From Paragordius varius (Eukaryota > Animalia > Nematomorpha), in contig OZ176057.1 of NCBI GenBank assembly GCA_964247055.1, positions 2,046,001-2,110,000 on the forward strand: DNA of 64,000 nt, written 5' to 3'. Within the stretch, counting starts at the first letter, position 1; every line of letters starts with the position of its first letter. The position numbers and the translations under genes were made by a program. The notes beneath the pieces are model-generated. The model was not told the origin of the DNA. It saw only the letters and a list, made by a program, of their open reading frames with translations, and did no database searches. Of this stretch, positions 1 to 64,000 are shown piece by piece.

Positions 1-1479
1 CCTGTTTTTTTATGCTAAACTCTTTTCTTGTTGGCTATTTAATGGATATGATTATACATTTTATTTAGTATTTATGATTTGCGAATTTTCCATTTTTTCG
101 AATAAAAAATAAAATGAAAGATTTATTAACTCAATAATATTAAGAATTTGTTTTTTAAACATGTAAAAGTTATATTAATATATATATATATTAATATATA
201 TATTAATGTATATTATTTTAATAATTTTTTTCTGTAAATTTTAAACTTAAAAACTCCAGTATAAACGACATAAGCTCGAATCCGATATCAAAAGTAGCTG
301 GCTGTATTCTCATCATGATGACCCTTTTTTAAATATATTTAATATACCATTTACAGATTCAAATTTGTCCTTCCTTTAACCCTTAAAGTTAGTCCTTACA
401 TTTTTTATATTGTCTATAATTTTTTATAGATTAATTTATGCAAATCTTTCTTAGCTTCAACATTATATCATAATTTACAAATCTTTTTCCATTCAATAAC
501 GTTTCAAGCTAGTTAAATAAGTGATTGATTTTTTTATATATTTAATCGCTTAATTCTAAAATATATATCTATTATAACTCATTGCATTTTATCGTAAAAG
601 AATTATTAATTAAAATATTACTGTTGATTGAAAAGAAATTATTTGTTAATTAAGAAAGTTCTTTTTAAATAAACATGTTAAATATGATTCACATATAAAT
701 GTATTCAATAAATTGTGAGTATAGGCAAAATTTTTATGTATGTGGACCCTTGAAATGTTTAAAGTCAACTAGAAGTGCAAACATGATAAATTTGAACCAT
801 ATGCTAATATTAAAAAAGGCTATTGAGTTTGTTTTAATTAAAATATATCCAAGCAATTCATAAGGTTTCAAACTTGCAAAACTTGCTTCCAATCGATGGT
901 ATTATCTGGTGCCGTAATTAACTTAGCAAATGTTTTATAAAGGATCGATTTTTAAAGTTAAATGAATGATTAAATGTAAAAAAAATTTAAAAAATAAATT
1001 ATATACTTATTCGTCAAATTTTATATTAAATACACATGTAATGCATGTATGACTGAGATGGGAAATTACAGATATTAAGTAAAATTTAACGTAATTTGAG
1101 TTAAAAGATTTAATGTTATAAAGTTACAACGCATTATTTATTTCTTCATTTTTATATAAAAAAGTGGCTAGTTTGCAAAATACTTTTTCAGTTAAACGAA
1201 AATTTTTCAGAAGTTAAGGTAAAACAATTAGTTGACGTCTTTGAGTATAATTATTACGCATTCATAAGGTGACCAGATTTTTTGAAGGAAAAAGCGGGAC
1301 AAATCTGAGAAAGGGGGGGGGGGTTATGAGGTGGGGTGTACAACCAAAAATTTTTATACAAAAAATTTATTGTAGTATTTATTTATTTTTAACACAAATA
1401 CATTATAAATATGAAAAAATATTTAATTCCTTGGTATATTTTTTATTTGAGTGAATGCGTTTTAGCAGATTGTCATCAT

Positions 1480-3200
1480 TTTATAAAATATTGTAGAAGT
1501 TTTAACAAGAATTTGTCAAATTATATTTGACAGATAAAATGGTAAAGTTTCAACATTTAAATTTGATTTTTCAGATGTCCACATCTGATTTACTGTGGAA
1601 AAAACGCGCTCAGTAGCAGCGTTGGTTCCACGTAAAGATAATGCAAATTCTACATTTTTAAAATATTGTATGGAACATAGTTGTTTCAAAATGATGAAAT
1701 ATTTCTAACCATTTCTTTTCTACTGTATTTTTTTTTGTTGTCCATAATTTAAGTTTTTCTATTAATATATTTTATAACTAATGATATTTTATAAAAAAGA
1801 TATTTTCTGAAAGGTTACTTTTTAAGAATTTTTGGGAGATGCAGAAATGATTTCTGAACATCGCACCAATTAAATTCTGGTTTTAATGTTATCCAATGAA
1901 ATTGATTAATTTCGTTAAACTGCATCGTCCAGTCTTCCAATAATCTTTACAGTTTGTATAAAACATTTTTAATGGTACAGGATATCTTGGCGATATATTT
2001 AGCCTTGATTTTCTAAATTATTTATAATATTGCGGATGGTTACTGGTATAAAATTATTTATTGGAATTTTAGGTTACTAACTTCATTGGCTATTTCGATT
2101 GCCGAAGTTTTGGCACTTTCTATCCATTTAATAACATTTTGAAAGAGAGAAGATTGATTATGTAGGAACTCTAACCATATTGAAGAATCACTTTCAATAA
2201 ACTTTTCCAAAGTTGTAGGACAATTGTCCTGTGATAAAAAAATAGGATTTTAAAGGATCATTTTTTAAAATTCCTTCGATAGCTGGCAGAAGAGCAAACC
2301 AACGAGTTTTACAATATTCAAGCATTTTTTAATATTGAACTACTGCATTTGCACAGAATTTCTTAAGCGTTTTAACGCGTACCGTGTATATAAAAATAGG
2401 AATATACCTTAACTACTACATTTCCCACATCGGGGTAACAAATCAGCAACCGTTTGAAAAGCGTTATGTGTTATATGCGCTACACACCCAACATCAATAA
2501 TGGATTAAGATTATCTGCTAATTACTGAAACTTATTTTTTGTTCCCCTCCTTGATTTCCACCGAAGTTCGTATTGGTGTTGTCACCGCATTATGCGATGA
2601 TTTTGTCTTTTAAATTATTTTTCCCTAGAATATTCATTATTGAAGTAAAATTATGTCGGAATTCGCACCGGGTAGAGAAATAAAATTTAAAATTTTAATT
2701 TTACTTTGGTTTCTGGACCAAAATATTTTATTAACGTGGGAAATATTTTTGTTTCCTGATTTGATACATCAGAGTATGGCGATAGGAAATTAATTTTCAG
2801 CAAATCTTTTTGTATACAGAAAATGCATGTGGCGAAAGGACAATGCATACAATGGCTTCAGCCTTTGTACGGGCACAAATAACATGTGAGCTACAATCCA
2901 TAGATCTAAAGGAATGATTGTGATTAACGCGTGAAAAGATAAAACGCCTTGGGCTAGTGCCAAATTCTTTTCTTCCTCTCCAAAAGCGGTTTTACGATAA
3001 AAATCGCTCATTTTGTAAGATGATGCCACCATATCTAAACATTTTTTATGTTTCTGTGTTTCCATATGCTTTGTAATATCATGCTTACCGCCATGTGGTA
3101 GGGTGAACCCCTAACACCAAGCATTTAACAAATGATTCGTTTTTTTTGATAAAAGGAAATTTTTTCATTAAATCATCGTTAAATTTACAACCTCTTTTTG
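1480..3200 (-). pseudogene. Degenerate hAT transposase (stops and frameshifts), boundaries approximate
   Basis: Minus-strand fragments in order: KRGCKFNDDL..HGGKHDITKHMETQKHK (N-terminal zinc-finger-like region), HNHSFRSMDC..CARTKAEAI, KIIA*CGDNTNTNFGG (catalytic D region), KTRWFALLPAIE, SLRGTNAATERVFSTVNQMWTSEKSNL (hAT C-terminal dimerisation motif). ORF 2790-3065 is one piece. Confidence 0.85.
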
Positions 3201-3219
3201 TACTTATATTTTAAACTAA

Positions 3220-3787
3220 TCTATATATTATAAAAATGGAAAATGCTGGCTTTGTGATCTGGTACCGGAAAACCTGTGGACCCATTCAAATCCAAACTTC
3301 GAAAAAATATAATCATTAATGAATGCCCCGACAATAGCTTCGCCCTTATTTTGAAATAGGCCCCCAGTTCGGGCCCACCCCGTGTGAAAAACGGGTTATT
3401 TTGAAAACAGAAATCCACAAAAATCGTGTCTTTGAGACAATTTTCTGGAGAAAGTGTTGGATAATTCAATTTACTTATTTTCGATTGCACCGAACATAGT
3501 CGTCTCGCTTTTTTGATTTAGTTTCTCTTTTCACCCGCTCCAAATGCCATTTTTTCAAAAAACAGTCCACAAAAATATTTTTTTAAATCTATTTTTCGCC
3601 CTAATAAACAATATATTAGTATGAATGCTCCGTTTTAAAATTCCTATAAAATCATATCTATTAAATAATGTTTCGAAATAATCCACATATGTGGATCATT
3701 TTATAGTCCCTTATTTGAAATAGCCCTCCCCCTCCAGAAGTCCGAAGGACTTCCTCGGGCTGCGTAGCAGCACGAGATTTACGCTAC
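3220..3787 (+). mobile_element. Non-autonomous Helitron nested in the hAT element
   Basis: A|TCTATATATTATAAAAATG 5' end; 3' hairpins at 3737-3753 and 3754-3776 followed by CTAC|T (CTAG in the copy at 19757); inserted between A and T with no TSD; homologous to 19757-20817. Confidence 0.8.
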
Positions 3788-4936
3788 TATTAATATAAAA
3801 AATATTATATTACCTTAATTTTCTGGAGTAAACGTATAAGCTACCGATTTGTGATATTAATTGGTCTTTTTGATAATGTTATAGGATTAGGAAGCAAAGT
3901 GTATAATCATATGATATAAATTTGAAAAAAATAAATATTTTTTATTTAAAATAAAAAACTTTAATTTAAAATTGATACAGATTTTAAAGATAACTAATGA
4001 TAAAAAATTTAAACGGATAAAAAAATAAATTTTTTATAAAAAATTTAAATTTATTTAAAAAAATTTTTTTTTTATATAATCGTGAAAAAGCGGAACATTT
4101 CAAAAACACAACGGGACGCGGGACAAAGTGTGAAAAGCGGGACGTCTGGTCACCTTACGCATTCATTACCCCATGCCCAAGCTTCATAAAACACTTTGGA
4201 TGTTATTTTATCAATTTATAATTGAGTTTTTGATTTTGAATAAAATTAACACCGAAGATTCTATAAACTGAATAAAAGTCAGTTTTATAGTTCATTTTTC
4301 AGGATACAACGTAGATTTTTTCAAATTACTAAATTAGACGAATTTCTGATTAATGTTACTACAAAATACAAATATGCTTCTAAAAATTACTACCTTGTAT
4401 ACGTGCAACCTTTGATAAAAATATTTCAAAAATTTATAATCTTTTTACTGTCACAATAAAAATCCTGATATGTTTGTTTTTATATTATTAATTATTTCTG
4501 CTTAAAATAAAATTTCTAACAAATCATATATTAATTCAATAACTTTAGTTCTCATTATTATATATATAAAAATTTCCCATTCATTATAAATTTGAGGTTG
4601 TTGCTTTTTCCATAAGTAATCACCATAATTGGACAATATAGACAGCTTTTAGGACACCGTACTAATTAATATATAATAATTGGGTAAGAATATAAATAAA
4701 TATAATAGATAGAATACCACTCCATGATCAACGATTATTAGTAATTTGGTTTTAAGAATATATTGACTTCCTATTTAAATATGTTTATTAATAAATTAAA
4801 GTGGAATCCAAATATAAAAAAATCACCTATGCAACATAAATATTTCATAATACCTAAAATATAAAAATTGATCGTATAAATAAGACCATTTTGTCTTGTC
4901 TAAAGTAGGAAAGTTTTGAGGAAGTATTTTAAATAA

Positions 4937-7900
4937 TTATTGCCATAGAGTGTAAAAAATCTTTAAATTGATATTCGTTGCAAAAATGCCCTAAATGCAG
5001 AATATTTTTAACATAGGGAAACGAAATAATATGTATATATATATACCCTCATAGCTATGGTCCCATTGTAATCTGGAACCACGACCCTTAAATATACCAC
5101 TGATATTGGATCAAGAACTCCACCCGAACCTGATATGGCTGACCCTATGTCAGAGCCATCGACTGTGATTTCAAACGTATTTGTTGCGAAACCAGTTATA
5201 ACTATATATGGAAAAAAATATTTATTTACAGTAATGCCCCCTTTATACAATCAATATACGCATTAATGTTGTTCACATTTTTTGACCAGTTGGTAAGGTT
5301 AAAAAAGAGAAAATGGTTGGAATACAATTATATCCTATCTTACGACGTCAATTAATTATACAGATAGCATTTGTACTATATTTACCAAGTGATCAACAAT
5401 ATGTGAATTGATTAATTATATGCATACTGTAAATACAGTAAACATTTCTTCATAAACTTTTTAAAATAAAGTAGTCGCTGCACGGAGGTAGGGGACAATA
5501 GGGATGAGGAAGGTTGTAGAATGTGTTTTGCTAGTATAAATGTTGGTTCGTTAAAAAGTAAGTTATATGATTTAGTTGAAACTATGAGGGTAAAAAAAGT
5601 AAATTTTTTGTGCATTCAGGAGACCAGATACCGTGGAAATGATACTAGACGTTAGAGGGTAATTATAAAATGTTTTATTCAGGTTCTACGGATGGTTACT
5701 GTGGGGTTGCCATAATAGTGTGCCCAAGATTTGCCAATTAAGTAATTGAGGTTAGACGTGCTGACAGTAGAATCTGTCGACCTATTGTTAAATAAGAGGG
5801 TTTTTACTATATTTAGCGTTTATGCCCCCCAGATAAGTTTAACCAAACCGGAGAAAGATAAATTTTATGATTTGTTAGACGCAGAAATGACTTCATTAAC
5901 GAAAGACAGAGAAATTATATTTTGTGGTGATTTCAACGGACACGTGGGACAAAATAGGAGAGGTTTTGAGCCTTGGCAAGGCGGAAAAGGTTACGGGGTT
6001 ATAAATGATAAAGGGGCTAGTTTATGCCCAATCTTATAACTTTGCTATAACAAATACTTTGTTTACTAAAAAGGATAGCCACTTAATTACCTACGAAAGT
6101 GGAAATAAGAAGTCACAAATTGATTATATTCTAGTGCCACGAAAGTCTTTAAAGTTTGTTTTGGACTGCAAAGTGATACCTAATTTGCAGATTAGCATAC
6201 AATACAATTTAATTATGTGTAAATATATGACAGATATACCAATAAATGCCAAAAAGCCTAAGCTTATAGCGCCGAAGGTAATTAAATGGGATTCTCTAAG
6301 AAACAGTAAAGAAAGATTCGTAGAAACGGTAGGCATACTAGACAGGAACAGTGATCCAGAAAGTGTTTGGTCTCAGGTGGCAAAAAAAAGAGAAGCGGGA
6401 GTTAAGGTGTGCGGAACGAAAGGTGGCAGAAACCAGGTTTATAGAGAAGCATGGCTGAAAGACGAAAAAATAATTCTGAAATCGCGAGAGAAAAATCAAG
6501 CTTTTAAAATGTGGAGGTTTACCCACTAAGCAGAAGACAATGAAAAATATAAAAGGATTAATAAGGAACTTAAAAGGCTTGTAAGATTGGTCAAAAAAGA
6601 AAAGATGGCATCATTATATGAAGAGTTAAACAGTAGGCAAGGTTTAAACAAAGTTTTTAAAATTTCTCGACAAAGACACAGAAGAAAGCTGGACTTGCCT
6701 CCTTACACGAAAGCTATTAAAGATAAAAACGGCAAATTACTCGTTGAGGAAGCGAAAATATTGAAAAGGTGGAAAGAACATTTCCAGGACCTTGAATTGG
6801 ACGTCAGTGAAACAAGTTTACCCGAAACACCAGATTATAAATCTGCGCATATTGAAAGTATAACAAAAGAAGAAGTCCAGGGGTTTAGGATGTCAATAAA
6901 TAAGGTTGCAGGTCCAGACGATATTAACATAAACTGTTGGAAAATATTGTCAGAGAAAGGTATTGAATTTTTAGTGGATATTTTTAATAATGTAGTTACT
7001 ACAGGCATGATACCAACCGAATGGAAGGAGAGTTTCACTGTTCCCATTTTCAAGGGTAAAGGAGATATTAATGATTGTAATAATTACAGAGGGATAAGAT
7101 TGATATCGCATACAATGAAGTTATTTGAGAAAGTACTAGAGAAGCGAATGAGAAAAATGATTAGTATAGAGACTAATCAATTTGGTTTTATTCCAGGAAA
7201 ATCCACCATTGATCCAATTCACGCAGTAAGAAGGCTAATCGAGAAGCATATAGAAATGAAAAAGGAGTTGCATGGTATGTGTATTGATATTGAAAAGGCA
7301 TTTGACAGAATACTTCGGAGCACAATATGGTGGAGCTTAAGACGGAAAATGGTCCCTGAAAGTTACATAAAGATCTTAAAAAGCATGTATGAATCACACC
7401 AAACCAAAATTAAAACACACTAGGGAATATCAGGTCCTATTAAAATAAACGAAGGGGTTTATCAGGGGTCTGCAATCAGCCCGTTATTATTTATAATATG
7501 CATGGACGAAATTTCAAAAGAAGTAGGGCAACATGATGGCTGGTATTTTCTTTATGCAGACGACCTAATAGTGCTGTCCGACGAGTTGCATGAATTAAAA
7601 GAATCGGTGGGTAAATGGATTGATGTGTTACGACGATGCGGATTTAAAGTTAACAAAAAGAAAACGGAACTGATAAATTTTGGCGGAAAAAACGAGAAAT
7701 AGAATTAGAAGAAGGGTGGGTATTGAAAGGTCAGGAAGAATGCAAATATTTAGGAGCGATATTAGCAGCTGATGGTTCTTTAACACTTGATATTAATTTA
7801 AGAATTCGAAATAGTTGGGCAAATTATAAAAAGATCTCAAGTGTTTTGTGCCACAAAAATATTGACCTAAAAGTAAAGGGTAAGATTTACAGTGCTGTTG

Positions 7901-8482
7901 TACAACCAACAATAATGTACAACTCACAGACATGGGCAATAAAGAAATCAGAAGAGAGGCACTTTGAGGTTACTGAAATGAGAATGCTTAGATTGATGTG
8001 CGGTGTAACGAGGAATGACAAGGTGAAGAATGTCTACATAAGAGGAAGTACGGAAATCAAATCGGTAACGCAAAAGATGATGGTAAATCGTTTAAGATGG
8101 TTTGGACATGTTGAAAGAAGAGATAAAAATTACATTGGTAAAAAGATTGATGATATTGTAAAAGGCAAGAGGGGAAAAGGGCGCCCTAAAACGCGATGGA
8201 TAGATACAGTTAAGAGGGACATGGCAAAACTGAGCCTAAAACGCGAAGGCGCCTTAGACAGGGTTCTATGGCGAAATAGTTTACGGATATGACCGCTCGA
8301 AAGAGTGATATCATATAATGTAATTATTATTATTATAAGTAGATTATTTAGATTATCATATATTTTTGCGAAGGTGCACGAGTTCCACTCAATATGGTTT
8401 TTAGGTGGGTCAATATAAAAATCACCGCAAAAAGGACTAAATTAGATACAATGGTATTTAAAGGGGAAGGGAAAAAAATCAT
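4937..8482 (-). CDS. Candidate orphan gene A (putative secreted beta-rich protein); tentative exons 8482-8389, 5334-5287, 5201-5047, 4990-4937
   Basis: Phase-consistent GT-AG model: MIFFPSPLNTIVSNLVLFAVIFILTHLKTIL-R-YNCIPTIFSFLTLPT-V-ITGFATNTFEITVDGSDIGSAISGSGGVLDPISVVYLRVVVPDYNGTIAMR-GIFATNINLKIFYTLWQ*. The first two exons are speculative; no family recognised. Confidence 0.38.
5047..5201 (-). CDS. Core internal exon of orphan gene A (155 nt, phase 1 to 0)
   Basis: GC-elevated open frame bounded by tatatag| acceptor and AGG|gtatat donor; same length, phases and donor context as exon 50791-50945. Confidence 0.55.
5475..8336 (+). mobile_element. RTE-clade non-LTR retrotransposon (APE endonuclease + reverse transcriptase), near full length, inactivated
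   Basis: From ATG 5521: SINVGSL..LCIQETR, GDFNGHVG, SQIDYIL (APE); KGKGDINDCNNYRGIRLISHTMKLFEK, QFGFIPGKST, DIEKAFD, QGSAISPLLF, LYADDL (RT); EMRMLR..RLRWFGHV..GRPKTRW (RTE C-terminus). Several stops (e.g. 6527, 7421, 7700) and frameshifts; (ATT)n tail near 8321-8336; possible 6-bp TSD AAGTAG (5469-5474 / 8337-8342, weak). Confidence 0.94.
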
Positions 8483-9268
8483 GTTTGTGTATTAATTAAT
8501 TTTATTGTGTCACCCTTGCAAACATTTTATCCAAATTTTAACGTATTGTTTTACCTAGAAAAGCAAGATTAAAACCCTTAATTATTGATGCAAAAAGATA
8601 TGATTTAAAACGACACAAATTTACATTATAATTTAATAACTAACTATAAATTTTCACTTAATTTAACCGTTTAGAACTAGAAAATCAATTTAGAATTATA
8701 CCCCATTTACAGTTTAAGATACATAAATTTTAAACATACTATTGGCCCATCCTGCGAATAGGAGATTTTCATTTCCACAATTTTTAAAGGAGTCTCCTAA
8801 ATATAATATACATTCTTTAATATCCAAATACCTATAAGTTTATAAAAATATTCTGGAATCTATACAGAACCAAGATATATATTTCATATCTATAAAACTG
8901 TATATATTTTTTTATTCGAAAGTAACATTTTTTCAACCAAACGCAACATTCAAGCAAAGACAATTGATCTCGAAAAATGTTGCGTTTGCTTGAAAAAAAT
9001 GTTGTCTTTTGAAAAAATGTTTGCTTTGGACTGATAAAATGTTATCTTTGATTGAAAATGGTGTAATAATTTGCCATATATTATCATCAATATTAATTTT
9101 CTAATAAAATTCAATTACGGATTTCTGGTTGCATTTTATTTTTTTGCATATGTAAGAGTAATTTATTATTTAATTTTAAACAAAATTTGCTTCATATATT
9201 GCTTGCATTGTATATCAAAATTAAAACATAACTTTTTATTGGGAAAATTTCGACTTCCATTACAATCG

Positions 9269-9457
9269 CAGTATGCATTTTAATGGTTGCTTATTTCTCA
9301 CTTTAGCAGCGCCATTTGCAACATAGTAAGTAGTGTATGGAAAAAACAACAAACTGTTAAATAATGAGCAATTGTTTCTTTTCTTTTTTCCATGCCCTCC
9401 TCTGTTGCAAATTGCACTACTATAGTGTGAATTTAGCAACCATTAAAATGCATACTG
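9269..9457. mobile_element. Tc1/mariner-type MITE, family CAGTATGCAT
   Basis: TIR CAGTATGCATTTTAATGGTTGCT / AGCAACCATTAAAATGCATACTG, TA on the right flank, palindromic interior. Confidence 0.8.
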
Positions 9458-9960
9458 TATATTTTAGAAAGAAATCTGCCTAATATAAATATTTATCTTG
9501 AACATTTTTAATTTAAAATACTCGACGGGCTTTTCTAAATGTAATGAGCATCAATAAATATTTTAGTTGATTTTTAACGGACTGTAAAACTAATATGTAA
9601 ACTCAAAAAATCACTATATATTGCATTAATTATTAATAGCAAAAAATACCATTCTGATATTTTTACTAAAAGTTTAAAACCAAAGTATAAGTAATATCTA
9701 GGCATTTAAGAATTCCAACAAAACATATAATTCCACTTTGTGACATGATTTTAATTATATTTAAGGTTATTTTACATTAATTTTATTATTTAAAAAGTTA
9801 TTATTTAATATTTTTTTAAATCTTTGCGTGTGGGCCGGATAAAAACTTGCGGATATTTAACCCTAATCTATAATGCCTATAATCAAATCAAACATTTGAA
9901 TTTAAATAAAGTAATTGTGATATTTCCCATAACATAGTTTTCCATTGCAAAGTTTACAAT

Positions 9961-10124
9961 ATGATGGTTGCTTATTTTACACTGTAGTAGGGTAATTTGC
10001 AACACAGGAGTGTATGGAAAAAAACAACAAACTGTTGAATAAACTATTATTTCCTTTCTTTCCCGTACACTCTCTGTGTTGCAAATTTATAATGTGAAAT
10101 AAGCAACCAATAAAATGCATACTG
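9961..10124. mobile_element. MITE family CAGTATGCAT, left end truncated
   Basis: Shares interior and right TIR (AAAATGCATACTG|TA) with 9269-9457. Confidence 0.65.
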
Positions 10125-10644
10125 TAATAATTTATTTGATCGATGAAAACCGGATGTATTTGGCGGCAAATGTGACACACTTTTAAAACAAGAAAGCTCT
10201 TAAAGCAGAGGTGTATCCAACATTAATATCTTCGCGGCTGCTTTGATAGTATTTTTTTTAATTATTTTGTTGACCCCAATTTTGGATGATATATCTTCAA
10301 TCGTAATTTTTATTTGAAATCTAATTTTTTATTTTTTTAAAATTTTTTAGAGCTCTTTTGCGTCCCCAAAAAAGCGTGATTATAGATATATATTATATAC
10401 CAAGCTCGCTCCGTACAACATAAGAATATCCATTTTTTATAACTACTCCATTAAACTCACATGCTTGAATCGGTAAAATGCATCCCAAATCTATCATAGA
10501 TAAATAATATGTCACAAATATTTTAAATTACACAAATTCTAAAATTTTTTTTTTATAAAAATAATCTCATTTTCAATTAAAACGTTTTAAACCAACCATT
10601 AGAATTTTCTACCAATAAAATCTGTTTGGTACATTCTTGTTATA

Positions 10645-11040
10645 CAGTAAAAATTAAAATTACACCATAAAAAAGTAAATATAATTTTTTTAAAGACAAC
10701 CATGTATTTTGATTATTTTTATATAACTCATCTTGATTAGACATGTTAATATATTCATTTATAAAGTGAAAAATTTTGAATAACAGTATGCATTTAATTG
10801 GTTGCTTATTTCAGACTATTAGCGCAATTTTCAACACAGGAGTGTATGGAAAAAAGAAATGAAAAATTGTTTCAAAATTTTGTTGTTCTTTACCATATAC
10901 TATGTTGTTTGCCCTACTTTAGTGTGAAACAACCATTAAAATGCATACTGTATTTTAAGTGTGAAATAAGGTTCAAAAAAGTTTTGGTTGTCTTTTTACA
11001 TGAAAATATATGTATCTTCGTTTTGTTAATTTTAATTAAA
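10645..11040. mobile_element. MITE family CAGTAAAAA split by nested MITE 10784-10950 (right end approximate)
   Basis: Left half TA|CAGTAAAAATTAAAATTAC..AAAGACAACCAT and right half GGTTGTCTTT.. match the intact copy 32904-33188. Confidence 0.55.
10784..10950. mobile_element. MITE family CAGTATGCAT
   Basis: CAGTATGCATTT..AAATGCATACTG|TA termini; interior similar to 9269-9457. Confidence 0.75.
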
Positions 11041-12217
11041 TTAATAATTTAAGACTTACGGCATACCAGGATAATTATACCATATGAAATATATTTTGGA
11101 ATAAAATTCATTTTTCCCTCTTTTATTCAAAAAAAGTAAAAATTATAAAGAATTAATCGGCAATTCTCACATATCGAAAAAATGCTGATATACAACAAAT
11201 CTCAATTTCGGTTACGCAGCTATATAGATAATACTGCCAATTTTTGTATACTTATAGTTAGAATAATTTTAACCAAGCACTTTTTTAAATCGTATTTTAG
11301 GATAAAATTAGGTCACAGATATTTCTATTTATTCATTTGTTTGTTTAGCACAATGGTTTTTTGGCACCTTGCTAACTCTGGGTGTCAAAATTAAACAATA
11401 TAATATAATAATATAGTTCATAGTAAAATTTTAATGGAAATCATTTATTTTTTGCACCCTTTGTTTATGGTTCACAGCTGTTCAACACAAATAGAGGACC
11501 CTAATACACTAACAAAATTAAACCGAAAAATATTTTATTACATTATTATAATTCAATACTGTATGTAAATACTATATACATCCCCTAGTGTTGATTGTTT
11601 ATTCTGTTGGCAGGCAGCATTTTAAAAGATATACTCAGATCTGCCTGCATTTTTTAACAAAAAGTTAAGATTATCTTGAATTAAAAAACTTCAAATTATT
11701 TTTTCTGTTTTCGTTTATTTATAAAAATTACATGAAATTTTTAACTTGCAAAAGACGTAACACTTTGCGAAATACGAATTTAAGTTTATATGGTAACATA
11801 TTGACAACTTTAAAAACTTTACCTAACCAATGAAATAATTGATAATTATAATAAAATGTCATTCAAAAAGTTATAATTTTACTAAGATATTTTCCTTAAT
11901 TATACAATGTTCTATATATTTATTTTTTTTTCAAATTTTTCGTGTGACATAGAATTTTTTTTGTAAGACTTACGGGCCGCGGGTAACCTGGATAAGTAAA
12001 ATTATTTTTGCTTTCCAGGGGTGATTCTCACAACATGCGGTGCGGTCCTTAAAAATTTTTTAATATCTCGCGAAAAATTTGAAAAAATACCAAATAATTA
12101 TCTCATATTTTGTAATTTGGAAATATATGCTGTGTAGGGAGTCCTGGTATAATTAAAAACATTTTTGATTTTAAAATTTATTTTTTTCAAAAATTAGTAT
12201 CTAGATTTATTCAGATT

Positions 12218-12251
<34 letters not shown>

Positions 12252-13278
12252 ATTTAATTTAATTAAACATCATTGATTGTTCGTAAAAGGGTTATTTAGC
12301 GGTTTAATATTTATATATACCTTAAAATTAAATTAAATTTAGTAACTATGAGTTAGGGTAAATTTAAAAAGACTGTTTTGAGATCCCTTCAATTTTTTAT
12401 AAATATAATTAGATTTGATGATTTTTAAAGGATGATATTGCTTAATTTTTGAAAAATATTGGCAAATCTGACTAGTTCTCTCTATTATTTCGCAATTAAT
12501 TAAATAATAATTGTAGTCGGTATATCGTTTGGTAATTAGTCCTATGTTTGAAGGCTATGAATTAAAATTTGTTATTGCTGTTAGGCTATCAGCAAAAGGT
12601 AACGGAAGATTAGCATATATATATTCAAAAAAACATAAATATAAGCCAAAAATCCAAATACGCCTCATTTTAGATTCTATAGTTTTTTTCGTTAAACATC
12701 TATCCTAAAAATAATTTTTTGTGGTATCGAATATTGTGTAAAAGTTTTAAAAACAGTATGCCAAATTTGGGATCAAAATAATAGTTTTTGATTTTCGTAC
12801 AGAATACAAATTATTTTCTAAATTTTTGCATTTATCTTCAAAAAACTAATCCATTTTAGAAGGGTCAAAAAATTGCGACTTTTGGAGCTAAACACTAAAC
12901 TTTACGAAAATATCGTTTTACTCGTTTATATATTTTAATGATATTTTTTTGTATATAACTTTCATCATAAACATTTAGCAAACACAGCGCATACAAAACA
13001 ATAGATGAAATTTATATTTTTTTAGTATAAAATTGGTTTGGGCCATACTTTTAAAAAAGTTATTCCACTTTTGTGGTATTGCTCCATGGAAACTTAGCAA
13101 AATTTGCCGACATTATGGTGAATATAATTTTTTGCTAAAAGCCAAATTCTTTTCAAAAAATATCGGATTTTACCTATGTTTAATAAGCAACACATTTCTA
13201 CAAATTCAGAAAGTTTGGATCAGCGGTACTTGAACCGCAGCCGGGCCACATCCGGCCTGTTTTTATGGCCTTAATTAA

Positions 13279-13828
13279 CACTTAGATTCAAATTGGGGTA
13301 TCTAAATACCCCAGACTAAATTTGAGTTAGGATTTTTAGAACTGAAGGAAACGGTCCCAATTTAAATTTATGGTTCTATCCTAATAAAAATTATATAAAT
13401 ATGCCAAAATATCTAAATAAAATTTTGTTTTGAAAAAAAATTCCATGTCAAACCATTTCGGACGCCATTTTATTTTACAAAATTTTTGCTAAATATGGTT
13501 TTGATTTAATTTAAAGGGTAAAATTAAAGCTAATTTTTAATTTAAATTACATTTAACATTGCTAGAAATAGAAAAAGCGATTTATATTGTATTTTCAATT
13601 TTACCATTGCACACATGTCACGTCGACTAAATTTTTACCTTTCGGTTTAAGCTTTAAATAAGTAATATCAAGTATTTTTGAATAAAATTTTTTTTATATT
13701 TCGATTTATTAATGTTATATAAGTGCAAAATTTTGGCATGGTTTCGATTCCTTCCATATCTTTTAATGGGGTATTTAACTACCCCAATTTAAATCGAAAG
13801 ACTAAAATGAATGCGTTGTATCCAAGTG
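13279..13828 (+). mobile_element. piggyBac-like non-autonomous element, family 1 (550 bp)
   Basis: TTAA|CACTTAGAT ... ATCCAAGTG|TTAA; internal GGGGTATCT..TACCCC motifs; at least six copies in the window. Confidence 0.75.
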
Positions 13829-14146
13829 TTAAAGGCCATTTTCACTATTTATTTAAGGTATGCAATGTATTTGCATATACTTATCAAACAAACAGCCATG
13901 AAAGTATTTGTCGGTATTATATGGTACACGGCTCTTGAGACAATAAATGAATTTTATTAAATCATAAAATTTTTTGTACGTGTACCTTATGCCTTGATCT
14001 GTCATATATAATGAGGATGTATTTAAAAAATATTTTTTGGAATAAAGCATTCAGTTTCACCAAAAATTCATTTAAAATATTATGCACTAACTTTTTCATT
14101 TTCATATGGAGAAAATAGCATAAAAGTGAAATTATTTTTTTAGCAC

Positions 14147-14678
14147 TACGATTCAAATTGGGTATCTTAATAACTCACGCAATTTAAGCTGACATTTTAA
14201 AAATCTATTGAAAGAAATGATTCAAATTTAGATTTATTCTATCCTAAGAAAAAAATATATAAGCCAAAATCTAAATAAAATTTACTTTTGGATAAAAATT
14301 CCGTATCAAACTACTCGGACGCAATTTTTAATTTAGATTATAGTTATTTGATTTAAAGCAATAAATTATGTTTATTTTTCATTAAATGCACATTTAACAT
14401 CGATATAAACAAAAAATGTGGTATATTTTGCATTGTTTTTATATTTAGCTTTTGCAGACATGTTAAAAAGGCTAAATTTTTACCTTTGGGTATTACTTTA
14501 TAATCTCAAGTATTTTAAATTAATATTTTTTTATATTGCGGTTGATTAATATTATATAAGTACCTTTTGCCATGATTTCAATTTAAATATTTTTCGGAAT
14601 AATGATTTTAAACAAAGATGTATCTAACTATTCCAAGAATCGAAGAACTGAAATGAATGTGTATTGTCCCAGTGCTAA
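14147..14678 (+). mobile_element. piggyBac-like family 1, degenerate copy (approximate)
   Basis: Collinear similarity with 13279-13828 (GATTCAAATTGGGTATC, GGACGC.ATTTT, CTAAATTTTTACCTTT). Confidence 0.65.
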
Positions 14679-17066
14679 ATAAGTTATAAGGCCCAAACCC
14701 AAAGAGTCATAAGATACACCTTATCCACCTTTCCTCAAGATTTGTGAAAACTAAATTTTTTACCAAAAAATCCACAAAAGACTATTTCAATAAGCAAAAC
14801 ATATTTATAATTCTAATTTTTTGTTAGCTCTGAAATTTAAAAAATTTTTTTAAAATTCAAAAGCGTTTCTATACCGTTTCCATCATTCCTAAAAATAGGA
14901 TAAAGTACCCTTCAAGATTTTGCTAAGTAATCATTAAAAAATATTTTTTGATGTCAAAATTTAGCACATATTAAAATTTTATCGCGCAATGCCGGCATTG
15001 CGTTTTAAAGAAACTAGCCCATTTTAGAAGAGCAAAAAAATTGGGACTTTTAGAGCCTAAATATAAAATTAAAATATTTCAAAAATAATTTTTACTTTCA
15101 TAATTTATGATATATTTTTATATTTTTTGGAATGAAGCATCTAGCTTTTAACAAAAAAATTTTATTTAAATGTGCGCAAACTTTCCTAGGACCACTTTCC
15201 AAACAGTGTACATAACGTTATTATATCACTTGTGATAGCCAAAACCAAAAGCACCATGATTATTAATAATGATATATTTTAGTATCAAAATAAATATACT
15301 TTAACAGGTTATTGTGGGCATAGTGTAATAAACGGGCCAACATTTAAAATAAAAATATGAAATAATTGTTTTGGGTTAGTTTTTATATAATTTATCGAGA
15401 TAATTTTCAACCCCCCCTCTTAGGGCACAGTTTGCTTTCACCAAAATAATTAAATTTATGATATGCTTAAACTTTGCGATGAACTATTACCCATGTAAAT
15501 ATTTTTATAGCATTCTTAAGGCCCACATTAAAAATCTCAATTTTCTATCAAACATTTATATTTTATCGAAATATTTTCTATCATACCTGATTTAGGATTT
15601 AGGGTAAATAAATGGAAACCATTCTAAAACACAATTTAATTAACTCTTGGAGGCTTCAAAAATTGTTAAATATCAAAAAGGTGATCAAATTTATGCTTAT
15701 AAAAAATTGAAGTTATCATACATTTTACATCCGTTTTTGAGGTTTAGAATTAGAGATGTCTTTATATTGTCAAAAACAAGTAATTTAAAGGTATTTATAT
15801 TCGAGAAGGTTACACTAAATATATATATATATATATATTATAATTAACTTTATTCAACCATAACCTTAAATTTTGAAAATTTATTATTGAAAATAACATG
15901 TAATACTTTCATGCATTATCAAAGATGTGACTCATATGGAATGGATATTTAAATTTTTTCCGATATTTGCATTTTTGATTTTTATAAAACAGACAAATGG
16001 TCGTTGTTATGTATCAAATAAATTAATTAAAAAATGTTTTACCAGAGACTCTTTTTATTGTGATTTCGGACGGAAACTTGGACTGGCGCAAAGTAAAATA
16101 ATATTCATATATTTATCTTAGGATATGAAATTAACAAACAATTGAATGTCTTTAATAAATTGAGTCAAAACCTGAATATATTTAATGAATGTTACCATGA
16201 AAAGAATTATGGTCTTTTTGTTAAATTTATCATACCACCCCTTGGTTTAAATACATCTTCTGCAAAGTTGTTATGATTTTAATCGATAGGAGTTGTATAG
16301 AGCAAAAGAATAAAGAATATGGCATAAACTATAATCTCTCAAAGATAGATTCCACATGTACGAAAAACAATTTGTTTTTGATTGACCAAAAGAATGTATA
16401 TTTTTTAATTTAAAAAAATTATTGTGACATTTATAATTTTTCCTATATCCAAAGGTAAGAATTTTTCTTAACCCCGTTCTGAAATCATCAATATTTCAGT
16501 TAAACGGCCAGGAAGGCCATGAAATAGCGGCCATTTATAATGAATTACAAAAAACGCATGCCTATGTTGGCGTATCTGTTATGGATTTTGTAAAACTCTT
16601 CAATAAATTGTTGATAAAAACCGTTTTTGAAATGGTTAAACAAGAATATATTATGGATACGAATCAAAGAAAACAACAAATTTTACTCAATACTCCAAAA
16701 TTATGGGCTAACAATCGAATCGTCTCTGGTATCGGGAAAGCAGACTATTACGATAATGAACTTCACCAACCCAAAAATCTCAAAACATTCAAGAAAAACA
16801 TTCCCTTTTCTACCAAATATATATTCAAATCAAGTAATTTTTTTTATGTTTCAATTAATTTAAGATTGGTGAGGAATATATAGGTACATTATTTGGCAGT
16901 GTGTTATGTTGGATTTTAAATATTAAATATAATTTAAATTGGATTAATTATATAAGCATTATCAATTAAAATACGAAATTTTATCACCCTCTATTTTCGA
17001 CATATTTTCCTAAAATTTGTTTATATTGCATTTAATTGTCCGGTTTTGGGATCATATAGACATCTT

Positions 17067-17533
17067 ATGGAATGCTGCCTCAAAAACATAGGTTAATGCC
17101 TTTTGTTTCTTGAAAAATTAACCCTCGTCAAACATTTTTTGAGCTTTAAAAAAAATTTGATTTATTTCATGTTTAAATATTTAAACCCTTTTTAATGGAG
17201 AAACCGGGCAGACAAACTTGTTAATTTTTTTAATCAGTTTTTAAAAATGCATATTCATGTTAAGATATGATATTAGCTAAAAACCTGTGTTTTTCCGGTA
17301 AAACGATATACAGTGTAAAACTTGTGATTTAATACAATTTTAATAAGAAAATTACATATATATTTGTTATTTCACTTTTAGAAACAGTGTTTGGGATAGT
17401 TGGTTTTATATGCGTGCTCGTGGTTTTATTCGCTTTTTTCTGTGCCGCTTTTATGAGATCTCATCTTACGCGTTATTTGGCCTCGGCTGCACCTACCATG
17501 ATTTGGCAACAGGCGGCTGGAAGAAAATATTAA
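17067..17533 (+). CDS. Candidate 58-aa single-pass membrane microprotein; exons 17067-17091 and 17382-17533
   Basis: MECCLKNI-E-TVFGIVGFICVLVVLFAFFCAAFMRSHLTRYLASAAPTMIWQQAAGRKY*; donor ATAG|gttaat and acceptor ttcacttttag| both phase 1; GC-elevated second exon; AATAAA at 17593-17598. The frame is also open upstream to ~16956, so the N-terminus could be longer. Confidence 0.55.
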
Positions 17534-18593
17534 TTTTTTTTAACTTAAACCAATGAAAAAAAAAAACTTTAAATTTTGGATATATATTTGCTAATAAAGT
17601 GGTGAGCAATCAGGAAAAATTGAAAAAATATAATTATTTTTATATTATATTTTACAAAAAAGACATGATAAAAATATATATATTAATGAAACAACGATCT
17701 TATCTAATTCATTAATACACCTTCGCCGATTTATGAAAATATCAATAATATATAAATTATATTATTAAATTTGTTATGATGCTTAGTTTGGGCATATAAC
17801 AGGTTTTATGGAATTATTTTAAAAATCTAAAAACGACATCCAATCGGCCATGTTATATAAATTTTTAATATTATGATGGTTTAATTTACAACATTAGCCT
17901 CTTATATAATAAATAACGGTGTAATTAAAGTTGTTAATATGGGTAAAACCTAATATTTATGGCATGACAATCGATAATGATTTTTATAAGAATAAAATAT
18001 CGATACTTTTTTTTATTAAATTGTAATGATATAATATATAAAATGAAAAAACCTAATTAAGGTTAATATTCACAAAGAATACTCGTTTCTTCCATTTTAC
18101 TAGTTATTTCAAAGATGTTGAAATTTGTTTTTAATTTTAGATGAATGGAACGTCTCTGGCATTTGCTTCGCCATAAAAAATTTTACAAGTCAAATCTGAT
18201 TTAGTTGTAATGTGCTAAATTATTTTGTCGTCTTTACAAGGTTTGCCTGCTTTTTTGTAAAGTTAACATGGTGTGTAGGATATTCACGAGATTTTAACCT
18301 AATCTATGACACCTCACTCTAACCATCAATATTAATCTGAGTTAATTGTGGAAATGCATGTTGGTTCGGATTTCATTACTTCTTGGGGTCCATGAACTTT
18401 TTTGAATTGATACTAATACAAACATTTGAGTTAATGTTTGTTTTATTATAAACATCTGTATAGTCTTTTAAGGTTTTTTTTAAAAAACCAAGTCAAGACT
18501 TTAACAAAATTATTATGCTTAAATGGTCTACTCTAATCTTATATTGTTTCATAAAGATTTCACAAGTAACAAGGCAAGTTCGCTCCGACATAC

Positions 18594-18906
18594 TATAGTT
18601 ATCCAACATGCAGGCCTCCAAAAAAAATTTATAGCCCGCGAAAAATTTAAAATAAAAACCGAATACTATATTTTATCGTAAAATTAAAAATTTTATATAC
18701 AACCATAAAGATAGCTTGATATAAATTTTTTAAAGATAAACTTTCTTTGGAATAATCAACGGAACGAACAAAAATGTAAATAATTTGTAGATTGATTGTG
18801 GCCTTTTTTTACAATCCCATGACTAAAATGTAATATAATATTTGATGTCCGATTGTTATGTTTTTTCAATGCGGCCCGCAAAGTTATTTGGTACTGGACA
18901 CCATTG
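18594..18906. mobile_element. hAT (Charlie-like) MITE, degenerate
   Basis: TCCAACATGCAGGCC left end; GCGGCCCGC..CTGGACACCATTG right end, similar to 54949-55254; no TSD recovered. Confidence 0.55.
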
Positions 18907-18940
<34 letters not shown>

Positions 18941-19615
18941 CCAAAATATATTTAATTCAGAATTTAACACATCACTACGTACTCAAAATATAATTTTTTA
19001 TAATTTGACATTATATTTACTGTATCACATTTGCCTTTTTAAAAAGGATATACCACGTATTAAATTTATTTTAATTTGGTTGAATATGTTACAAAAAATG
19101 ATAAAAAGAAACATTGATTTTGGATAAAATCAATTTGTAAAAATTTATATTTTAACATGTTTTTGTTTGCTGCTATAAAGGCAAATAAAAAAAATATTGA
19201 TTTTTATTTAATATTAAAGGTTTATATTACAATAAGAAGATTTTAAAATTAAATATTTTTTAACAATATATTATTGCTGATCATTTTATGATTTAATAAT
19301 TTATTTCTATCTAAAATTTTAATCCCTTATACAATTATGATACATTGTTTTTTATTTTTAAGCTGGTTACAAGGACAGTTATAATATGTGATACATTAAA
19401 GCATATCAATTGATACGAATTTTCGATTTTCCAATGATATGATACGAATCAATAAAATAATGGCTAAAAATATTTTTAACACAATATTACCTATTTATTT
19501 TTTAGACAATTTTACATTTGGGGCTAAATTTTAACCCTATATACCATTAAAAGTTGTTTAGGGTAAAATGCAATTAACAAATATGAATCTCGTGTAATGG
19601 ATAAAAAAGATTGCA

Positions 19616-20966
19616 CTTATAAAACTGAAATTATACTTCGGACAAAACGTAAAAATAAAAAGACAATTTTTTTTCTAAAAGACAATTAAACTTTTTTAAT
19701 CTTGATTTTTTAGATATAACTTAGAATGTAAAATTAAATATATATATATATATGTACTAGCGTACGGACTTTGGGAGGGGGGGGGGGTGGCTTTTTAAAA
19801 AAAGGGACAATAAAATGATGCACATATGTGAATTATTTCGAAACATTATTTAATAGCTATGATCTCATAGGAATTTCAAAACGGTGCATTCATACTAATA
19901 TATTGTTTACTTGGGCGAAAAATAGATTCAAAAAATTATTTTTGTGGACTTTATTTTTTTTAAAAAAAGCATTTTACGGGGGAAGCGGGTAAAAAGAGGG
20001 CCTAAATTAAAAAAGCGAAACAGGTTCGGCGCAATCGAAAATAACTAAACAAAAATCATATTTGAAATTGAATCAAGTTCTCCGGAAAATTGTCTTAAAG
20101 ACACGTTTTTTGTAAACTTCTGTTTTCAAAAAAAACCATTTTTCTCACGGGGTGGGCCCGAATTGGGGGCCTATTTCAAAAAAGGGCGAAGCTATTGCCG
20201 GGGCATTCAATAATGATTTTTTTTTCAATATTTGGATTTGAATGGGTCTACCGGTTTTCTGGTACCAGATCACAAAGCCACATGACGGATCAATTTTTAG
20301 CAGGTAGCTCCTTACCCAGCAATTATCAAAGAAACGCTTGACTAAAATTTTTGCCTTTTAACAGGGAATACGTGGAATCCTTATTGAATTTTTACGGTCT
20401 CATACCTAGGGCGAAAAATAGATTTAAAAAATTATTTTTGTGGACTTTATTTTTTGAAAAAAATGGCATTTCACCGGGGGAGCGGGTAAAAAGAGAGCCT
20501 AAATCTAAAAAGCGAGACGACTATGTTCGGCGCAATCGAAAATAATCAAACAAAAATCATATTTGAAATTGAATAGTCCAACACGTTCTCCGGAAAATTG
20601 TCTCAAAGACACGATTATTGTGGACTTTTGTTTTCAAAAAAACCCATTTTTCACACGGGTGGGCCCGAACTGGGGGCCTATTTCAAAAAAAGGGCGAAGC
20701 TATTGTCGGGGCATTCATTAATGATTATATTTTTTTGATATTTGGATTCAATGGGTTTACCGGTTTTCCGGAAACAGATCACAAAGCCAGCATTTTCCAT
20801 TTTTATAAATATATAGATAACAAACACAATTAATTCTATATTTACAATTGTAATTAAATAGCTATTATTGGGAAAATTAAGGTTTTAAAAAGAATGGTTG
20901 CCTTTATATTAAAAACATTTGTCTTTATTTTTTAACGTTTTGTCCGTATAATTTCATTTTTTACTG
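19616..20966. mobile_element. MITE family CAGTAAAAA split by the Helitron 19757-20817 (left end approximate)
   Basis: Left half (AACTGAAATTATAC..GGACAAAACG) and right half (..TTTTGTCCGTATAATTTCATTTTTTACTG|TA) join collinearly with intact copy 32904-33188 when the Helitron is removed. Confidence 0.7.
19757..20817 (-). mobile_element. Composite non-autonomous Helitron (5' partial copy + 125-bp foreign segment + second near-complete copy)
   Basis: Minus strand reads A|TCTATATATTTATAAAAATGG (20817) ... GTCCGTACGCTAG|T (19757); both parts match 3220-3787; 3' hairpins deleted. Confidence 0.8.
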
Positions 20967-21655
20967 TATTACAGTTATCAAACTTCGAGAATCCAAGGGG
21001 AAGCCCTAAAACCCCATCGAAATTAACAGCTAAGATTTTTTATATTGTTTAAAAATGTTTATTTGAATCATGCGCCTATATAACTAGAAAATGTATTAAA
21101 ACATCTAATATATTTTTAACGATATTCAATTTAACATCGCTCGGTACAAACTACCCCAAAAGGGAAAGTTATAATAAAAAGATTGAAATGAGAATTTAAT
21201 AATACATTTTCACCTTTTTTAAATGTTTTCTCTAACTAAGTATTTTGATCATTTTTATTTGAATTTGTATAAATATTATGTTTAAAACACCCTTAAACTA
21301 ATATAAATTATCATATTGGTTGTGAGAAAAAAATGTTTTTGATTTTTATCACACATATTGAAAATGTTTTAAACACATTTACATACAAGTTTATTTTACA
21401 AAATTAAAAACTGATTTTTCCGGATTTTTTCTTATGTTTTAATAATTTTCCATCCCGGACCGCAAAGTAGATATTTATTAGGTCTTAATTAAAATTTCAT
21501 TATGAATTATGAGAATAAAGTTTAATATTTTAAAAACATTATCAACAACTATTTGAAAGATATAGATAGTTAAATGAAAATGGCTGAATTTTAAAAAAGC
21601 TTGTTATTAATTACACCATCATTTCAAAAACATAATTTATTTTTCAGATAAATTT

Positions 21656-22326
21656 ATACCATTTGCACTACAAGAGTGTCCTTGAACACTTTAAGTTGGT
21701 CCTTGAACATTTTAAGTTGGTCCTTTAACAGTTCAAAATGGTCCTTGAACATTTCAAGTTGGTCCTTGAACACTTTATGGTCCTTAAAATTATAAATTTT
21801 GTAACCATAATTTTTGCATTTATATTTTTATTTTATTATTTCTAATTTTCTTTATTTATTATATATTTATTCATTTACAAATGAAAATTCTTATGAAAAA
21901 CCACTGTTTTGTTTCAAACTATTTTTATTCAATTGAACAAAATTATTGACTTTTAAATGTTTTTAATGAAAAATTTTAATTAACTAGAAAACTTATATAT
22001 TTTTTCATTTCGTGTTAAAATCTTATAAATATAAAAAATTATATTAAGAAATTAATAAAGATATACGGGTTCTCAAAGATTAAAAGTTAATATCGATTTA
22101 AAATTTATATTAAATAATAGAAAATAGGTTAAAAACAATAAAATAGATGAATTATTTACGAATTGATGAATAAAAGTTAAAACAAAACAAATAAGTCAAA
22201 GGACCAACTTGAACTGTTCAAGGACAAACTTGAAATGTTCAAGGACCAACTTGAATTGTTCAAGGACCAACTTGAACAAGGACCACCTTGAAGTGTTCAA
22301 GGACACTCTTGAAGTGCAAATGGTAT
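21656..22326. repeat. Foldback element, subfamily B1 (long TIRs built of 21-bp units AAGTTGGTCCTTGAACATTTC)
   Basis: ATACCATTTGCACT / AGTGCAAATGGTAT termini; about 5 units per arm in inverted orientation; AT-rich spacer shared with the copies at ~51092-51510 and ~52105-52595. Confidence 0.85.
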
Positions 22327-23286
22327 ATATTATATACTATTACCGTCCATTTATTTACAAGTACATATATCACATTTGCATAATTAAAAAGAGTTTCGAT
22401 AAAAAACGATAACATCACATTGTTTTCAAAGATAATTAAATATTTAGGCCAGAATGTGTCCATGACGTAGCTAGCTGGCCGCATGCTGCCCTCCAAAATA
22501 TTTCTCCCGCTCACAAAAAAATCCAAAATTTATAATTCTGGAAAAAATTATTTTCGTAAACAAATTTTCTTATAGCAAAAAATGTTAAAAACAGAATTGT
22601 TTTTATAGTCTTAGGTCTAAAATCTAATAAAGTATCATAGTCCATATATTATTGAATTTCGGCCCACTGGATTTGTCCGAAAAGATATTTGTGTTGGACA
22701 TCCTTGATTTAGACATTAGAAGAATTCATAGTTGTTTTTCGGATTCCATCTTGAACGCTTAGCGCGCTGATTTGTTTAAGCCGTTTGAGATGTACTAAAA
22801 ACTTAGAAGCATAAATTATTTTAAATATCATTTTCATAGAAATTTTGAGATCTTATAATAATAAAACCAAATTCACCACAACCATTAGAGTCATAATGAA
22901 AATTTTTATCTCATAAAAAAACAATCAATAAACATCAAAGAATTTTTTTTTGCAAATTAAATATTTAAACAATATAAACCGCTTATTTTATTTATAAATT
23001 GGCTTTCAAATTTAACGACGTGTATAATGATATCGTTACAGTTGTTTCGCTTTTCATATTCTTACCCTATTATATTTAATTATGAAAAATATATTATTTA
23101 AGGGAATTTTTCATATTTATACAAACTTGTTATAATTTTTAAGATAACTAACATCTTCCTATTTCTGAAAATTTTTATCTTAACACCTGTTTGGCGTTTT
23201 TGTTTATGTTGCATTTTTATGGTGCTAACTTATAAAAGCAGTATCATTCAACATATGCTTTATACTATACCGTCTTAAACTGTAAT

Positions 23287-23599
23287 TTAATTTAGGGTAT
23301 GTGACAAATTAAAATAAAATAAACGATATACCTGATATATTTCTTGACTCAGGGGTATGAATGTCACAAATATGGCACCAATCCAACACATTGCGAGTGA
23401 TATGTAAATCCAAGCCTGAAAAGCTTCATACGTAAATTCCCGTAAAATGCAGAGAAGCCCGGGGATTATTAGTAGGAAAAGGCTTAAACTTATGCAAGAT
23501 AATATGATGGCCAGCCTGCGTGAACGCTTAAACTTATTTTTGACTTGCTCAAGTGTTGGCCTATCTATCAGATAATGGCAATCCTGCAAATCGAAATCT
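23287..23599 (-). CDS. DUR3: DUR3 exon 12 (last two TM helices; 3' end uncertain, see findings)
   Basis: gtgtag|A GAT TTC acceptor, phase 2; DFDLQ..IIPG..AWIYISLAMCWIGAIFVTFIPLSQEI. Confidence 0.88.
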
Positions 23600-26500
23600 C
23601 TACACAAAAAATAATTTATTAAAGAGATGAGAATTTTTATGGCATTACATGCGTGATGGGATAATGTGCAAATGTGTTTAAAACAGTGCCCGCGGGCTGC
23701 ATGCCACCCTAAAAGTATATTTTTATGCCTGAATTATTTCATAATTTTTTGATATAATATACTTATTTTGAGTATAAATACTCCAAAGTATCAAACAACT
23801 ATGAAAATTTTATTGGCATGGCATTAGGAACAAAAAAATATATTTTGGCCCTAAATATTTTAGGTGAGTGTCACGGGTATAATTGATAGGGCGACAGACT
23901 CTCACGTTGTATATGTGAAGTGCTGAATTTCGCTACCATTACTGTCAGACCTGGACAAGAGAGTATTAAAGCTTTCACAAGTCCTTACCCTCTAGAGAAA
24001 AAAAGAAATCTAATTTGTGTATTTATTTAAAAACCTTTTGTGTAAACATTCCATATTATGCGTCAACAATGGATTATTTGAGATGAATGAGTCGAAATAA
24101 ATGAAGGTTGTTAACTTATAAATATAAATCAGGTAATACGGATTTTTATTAATTACAGTAAAATTAAAATTTTACAGGCAAAACGTATACATATAAAGAT
24201 AAATATTTTCTTAAAAAAGACAACCATAATATACATAATAAATCCTAAATTATTTAATTCCAACTGTAAAATAATAATTGATTGAGTACCAAATTTACAT
24301 GTGTTTTAATACTTTGCAAGAAAAATTAAGTTTAAAAAAGCACAATCTTAAAAAAATTGTTGTACCACACAGTTTCAATTTTTTATAGATCTATTAATCA
24401 ACGTCTGTTTATTCAAAATATGTGAAAATTTACTTGTCATAAACATCGACCCAGGGGGAAAGGGGATTATCTATATCCCGTACATTTTCCCAAATCTCAA
24501 TACTCTCATCTTTTGTGAGAGATTTTTGAAGAGCACGTGACCTGAGCGTATTTGAACGCCTAAATTTTTGCCGACCTTTACAGCAGCAATCCCAAACAAT
24601 CCATATCCAATTAATTTCAATCACTTTGAAGCGTTGAACTATAGTTATCACTATGGTAAGGAAACAACCAACACTGATGGAAACGACATTACCCAAAAAC
24701 ATTGGGAAAATTTCACCTGGGACATTATGATGAAATGTTTTAAAATATGTATTGGTTAGAAATCAACATTTATATTATTTTATATTGTTTTGAATTACTG
24801 TATGAATAAATACACATTGCTAATGCTTCATTAATTAGTGCCAGATAGCATAAAAGCAACGGCATTATTATTGGATAATAGCAGTTAAAAGCGAAAAAAT
24901 TTACCAAATATTTTCTTTTGCTTTATATCTGGTGGTATATTATCAAAAATATAGCAATGTATATTTGCTTATATTGTAATGCAGTTTTAAATAAAATTGA
25001 ATCATGTAATTCATTTTATACAATATAATACTTGAATGTTGAAAAAAGGAGTGTGGTCGACCAATACTACTGCTGCTATTTGACGAAAAGTGTGATGATT
25101 GTTGTTTCACATCTTCGCTGTATTCAGACCAGGTAACAAGCAGCCACGTGAGTAATCCAAAAATACAGCCAAACGTTCCACTACAAAAGACCGCTAAGCC
25201 CGTCACCTGACTCCAAAAAAGACTGAAACAAATGGGAAATATGGCACTCCCGATGAGAATTCCCATCACATTATAAAGCCAATTGAGGTTAATCTATGTA
25301 TATTCGTATGTATACGGCGTGTCCACATAAAAAATAACCTATATTCAGATATAGCAAGATTATCATGGTGCATTTTGGCCGTTACGAGCGATATAAGAAA
25401 GTAATTTACGATTTTATGGTACTCCGTATCAAAATATGGCAAATTTCCTTTTTTTAAAAATTTTTTTTTAGCCAAATCTAAATGCTACATGCCAAAAAAT
25501 ACCAGTAAATACATAAACTACATATACCATTTACAGTTCAATTTCACCCTTAAACAATTCAAATTCACCCTTGAACAATTCAAATTGACCCTTGAACAAT
25601 TCAAATTCACCCTCGAACAATTCAAATTCACCCTCGAACAATTCAAATTCACCCTCAAATAAAAGTTTTGTTTTAAATTAAAATAATACTAAAAAAATAA
25701 TAAACTATACCATAAACATATATTTCATATTAATAATGAATTATACTAGTTCGAAAACACATAATTTATTTTTAGGGTGAATTTGAATTGTTCGAAGGTG
25801 AATTTGAATTGTTCAAGGGTGAATTTGAATTGTTCAAGGGTGAATTTGAATTGTTCGAGGGTGAATTTGAATTGTTCAAGGGTGAACTTGAACTGTAAAT
25901 GGTATATAAAAAGTAAAACAATAGTTTTAAATTTTTTTTTATCAGGCTCCTAAAGTAACAAATTTTTCGCTTTACCAAAATGGGTTAGTTATTTTAATGT
26001 TAAAGCAAAAATGCCGTAGTCGTGAGATAAAAATTAATATATGCTAAATTTTAATATCATCCAAAAATATTTTTAATAATCATTTAAAAAATTCGATTAT
26101 TTGCAAATTTTCGTTGAAGCATAATATTTTTACCTCAAAATTTGGATTAAAAAAAGTGTTCTTCTTCGAATTCGTTAAAAATAAATTCTATATCACCAAA
26201 TTTAAAACAAACCAACCTTTATATTAAAAATCTAAAGCGATAAAAATAATCAGTATCATATAATACCCCTTTTTTACCATGCCTCAGATAGTAAAGCACT
26301 CTATAACAAAATTTTGTCAAAATAAAATTTTTAAAAATTATGCTTAGAAAATTTAGTTGAGAAAATTTAGCATATTTTTTCGTAATCCCGGCGTTTTTGC
26401 GTTTATTTTAAGGGAATTAGTTCACCTTAGAAGGGCAAAAAAACTTGGAATTTTCAGAGCCTTAATAAATTTTTTGGAATTGTTTTGCTTTTTATATATA

Positions 26501-29500
26501 GTTTGTAATATATTTTATTATTTTTTGGAATCAACTATTTAGCTTTGGCAAAAATAAATTTAAGTTCGCAAATGTTGCCATTTTCTCATATGGAGAGCAC
26601 TTTAAATAACAATTTTATATAAATTATAGGGCCAAAATTAAAAGAACCATGATAATCCTGATACATTGTTAGATTATATATACATATCTTAATAAAATTT
26701 CGTTTAAAAGGTTCCATGTCAAACTATTTGGACGCCATTTTTATTTTGAAAATTTTTGCAAAATATCGTGTTCATTTATTTTTTAAGGTGTATTATTTTT
26801 CAATTTAGCCAATGCACACATGTCACGCTGACTAAATTTTTACCTTTGAGTTTTACCTTAAAATAGGTAATATCAAGTGTTTTTTAAAAAAAGTTTTTTA
26901 TGTAATTCCGGTTTATTGATGTTATCTAAGTGCAAAATTTTGTCATGGTTTCTTTTCCTTCCATAATTTAATTATTTAATTTTAAACAAGCCTGGGGTAT
27001 CCAACTATCCCAATTTGATTCGAAGGACTATAATAAATGTGTTGTACCAAGTGTCAAATATATTGTAATATTTTAATATGTATAGCTAAGAAGGTACCAA
27101 CTAGATTTTTTTTATATTTTGTCAAAGCCTATATCAATTATTAATTAAGCTAGGTAGTAAAATTTAAAGAAATAATAAAACGTCGGAATTTGTTCGCTAA
27201 ATTTTTTTATAAATATGTTATATGTTAAAAAAATAAAATCCATATTAATTTTTATCCGCTCAAATAATTATTCCATTATATAAAATTGAATAAAACAGTG
27301 TCGGAATAAAATATTTTAAATTATTTCCTAGATTATGATATATTTTAACGAGATTTTTATAAAAGGATCATTTAGTTTTACCAAAATTATATTTAAAAGT
27401 TTTTTTGAAATATTTCGATATAGATATAGAGTAATTATATACTTTAATCATTCGCAAGACCTAAAACCAAAAGCAACATGTTAATAATGGTATACTTTTT
27501 AATCAGAATATAATTATAAGGATATTTTTTATACTTCCTGATTCAGGTTTATATAAATTTGAAGTAGCCATCATTTGTTGTAAAATTAATGGTAATTTAT
27601 GGTAAAAATAGTTAAAAATAGTTTTAATATGTTAGAAAATTTTCAATAAATTTTTTTCAACTTTTTTTTTATAAATTTAAACCTGAACTGCGTTTAGGAA
27701 ATATGTTAATGGTAGGATGGAAAAAGCTACAAAAAGAGTAATCCATGATCTTCGATTTTCCATATCCAAATAGTAAGTTCTGTAAGGACCATGAACTTTG
27801 CATTTAAACACGATGGGTGAAATCATGCCCGTATTTTTATTTCGATTTCTTTCTCGCAAGCTTTCAATATTACTAATATAAGAAGCATTCATATAATATT
27901 TAAATATTTTTCAAGTTTTGGCACACCCATGTTATGGTTTTATTGAAAATAAAAATCGATATGAACTCATAATTAATTGAAATTGTATGTAATATTATTT
28001 AATACAATGGAATAAAAGTTACATTTATTTTAGAAAGCATAGATACTTCAAATTGGGGTATCTAATACCCCAGACTATATTTAAATTGATATTTTTAATA
28101 AAATACTGAAAGAAACGGTCCCAATTAAAATTTATGCTATCTTAATAAAAATTATATAAATTCGAAATATGTGAAAAAAATTAGTTTTGGATAGCTTCAA
28201 ATTATCTCGACGCCATTTTTATTTTACAACATTTTTGCAAATCTTGTATATATTTAGAAGTTAATATTATAGCTCATTATTTTTTTAAATCACAACTAAA
28301 TTGATAGAACATATAAAGTGGTTTATTTTGAATTATTAATTTAGCTAATGCTACAATTAAGTATGGCTAAATTTATAACTTTTGGTTTTGCCGAAAAATG
28401 AGTTATATCAATTATTTTTAAATATATTTCGGTTCTTAATTTATGTAAGTGCAAACTTTTGCCATGTTTTACATTCATTGTTTATTTTTCCAATTTAATT
28501 CAAATCGTCTGGGGTATCCAAACGACCCCAATTTGAATTTAAGGACTGAAACGAATGTGTTGTATTAAAATAAAGCGTATTTACAGTAAAATTTAATATT
28601 ATTTGACCAAAACGTAAAAATATAAGACAAATATTTTATTCTACCAACCATACTTTTTGATTTTTTTAAATACTCATTATTTTAAACTTCAAACTTACGA
28701 TTTAAATTAAATGATAGTGATAGGATAAATTAAGGTTTAAAAAAGTATTGTTATATTTTGGAAAAAAATTTGTCTTAATATTACATTTTGTTGTATAATT
28801 TCAATTTTTACTCTAATATTCGCCAAAAAAATTAAAAATTGGGGGATTGTAATTTAAAATATCCATATATAATATTAATATTTTAAATTATCTTTAAAGA
28901 CTTAATAAATAATCATTTTTAAGACATTTTTTTCAAAATTTATGCATCTCGTTTTTCAAAAACAAAATTTTTTATCTTACATTGGTTGTTTAATCTTTTT
29001 ATAAAGGGTGGGATTCCGGATTTGGATCGTATCATGAAATAATTTATAATCACAATATTTATACTTCGAGGTAATCTGAGGCGATTTTTTTACGTAAGGC
29101 TTTGTGTACAACTAATGATTTTACAGATTATTAGAAACTGGATTTTGTCATTAGCGCATTTTCTTGCCCCAACCAACACCGCGAGGAGGTGGAAATAGGA
29201 CTTTGTTGGCCTTGTTTAATCTCTTTACGGTATAAAAATATTTTAGGAGCCCAAAAATTTAATCAACGTTTCGTTTGAGGTTAAACTATGTGTAAAAGGG
29301 CACTTCTAGTGTTAATAGCATTTATAACATATAATTTATAGCTTAAGTGTAATTTTTATTTAGGTGGAAATTAAACATTAGAGTTTAAGTTTTAATTATA
29401 GATATAAAGCGTATAAACTAAAAAACAAATATATTTTTTAATGGAATAATTTTTCTTACTTTGATTTTTTTACGTAAAATAATTAATTTTAATTTACAAA

Positions 29501-32500
29501 TATGTAATTTAATGCATTTTCCCTGTTTCGCAACCCCAAAACGATTAGTTGTAATTGAAAAGACAGGGTTATAAAAAATGATTTTTTATAAAAAAACTTT
29601 AATTGTAGTTTAATATAAAATTTCGTCAATATCAATTTAAACTACCGTAAATTAAAAAATCTATTAAAATGATAAAATATCTTTAAAAATAGCAAATTTA
29701 AAAATAGTACATTAACATATCCGCAAAAGGAATTTATTCACTCTTAAGTTACGGATTTGAAATTGTCCTATTCTTAAATTTGCTATAATAAATTTTTTAT
29801 GATTTTATACTCATAATAAAAACAATTTTATAAAAAAAGCCACCATATAAAACAGAGTACAGTATAAAAAATTTGATTAAATTTAAAAATGTAAAATGCA
29901 AAACACCTGTCATCTGTTGTACAATCGGTACAATGAGTTTTACTGACACAAACACACTTATCACGGGCTGAGGATTTGCGCCCCCTTTGTTTTCCACACA
30001 GCAAACAGCTGTTATTATCATTGGTTCTTCTATACGGCTTTAACACATATATAAATACCGTATGAATAAGTATACATTATATACAGTCATGTATACTTTA
30101 TTTTATCAAAAAATTTATTTTCTTTCGTTAAATGGCATAGAGAATGGAAAAAACAAGAGCTCTATGGTATTAACAATATTTCATCAAAAAAGTAAAGAAT
30201 TACCATAGAGCTCTTGTTTTTTCCATTCTTTACCAAATATTAATTTATGCCCATTTAATGAAAAATAAATGATAAAATAAAGGATACATGACTGTATTTT
30301 ATTTATAATTGCATTAGAGTAAACATTGAATTAACAGACAAAACGGTATTATATAAAGTAAATCTCAAATTATCCTATGAAATCATTTAAGTACAATTAT
30401 AAAATACGTTGATTGTGTTACCATCTTTCATTTTTATTTTATACTTTGCAAACTTAAAACAATCATTTATAAATTAAAAAAATAAGATTCAAACAGTAGT
30501 TTTGTAGAAAAAAATATTTATATGCCTTTAAATTTTTACGTTTCCAAATTTCGATTTTTACTGTACATAAAGAAAGCAAAGGGAAATTGGCTAATATATA
30601 GTAAAAAAAGAAACAAAAACCCATGGGAAAATTCTGTTGCCCTTTACTTTTTATGCTATCTGGTGGCGAAATCAATGAAATACTAGCAATTAAGGTACAT
30701 ATACGAAATCAGTAATTATTCAAAGTGTATACAGACAATGCGCTGAAAATTCAAAAATGAAATAATTTGCCTAAAAATAAACCATATTTTTTTAACCTTT
30801 TTAATCTTTAAACGTATAATTCGTTTTGGAATGATAAATAATGTAAATTGGTACTCTAGAAGAATATATAATTTAAAATTGCATTAAACAGGTGTATGTG
30901 GAAATAATAATGTTGAGAATGGTGGTTGGGTGATTGTTTATACAATAGCATATGGGTAAAAAACAACAAATGGTTAAAATTACAATATCTTACAACATTT
31001 AATTTTATTTAATTATAGACAAAATTTCTTTTATATCATACGCTACTATATTAATGAATGCCGATGCCCAACAATAATCTAAATTATTCAACATTTCAAG
31101 CGCATACTCTAATTCATGTAGGAAATATTTATGGTTAAAGAAAGTTATGGTTGTTTGTTTTTAGAAAAAATTATTGTATTTTTTACGTTATGTCGTCCGT
31201 ATACTTAAATTTTAACTGTACAGAAAAAATTGAAATTATACGGAAACGTTAAAATATAAAAACAATTTTTTTTTCAAAAGACAACCATACTTTTCTTAAC
31301 TTATTGTTTCGAATTGCATATTATAGAATTGATATCTATATTGGTGACACAATAAATATTTTTTAAAATTGTAATTATATAATTTGTATGAGAAAAATTA
31401 TGGTTTAAAAAAGTATGGTTGTCTTTAAAAAAAATATTTGCCTTTATATTTTAACAATTTGTCCGTATTTCAGTTTTCATTGTTAAAGTATGGTTATTAC
31501 CTTTAAATAAGTTTGAAAAATATCATAGGTTATGATGGAAGATACGGCTAGTATGTTGGAGGCACCTGTAGAGGTTATAGCCATGAGAAGTAGGAGGTAT
31601 AGTAGAAAAGCCCCTTTCGGTCCCAATATATAGGTAAACACTAGCGGTAAAACTAAACCTACATACCAAAAAATAATTTTTAGACCTTATTTATGCTCCA
31701 AACTTTAACACTTACTATTTACACCCCTCAAATTCACATTATATATTTTTTTGAATATAAATACCTAATTTTTTTGTCATTTTATTTAAAAATGAAATAA
31801 GATTTAAAATTAGCATGATAAAGAAAAAATAATCAAATATGCACATGCCATAAATTATTATTTCATATCAATAAGGATAAAATTAGCCCAAAAATACTTA
31901 ATTTGTTTTTTAGTTTGAATTCGGAATATTCATGGGTAAATTTAATATGTTCAAAGGTAAATTTGTGGTGTAAATGGTAAAAATTTTTTTAGACAATTCA
32001 CTAATTTTAATTATTGCTAATACAATGTTATAAACTAAAAATGAAAGTGAATAAAAGTAATAATTACCAATAAAAAATAAATTAAGAGATATAAAATAGT
32101 CTTCCATATTATATCGTCCATAATTTATTATAAATATTAGCATTCTTCTTGCATAATTTAGTTTGACCCCTCCACGTTCTTTACTTATTAAATATTTTTT
32201 ATATTTGAAAAAACTATTTTTAACAGCTATCATATTAGTATTTCTGTTCTGACCTCTGTCTATATCCTGATCGGAGAGAAACCGTTTTCCAGCCCTAAAT
32301 TCCAGGGATCTATAACACAAGCCTGCAGCAGTTGCCAGCGTGAATGGGATAGCAAACCAAAGTAAACCGCCAAGGACAAAGCCTAAAACAGCATTTCGCG
32401 GTTTACATGCCACAGCACAATTCCAATACGATTGATCAATGAATACTGCTCCGAAATTACCTACGTATGCGATTATTATATCAAAATATTTAGGGTTCAT

Positions 32501-35500
32501 GAAAAATTACAGTCTGTGGATATGAATTAGCCTTATCTTTATTTAAACTAGTTAAAGGGCCTTTTAATTAGCATGTCAGTAGCAATATGTATGAGATTTT
32601 TCGTTTATATTAGTCCAAAATTTAAATGAACACTATATTTTCTGTTTACAGTTTTTAAAAAATGTAACTAATTAAAACGAAACATCTATGGCTACTGACA
32701 TGTAAATTACATACCCTTTTATCCATTTAAAATACAGATATGGCTTATTAGTGCACGTTACTTTAAAATAATGAAAACTAATTTAGAAAGTTTTTTTTGA
32801 AGTAAGCGCGTGAAATTCAAGGCATGGAATGTTATGTTTAAAAGAATTTTCAATTTTAACATATAATTTTTATAAGGGGTAGAGATTAATACGTATTCTT
32901 TTACAGTAAAAACTGAAATTATACTGACAAAAAGTAAAAATATAAAGACAAATATTTTTTTATAAGGCAACCATACTTTTTAATCTTGTTTTTTTGAAAT
33001 ATAACTCATTGTTTAAAAAGAAAAAATGTAAAATAAAGATATATATGACTAACACAATCAATTCTATATTTTACAGTTGTAATCAAATAGTTAATATTGG
33101 ATTAACGTTTAAAAAAGTATGGTTGTATTTTTAATAAAAACATTTGTCTTGTATTTCGCGTTTTGTCCATATAATTTCAATTTTACTGTATGTTGAGCCC
33201 CAATTTTTTAAATTTGATTTAGATTTCCTAAAAAGCGGTTATAAATAGTAACAAAGTATAATATATAATTTAATATTTTATTTTTAAATTTTTATCAATT
33301 TAATAAATTAACTCTTTTCAATTACCTTTTGGAGTACTTTTATTTTCCAGAACGTTTTCTAATTTGAATATCGTAGAAATATGAAAGTGATTAAGCCAAT
33401 TTTAAAATATACTTTCTTTAGCCTTTTAGACGCATTATAGATTTTTTTTAAAAAATATAAATTGAAAAAAATGCTCTTCTCAAAATCTTTTGCCCCATCT
33501 ATTTCTATACTTTTTTAATCGCTAAGCAACAGGCAAATAAATATATATAATGATTAGAAAATGTAAATAATTAACTTTAAAAAGCTTTCAAGCTACATTT
33601 TGCAGGAAAAACTTGATATATTAATTTAATATCAGATGATCGTTTCAAGTGTGTTTAGGGCTCTCTTAATTTTAGACTCTAGAAGTTATAAAACCGTAAA
33701 AATTATAAGCTTTATCTAACATGAGAAGAGTGTTTGATAATAAATTTTAACTAAAATAAATGTCAAAACTCTAGTTTTACAAAATTAAGCTCTAGGATAT
33801 AAAATTATCCCAAAAGGAAACTATGACAGAAAAGGTAATGAAGTGTTAATAACGTATAGTCTTTATTTTCGTTTGCATTAACTGGATATAAATATAAAGA
33901 TGGGACCAATATAAGCATCATTGAAACAGATACCTGCGTAACAATTGTAAAAAATAACAAATAAATTAAAATCTACAATTGCAAAATTCAATTTACAAAT
34001 TCTTGGTATAATTTTATACTAAAATTAATACCAATTTTCCCCTTATAAAATATTTTAAATGTTCATCCAAAAATATATCAATTGTTTCGATATTTTACAT
34101 TGATTGGTAAAAATTTAATTATAAATGCCATTAAATATATATTGGATTTTATAAAGATAATCCGTTCTTTGTGTTTATTTCCTAAAGTGGCCCGCGAAGC
34201 CATTTTTCACCCCTGGTCTTAATATACAATAGAATCTAAACCAAATTTTAGGTAAAAATTAATCTTTGTTATTTCTTTATAAAATCAGTTTCATTTTATG
34301 TTTTGGCATTGTTTATAAGGTAGCAAAAATTAAAATTATATTCACTATGTATACCTATAACATTGATTATGCCAAACTGCAAACCAGGTAGGGAAAGAAG
34401 CGTCAAAAGACTTTCATGATAATTTTCGGATGGTCCTTGTAGACAATACAAATATTTGTACATTTGACGTATCCCTCCTGGTATATAATAGAAAAATTAC
34501 CTAAAAATGAAGTTATCATTTGAGTTAAACAATTTTTGGACTGCTATCTACCACATAAGATATTTTTGATGTGTCAAATAAAATGCGAAGTATAAACCTT
34601 ATTCGTAAATTTTTTAATTACTAAAATTATTATATATATATATATATATATATACAGTTAAAATTAATTATACGAACAAAACGTTAAAATATAAAGACAA
34701 ATATTTTTATCCAAAAGACAACCATACTTTTTGAAATCTATTTTCCTATTTAGCTTAGTTACAATTGAAAAATATAGATTTTATGCTGTTAGTGATATAT
34801 ATCACTATTTCTTCAATCGATTCGAATTGGGGTATCTAAATACCTCAGATTTAATTAAAGTAGTATTTTCAAAAAAATACAGAAGGAAACTGTCCCAATA
34901 TAAATTTATAATCCTAAAAGGAATTATATAAATAAGCCAAAATATCTTAATATTCTTTTGAAAAAAAAGTTCGACGTCATTTTTATTTTACAAAATTTTT
35001 GCAAAATATCGTCTTCAAATAATTTTAAAGGTAAATATATAGCTAATTTTTTATTTAATTAACATCTAACATTGATAGAAATAGAAAAAATGGTTTATTT
35101 TGTATGCTTTTTCAATTTTACCATTGCAGACATATCTCGTTGACTAAATTTTCCCCTTTTTGGCTTAAAATAAGTAAAAACAAGTATTTATAAATTTTTC
35201 TATATATTTCGGTTTATTAAAAGGGCAATTTGCCATGGTTTCGATTCTTTCCATATGTTTAAATAATTTAATTTTAAACAGGCCTGGAGTAATCAACTAC
35301 CCCAATTTGAATCGAATGACTAAAATGAATGAATTGTATTCAAGTGTTAAACAATGATTTATATTAAAAAAATTATTTTAAAATTATGGTTGTCTTTTAA
35401 AAAAAATTTTTTTATATTTTTACGTCATGTCCGTATAATTTCAGTTTTTACTATATATATACATATAAGTGTGTAATACTAAAAAAATTTTACGTTTTTG

Positions 35501-38500
35501 AAAATGTTTTTTGGAACCAAAACCGCGGTTTTAGACAGTTTAAAAAAGGTAATTTCCAAAATTGTTGATTCAAGGGTATATATAAATTAAGTGTTTGATT
35601 TTTCATAAAGCTTGTAAATATCTTTACGGTTTATATGGACATATTGTAACTATTTGCATTGAAATAAATGGCTATCGCTAATTTAAAAAAAATGTGCAGA
35701 AATTGCTGTTTGACTGAAAACAAAGAGACCGAAACCTAAAACGGTTTTGGCAAAATTATCTTTGAAACTTAACCAAAAGAGTTCTTTCTTTAATTACCCC
35801 GTAAATATATATTTCGAATTGATTTATTGCGATTAAAATAACTATAAAAGTTTATATATATTTACCCAAAGGAGTTGCCATACCACGAGCATATATGACA
35901 TGACTAACATACAGAATGATTATAAAGATAAGGGATGCATTAATGTACGAAACATATATAGTGGCTCCTAGACCCCCAACAAATGTATAGCTACCCATTA
36001 TAATTATCATGAGAAGGCAAAATCCAACCACTCCGATATCGCTTATCAGGGATTTGGTTGCTTGAAACCCGCCTATTTATCGTTTAATAAATTATATAGT
36101 AAAAATTGATGCATTTATACAGAAAAAACGTAAAAAAGTACAACAAATGTTTTTAAACAAAAGACAACGATATATTTTTCTTGAATTGTTATATGGGTTA
36201 TGAAATAAACATCAGAAAAGTGAATTGTAATACACCCAATTTTATAGAGTAAAATTATAATGTATATAAATGATGTTAGAAAAATAAGGGTTTTAAGTGT
36301 GTTTGTCTTTGTCAAAAATATATTTGTTTTTATATATTGAGTTTTAACTGTATACTACCGTGTTAACTATGATATGTCATTAAAAGCGACCTTACCTTTA
36401 AATTTTGTAATCATCAATTAGTAAATACGTGTCCTATTAATATAGTTATTTCATATGTTTTAGTGGATTAAACTGAATTTTAAAAGGCGTTAGAATGGAT
36501 TAAGACGCTCGACTTATAAACTATGGATGTGAATGTGGCAGAATATAAATCAGAGGTCTCTAAAATGCGGCTCTCTGATATGGTATGGTTCGCGATAAAA
36601 TTATCAAATAACAGTAAAATACCATAATTACCAAAAATATCTACAAATCCTGGTATAATTACTGATTCTATTAAATTTTTAGGTATGTTTTTCCAAATTT
36701 TGGCAACTAACCATCAAAAATATGGGGAAATATATCGTAGTTATTTTGGTCTTATTTTTTACAGTCTAGTTTAGGTCTAAAAATTTAGAAATGTCTATAT
36801 ACTTTTCGAATGCGGCTCGCCACTTCATTTAAACTACACAAAGCCATTTGCGTTAGACACCCCTATTTTAAATCAATAAACTTTTTGCTTGTAACATTTT
36901 ATCCTTTAATTGGCTCTCAAAATATCACTAATAACGTAAAATTCTCAAATTTTAAAAAAAGAGACATACTAAATGGTTTTTTATTGCAAAAAAGACATAC
37001 TTACTCAAATATCTCAATATTGTTCAAAGACTAAATATTTGTTAGAATAAAACAGTAAATTATATTTAGAATTTTCGAACTGCGTGCTTCTTGTATTAAT
37101 GAGGTTAACCATCCAAGCATATAAGTTTTTAAACAAAACAAAAATCGATATAAAAATAAATAATTATCTCTATTAATAATTTACACCACTCAAATTTCTA
37201 TTTAATCTTTGTAATTGTAAATTTAGCCTTTACTTAATTAGTAAACAATCGCGTTTATATTATTAAGATTTTCATATCTTAAAGTAGCCTAGCCTACTAT
37301 GTTTTAAAACTTTCATATGCCACATTGGAAAAATTTTTTGTCAACAGTTGCACAATTATAGAATCATTATTTTCTAAGAATAAAAATATGCCAAACGTTT
37401 TAAAAAATTTTGAATATCGGAAGTTAAATATTTTGCTAAAGAATGAATCAAGATTTTATTTAAATTAGCGAATTTTTAAGTATAAGCCCTCGATTTTAAA
37501 TTAATTCCATGATAAATATGGAAAAGTATTATTCCCTCAGGTAAACTTTTGCATTGTATTGGGTTAATATCTTTTCCAAACAATTTAACCTTAGATGTCA
37601 TCTTAAACAATGTAGAAACGGCCAGCATGATAACATTATATAGAGAGGACCGTCAAATATTATTATTATGTTTTTAGCATACCTTTTAGTCACATCAGAG
37701 GATTTCTGATGTTAGATTTGCAGTACCTGCTCCTACAGGTTTTTATTCTTTAGCAAAGCGGTTTTGGTCAAAATTAATTGGATAAAATAAATTAATTTTC
37801 AAGTTCGAGTCACAACCGCGATCATGGTCTTAATGCCATAACAAACGTTTGTGAATTTTTTTAAACCAACTTCATATCCATATTTTGCCTCCGAACGCTA
37901 TACTTGTTTTAAAACTCCTTTTTTACCATTTTATAAAAGAATGCATATATTTTAAATGAAGCATTCCAACAAATTACCTAACATTAGCATACCAGTGACC
38001 AGAGTATTGGTTAATAGGGCAAATCCACAATACAAAATATGACAATAGGGGCCAAATCTAACGCCTATAACCTGAACAAACGTTTTAGCCCCCGGAGCGA
38101 TAATTTTGAATTGAAGCGCTAGATTGGAGAAAAGGATTAATTGAACGCATGCGCCCGCGGCATACCAAAAAGCTCCACTGACCCCATACTATACATATAT
38201 ATATATATATATATATTGTTAGTTTTTCATTAAGTATTCCTAGATAGCATATAAAGCAGGAAAGAGAATTATTATGGGTTAATAGGAATAAAACCTGAAA
38301 AAATAACTTTGATTCAATGATATTGCCCGATTTGCTGAATATGCTATCTGGCGAAAAATGAAAAACTAGGATTATATATATATTTATATATATATATTTA
38401 AAATAATTAGAGATGGTATACATAGTAGGTAAGGGGCCCGATTTTTATAGTGTCACTGTCAATTAGCCCTGGGCAGGCGGCAGGCGAGTGTTAAAGCTTA

Positions 38501-41500
38501 CACTAGTCTTCCTCATACAATTTAAGTCCTTATTTTTTTTTTATAAAAGGTATAGTTTTTATGAAAATAATTAAATTTATTATTTTACTTAGATAAATAT
38601 ATAAACATTATTTTAAATACAAACAATAAAATGGATCACATATTAAATTTATTTTTCAATATTTAAATAATATATAGACATGACAATAATTAATCCCCAT
38701 TATCATGTAATTTTTAAAACAACCTCTTGGGCTCATATTGATTATCGTTTTCCTTTCAAATAATTTCATAGTTTTTGTTAAATTCTCAAGCAACGTATTT
38801 AAGAATAAGGACACTAGATAATAACTCATATAAATTAAGATCAGGAGCCTCGCAGTTATAAACTGCTTTTTAGGTTTAGAAACATATTTTTTTTTAAAAT
38901 TAAAAAATTCTTATGTAAAAGGTACCTTAACCGTTACCGTCGTAGATTGTAAGAGAGTTGCGGCCCAGGTCCAATTGGAAACCAAGAGCGAAACTATAAG
39001 GCTAAACGTAACTTTTCGTCCAGCATCAAAGGCCCGATCAACATTATTCTACAATATGATATATAATTAATCAAAGCATATCATTTTATTCGAGGACCTC
39101 TAAAAACTTCCCAAGTTTAAAATAATGTGTTTTTATAAAAATATCATATATTTTATTTAATATATTTATATTTTATTTTACTAATTATTAATTGAAAAGC
39201 TTAAGATCAATTTTTTGGACATTCAATAAAATCACAAAACCGTATGTCGTTCACATCATATTAAAATAAATTATGATTAATTTAAAACTTAAAGCCCTAA
39301 TTTTACACCTTATATACCTGTCTAAACCAGTTAGGGTGAAATAAATTAAGATATATGGAAAATCTTTGAAATCTTACTTGAATTAAATTTATTATTTATT
39401 ATATTTTTGTGATTTCCACCAAAAAATACTTTAGCGCATGTGCTTTATTTTTTCCGATTTGATGAATTCTTAAATCACTAGGCTTAATAATTCGAACTTA
39501 TGATTTTTCCGTGTATTAAAATATAAAAATATACTTTTTAAATCAATTTTGTAGCATCTAAAATTTGGCATTTTTAGTTTTAACAAAATTGCAGTGAAAC
39601 TAAATATTCATGTGTAAATATAATATAAAAAGTTTTAAATAAATTTAACTCAAATATCATGCCAATATGGCTGAAAAAGGTCTTTGTCCGAGAACTTAAC
39701 TTGAATATTAATACATAAGTTGTTTTTATTGAATCAAATATTATACTTTTATATTAGCTAAGATGGCTCCCAAATTCAATTAAACGCCTGATTTTCTAGT
39801 TAGTTTATCAAAAATCAATAATATATGGTTTTATTTACCTTTTAGAAAAATTGGCATTCGCTGAGATTTTTTACATTTATTTTGGATTAAAAAATTATTT
39901 TTAAAGGTATTTTAAAATGTAAAATTATTTGAGCGCTGCAATTTAACATGCGATATCATCAACATAATATAATCTATACCATAAGCCCTAAACATTGTTA
40001 ACATTAAATTTTTTGAAATTTTTTTATAGTTTTTTAGATATTAAGAAATTGCAAGAATTTTCAATTAATGGCATTTATAGTTAATGCGATATATTAATAT
40101 TTTAATGATTTATGTTTTTTGATTTAATATCTAGTTGACATTTAAAGCAATTAAACTTATTAAACGTAATACCTTGTTGGCTTTTAAGAGTTGTCAATGT
40201 TATAATAGATATTAAACAGGTTGCTTAAACAATTTAGTAGAATTGTAAAATTTATGTAAAAATTATAACCGCATGCATACTGGGGATAACATTAAAATAA
40301 ACTTCTTTTTTCATTAATGTTTAATTAAATTAATTAACGACAAATCAAATCTTGACCGTTAAAATGTCTGAAATTTTTCTGTATTAAAAACTTTTAAATG
40401 TAAAAATTTAATAGCGACTTGACAGTGAAATAATCAAGGTTGACTACGTCTATACAACAATAAATCATTTTTAATAAATACTTCAAATCACATTTTTATG
40501 AGTATCAGCGCATTAAAATAATTAAATATTTATGTTTTATGTCATATCCTTACTGAAAAGATAATTAATTATATTATCCTATCTATATAATTAAATTAAA
40601 TTTTATATCCTAAAATCCCCTTTTTTAATTCCCGATCCAATGCTTCTACACAAATGCACACTCCTTAAATAAATTTGCGTTCAACGTATGATATAACCTT
40701 TTGTTTTTGACTGCTTAAATATCTCTTAGTAATTAAAATTTATATTTAAGTAAATGGAAAATCTGCTTTTAATTTATATTTAGGTGCTAATCGATATATT
40801 TTAACACAATTTTGGCCTCGATTTTAAAATAACAAAAAGGTTAATATGGGTAATCAATCAGCTTTATTACGCTAAAATTACGGTTATTTTTTGTAAAATA
40901 TATTTGTTGATTGGAAACATTTAACACTTGGATACAACACATTTATTTTAGTCCTTTGATTCAAAATGGGTTAGTTGGATACCCCAGGCCTGTTTAAAAT
41001 TATATACTTTAAAAAATATGGTAGGAATAAAAACCATACCAAAATTTTGCACTAATATAACATTAATAAACCGAAATATATAAAAGATTTTATTCAAATA
41101 TACTTAATAATACTTATTTTAATGTAAAACCCATAGGTAAAATAGTCAACCTAACATCTGTGCATTGGCTAAATTGAAAATACAAAATAAACCTCTTTTT
41201 CTATTTTAATCAATGTTATATGTAATTTAAATAAAAAATTAACTATAGTTTTAACGTTAGAATTAAATACAAGATATTTTTCGAAAATTTTGTAAAATAA
41301 ATATGGCGTCCAAGTAGTTTGACCAGAAACTTTTTTTTAAAACGAAATTTAATTGATTTTTTTTAGATAATTTTTATTAGGATAGAAGCATAACCGTTTC
41401 CCTCAGTAGTTTTTAAAGATTATATAATTAAATTTATTCTGGGGTATTTGGAAACCCCAATTCGAATCGAAGTGTTATTAAGCACAACGTTTTGTTTTAA

Positions 41501-44116
41501 ACGATAAAATTTTATTAATAATTTATTATTGATTTGGATGATGTGTGTTTCAAATTATTCTTAGACCTACTATTTCATACTAAATAAATGAAAGATTTTT
41601 CTATAAATGATATTTAATAAAAGTCATTGTTTTAAGTTAAAAATAGGGAATAAAAATGTAAAAACAATTCCCATACTTAATTTATATTTCAAATTGTTAA
41701 AAATTGTTTATGTGGAAAAAATCAAGGTATGAAAAATTATAATTGTTTGTTGATATTTGTCTTATTTTACATTTTGTCCTTTATGATTTCAATTTTAACT
41801 GTATATTTATTAAAAGTTCGTTCATCTGGCATAAAGTGGCTGGTATTTATTTCAAAGTTATAACTAAAAATAATATATCTCAACCAAACATCATTAGCCG
41901 TCAAATGTAAAAATGTCAATTCAAAACTTATAACTTATTTCGTATATGATTAAATCTAAATGTTGTATATTTATAATTTCGACCTTGAACTAGGTAAAGT
42001 AATTTTTCTTGGCAGCGAGATCGATAAAATAATTGTGAAATAAAAATAATTGCTTTCCCCGAAAAAAAAGTTTTTTTTGATACTAATAATCCATATGAAG
42101 TTGCAATTTTTTACTTAATTATGACAAATGATTGTGTTGATACTTATTTTATCTGTCACCTACCTAGTTAAAACTTAACTGTAATTTTATTTGTGCTTAA
42201 AAACTCTATAACATATTTAACACTGTTTGGTTATATAAAACCTTATGAAGAGTAGGCTAAGAGATAATTCAGAAGATTATCAATAATCTCAATTATTTTT
42301 TATTTTATAATGGATCACTTTTAATTTTAAAGCCATTGTATTATGTAAAGCCATCGAAAATTATTGTCACAGACAGTGTTTTTATAGAGTTTTCATTGGC
42401 TTAAATATGTAATAAAAGATATTATTGATTAAAAGAAACCTGACTTAATATTTTGCTAAATACCTGATTGCGTATTAAACAATAAATGTTTAATTTCTAA
42501 CAGTATTGTTATTTATACAGTCTAAAATATGTGAAACTATGTATGTTTCTAACCAATATACTAAACATTCAATGCAAATCATATTTAATTGCGCTCAAAA
42601 GATTAATAAATTTAAATTTTTATTTATAAAATGTTTTTTACTAACCTATTTTTAATAATCTAATAATTATTTCCTTTTTGAAAAATTGTATTATTTGAAT
42701 TTTTATTGCATTTGCATATATTAAAATCATGTTTCATATAATCAATGTTTTGGTAGATATTAAAACTAAAAATCGCTTTGAGACGTAAAATTGGTATGTA
42801 TGGTATACATTCATTTTCAATAATAATTACATTTAAAAATCATTATAATAATTATAAATTAAACAATTTAATTCAATGCAATTCAATTATACACTTAATA
42901 TATATGGACACTCTATGTGTCCGTTACATTTTCATAATCTAGCTGCCATTTTTGTTTTTTTATACAAAAGCAATTTTTAAATTAACCATGAAATTCGTTC
43001 TAGACATAACCAATTATAAAAAATGATTATTAAAATTAAAATATTTTTACGATATTTGGATTGTCGAAACATCCGTAATCATTTAGATAAAATATTAAGC
43101 GTTATTTGAGGTAAATTTATATAAGAGATTTGAGTTCAATCCACAAAATTTAGCAGGTAAATTTGACATTACTTGACAGATAATGATTTTTCACAACTCC
43201 CGACCTTTTTTTAAACTCCCAAAAAATGGAATTTAACAACATTTTTTGAAGCATGGTGCTTTTGCCTTAAAAGAAGCTCCACTCTATTAAATTTCCCTTG
43301 ACATTTGTATGTGATTATATTATTTGTTGGCCCTTTTCAATTTATTCAATGAAAATTGGGTAAATAAAAATAACCATCTTACCTGATACATATACATTTC
43401 CCCAAAAACTTACTTTTGATAAATTACACATTCACATGTTCAAAATAGTATAGCTATATGGAAATTTAAATTTTAAAAAAATATCAAAGCCACATGACTA
43501 AAAAGAATGATTTCAAAATTAAAAAACCAATTTTCAAAGGCCTAACTTTCATTTCTGGCGCCCCTCCCCCTCCATGCAACCAACCCCTTGCTTGCATTAT
43601 AAAAAAATAATCAAATTCAAACCCTGGTCATGACCACTGTTCATAAATGGGTGATTTTTTTAATGTATGATTTACAATAATTGCTTTTAAATACCTATTT
43701 TTTGAGATAAAATTAAATTTTATAAAATACGGCGCTCTCCTTCAACTATGGCGCCCTGTGCATTTACTCCCCTTTCATTCCCGTTAGCTAAGCCTTGGCC
43801 ATTTTTATGAACAAAAAAGGGATTAACCTAATTTTTTTGTTTAATCTTTTTTAATCAACAGTTTGCTCTAAGCCATTTTTCCAAAGATGCTCAAATTGTC
43901 TTAAAATCGGAACTGAAACTTAAAATTGTCATAAATAATCATAATAACGTTCCTTAAAATATGTTGCACATTATAAAAAAAGTGTCCTTTTATTAAATGT
44001 TACTAAAAATGACCTTATCCTATTCCCCAAAAAAATATTGCGGTAACGGTTTCGGAATTCAATATGTCCAAAATAATTTTTTATGCTTTAGTCTTCAAAT
44101 GTATATGAAATACATA

Positions 44117-44161
<45 letters not shown>

Positions 44162-44605
44162 AAATGGATATGCAGCGAAAACAATGTGGTTAATTAAATA
44201 TAATGCTGGGTAGTTATAAAAAATTACCTGTTCTTGGTAAACTTTCATACGAACGCGAATGAAAACATTAGCTAACAATAAAGCTAAACCACCAAACACC
44301 AAAGTTATAATTAAATAGAAATGGACAGGTATATAATTCATGATTATCATTGGAGAAGAGGAAGGAGGGTATTCTAAACCATTTCTCCTGTAGTTACCTG
44401 TATTATTTAGGGCGGCAATAATAAGCCTGCTTGATGCTAAAGATGTATTATATGTGAATCCCGTTTTAATTTGATCTTTTTCCAACATAGTTCGTTTGGG
44501 ATTGCCCCTTATTCCTGAGCCACCAAAATAGAGATCAACCAAGGCTTGACAATAAATATTGGATGGGTCTCGCAACAGCGTAACATCAAATATGTCTGGT
44601 ATCAT
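23287..44605 (-). CDS. DUR3: DUR3-type urea transporter (sodium:solute symporter family), 12 coding exons, 2586 nt, 861 aa
   Basis: Exons 44605-44228, 39048-38926, 38188-37978, 36072-35866, 34477-34355, 32460-32254, 31658-31501, 30037-29907, 27872-27683, 25293-25032, 24716-24434, 23599-23287; all GT-AG, phases consistent, no internal stop. DUR3 motifs: FDAGRKV, VSNWTWAATLLQS, GAFWYAAGA, SYTFVGGLGAT, QFGIINVIGNFGAVFIDQSYW, GGLLWFAIPF, MAITSTGA..AVSSIITYD, WLYNVMGILIGSAIFP, DIDNPLSPW. Confidence 0.93.
24434..24716 (-). CDS. DUR3: DUR3 exon 11
   Basis: tcccag| acceptor phase 1; EIFPMFLGNVVSISVG..DIDNPLSPWVDVYD; AA|gtaaat donor. Confidence 0.9.
25032..25293 (-). CDS. DUR3: DUR3 exon 10
   Basis: acatag|INLNWLYNVMGILIGSAIFP..; CAA|gtatta donor phase 1. 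Confidence 0.88.
25524..25905. repeat. Foldback element, subfamily B2 (21-bp units AAATTCACCCTTGAACAATTC) in DUR3 intron 9
   Basis: ATACCATTTACAG / CTGTAAATGGTAT termini; 5-6 tandem units per arm, inverted; ~130-bp spacer. Confidence 0.88.
26670..27053 (+). mobile_element. piggyBac-like family 1, 5'-truncated copy (approximate)
   Basis: Matches the right two-thirds of 13279-13828, ending TGTACCAAGTG. Confidence 0.65.
27683..27872 (-). CDS. DUR3: DUR3 exon 9 (second half of Cys-rich loop + TM helix)
   Basis: tattag|T AAT phase 2; NIESLR..FKCKVHGPYRTYY..SWITLFVAFSILPLTYFLNAVQ; CAG|gtttaa donor. Confidence 0.85.
28045..28565 (+). mobile_element. piggyBac-like family 1, degenerate copy (approximate)
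   Basis: TTCAAATTGGGGTATCTAATACCCCAGACT start; collinear with 13279-13828. Confidence 0.65.
28583..28813. mobile_element. MITE family CAGTAAAAA, degenerate copy (approximate)
   Basis: TACAGTAAAA..ACCAAAACGTAAAAATATAAGACAAAT left arm and inverted right arm. Confidence 0.55.
29907..30037 (-). CDS. DUR3: DUR3 exon 8 (Cys-rich loop)
   Basis: ttaaag|PYRRTNDNNSCLLCGKQRGRKSSARDKCVCVSKTHCTDCTTDD AG|gtgttt; bridges phase 0 (exon 7) to phase 2 (exon 9). No in-frame phase-0 acceptor exists in exon 9, so this exon is required for the model. Confidence 0.85.
30084..30294. mobile_element. Tc1/mariner-type MITE, family CAGTCATGTA (near-perfect palindrome)
   Basis: TA|CAGTCATGTAT..ATACATGACTG|TA; internal inverted AGAATGGAAAAAACAAGAGCTCTATGG; second copy at 49961-50176. 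Confidence 0.85.
31221..31480. mobile_element. MITE family CAGTAAAAA (right end approximate)
   Basis: TA|CAGAAAAAATTGAAATTATACGGA.. with inverted right arm ending just before the exon 7 donor region. Confidence 0.6.
31501..31658 (-). CDS. DUR3: DUR3 exon 7
   Basis: tatgtag|GLVLPLVFTYILGPKGAFLLYLLLLMAITSTGASNILAVSSIITYDIFQTYLK|gtaata; not in the ORF track. Confidence 0.92.
32254..32460 (-). CDS. DUR3: DUR3 exon 6
   Basis: tacgtag|GNFGAVFIDQSYWNCAVACKP..GGLLWFAIPFTLATAAGL..DIDR G|gtcaga. Confidence 0.93.
32904..33188. mobile_element. MITE family CAGTAAAAA, intact reference copy (285 bp)
   Basis: TA|CAGTAAAAACTGAAATTATAC ... ATATAATTTCAATTTTTACTG|TA; ~90-bp imperfect TIRs. Confidence 0.8.
33320..33845 (+). 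mobile_element. piggyBac-like family 2 (left end approximate)
   Basis: Ends AAGTG|TTAA; collinear with 56940-57474 and with the reverse complement of 53806-54309. Confidence 0.6.
34355..34477 (-). CDS. DUR3: DUR3 exon 5
   Basis: taccag|GGIRQMYKYLYCLQGPSENYHESLLTLLSLPGLQFGIINVI G|gtatac. Confidence 0.9.
34655..35453. mobile_element. MITE family CAGTAAAAA split by piggyBac-like copy 34812-35346
   Basis: Left arm TA|CAGTTAAAATTAATTATACGAACAAAACG and right arm GTCCGTATAATTTCAGTTTTTACTA flank the insert. Confidence 0.7.
34812..35346 (+). mobile_element. piggyBac-like family 1
   Basis: CGATTCGAATTGGGGTATCTAAATACC start, CAAGTG|TTAA end. Confidence 0.72.
35866..36072 (-). CDS. DUR3: DUR3 exon 4
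   Basis: aaatag|GGFQATKSLISDIGVVGFCLLMIIIMGSYTFVGGLGATIYVSYINASLIFIIILYVSHVIYARGMATPL G|gtaaat. Confidence 0.92.
37978..38188 (-). CDS. DUR3: DUR3 exon 3
   Basis: gtatag|YGVSGAFWYAAGACVQLILFSNLALQFKIIAPGAKTFVQVIGVRFG..FALLTNTLVTGMLML G|gtaatt. Confidence 0.93.
38926..39048 (-). CDS. DUR3: DUR3 exon 2
   Basis: ttgtag|NNVDRAFDAGRKVTFSLIVSLLVSNWTWAATLLQSTTVTVK|gtacct. Confidence 0.93.
40925..41474 (-). mobile_element. piggyBac-like family 1, inverted copy (550 bp)
   Basis: TTAA|CACTTGGATACAAC ... GAATCGAAGTG|TTAT; reverse complement of 13279-13828. Confidence 0.75.
44127..44158. repeat. (TA)n microsatellite; similar tracts near 12217-12254, 18910-18936, 34632-34654 and 38196-38216
   Basis: Direct read of dinucleotide runs. 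Confidence 0.9.
44228..44605 (-). CDS. DUR3: DUR3 exon 1 (N-terminal extension + first TM helix)
   Basis: accATG at 44605 (the ORF track starts 15 nt earlier at a TTG); ..HFYLIITLVFGGLALLLANVFIRVRMKVYQEQ|gtaatt, phase 0. Confidence 0.82.
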
Positions 44606-45473
44606 GGTTTTTTTTGTCAATTTTGTGTGAAAAGATTAAATTTCTTCGTTTTTTTTCGTTGATTAAGGAACAAAAATAATTTGAAATAAATGATAATAAT
44701 GAGTATGATATGTGTAAAACAGGGAGTTGTGATAAATGATATAAAAAAAATTCTTTAATAATGTGTATTGGAAGAAAACACCACTTTTTTGCGTTTTAAT
44801 TAAACAATTTGGCCAACAAACGTATAAATAAAACTGAAATATAAGAATGATGATGATAAAATAATATAAGATTAATAAAATAATAGGACCACGTAATCAA
44901 TTCCAAGATCTATTAAAATTTCTGAAAAAATTATTTTTTTTCTATTTTATTTAAATGATATTTTTGGATTTTTTTGTTTGTAAAAAGCATTATATAAGAA
45001 ATTTTTATGGTTTATGTGCTTATAATTCGCATTTTATCCATACAATATGCTTTAATACATTAGCCAATGGCTCAATAAAAGCGAAACCATAGCAAAAATT
45101 TGAACCGAAATCAATTAATTGTAAAAATTGATTATCTTAGACATTCGTTGAAACCAGAACCTAACCCAGAGGCATAGATGATTCCGAACTGGAATTTCTT
45201 TGTAAAAATTTTGGTTTCACTTGCTATATATCGACAAGTGTACATTGGATGCCTCATTCTTTAACAGTGGAAGCTATGCATAGTTGCCTTAATCGTAAGA
45301 TATGGCTGGTGACCTGTAAGATGATCCTTTTTCGCGAAATATTTTAATAATTACAAATAAATAGTTTGTTTTACCAATCTTAAAAGGGAAATAGAGAATA
45401 TTATCTTAAAATTTTTCGGAAAACATGTAAGGACTCATTAATGTTCCGAGAAAAAGTTTTTTAATCATATATA

Positions 45474-45888
45474 AATGAATGGCATGTGTTGCGGCGGTTC
45501 GTTTTAAAAGTTAATACGAAAACGGAACTTTTTTTTGGTGGAAAAAACGAGAACAATGATGTACAAGTCACAGACAATGACATTAAAGAATCAGAAGAGA
45601 CACTTAAAGCTAGTAATAAGGATGCTTCGATTGATGTGCGGTGTATAGATGAAAGACAAGAAGAGAAATTCATACATCAGAGGAATCTGGAAATCAGATA
45701 AGGCAAATGATATGTTAAATCGTCTTAAAAGGTTTGGACACGTAGAAAGAATAGATAGTAACTATATTGGTGAAAAGAATAATGAACATATTGTAGTATG
45801 ATGGGAAAACATGGCCCTAAAACGCGAGGACGCCATAGAAAGGGCTCTATGGGTTAAATTACGAATTGACAGCTCGAAAGAGTGATAT
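45474..45888 (+). mobile_element. 5'-truncated, internally deleted copy of the RTE LINE at 5475-8336
   Basis: Collinear nucleotide matches to ~7613-7700 and ~7908-8310 (e.g. GATTGATGTGCGGTGTA, TTTGGACA.GT.GAAAGA, GCTCGAAAGAGTGATAT). Confidence 0.82.
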
Positions 45889-46479
45889 GTAAATGCGCAG
45901 AGGGTGAGGGTTTAATTTGCATATTGGTTTTGGCCTATCTCGTCTAAAATATAAGTTTTTTTAAAAAAGCAAATCCCCAATGAATTTGAATATTAGTTTT
46001 GAATGAGCCGATAACTAAACCGTTTTCTAAGTAGCCGCTCAGTGTACACGTAGCATTGTAAAAACAAATATGCCTTTGAAGCAAATTTTGCGCTAAACCT
46101 GTATTAATGAATTTGAATAATAAACTTTCTTTGTTAAGGATATACTGAATATGAAGAAAACCATTTTTTATTCTAACTAGTTAGTTTGTCCGCGCCCGAA
46201 ATGTTTGATATATTGGATTTAAAGCTAATTTTGGTGAACGTTAAAACTATATTTCAAGTGTAATTTTTTTTATAAATGAGTCATGGTAACTGATAAATAT
46301 TTTGGATAAAACCATAGATTATTATCCTCTCGAAAAAGATTTCTGAACGTATATTGGCTAAGAAAACAAATTCTAAAAAAAAGCAATTAGCTGATGGTTC
46401 AATTATTTGTGAACCAAACAACTATAGTATTATATTATAGATTTTTGTTGTTAAAGCTAAGATCGGAGTCGATTGTCGC

Positions 46480-46815
46480 TATTTCGCAAGTGTAGTTAAG
46501 GCATATTTACGGTTATGTGTGATGGCTATCAACTGTTTGATGGTTTGGTTTCTTTAGTTAATTATCGATCCAACTCATTTTACATCTGCCACGATATTTT
46601 GAACCTTCAACTTTGCTGACCGAAGTAAGATAGTTATATTTTAAGGCATAAGCCGTATAAGGATATTTCGGCTTTAATTATATCGAGGATGTCAGTGTTT
46701 TTAATGTCCTTCCAATTTTTCTCTAGTAATTTTCTCTACACCACATTTCAGAAGCATTGATATATCTTTCATCAACTTTTTCAACTCTCTGCGGCGCACA
46801 GCATGCTTGGGAAGA
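46480..46815 (-). mobile_element. 3' fragment of a second RTE-like LINE family (approximate)
   Basis: KVDERYINASEMWCREKLLEKNWKDIKNTDIL and EGSKYRGRCKMSWIDN resemble the RTE C-terminal EMWCxRRxL..W and RGRPxxxW motifs. Confidence 0.6.
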
Positions 46816-46832
46816 TAAAAGATTTGACTAGT

Positions 46833-47026
46833 TGTAATAAATCAAAACCGTAAAACAATAAGATTTATTGAGATAAAGTGCAAAAACTAAACTACATACA
46901 CAGGTTAAATACAAAATTGATACAATAGTTTAACTCATATATAAAAGGTCATCAAAATGTATTCAAATCTAATATATAAATTGGTCTCGTCTAAGGTTTA
47001 CTAACTTGATGTATTCTAATCTATCA
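46833..47026 (-). repeat. Putative 3' LTR of the Gypsy element (~194 bp)
   Basis: Follows the pol stop and a short purine tract (TAAGGAGATA, 47036-47027); begins TG and ends TTACA; contains AATAAA. Confidence 0.6.
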
Positions 47027-48480
47027 TATCTCCTTATCCAAATCCGAGCCGATCTGGTGCTTTTCTTTCCCTAAGAGGATATCTTCTTTCAGGTTCTTTC
47101 TCAGTTGTCTCTTCCGTTCTTATTTCAACCTGGGTGTCTTTCTCGTTTTCTTTTTCTTTGCTTGGTTCCTCCTCCACCTTCCGATTATTGGTTGTCATCT
47201 CTTCATCTGTTTGGTTTATTGTTAAATTATCATCCTCCTCAACGCCGTTCTCGACTCCGGTCGGCCGTAATTGATCCGCATGCTTGCGAAGTGTTCGATT
47301 TCCATCTTTAACCGTGAACGAGAGTAGCCCTGTTCTCTCCAAAATTGAACCTTTTCTCCACCCTGAATTGATTTCATTCTTTATGTACACTTCTTCGTCC
47401 GGTCTAAAAACTTGATTGAGAATTATGTCGTCCTCTAATTGTTGTGCGGGTGTTTCCCTAACCCAAGAGAAGGGGGTATTAATATGTCTTTTCAGAAATA
47501 AATTATACGGGCATTCTTTTGTGGCGCTATGTACAGCGGAGCGATAACCCCATAACACTTGGTTTATTTTTTTGTCAGGAGTCAGCTTAGAATCCGTTAA
47601 CGATTAATAGTGTGCTTTTAAGGTGTAAATGACCCGTTCCACCAGCCCATTTGTTCGTGGATGATAGGGGGCGCTAGTGACATGTTTTATGTTTGCTCGT
47701 TGCAAGGTATCTTTAAAATCTTTCGATGCAAAATATGATGCATTATCGGTAACTATTCGGGGAAACCCGTACCTTACACAACAAATTTCCAACCAATGTA
47801 GTATGTTTGCAGAATTAAAAGTTCTTAGCAATTCGACTTCAACCCATCTGTAGCTATTATCGATAGCTACTAACTAATACAACCCATCTATAGGACCGGC
47901 AATATCAAGATGTATCCTTTCCCAGATACTCGTATTATTCCATTTGTACGTTGGATTACTTTTTATGTTACTCCGGTTTAACTGACACCCCATACAAGAT
48001 CTCACATAACTTTCAATATCTTGGTTTATACCTGGCCAATAAACCCTAGCCTTGGCATACTCTTTCATTACATTAGCCCCCGAATGTCCAACATGCAAAA
48101 ATTTTAACGTTTCATTTCGCAACGCCCTGGGAATAAACAGACGATCGCCCCAATACAACAACCCATATCTTGTATTTCGTTTCTTTTACTCAATATCGAA
48201 TTTAAAATTGGAGCTGACCAATCATTATGATGTAGAGCCGATTTTAATGCCATCAAAAACTCATCCCGTAAAGTATTTTCTTTCATTCGCTGTACGCTTA
48301 AGTTGTCAGTTGTTAGAAAGTTGATATGCCTGGGTTGCTCCTCAACTTCCTCAGTCGGCTCTTCATACGGTAGACGAGATGACCAATCCGCTAAAATAGC
48401 ATCTTATTTCTTATTCAACTACCACAGATCAAAGTCAAAGTAACTCGTTAGAAATATCTAATGAGGCGGCCCTAATTAAT
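47027..48480 (-). mobile_element. Gypsy/Ty3 LTR retrotransposon, 3' part of pol (RNase H end + integrase), 5' truncated
   Basis: YFDFDL..ADWSSRLP (RNase H end); LHVGHSG..YWPGI..CMGC (HHCC); WERIHLDIAGP, IVTDNA, SAPYHPRTNGLVER (DDE); C-terminal RRYPLRERKAPDRL*. ORFs 47874-48161, 47604-47831 and 47034-47558 are one frame broken by two stops. Confidence 0.93.
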
Positions 48481-49223
48481 GAGAGATTAAATAAAATTAC
48501 CATAGAAAATCAAATTAATTCCAACAAAATGACTTATTCTATTGTTAATATTCAAGGTTTAACTCCTACAAAACTAGATTCAAAGACTACCTTAGATACG
48601 AATGCAAATAATGCAGAAGCCCAATCAAATATTGCAAATCATATGTCAACAACCCCTGGGAAGCCCATTAAAATTCGTTTTATGTTATCACATAATTTAT
48701 ATTTATATAATATTTTTTTATACATACTTAGACACACATTTAATAAATAATTTTATATTGATACTAAATAACATTATCATTAAGAAAAATATGCGCACAT
48801 TTTTAGGAGTTATATGAATTATATAATTGGTATTTATTAATATATTACTGAAAAATTTTGTTTAATTTGTTTTTTCGCCTAATTGTGGGGTATTCAACAA
48901 GTGATCGTCCGTTATGCTTTATGTGGCCATCAAAACTTCTCTAAAAAATATAATCAAAATTTGAATTAAAAAATAATATTTTCATTTAAAGCCAATTAAA
49001 TTATTATTTATTTTTAGTAATAAGTCTTTAAACTCATAAAAATTTTACTTATCATGAACAGCGTCGATTCTTCGCTACAGAATATCATTTTAATGCTTTT
49101 CTAAAAATATAAGACCGTATAATGTTTTACAACCGTAAATAACTGTTTTAAAATCACTAGTAGGTCAAATTATAAGATTTAAGCAATACCCTGAACCATT
49201 GTATGTTATTTTAAAAAATATTT

Positions 49224-51020
49224 ATGATTCGATTGATTAAAATAGCATATGTTCTCGTTATTTTATGTGCGGCTCGTTTTGGACAAAGTGCGTCCCATGA
49301 AGCCATTGGTTTTGGGCACATTTGTCTTGAAACTTGCTCACTCGAACCAATAAATAAAGCCGTTGTTCAAAAAATTTTCTTTAAAATATTATTTTTTACC
49401 ATATTATATATATTGTCATAATTTTAATAATATTATTAGGTTATAAATTAATTTATATTATGCATTGAATTGTACGTAAACTATATCATATATTTTTCAA
49501 GGTTAACATCAAAACTGGTTCCAAATTTGTCGGTAAATATATCGAATATCATTATTTTAACGTTAAAAAGCAAGCAGAGTTATGAAACTATAAAAAGCGT
49601 TTTTTAAGGTAACCTACATATTGGTTTTGGCGAAGTTTTAAGGTTAGTTTTATCCAAAAGGGATTGGGTACTCTCATTTTTGATTTAAAAAAGAAAAAAA
49701 ATATATTTATATTTATTCTTTTTTTTGAAAAAAAAAACTATTTAAAAATATTCAAGTAACAAAATGCGATTATTATCCGGAACACTTACTTTTACAACCT
49801 TTATGATATTTGTGGTAAATTTAGGCCACGTTCATGGTATGATTTTAATTCTTATTTATATAGATTATTTTTCCTACTAAAAATTTTTTTAACAGTTAGG
49901 CAATATGCAAAAAAACCGTATTTATGCATGTTTTCTTAAAAATCAGAGATTGCTATATTACAATCATGTATCCTTTAAAAAATTTATTTTCTTTCGTTAA
50001 ATGGTTATAAATGTTTGTTTGAGAATGGAAAAAACAAGAGCTCTATGGAATTAACAACATCATATTCATTATATAGAAATTACCATAGAGCTCTTGTTTT
50101 TTCCATTCTTTACCAAATATTTATACCCATTTAACGAAAAAAAGTAAATTTTGATAAAATAAAGGATGCGTGACTGTATATTAATGATAAATATTTAGTT
50201 AAAATAGGTACATTTTTATTTAATCTATAAAAAAATAGAGCTTGGTCCATTTATTTATCTTAAATAACAAAACGTATTTTGTAAACAATATTTGCATAAG
50301 CGGTACTACTCACATATTTAATTATATATAATATATATCATTTAAGCCGAAAAATTAACTGTTTAGGATAAATATTAAATCGCATTTATTTTGACACAAA
50401 TCAAGCATTATTTTTTAACCTGATGGATGCGTAAAATGCAATGGCCGGCTAATTGAGGAGATTTATATAATAGAAATAAAAAATTTAGGAAAAGATAAAC
50501 CTTTAGAATTATTAAAGCGTTGTTCTAGATTAACAGAAATACATTTTTATGTTATTGAAAAAATTAGGAGATTGTCGTATTTTACTGCCTGGTTTTGTGT
50601 TAACTCCACCCTTGGGCCCACTCACTATAAAGGGAACGAGGATAATCAATTTTAAAAGTATTGGCGCTGGATGTGATGTTAATGCTGCCATTGAATTGCC
50701 CCTGGATGCCTCAGCAAGTTAGTATTAGAAACTAACTTGGTCTACTTTATTTACTATTTACATTTCTTTAACATGTATACCTTATTTTAGAATTTCAATT
50801 GGTTAATGCGATCGTCGATTTATCCAAAGATGGTATAAGAGGTTCTATCCCTGGATTAACAGTTACATTATCGCCTGCCAAACCAAATTATTTGATTTTT
50901 AGAATGGTTTTAACAAATCTTCTCAATTCAACCTTAAAATTTAGGGTATACACTTATTCAATTTTAATGAGATGCAGAGATGTCCCACTGGTTGAGGCAA
51001 TTTTAGCCTCCCTTTCATAA
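49224..51020 (+). CDS. Candidate orphan gene B (putative secreted beta-rich protein); exons 49224-49287 (tentative), 50568-50717, 50791-50945(+), stop 51020
   Basis: MIRLIKIAYVLVILCAARFGQ-R-DCRILLPGFVLTPPLGPLTIKGTRIINFKSIGAGCDVNAAIELPLDASA-K-FQLVNAIVDLSKDGIRGSIPGLTVTLSPAKPNYLIFRMVLTNLLNSTLKFR..AILASLS*; a clean 73-nt GT-AG intron (gttagt..ttttag) joins two GC-elevated open exons in phase. Confidence 0.6.
49961..50176. mobile_element. MITE family CAGTCATGTA, second copy
   Basis: TA|CAATCATGTATCC ... GGATGCGTGACTG|TA; interior matches 30084-30294. Confidence 0.8.
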
Positions 51021-51091
51021 TAATTAAATTACATTTATAATTAAATTTAAGTTAATTAAATTTTTTAACAATTTAAATAACATAATATAAA

Positions 51092-51510
51092 CCATTATAT
51101 TCCAATTGCACCAAAGTTGGTCTTTAAACTTTTTTAAATTTGAATTTAACCATAATTTTTGCATGTATTTTTAATTCTTTAGTTAACTTATATTTATTCA
51201 TTTAGAGATATTATTTTTTATTCGAATCTATATTTTTATTTCAACTAATTTTTTTCATAAAAAAATTATATATTTTTTTAAATTATATAACCCAGAAAAC
51301 TTATATATTTTTTAATTGAGTTTTAAATATTATTAATACTAATTTTTTTAGAAATTATAAAGATATACGATTTCTGATGATAAAAGTTGATATTGATTTG
51401 ATTTAGGTTATCTAAAGAAAATTAATTGAAATAAAATAGATGATACCCATTTTAATTGTTAAAAGTTAAAAACAAAACAAAAGCGTTGAAGGACCAATTT
51501 GATGTGTTCA
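51092..51510. repeat. Foldback subfamily B1, degenerate copy (approximate)
   Basis: Spacer and residual units (AAGTTGGTCTTTAAAC, GAAGGACCAATTTG) match 21656-22326. Confidence 0.6.
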
Positions 51511-52104
51511 ATAGATAACAATACAAATATATTATTTACAATATAATTTGATAAAAAACCGATTGGTATTGAGCGACTGCCAGTCAACTATGTTTAATTA
51601 TGCGTTATGAAATTTAGGAAAAATGTTTTAAAATGTTTTGTTAATATTCTTTATAAAACATACAATAATAAAAAGGAAAATACTTATAACCTATTACAGT
51701 CTGAGAGTTTAAGTTTCTGTGTAAAAAATTACGGGCACAATCTTGAATGCATCCTTGTTTTCTATATTCACCTCAAAATGACGTTTTTAAAAGATGTCGG
51801 ATAAAAATATTTTAACTAAAAACTAATTATGTGAACTCTGGAATTTTAAAAACAATATAAATAAATCTTACAAGTAAAAATTAAAATGAAATAAGTGATA
51901 TTTAATATATCAACCTCATCTGGACCCTTAATCCACGATTGGTTTGCTAACACAATTTAGGATTTTTAACTTACATTATAACGGGTGAGATAAAATATTG
52001 AGTTTTCAGGGCTCAAACTAGATTCAGGTTAGTTTTGGAAATTGGTGGTTTTGAAAGACTATTCTATTTGAACCATGTTGATATTTAGACATTATTGGTA
52101 CAAT

Positions 52105-52595
52105 TATATCCATTAAACTTCAAGATTGGTCCTTAAAACTTCAAGTTGGTTCTTGACCTTTCAAGTCCTTACAATTTTTTTTGATTTAACCATAATTTTT
52201 ACATGTATTTTTTAATTTTATTAATTTTTATTTTAATTTTTTATTTTATATATATTTTCCTGTTTCAAACTAATTTTTTCAAATTTAACAAAATTATTAA
52301 CTTTTGAATGTTAAATGAAAAATTGTAAATAATAACCCAGAAAACTTATATATTTTTTTGCGTATTATAAATATCAAATAATTTTAGATTAATAAATATA
52401 TACGGTTTCTCAGTTAAAAGTTAATATTGATTTAAAAATTTATGTTAAATAAAAAGGAAATAAGTTAAAAAGGATAAAATAGATGAATGATATAAGATTT
52501 GAATGGTAAAAGTTAAAAACAAAACAAAAAAGTCAAACCAACTTGAAATGTTCAAGGTCTTGAAGTGTTCAAGGATACTCAAGTGCAAATGGTAT
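52105..52595. repeat. Foldback subfamily B1 copy (left end approximate)
   Basis: TTGGTCCTTAAAACTTCAAGTTGG left arm; CTTGAAGTGTTCAAGG..AAGTGCAAATGGTAT right terminus. Confidence 0.7.
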
Positions 52596-52739
52596 ATTTT
52601 AATACTGCTTTTACCAAAACAAGCACCAATATTTATATAATATAATATATATATCTATATTCTAAAATATCAACTTTGAGCAAAAAAATATAATAAAACA
52701 TATTTAATGTATACGAAAATGCGCACAAAATATCACTGT

Positions 52740-53725
52740 GTGCAAAAAAGAGTTTTTACTTGTAAGACCTAGTTTTTGAAATCTTTGTGAAAAAAGGGAA
52801 AATTAAGGATAATTAGAAATAATTAAAAAAATAATGATAAAATATTATTTTAGCAGATATCTTTATTTATAAATAGCCTAAAATTATATAGTTAGGGTTT
52901 TAAAAAATCAAAAATCGCATTTTTTATTTTGCATACTTAAAAGACAATAAATTTCTTATTAAACTATACTAAAATAATGTTTAATTATTTAAAGCTAAAC
53001 TAACTAAAAATCTTAACAGTCATATATCATTCTGTAAAAAACTTATATACCAAAATAAAACAAAATTTTTTTCTTTTTTCATTTTTTTGTCATCTGTTTT
53101 ATGAGAAAATTTACTGTTTTATTTCGGAAACTTACTCCACAAAGTAGTATAAAGTAAATAAATTTATGCAAATAGAATCAAAAAGTAGGGGAATAACCAA
53201 CAATCCCTAATCCTTGTAGGTTTGGTTTGACATAAATTAATATTTTTACTGATTTGTATGGATTTTCGTTGATATTCCTCCAGAATCCTATTTTGTATTA
53301 ATTCATATATTATAATACCATATAATCCAAAATAAAACAGTAAATTTTTTATACATCATAAACCAGATGACAAAAAAGGAAAAAATAAAAACCAATTTAA
53401 TTTTATTTTATAAGTTTTTATATTGAATAAAATATAAATGTTAAGATTTTATAATTTAGTTAGTAAATAATTAAAAAAATTATTTTGTATAGTTTCATAA
53501 AAAATGTCTTTTAAGTATGTATAAAGAAAAACGCGATTTTTTGATCCGAGTTTTCAACTATAGATTTTAGGCTATTTATCAATTATAATTATCTAAAATA
53601 ATAAGAAAAAAAATATCTCATTTATCATTATTTTTAATTATTTTTAATTTTCACTTTTTGCCCAATTTTGATTTTCTTACAATATTTCAAAAGCCAGGTC
53701 GTCACCAAATAAAAATTTTTGCGGC
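52740..53725. repeat. Long imperfect inverted repeat (arms ~52740-53125 and ~53328-53725, ~200-bp spacer)
   Basis: For example TTTTTTGTCATCTG..AAATTTACTGTTTTATTT pairs with AAATAAAACAGTAAATTT..CAGATGACAAAAAA, and TAAATAGCCTAAAA with TTTTAGGCTATTTA. Confidence 0.75.
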
Positions 53726-53805
53726 AAATGAATTCGCTTGTTATAAGCTATATCACGAAAAAAAAATTCGCAACAAATATTTTAAAGCATTATTACATAT
53801 TTTAC

Positions 53806-54309
53806 CACTTATGACCTTTTATTTTTCTAATTGGGATGCCATATTGAGGTAATTTTATATCCTAGAGCTCCATTTTGTAAATAAATCACTGTTTTGAGAG
53901 TTATTTTAGTTAAAATTCAATTATCAAACATTGTTATTTTGTATTTAATTAAATTTTAACTTCTAAAGTCTAGAACTGGCAACTCCAAAACATGATTGAA
54001 TTAAACAGCTGATTATAAAATCATTATTATCAGGTTTTTGATGATAACAAGTAACCTGAAAGCTTACTAAGTCAATTATTTATATTTTTTAGCTATAATT
54101 TATTTGCCTACTGTTTTAGCGATTGAAAAAAAACTAAAAAAATGGCGGAAGAGTTTGACATGAGGATTTTTTAGCAATTTTAAATTTTAAAAAATATACC
54201 AGCACCTTAAAAGCTAAAGAAAGCATATTTGCCCTAAACGCTTGAATATTAAGATATTCGACTCTCAAATCACTCTGGGATGCAAAACTACCCTAACGGC
54301 CATGAAGTG
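53806..54309 (-). mobile_element. piggyBac-like family 2, inverted copy
   Basis: TTAC|CACTTATGACC ... GGCCATGAAGTG|TCAA (degenerate TTAA sites); reverse complement of 56940-57474. Confidence 0.62.
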
Positions 54310-54948
54310 TCAATTAGTGAAATTTGGTTTCAAAACTAAAAGTTATAAAAAAATTTATTATTAGTCATCAGCTTATATTAAATATAATTTTGCTAAAACC
54401 CACATAAAATCATTAAATATATTAAAAGCAAAAAAAATAACTTTATTTCGATTATTAGATACGCTATTAGTATTAAATTTATTTACCCCTCCAAATAGGG
54501 AATTTTCCAAAGGGCAAAAGAGGCGCAGCAATTTTTAATTATAGATATTAAAATTATAAAAATAATTTTTGAAAAATGCATAAAAATATGATTTTTAACA
54601 GCGAATCTATATTTTTTTACTAAGGATTTATACAATATTTGCCTTATTTAAGCTATTTATACATATAGACATCACAACGTAGCTCTCAACAAACAATCAT
54701 ACTCTTCCGGTATATTTAATCATTATAATAAATACAATTTATTTTAATTGTTAACTTCTATATTTCTATTCATTTTGCAGTCAATTGGGTCCAAGTCCAC
54801 CGAATTGCACAAATTATTTGAACTACTAACAAAATATTAAAATAAATTAAAGGGTTTGCATTGAATTTATTAATCAAAATCTCCAGATTAATAATTAACT
54901 CAACTAGAAAATAAAATATTCTGAGTCTCAAGTGTCATTCACTTAGAT

Positions 54949-55254
54949 CTAGATTGTCCAATACAAATGGCTTCGCGGGCCGCATCTTTGAATCCAAAAA
55001 TACACGGAAAGCCGCATTTAAAATATATCTTGGCCCTCTCATAAATATATTAGATTTCAAACATAGAAATGTAAAATGCAGACAATTGTTGCCAATCGGA
55101 TTAACTTATTCATAAAATTTGTTCAGAAATATCAATTTTAACAAGATTTTGTGAACATATGTTTGAAAATTTTGCACTTCCGAAATCGCGCGGGTCACAC
55201 AACATGTCTTTGAGGGCCACATGCGGCTCGTATGCCATGTGTTGGACACCACTG
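54949..55254. mobile_element. hAT (Charlie-like) MITE with 8-bp TSD
   Basis: ACTTAGAT at 54941-54948 and 55255-55262; right TIR TTGGACACCACTG; internal GCGGGCCGCA/GGCCACATGCGGC motifs typical of Charlie-type MITEs. Confidence 0.78.
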
Positions 55255-55934
55255 ACTTAGATTTATTAAAACATGCCTGCTTAAATAAATAACCACTCTT
55301 AAAACTAGCCCTATCACTCCTCCTAACTTATTGGGATTCTTCGAAGAATCTTATCATAATCAAATAAAAAATAGCATTCAGGTACAATATGAGCAGGTGT
55401 TGATAGAGGATTAGCCTCAATAAAATTTAAACGTCTGTAAAAATATCAGGAGTTAATAATACTAATAGCATTAAAGCAGAAAAGGGGATTAGTAAACCTA
55501 CAGTATCCTTTCACGAAAATTTAGAGTCAAAAGAAATTGTAAGAGTGTTGGAAGGAAATCCTAAGGGTTATTTCTACCCGGGCTAAAGATGCATAAATGT
55601 AAAAAAAGCAAATCAAGCTGTTTAAATTTTACTTATCCAAAACGCTAAAAATTACCGTATCTTGTTTTTTTAAGACAGTCAAAATTGGTACAAAAATATT
55701 GTGACGAAAATTTTTTTGATAAATGCTTAAAAATGTTCATAGATCTTTTGGTGTGGCCTTAAAAGTATTTAAAAATTATGACCATTTTTTCCGTATTTGT
55801 TCATATCAAAGATCGTTTCACATATCCTATGTCATCCAAAACTCAACCCCCCTTAGTTTGGCAAAATTTTCACAATCTACTCTTGGCGAAAGCTAAATGA
55901 CAAAAATTATTATTAAAAGATAGCATAAATTATA

Positions 55935-56230
55935 CAAATTACACTCAAATTCACCCTAAAATCAAATTCACCCTAAAATAAATTGTGTTTTTTTAGATTA
56001 AATACTACCTATATTTTTTTATATTTTTAAAAAATAAAAGTTTGTTTGAAATTATATTAATACTGAAAAAATATAAACTAAGCCATAAAGATATATTTCG
56101 CATAATGAGTTTTATTAATCCGAAAATACGTATGTTTTTAGGGTGAATTTGAATTGTTTGAGGGTGAATTTTAATTGTTTAAGAGGGAATTCGAATTGTT
56201 CAAGAGTAAATTTGGATTGTAAAGGGTAAC
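55935..56230. repeat. Foldback subfamily B2 copy (approximate)
   Basis: CAAATTCACCC left units, GGGTGAATTTGAATTGTT right units, spacer like 25524-25905. Confidence 0.72.
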
Positions 56231-56939
56231 TTTTACAAAATATATTTTTAAAATAATTTTAGATGTCGAATCTTAAATTGATCACCTCAAAAATGGGCCA
56301 CCAGTTTGTTAAAATAAATGTAAAATGCCGATAATTTGTGATAACATATTTAATATATGGTAGGTAGATTGTGATATAAAAAATAAAAAAACTATAATTA
56401 GTTTAAAATTTAATTTTTATCAAAATTTTGAGGAAGCGTTGCTTATTATAGTTCTTAACATGTTAGGTGGACACTTCAAATATAAAGATGCTGAACAGAA
56501 ATTATGAAAAATGTTTTTTTGGTGTCAGGGCCACGAACAGATGTGTTTAATAAATTGACTTTGCGGAAAACATTTTAGACATCAGGCGGGCTACATTAAA
56601 ATATATGAACATAGACCGATATTATTCGATCAAATGCTTTGTTTATATTTAAAACCCTGAAAAAAATAATTTAACCCTTCATTAAAAAATGAATCATATT
56701 TGAATTGAACATTATTCTTAATAAATAACTTGAACACTTGAATATAAAATATAATATAATTTACCAAGATTCTAAATAATATATTTTTGAAAACTATAAT
56801 TTTTGGTATCTTGGAAACATTTAGGCGAGTAACAGAGAATGTCGCAGAAAGCCGCATTTAGGACACTCTTATTTAGCATATATTGAAAATTATCATTATT
56901 AACTCCCAACAATTTTTGTGATTTTTGAAAACTAAGCCC

Positions 56940-57474
56940 CTGACCTTTTGGGGTATATTACTCAGAGCCATTTAAAATTTGAATATCTTAAAAAGTATTT
57001 AGGGTATTATGCCGTATTTTAAATATGCTTTTCAGCCTTTTAGGCGCATAATACAAATAATTTTTTTAAAAAAACTTTAAAATTGTAAAAAAAATCCTCA
57101 ACTCATTTTTCGCCGCCATTTTTTTCCGTTAAATTATTTTAAATCGCTAATACAATAGGCAAATAAATGTATATTATGATTAAAAATGTTAATATTTAAC
57201 TTTATTAAGTTTTTAGAATTCTTTTTATCAGCAAAAACTTGATATTTATCGATTATAGCTGATTTTAATCGTAGAGTTATCTCAATTCTATACTCTAGTG
57301 CTAAACTGTAAAAAATATAAAGCTTTTTTTTCCTATACAGGAGGCCAATGTTTAGTAATTATAGTTAAATTAAAATAACTTTCAAAACAGTAGTTTATTT
57401 ATAAGATTAAGCTCTGGGATATAAAACTACCCCAATATGTCATAGTAGACAAAAAATGAAAAGGTCATAAAGTG
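56940..57474 (+). mobile_element. piggyBac-like family 2 (left end approximate)
   Basis: Ends AAAAGGTCATAAAGTG|TTAA; collinear with 33320-33845. Confidence 0.6.
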
Positions 57475-60400
57475 TTAAAAATGGTAAAGCCCACATCTAT
57501 AATTGAAATTTTTATTCATGTATTTTTCCTATTTTAGGAAAAATGGTGGTTTATTTTAAATCTTAATATATTATTTTTTAGCTTTACAGGCCATCAAATT
57601 GAAATGAGATTATAACATTTGCATGTGGCAAAGATAACAATAAGTAATCGTAAAGTCCGATAAGAGAGACTTGCAAGCAAAATCCAGGCAAATTGAAATG
57701 TCAAATTAACCAATTTACATAATAAAGCTAGATAAATTCTACAATTAAATTGAATATAAATTAGGTAAATACAAATGGTCCAATCCCATAACAGTAAATT
57801 CTACTAAAAGTGGCTACACAACATCCATCTGAAATTCAAAATACAAAACAACCAATAATTTTTAAAAAAATAAGGTATATCCACTAGGTATAAATAAAGG
57901 ATTTTTTATAAGAACCAACTCAAGAGAAAAAGTCTAATAAGTACTCAAAAGAACGAAAACTAACAAAAAAGTATAGTCTATCTGAAAGCCGAAGGTTTAA
58001 ACCATAGAATGCCTTTTTTAGTATTTTTTTAAAAAAATTTTATATGTGTTAAAAATTCACTTGAAAAAAAAGACTAAATTTTGACGTTTAAGTCCGTACT
58101 ATTTTTTCCTGTCTGATATTTAAATGACATATTCATATTCAAAAGATAGAGTTTAAAACGCTTTATTAAATGATATTAAGTTTATAATATAATAACATTT
58201 TATTATAAAGTTAAATTTAATTTTCTCTCGATTTTCTCTTGTTTTTGAAAAATTGAAAAACCTATAAAATTTCAAAATTCTGATTGGCGGGATGAAAAAT
58301 TTTTTTAAATTCGGTTTTAAAACACTGAAATTAGTCATAATTTAAGAAGTTTGAGTGGTGGTGCTTAAAAATGTCCAAATTTGTCGACTAGTGTAATATT
58401 TGTAATCTTACTAACAATTTTAATAAAAGAGTGGATCAACCTAATAAACAAATAGAAAATATGGCGTAATAAGATAATCGGACTATATTTTTACCATAAT
58501 TTTTTTATAATATGCATGATGACGTAATTTGCGTATGAAAATACATGATAACAGTTATGACTTAATCTGATTTTACAATTATAGTTTGGTCTCTTTAAAA
58601 ATAACAAACCTTTAACATTTTATTACCTTTTCACTTTTTCGGCCTATTTTACCTATTGATGTAATTTATATCCCTTAGCTCAATTATGTAAATCTGCAGT
58701 TTTGATAGTTATTTTGTTAAAATACAATTATCAAATACTCATGAGAGAAACTTGATAACTGTAATAACAGTTACATAATGCAAATGTAACCGAAAAGCTG
58801 GTTTTCATTCGAAAATACTTAAATTTTGCAGATTAAACGATTTACCCCCTAATTAGCCCGTATAATTAAATTTTTAAAAATAATATATATATATATATAT
58901 TCAATTTATATAAATTGCCTGAAAGCTATTTTAAAAACTACTTGAATACAATTTAATTCCCAAAAACATATTTTCCTTTGGAATTTTTTAATAAATTTAA
59001 ATTGAAATAGTATATTAAAATAGGTATTTGTGCGCACTTGCATTGAAATTTCTTTTTTTACATATAAATAAATTCAATGATTAATTTATCATTACAAAAT
59101 TATATATTTTTCTCAATTTTTAAATATAAATATTAAAACGGTCTCTAATCGTCTCCTACCTAATATCTACATATTTAGGAAATTAATCATATTAGTAATT
59201 AAAAATCATTATTAATTTGTTTTAAATAATTTTCATATGGATAAACATTTTGCGTTTCGTAAAAAACTATAAAATACCATAAAACTTTTAATTTACCATA
59301 TGCTTAATATTTTGGACATAATAAATATTATTATTATGATATTATTGTTATGAGAATATTTTTTAATTTGGTATTAATTATATACTAAAAATAAAGTCAA
59401 ATAATCAAATCGCATCCGTTTATGTTATATAAATATAAAATAGAAGAAAACTTGATGGCCTTCAAAATCTTACAAGCGGAACTTTTTTAAAATATATAAA
59501 ACAAACCAAATAAACCAAAAAAATTTAATTTACAAAATTACACTAGACAACAAATTTTAACTTTTTTTAACTGCCATTCTTTGAAATTTAAAATTTATTT
59601 CATTAAAGTATATAATTAGTATATCTGAAAAGAAAATTGGTCTAGCATGGAAGAATTTTTTTATATTAGAGTTTATCGATAATTTTTGGCCCCAATTTAA
59701 CATTAAACTCGAAATTTCGAAAATTAAAAGTTTTAGATATGAAGCCATGTATTTTATATCATTCGAAAGAGCGCAAAAAGCTGTATCTTTTAAATAGTAG
59801 TAAGTCATTTAAATCAATCGGATGTAAAAGTTATTTGGATTTATATGGTCGAAATTTTCAATCCTTAAATAAGTCGATAATTTTTACAGACAAACTAATT
59901 TAAAAATCCTATAAATTATTTTAATATAATTATTAGGGTTATATTAGTATTTAATTTAAAAAAAATGTTTGAAAAAGCTTTTGGTTTGCTTTTTTAATAA
60001 AAATTATTATTATCATAAATATTTTACCTAGTGGATACCAAAATGTTATAACTGTAAATTTATTACATAATGGCTATAAAAGATCAAAAATACCTTAAAC
60101 TTTGTTTTTATCTTTAAAATTTTGAAATTATCAGCCTTGTAAAGAAAATAATAATTAATATTGATGAGATGGTAATTTTTAAAAAACAAAAAATCTTAAA
60201 AATGGCTGTTTTGAGTGACATAAAGGCAATAATAAAATGTTTTAATCAAAAAAACTTTCTTGTGTTATCTTTTTTGGACATTCATCACCATCTAAACAAA
60301 GTTTGAGCTATTTTCATCCATTAAAAAATATAATAATTAAAAAAAAATGCTCTCGCTTCGCGCGTTTGTCGCTCTTTGTGTCCAATATTAACTGTCGATG

Positions 60401-60708
60401 TAATACATATTAGTATGCATTTTATAGAGTTTTTAGTACTCTTTCGAATGATATATTACAAACTGGCATTACTTGTATATTTTCAAAGAAAAATATTTTT
60501 TAGTAAAATTTTGATAAAGGGGCGCATAATCAAAAAAATCAAATTATACAAAATTCTTTTAACGAGTTATAATTTTTATTTTAGATTTACTGTTAAAATG
60601 ATACTAAATATCAGAAAATTCTAAAAACTCAACTGGCAGAAAAATTTGTTGTCCAGTGTTATTTATTCATTACAAATTATTATTATATTTTTTCGACCAA
60701 AAAAATTA

Positions 60709-60948
60709 ATGATGTGCAAAACTGTGCCATTAAATCCAAACATTAAAATGCCATTGATTGGATGTATGTCAATATATATAATATTTTTTACAAATTTTGT
60801 TTCACAATATAATTTTTTAGTTTGATATTTTATTGTAATCGTTTCAATGTTTGTGAATATATGATAGTTGGAACTTGGATGATAGAAAATGGCCAGGTGA
60901 TACATAAAGTATTGGATTCCGCTCTTGAAGCCGGCTACCGAGCCATTG
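60709..60948 (+). CDS. Aldo-keto reductase, coding exons 1 (60709-60763) and 2 (60868-60948); gene continues beyond the window
   Basis: MMCKTVPLNPNIKMPLIG-F-GTWMIENGQVIHKVLDSALEAGYRAI-(D): the classic AKR N-terminus MPxIGxGTW..ALxxGYRxID; donors gtatgt and gtaagt, both phase 1. No downstream DTA exon found before 64000. Confidence 0.88.
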
Positions 60949-60971
60949 GTAAGTTTATTTAGAATAAGGAT

Positions 60972-61321
60972 ATACCATTTACACTTTAAATTTATCATTG
61001 AATAATTCATATTCACCTTTAAACAATTTAAATTCACCCATAATACATTCAAATTCACCCTTGAATAATTCAAATCACCTTTAAAAATTCAAATTTCCCC
61101 ATAAAAAAGTGTTAAATAATTAAAGTTATATAAATTTTTTGTATTTGTTAAAAAATTAAATTTTGTTTAAAATTAACATATACTGAAAAAATAATAATCT
61201 TTCCAATAAAGAAATAATTTATATCACTGATGATGAGTTATATTAGCCCGAAAACAGATAATACATTTTTAGGATGAATTTGAATTGTTCATCTAGGGTG
61301 AATTTGAGTTGGAAATGGCAT
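60972..61321. repeat. Foldback subfamily B2 copy in AKR intron 2
   Basis: ATACCATTTACAC left terminus, about 5 degenerate AAATTCACCC units, inverted right units, shared spacer. Confidence 0.72.
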
Positions 61322-62939
61322 GCCTAAACTATCTCACAAAACTCTTTAAATAAAATAATGAGGGCTAATTTACACCAATCTCAATAATTGTTTTAACTTG
61401 AACCCATATTACCATATCATATTAATACATCAAATTAAGATATTTTTGATAGATAAATATATATTTTCCATTGGTTAGAAAAGTGATTACATGCTTTATA
61501 ATTCCAGGTTGAACATTTTTTAGAAGTTGAGTCAATCACATGCATTTTTAAAGATAAAATAGCATCTCTAACAAACGTAATGGTAAGTTATTATTTGCAA
61601 TGAATAGGTAAATATAGCTAATATTAAACGAATATTTAACTTTTATTGTGACATTTTCCGGTAACTTAAATCTAAATGCAGCAGGTTTTATTTTTAACGT
61701 TACTAGACCCCCTTAAATCTTTTATTCAACACTTATAATGCTCAATTTTAAGTTGATAATAGATGAATGAATCATTAATTAACTGTAATTATGTTTTATG
61801 GTTCGCTTGTCATAAAAAGCATTAAACGCTGTATTCTTAATATTTGTAGAGAACTTTGTGTGTGTCATTCTCTGGATATAATTTTGTGGGATTTTTTGAA
61901 ATGAAATTACGGTACAGTTTTCTAAACCAAGCAGAGTTCCCGTTGTGTAATGGTTATAAAAAATAAATTTTTATTATGATTTTTAACAAGAATGATCTTC
62001 TACTGGGATCGGAAAAAGGATCGTTTTAGGCTTGTTCTTCCACTATTTTTGCTTCTGAATAATTGTTAAACATATCAAAAACTGTTTAAACTGAATGTTA
62101 CGGTTCAAAATTCGATTAAAATGCTCTTTTTTTGAAAAATCAATTATTTACAATTTATAGAAATTATTTAAACTAAAAGATAAAATACACATATTATGTG
62201 CCATACTTTTTGCGGTAGTTTTACGACCTAGATCAATTTTATAAAACATCATATAGAGGTAATATGATATTGTCAAATATAAAAATATGCATTTTTAGCC
62301 TTCGCATGATTAAAATTTTATTTTTAAAAAATGTAAAAATGTCAGGATATCCTTATCTTAAACTTTCACATTGTCATTTGAACTTAGGTATATAATTAAT
62401 AAAGCTTAAAATTGCAATTTAGCACCCAATTTTTTTAATTATTGATTTAATTCAACTGTTTTTTTGCATTAAGTTTTGGAGGTATTCCTATATGGACTCT
62501 AATAGTAAAACACTGTAAAAATAATTCTATCTAATATTAAAGTATAACGTTTGATAGTTAATATACTGAGTACAAAATTATCCCATAATGTAATTAAATA
62601 AAATGAATAGGTAACGAACTTATAATTATATAAAATATTTTATATATACATGAATTAAATAAAATTCTAACTAATTTATAAATATCTAAAATGGAAATCT
62701 TTGCTTAAGTCTCTAAATCAATTTGAAATTAGTTTTTTACCAGTTTTTGGTGAAGGAAAAAAAGGATTTTGGATTCATACACTGTTATATTTATATTATA
62801 TTATATTATATTTGTGCCATGGAGGAAAATTTTATATGGGTTAAAGAAACATACAATTAATAATTATAGTTTACTAGGGGTATTCATGAGATTTTACCGG
62901 TTTTTAGGTAAAAATACATGTTATTTTGAAATAAATTAT

Positions 62940-64000
62940 TATTTATTTATTCAAAATATTCAACACCCGATTCGACATTTCTCTCATATCTCATAAATGA
63001 ATGTCGGGCAAATGATTGAATTTTGCAGCTAACCATTCGTTAAGCCATTTTCCCGTCTTTGAAAATATTGAAATTTTGTTCTGCGAGGTTCCCCATTGAT
63101 GCTGCATTATTCAGATGGAACGGGTCAGAAGAGTTCAGGGAAAAATTCAAAAGCGATCAAGGTGTCATTTGCTGTGAGAAACGAGCATTATCTTGCGAAA
63201 TCGTTTTGCCATGTTTTTGGCTCATTTCAGTTGTTTTTCGATTAATACATGATCGTCATGTATTTGTTAACTATAGTGTAAAATTTCACGGGACTTCAAA
63301 ACTTTAATTTACAATACCCTGGTCCCTCAAACACAGTCATGATTTTACTGAAGCGATTTGGCATTATGGATTGACAGGCTTGGCAAGATAAAGGCACGAT
63401 TTTTCCGCTTTGAATTACAAAATAAATAATTACTCATCAGTCGCGATCCGATGAAAAAATTATTTATTTTCATGACGCTGAAGCAGGATTTAAGTCACTT
63501 TAAGATTTTTGATTTGACGTTCATTCGAATTGAAGACCTATTTATCAAGTTTGTTGGGTTTTCCCATTCTCGCAGACATATTTTGATTGTTTTTTTGTGA
63601 TAAATGTAACGCCTCTGCTAATTGTTGTCAGTTTTGAGTTGGGTCATAATCAATAATTCTTGGACTTGTTCGCAGTTGTGTTGCCAAAGGCATTCTTTTA
63701 CATGAAATCACAACTTATTATTTATAAACTTTTCACGTGTGTCAATCGATAGAGCAAGTTTACTATATGTTTCTACTACCAAACGATAATTTTTAACAGT
63801 CGATTTCTTTTGATGGTTAAGTGTGCCGAAATTTCAGGAAAATTCGCCATGAATTAACGATAAAAATTAGTCGTTACAGTAAGCTCGATTTGGGTAGTTT
63901 GACGATTAATGTTAGATGAACGAAATGGGGTATGCAACCAATTATTCGTCTGCGTACTTATCTCTGACGTCTTCTCGTAAAACCGGTAAGAACTTAAAAA
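62940..64000 (-). mobile_element. Decayed mariner transposase (Mos1-like), probably running off the window end; left boundary approximate
   Basis: Minus-strand fragments LLQRHENK..HRIATDE, NSKRK, QDNAR, SD.FHL..ASMGNLAEQNF..EWLAAK match the mariner order (TxDE, HDNARPH, SDYHLFASMGHALAEQRF..EWFAAK); many stops and frameshifts. Confidence 0.75.

What the first reader, a model, noticed from the sequence alone, without database searches (positions are those of the whole stretch)
27683..30037. Eight-ligand Cys/His (zinc-finger-like) module inserted in a cytoplasmic loop of the urea transporter
Seen: exons 8-9 encode C-x2-C-x13-C-x-C-x5-C-x2-C-x28-C-x2-H (CLLC..CVC..CTDC..CKVH) between the YDIFQTY helix end and the next TM helix. 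The Y(ITYD) to Y(WLY) distance is 122 aa here versus 49 by my recalled UreA numbering, i.e. ~73 extra residues. Established: this loop is short and cytoplasmic in fungal and plant DUR3 and other SSS transporters, so Cys would be reduced; eight ligands fit two Zn sites as in cross-braced fingers. Inference: a metal-, redox-, lipid- or partner-sensing module grafted onto the transporter. Also seen: an in-frame alternative acceptor (ggtccttacag|, 27779) would delete 31 codons including CKVH, a possible splice switch. I believe similar loops occur in other invertebrate DUR3-like proteins but cannot verify that or whether they are described.
Basis: partly seen in the sequence, partly recalled or inferred. 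Interest (0 to 1): 0.75.

Follow-up and report, generated by a model that had tools for sequence, protein, structure and literature searches.

The report
Zinc-finger-like loop in animal DUR3 transporters
A DUR3-type urea-transporter gene, in what is probably a horsehair-worm genome, carries a roughly 75-residue module with eight invariant Cys/His residues inside one cytoplasmic loop; the module is shared by DUR3-like transporters across bilaterian animals, is absent from plant, fungal and algal DUR3, and is not described in any domain library or paper I could search.

Summary
Minus-strand exons 8 (30037-29907) and 9 (27872-27683) of a 12-exon DUR3-like gene encode C-x2-C-x13-C-x-C-x5-C-x2-C-x28-C-x2-H between TM8 and TM9. 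This linker is about 10 residues long and intracellular in the solved Arabidopsis DUR3 structure.

The module is not peculiar to this genome:
- It occurs in every member retrieved from an animal-only DUR3-like clade (amphioxus, hemichordates, echinoderms, molluscs, annelids, nemerteans, brachiopod, flatworm, rotifer, tardigrades, chelicerates, crustaceans, nematomorph).
- It is absent from classical DUR3. One branch with 100% support separates the two groups.
- In 73 aligned loops, the only invariant columns are the eight proposed ligands.
- AlphaFold2 models the loop confidently (pLDDT 81-95).
- Spacer behaviour (C4-C5 fixed at 5; C2-C3 and C6-C7 variable) and weak FYVE_2/rabphilin similarity favour a two-zinc cross-brace finger.
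- No Pfam or NCBIfam model, PDB or ESM Atlas fold, or searchable paper covers it.

Metal binding and function remain untested. No RNA data exist for this organism. The proposed splice switch at 27779 has no support: it is a by-product of the AGA codon for a conserved Arg.

Verdict: a real, ancient and apparently undescribed domain.

The parts
23287..44605 (-). DUR3-like transporter gene. 12-exon model giving an intact 848-aa ORF: exons 44605-44228, 39048-38926, 38188-37978, 36072-35866, 34477-34355, 32460-32254, 31658-31501, 30037-29907, 27872-27683, 25293-~25071, 24716-24434, 23599-23287.
   Evidence: tblastn with Gordionus P0152; junction refinement; assembled ORF without stops, 53% identical to P0152. 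Junctions 4>5 and 10>11 are uncertain.
31501..31658 (-). Exon 7: TM8, ending ...SSIITYDIFQTYLK in phase 0. Contains N451 (31557-31555) at the position of AtDUR3 E402.
29907..30037 (-). Exon 8 (131 nt): start of the module, with ligands C1-C6 (CLLC, CVC, CTDC) and the basic C2-C3 spacer GKQRGRKSSARDK.
   Evidence: The Gordionus equivalent exon is also 131 nt, in the same phases. Skipping exon 8 alone gives an immediate TAA.
27873..29906 (-). Intron 8 (2034 nt), AT-rich, containing repeats found at very high depth in the DNA run of organism B.
27683..27872 (-). Exon 9 (190 nt): C6-C7 spacer, ligands C7 and H8 (CKVH), the conserved HGPYRTY helix start, and TM9.
   Evidence: The acceptor at 27872 is positionally homologous to the Gordionus acceptor ((R)DIES versus (S)NIES).
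27749..30037 (-). The Cys/His module as protein (aa 470-554 of the model; 85 aa spanning intron 8). Net charge about +10 (19 K/R, 9 D/E); 7 of the protein's 27 Cys.
27779..27781 (-). The AG lies in the AGA codon of the conserved Arg. No evidence that it is used.
27848..27860 (-). Two further in-frame acceptor candidates (27860, 27848). They would shorten the C6-C7 spacer to 24 or 20 residues while keeping all eight ligands. Their signals are weaker than the one at 27872.

Best explanation
Exons 8-9 encode a small folded metal-binding domain, most likely a two-zinc cross-brace finger. Site 1 would use C1, C2, C5 and C6; site 2 would use C3, C4, C7 and H8. The domain is inserted in the intracellular TM8-TM9 linker of a DUR3-family (SSS/LeuT-fold) transporter. 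It was acquired once, before the radiation of bilaterians, and has been kept in all retrieved members of the animal DUR3-like clade; this window holds the nematomorph-type copy. The last ligand pair caps the cytoplasmic extension of TM9, and the first residues follow directly on TM8, so the finger is rigidly mounted on the two scaffold helices of the transporter. Inferred function: a mostly basic cytoplasmic platform lying next to the inner membrane leaflet, which docks a partner protein and/or anionic lipid and so controls the transporter's activity, assembly or trafficking. Shown here: sequence, splicing logic, conservation, topology by homology, and a confident predicted fold. Inferred only: metal identity, cross-brace pairing, and the docking/regulatory role.
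For: 1. The eight Cys/His are the only invariant columns in 73 loops whose mean column identity is 46%. They are also invariant in 9 full-length proteins from 8 phyla.
2. Spacing is rigid where a cross-brace needs it (C4-C5 = 5 in 73/73; x2, x1, x2, x2 within the pairs) and variable where RING/PHD/FYVE fingers vary (C2-C3 from 11-18 up to about 50; C6-C7 16-28).
3. AlphaFold2 gives the loop alone pLDDT 81.8 and pTM 0.64. C1-x2-C2 lies between two beta bridges, and C5-x2-C6 and C7-x2-H8 each sit at the N-terminus of a helix (H40-51, H67-84), as in treble-clef sites. In the full-length model the loop scores pLDDT 81-95.
4. The only recurring similarity is to FYVE_2/rabphilin-3A fingers, with ligand-to-ligand alignment of C1, C2, C3, C5 and C6 (Pfam in 12/73 loops, best E 0.014; PDB 1zbd_B E 0.33).
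5. The TM8-TM9 linker is intracellular and TM8/TM9 are scaffold helices in solved AtDUR3 (PMC11840088). The alignment to 9j7c breaks exactly at the loop.
6. A single origin: module and no-module sequences are separated by one branch with 100% support.
7. The module has a positive net charge in 64/73 loops (mean +4.2; about +10 in the window).
8. Transcript-derived proteins (TSA entry GFUD01005233 and 'merc' entries) contain the complete module.
Confidence: 0.6

Rival explanations
1. The module does bind metal, but as two sequential sites (C1-C4, then C5-H8) or as zinc knuckles, not as a cross-brace.
For: The C-x-C second pair and the lack of any significant match to RING/PHD/FYVE models or folds leave the pairing open.
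Against: The C4-C5 linker, which would join two independent fingers and should tolerate length change, is fixed at 5 in 73/73 loops, whereas C2-C3 and C6-C7 vary. Pairs 3 and 4 each start a helix, and pairs 1 and 2 lie in knuckle-like turns, which is the treble-clef 1+3 / 2+4 logic.
Confidence: 0.17
2. The Cys/His set holds a redox-active iron-sulfur cluster, for example a 3Cys-1His [2Fe-2S] at C3/C4/C7/H8. That would make the transporter redox- or iron-responsive.
For: One putative site is 3Cys+1His with a C-x-C pair, a ligand set used by some Fe-S proteins (own knowledge). Faint Fer4-type Pfam hits occur in 6-10 of 73 loops (E >= 0.28).
Against: Those hits are at noise level. The pair spacing and helix-capping geometry resemble zinc treble clefs. 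No CDGSH or ferredoxin signature is present in the sequence.
Confidence: 0.08
3. The cysteines are lipidation (S-palmitoylation) sites or a cysteine string that pins the loop to the inner leaflet, and not metal ligands.
For: The loop is juxtamembrane, cytoplasmic and basic. The same protein has a CCC motif after a hydrophobic stretch in exon 11.
Against: Palmitoylation sites do not need an invariant His, strict x2/x1/x5/x2/x2 spacing, or invariance of all seven Cys across phyla. A confident compact fold is predicted.
Confidence: 0.05
4. Gene-model artefact: exon 8 and/or the first part of exon 9 are not in the mature mRNA of this organism, so the real protein has a short loop.
For: There are no RNA data for this species. 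A few database models lack parts of the module (Pollicipes P0016, Helobdella P0231, and P0191/P0214/P0228/P0186).
Against: Exon 7 ends in phase 0, and exon 9 is only in frame after the 131-nt exon 8; skipping exon 8 gives TAA at once. Both exons are open, are 52-62% identical to Gordionus, and have the same length and phases as the Gordionus exon. Transcript-derived homologues include the module.
Confidence: 0.03

Closest known systems
Plant/fungal urea-proton symporter DUR3 (solved: Arabidopsis 9j7c/9j7d/9x5u, maize 9vim)
   Same: Same family and fold: phmmer E=1e-101 and Foldseek E=2.5e-31 with TM 0.81-0.84 by target. The urea-binding Trp dyad (W95/W338), Y315 and D312 equivalents are conserved.
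   Different: The TM8-TM9 linker is about 10 residues in DUR3 (NPRATGRQILK) but about 75-85 here, with eight Cys/His. The animal clade is separated by a long, fully supported branch. In the window and in Gordionus, the E402 proton-site residue is Asn. Urea transport by this clade was not tested here.
Cross-brace zinc fingers: FYVE_2/rabphilin-3A type (PF02318, PDB 1zbd_B), and more broadly RING/PHD/FYVE
   Same: Eight ligands in four pairs. The spacing C-x2-C-x13-C-x(1)-C-x5-C-x2-C-x(16-28)-C-x2-H fits the cross-brace template, and C3-to-C5 is 8 positions as in rabphilin. Lengths vary in the same two spacers. Weak ligand-to-ligand alignments exist.
   Different: No significant sequence or fold match. 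The second pair is C-x-C and the last ligand is His. No FYVE signature motifs (WxxD, R(R/K)HHCR, RVC) are visible in the sequence. The module is embedded between two transmembrane helices rather than forming part of a soluble protein.
Cys-rich zinc-binding domain of DHHC palmitoyltransferases (own knowledge, not tested here)
   Same: The architectural idea: a two-zinc Cys/His domain in a cytoplasmic loop between two transmembrane helices of a polytopic membrane protein.
   Different: No DHHC catalytic motif, no sequence similarity found, and a different host fold (LeuT-fold transporter).
Long Cys-free insertions in the same loop of some non-animal DUR3 homologues (P0041, P0045, P0062, P0116; source organisms not determined)
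   Same: Same insertion point, directly after the TYD(I/V)Y...NP motif, which shows the TM8-TM9 linker tolerates large insertions.
   Different: These are about 100-200 residues long, begin NPELK..RR..IFY, contain no Cys/His pattern, and are unrelated in sequence.

Membership tests
DUR3 urea-proton symporter family | Significant full-length sequence similarity to experimentally characterised or solved DUR3 | tested here: met
   P0152 (53% identical to the window protein) against 9j7c_A: E=1.1e-101 in two stretches flanking the loop. Window exons align to P0152 throughout.
DUR3 urea-proton symporter family | LeuT/APC fold with DUR3-like helix arrangement | tested here: met
   AF2 model pLDDT 87.5, pTM 0.86. 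The best Foldseek matches are the four DUR3 entries, ahead of the SGLTs.
DUR3 urea-proton symporter family | Urea-site residues W95, W338, Y315 and the proton-site residue D312 (AtDUR3 numbering) | tested here: met
   All are present in the window and in P0152. D312 and W338 equivalents are conserved in 72/72 of A3, W95 in 70/72 and Y315 in 68/72.
DUR3 urea-proton symporter family | Second proton-site residue E402 (TM8) | tested here: not met
   Asn in the window (N451, 31557-31555) and in Gordionus (N460); Glu in 70/72 family members. In AtDUR3, mutating E402 causes partial loss of function (PMC11840088).
DUR3 urea-proton symporter family | Urea transport activity | not testable with these tools
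   Needs yeast dur3 complementation or an oocyte uptake assay.
Sodium:solute symporter superfamily (PF00474 / TIGR00813) | Match to the family model above its curated cut-off | tested here: inconclusive
   P0152 scores 111.9 bits against TIGR00813, below the 184-bit cut-off, and has no PF00474 hit. Most other clade members carry a precomputed PF00474 hit. One window exon gives a weak SSF hit, E 0.0027.
Cross-brace zinc fingers (RING/PHD/FYVE superfamily) | Eight Cys/His ligands in four pairs, with a fixed short central spacer and two variable long spacers | tested here: met
   The eight columns are invariant. C4-C5 = 5 in 73/73; C2-C3 and C6-C7 are variable.
Cross-brace zinc fingers (RING/PHD/FYVE superfamily) | Significant match to a family profile (e.g. 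PF02318 FYVE_2, PF01363 FYVE) | tested here: not met
   Best E 0.012-0.014 at 14-16 bits against a 27.2-bit cut-off; 12 of 73 loops match. The PDB profile search gave rabphilin-3A at E 0.33.
Cross-brace zinc fingers (RING/PHD/FYVE superfamily) | Interleaved (1+3, 2+4) ligand pairing in three dimensions | tested here: inconclusive
Fold searches gave no zinc-finger match, and the knuckle half was barely tested.
Cross-brace zinc fingers (RING/PHD/FYVE superfamily) | Binding of two zinc ions | not testable with these tools
   Needs ICP-MS or PAR assay, or a structure.
FYVE domain proper | PI3P-binding signature motifs WxxD, R(R/K)HHCR, RVC | tested here: not met
   None is present in the window loop or in the A2 consensus. 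The C2-C3 spacer is basic (GKxRGR...RDK) but differs from these motifs.

The most novel reading that the evidence does not exclude
The module is a previously unrecognised family of cross-brace zinc finger that exists only inside bilaterian DUR3-like transporters. It acts as a built-in cytoplasmic regulatory domain: by binding an anionic lipid or a partner protein, or by responding to zinc or redox state, it gates or relocates the transporter. This would be a mode of control unknown in the SSS/SLC5 superfamily.
Probability: 0.25. Interest if true: 0.75.

Novelty: new variant of a known kind. Interest (0 to 1): 0.6.

Why it matters
Animal DUR3-like transporters are barely studied. Both recent DUR3 structure papers treat animals as having only SLC14 urea channels. 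Yet the clade is present from amphioxus to molluscs, arthropods and hairworms, and it is implicated in urea uptake in symbiotic clams (cited in papers found).

A strictly conserved eight-ligand domain mounted on the scaffold helices of a LeuT-fold transporter would be a new kind of built-in cytoplasmic module for this superfamily. It would also add a zinc-finger family that Pfam does not yet hold. The idea is directly testable through metal analysis of the loop, and through Cys-to-Ser or loop-deletion variants in the yeast dur3 complementation assay already used for AtDUR3.

For genome annotation, the motif is a clean marker of the animal clade and a check on gene models. Several database models lose exactly the exon-8 or exon-9 equivalent.

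Tried and rejected
1. Pfam on single window exons: nothing useful apart from a weak SSF hit.
2. Loop-only word search with P0152 found only the query itself, a sensitivity limit of that tool. The same search with the Lineus loop found 18 proteins, all DUR3-like, so no other host protein for the module was seen within that reach.
4. NCBIfam on the loop: nothing.
5. RNA evidence: no run on record as RNA holds the stretch, and three guessed-RNA runs laid no contig.
6. My first junction script, using short flanks, chose a spurious 29905^27795 junction that removes C7. I rejected it after scoring all in-frame junctions against the family HMM and comparing with the Gordionus intron position.
7. Acceptor-signal strength cannot separate real from alternative acceptors here: real acceptors have pyrimidine fractions of 0.41-0.71 and the 27779 site has 0.53.
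8. The giant-clam DUR3-like paper (J Exp Biol 2018) is not held, so I could not check whether it mentions the Cys-rich loop.
9. Earlier scan notes near this place concern other features and did not bear on this one.
10. A possible small intron inside the 36-aa extra stretch of exon 11: no in-frame GT...AG pair was seen by eye.
Full report
**What is in the sequence.** The window is 26.6% G+C. Its minus strand carries a 12-exon gene that tblastn with the closest database protein maps from 44.6 kb down to 23.3 kb. Refining the junctions gives an intact 848-residue ORF.
- Exon 7 (31658-31501) ends ...SSIITYDIFQTYLK in phase 0.
- Exon 8 (30037-29907, 131 nt) and exon 9 (27872-27683, 190 nt) follow, then exon 10 starts INLNWLYNVMG at 25293.
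- Exons 8 and 9 together are 321 nt, or 107 codons. Without exon 8, the reading frame runs straight into TAA.
The ligand codons lie at 30007-29921 and 27802-27791.

**Which gene, which organism.** A search of 1.84 billion representative proteins with exon 6 gave a best hit that is 72% identical over that exon. The hit belongs to Gordionus sp., a horsehair worm (Nematomorpha). Its full-length form P0152 (828 aa) is 53% identical to the window protein, and the two are sisters in the tree with full support. The window therefore most likely comes from another nematomorph; that is an inference from the nearest relative only. P0152 matches the solved plant DUR3 structures at E = 1e-101, and its AlphaFold2 model (pLDDT 87.5, pTM 0.86) has those structures as its best Foldseek matches (TM 0.81-0.84 by target), ahead of the SGLTs. 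The equivalents of the urea-site residues W95, W338 and Y315 and of the proton-site residue D312 are present.

**The loop is an insertion and it is cytoplasmic.** The residue-level alignment to 9j7c runs to the end of TM8 (...TYDIYRTYINP), breaks, and resumes at TM9. Classical DUR3 proteins have about ten residues there (NP.ATGKQILKVSR). The AtDUR3 paper numbers the helices TM0-TM14 with an extracellular N-terminus and lists TM5-TM6 and TM7-TM8 as extracellular linkers. That makes the TM8-TM9 linker intracellular, and the paper calls TM8 and TM9 scaffold helices that stay put during transport (PMC11840088). So the seven cysteines sit in the reducing cytoplasm. Their odd number, together with the invariant His, argues against a disulfide knot.

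**Conservation.**
- Nine representatives from eight phyla align across the whole loop without rearrangement.
- A profile search then returned a block of animal proteins scoring about 1230-600 bits, clearly above fungal and algal DUR3 at 545 bits or less.
- The animals are amphioxus, hemichordates, echinoderms, molluscs, annelids, nemerteans, a brachiopod, flatworms, a rotifer, tardigrades, chelicerates, crustaceans and the nematomorph.
- Of 128 proteins examined, 75 match a strict eight-ligand pattern. Most of the other animal-clade members are truncated or have a longer C2-C3 spacer but keep all ligands.
- The few real exceptions lose precisely an exon-equivalent block: Pollicipes P0016 lacks C1-C6, Helobdella P0231 lacks the whole loop, and four models derail after C6. 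They look like gene-model problems or, at most, isoforms.
- In an alignment of 73 non-identical loops with 46% mean column identity, the only invariant columns are the eight ligands. Nearly invariant are P4, L16 (C-x-L-C), D45, Y72, L76 and W82.
- A maximum-likelihood tree of 73 sequences needs a single change to explain presence and absence of the module: one branch, 100% SH-aLRT support.
- No cnidarian, sponge or other non-bilaterian protein appeared in the animal block, but the search listed only the best 120 of 2297 hits, so the date of acquisition is 'at or before the bilaterian ancestor'.
- Some of these proteins come from transcript assemblies and contain the full module, so it is present in mature mRNA in other species.

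**Exon structure supports the model.** The Gordionus locus (26.3% G+C) has an exon-8 equivalent of exactly 131 nt, with the same phases (...GAC AG|gt). Its next exon starts (R)DIES, corresponding to (S)NIES in the window. That favours the acceptor at 27872 over two other in-frame AGs at 27860 and 27848. Those two would give a family-typical 24- or 20-residue spacer and score higher against the family HMM (86.9 and 92.7 bits, against 80.3), but they have purine-rich acceptor contexts. All three keep the eight ligands, so the finding does not depend on this choice.

**What kind of module.**
- Pfam and NCBIfam have no model for it.
- The only recurring, sub-threshold similarity is to FYVE_2. It is found in 12 of 73 loops, with a best E of 0.014.
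- The best PDB sequence match is the rabphilin-3A finger, at E 0.33. There C1, C2, C3, C5 and C6 align ligand to ligand.
- AlphaFold2 folds the loop alone with pLDDT 81.8 and gives it pLDDT 81-95 in the full-length protein, so it is treated as a domain and not as a linker.
- In the model, C1-x2-C2 lies in a turn between two beta bridges. C5-x2-C6 and C7-x2-H8 each sit at the N-terminus of a helix, and the second of those helices continues into TM9. A knuckle plus a helix N-terminus is the treble-clef way of building a zinc site (established knowledge), and it pairs 1+3 and 2+4, which is a cross-brace.
- Spacer behaviour agrees. C4-C5 is 5 in all 73 loops, whereas C2-C3 (11-18, up to about 50 in crustacean-type paralogues) and C6-C7 (16-28) vary, exactly as in the RING/PHD/FYVE template. 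Two independent sequential fingers would be expected to tolerate change in the C4-C5 linker instead.
- I therefore call it 'cross-brace-like, family membership unproven'.

**How it probably works.** Shown: an ancient, strictly constrained Cys7His module, cytoplasmic by homology, rigidly tethered between the scaffold helices TM8 and TM9. It is mostly basic (net positive in 64 of 73 loops, about +10 in the window). Inferred: it binds two zinc ions structurally and offers a fixed cytoplasmic surface next to the inner leaflet. That surface would dock an anionic lipid or a partner protein that regulates activity, oligomerisation or trafficking. Mounting on the static scaffold, and not on the moving bundle, fits docking better than direct gating.

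**The proposed splice switch.** The AG at 27779 lies in TAC AGA, the codons for the conserved Tyr-Arg of HGxYRxY. Gordionus has TTT AGG at the same place, and exon 9 contains 4 such in-frame AGs in the window and 6 in Gordionus. Using it would delete two invariant ligands and lower the family-HMM score to 58 bits. No database isoform shows this deletion. Acceptor signals in this gene are too weak to exclude it, and there are no RNA data, so it remains unsupported but not disproved.

**Novelty.** Seven full-text searches found no description of a Cys-rich or zinc-finger loop in DUR3-like proteins. The two DUR3 structure papers do not mention animal homologues, cysteine or zinc in this context. 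The one paper that characterised an animal DUR3-like protein (giant clam) is not held, so an earlier remark there cannot be excluded. The proteins themselves are in public databases under automatic names. What appears undescribed is the domain.

**Limits.**
- There are no transcript data for this species.
- There is no experimental evidence on metal binding.
- No model coordinates were available.
- The structure models are of the Gordionus orthologue, because a spliced window protein cannot be given by reference.
- The word-based searches cannot exclude distant copies of the module in other proteins.

Noticed in passing
window 31557-31555 (exon 7, N451); Gordionus P0152 N460: The TM8 glutamate that both plant DUR3 structure papers propose as part of the proton-coupling Asp-Glu pair (AtDUR3 E402, ZmDUR3 E410; the maize preprint calls both residues 'perfectly conserved') is Asn in the window and in Gordionus, but Glu in 70 of 72 family members. 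This may be a nematomorph-specific change in ion coupling.
   Followed up: partly
window 24639-24532 (inside exon 11): A 36-residue stretch (VQRFKVIEINWIWIVWDCCCKGRQKFRR...) has no counterpart in Gordionus. It is open in frame and I saw no in-frame GT...AG pair. It is either a lineage-specific insertion with a CCC basic motif (palmitoylation-like) or an unrecognised intron.
   Followed up: partly
P0016 (Pollicipes pollicipes XP_037082167.1), P0231 (Helobdella), P0191, P0214, P0228, P0186: Database models of animal DUR3-like proteins that lack exactly the exon-8 equivalent (C1-C6), lack the whole loop, or derail after C6. These are probably annotation errors, though the Pollicipes case is in frame and could be a real isoform.
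   Followed up: no
P0041, P0045, P0062, P0116, P0043, P0046 (representatives): Some DUR3 homologues from outside the animal clade (source organisms not determined) have an unrelated, Cys-free insertion of about 100-200 residues at the same point (NPELK..RR..IFY...). The TM8-TM9 linker is therefore a recurrent insertion site in this family.
   Followed up: no
tree: The animal clade contains at least two old paralogue groups. One has the tight 13-residue C2-C3 spacer GK.RGR....RDK (lophotrochozoans, ambulacrarians, tardigrades, nematomorphs). The other has longer, more variable spacers (amphioxus, arthropods, extra Owenia copies, Biomphalaria/Mya).
   Followed up: partly
window 48403-47037, minus strand: Open frames with integrase-like and zinc-knuckle-like sequence (…HVGHSGANV…, …VTDNASYF…PYHPRTNGLVER…), typical of an LTR retrotransposon pol gene, lie upstream of the DUR3-like gene.
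   Followed up: no
window 25500-25980 and 21650-22340: Minisatellite arrays that read as FKFTLEQ / NLNCSRV repeats in several frames on both strands, within the introns and 3' flank of the gene.
   Followed up: no
window 28011-28284, 28559-28695, 30066-30339, 31162-31572: Intronic segments are covered at very high summed depth (hundreds to thousands) by contigs of the DNA run of 'organism B', so they are dispersed repeats. A 212-nt contig of that run matches most of exon 9 and the adjacent intron (27628-27839) without a single difference.
   Followed up: no
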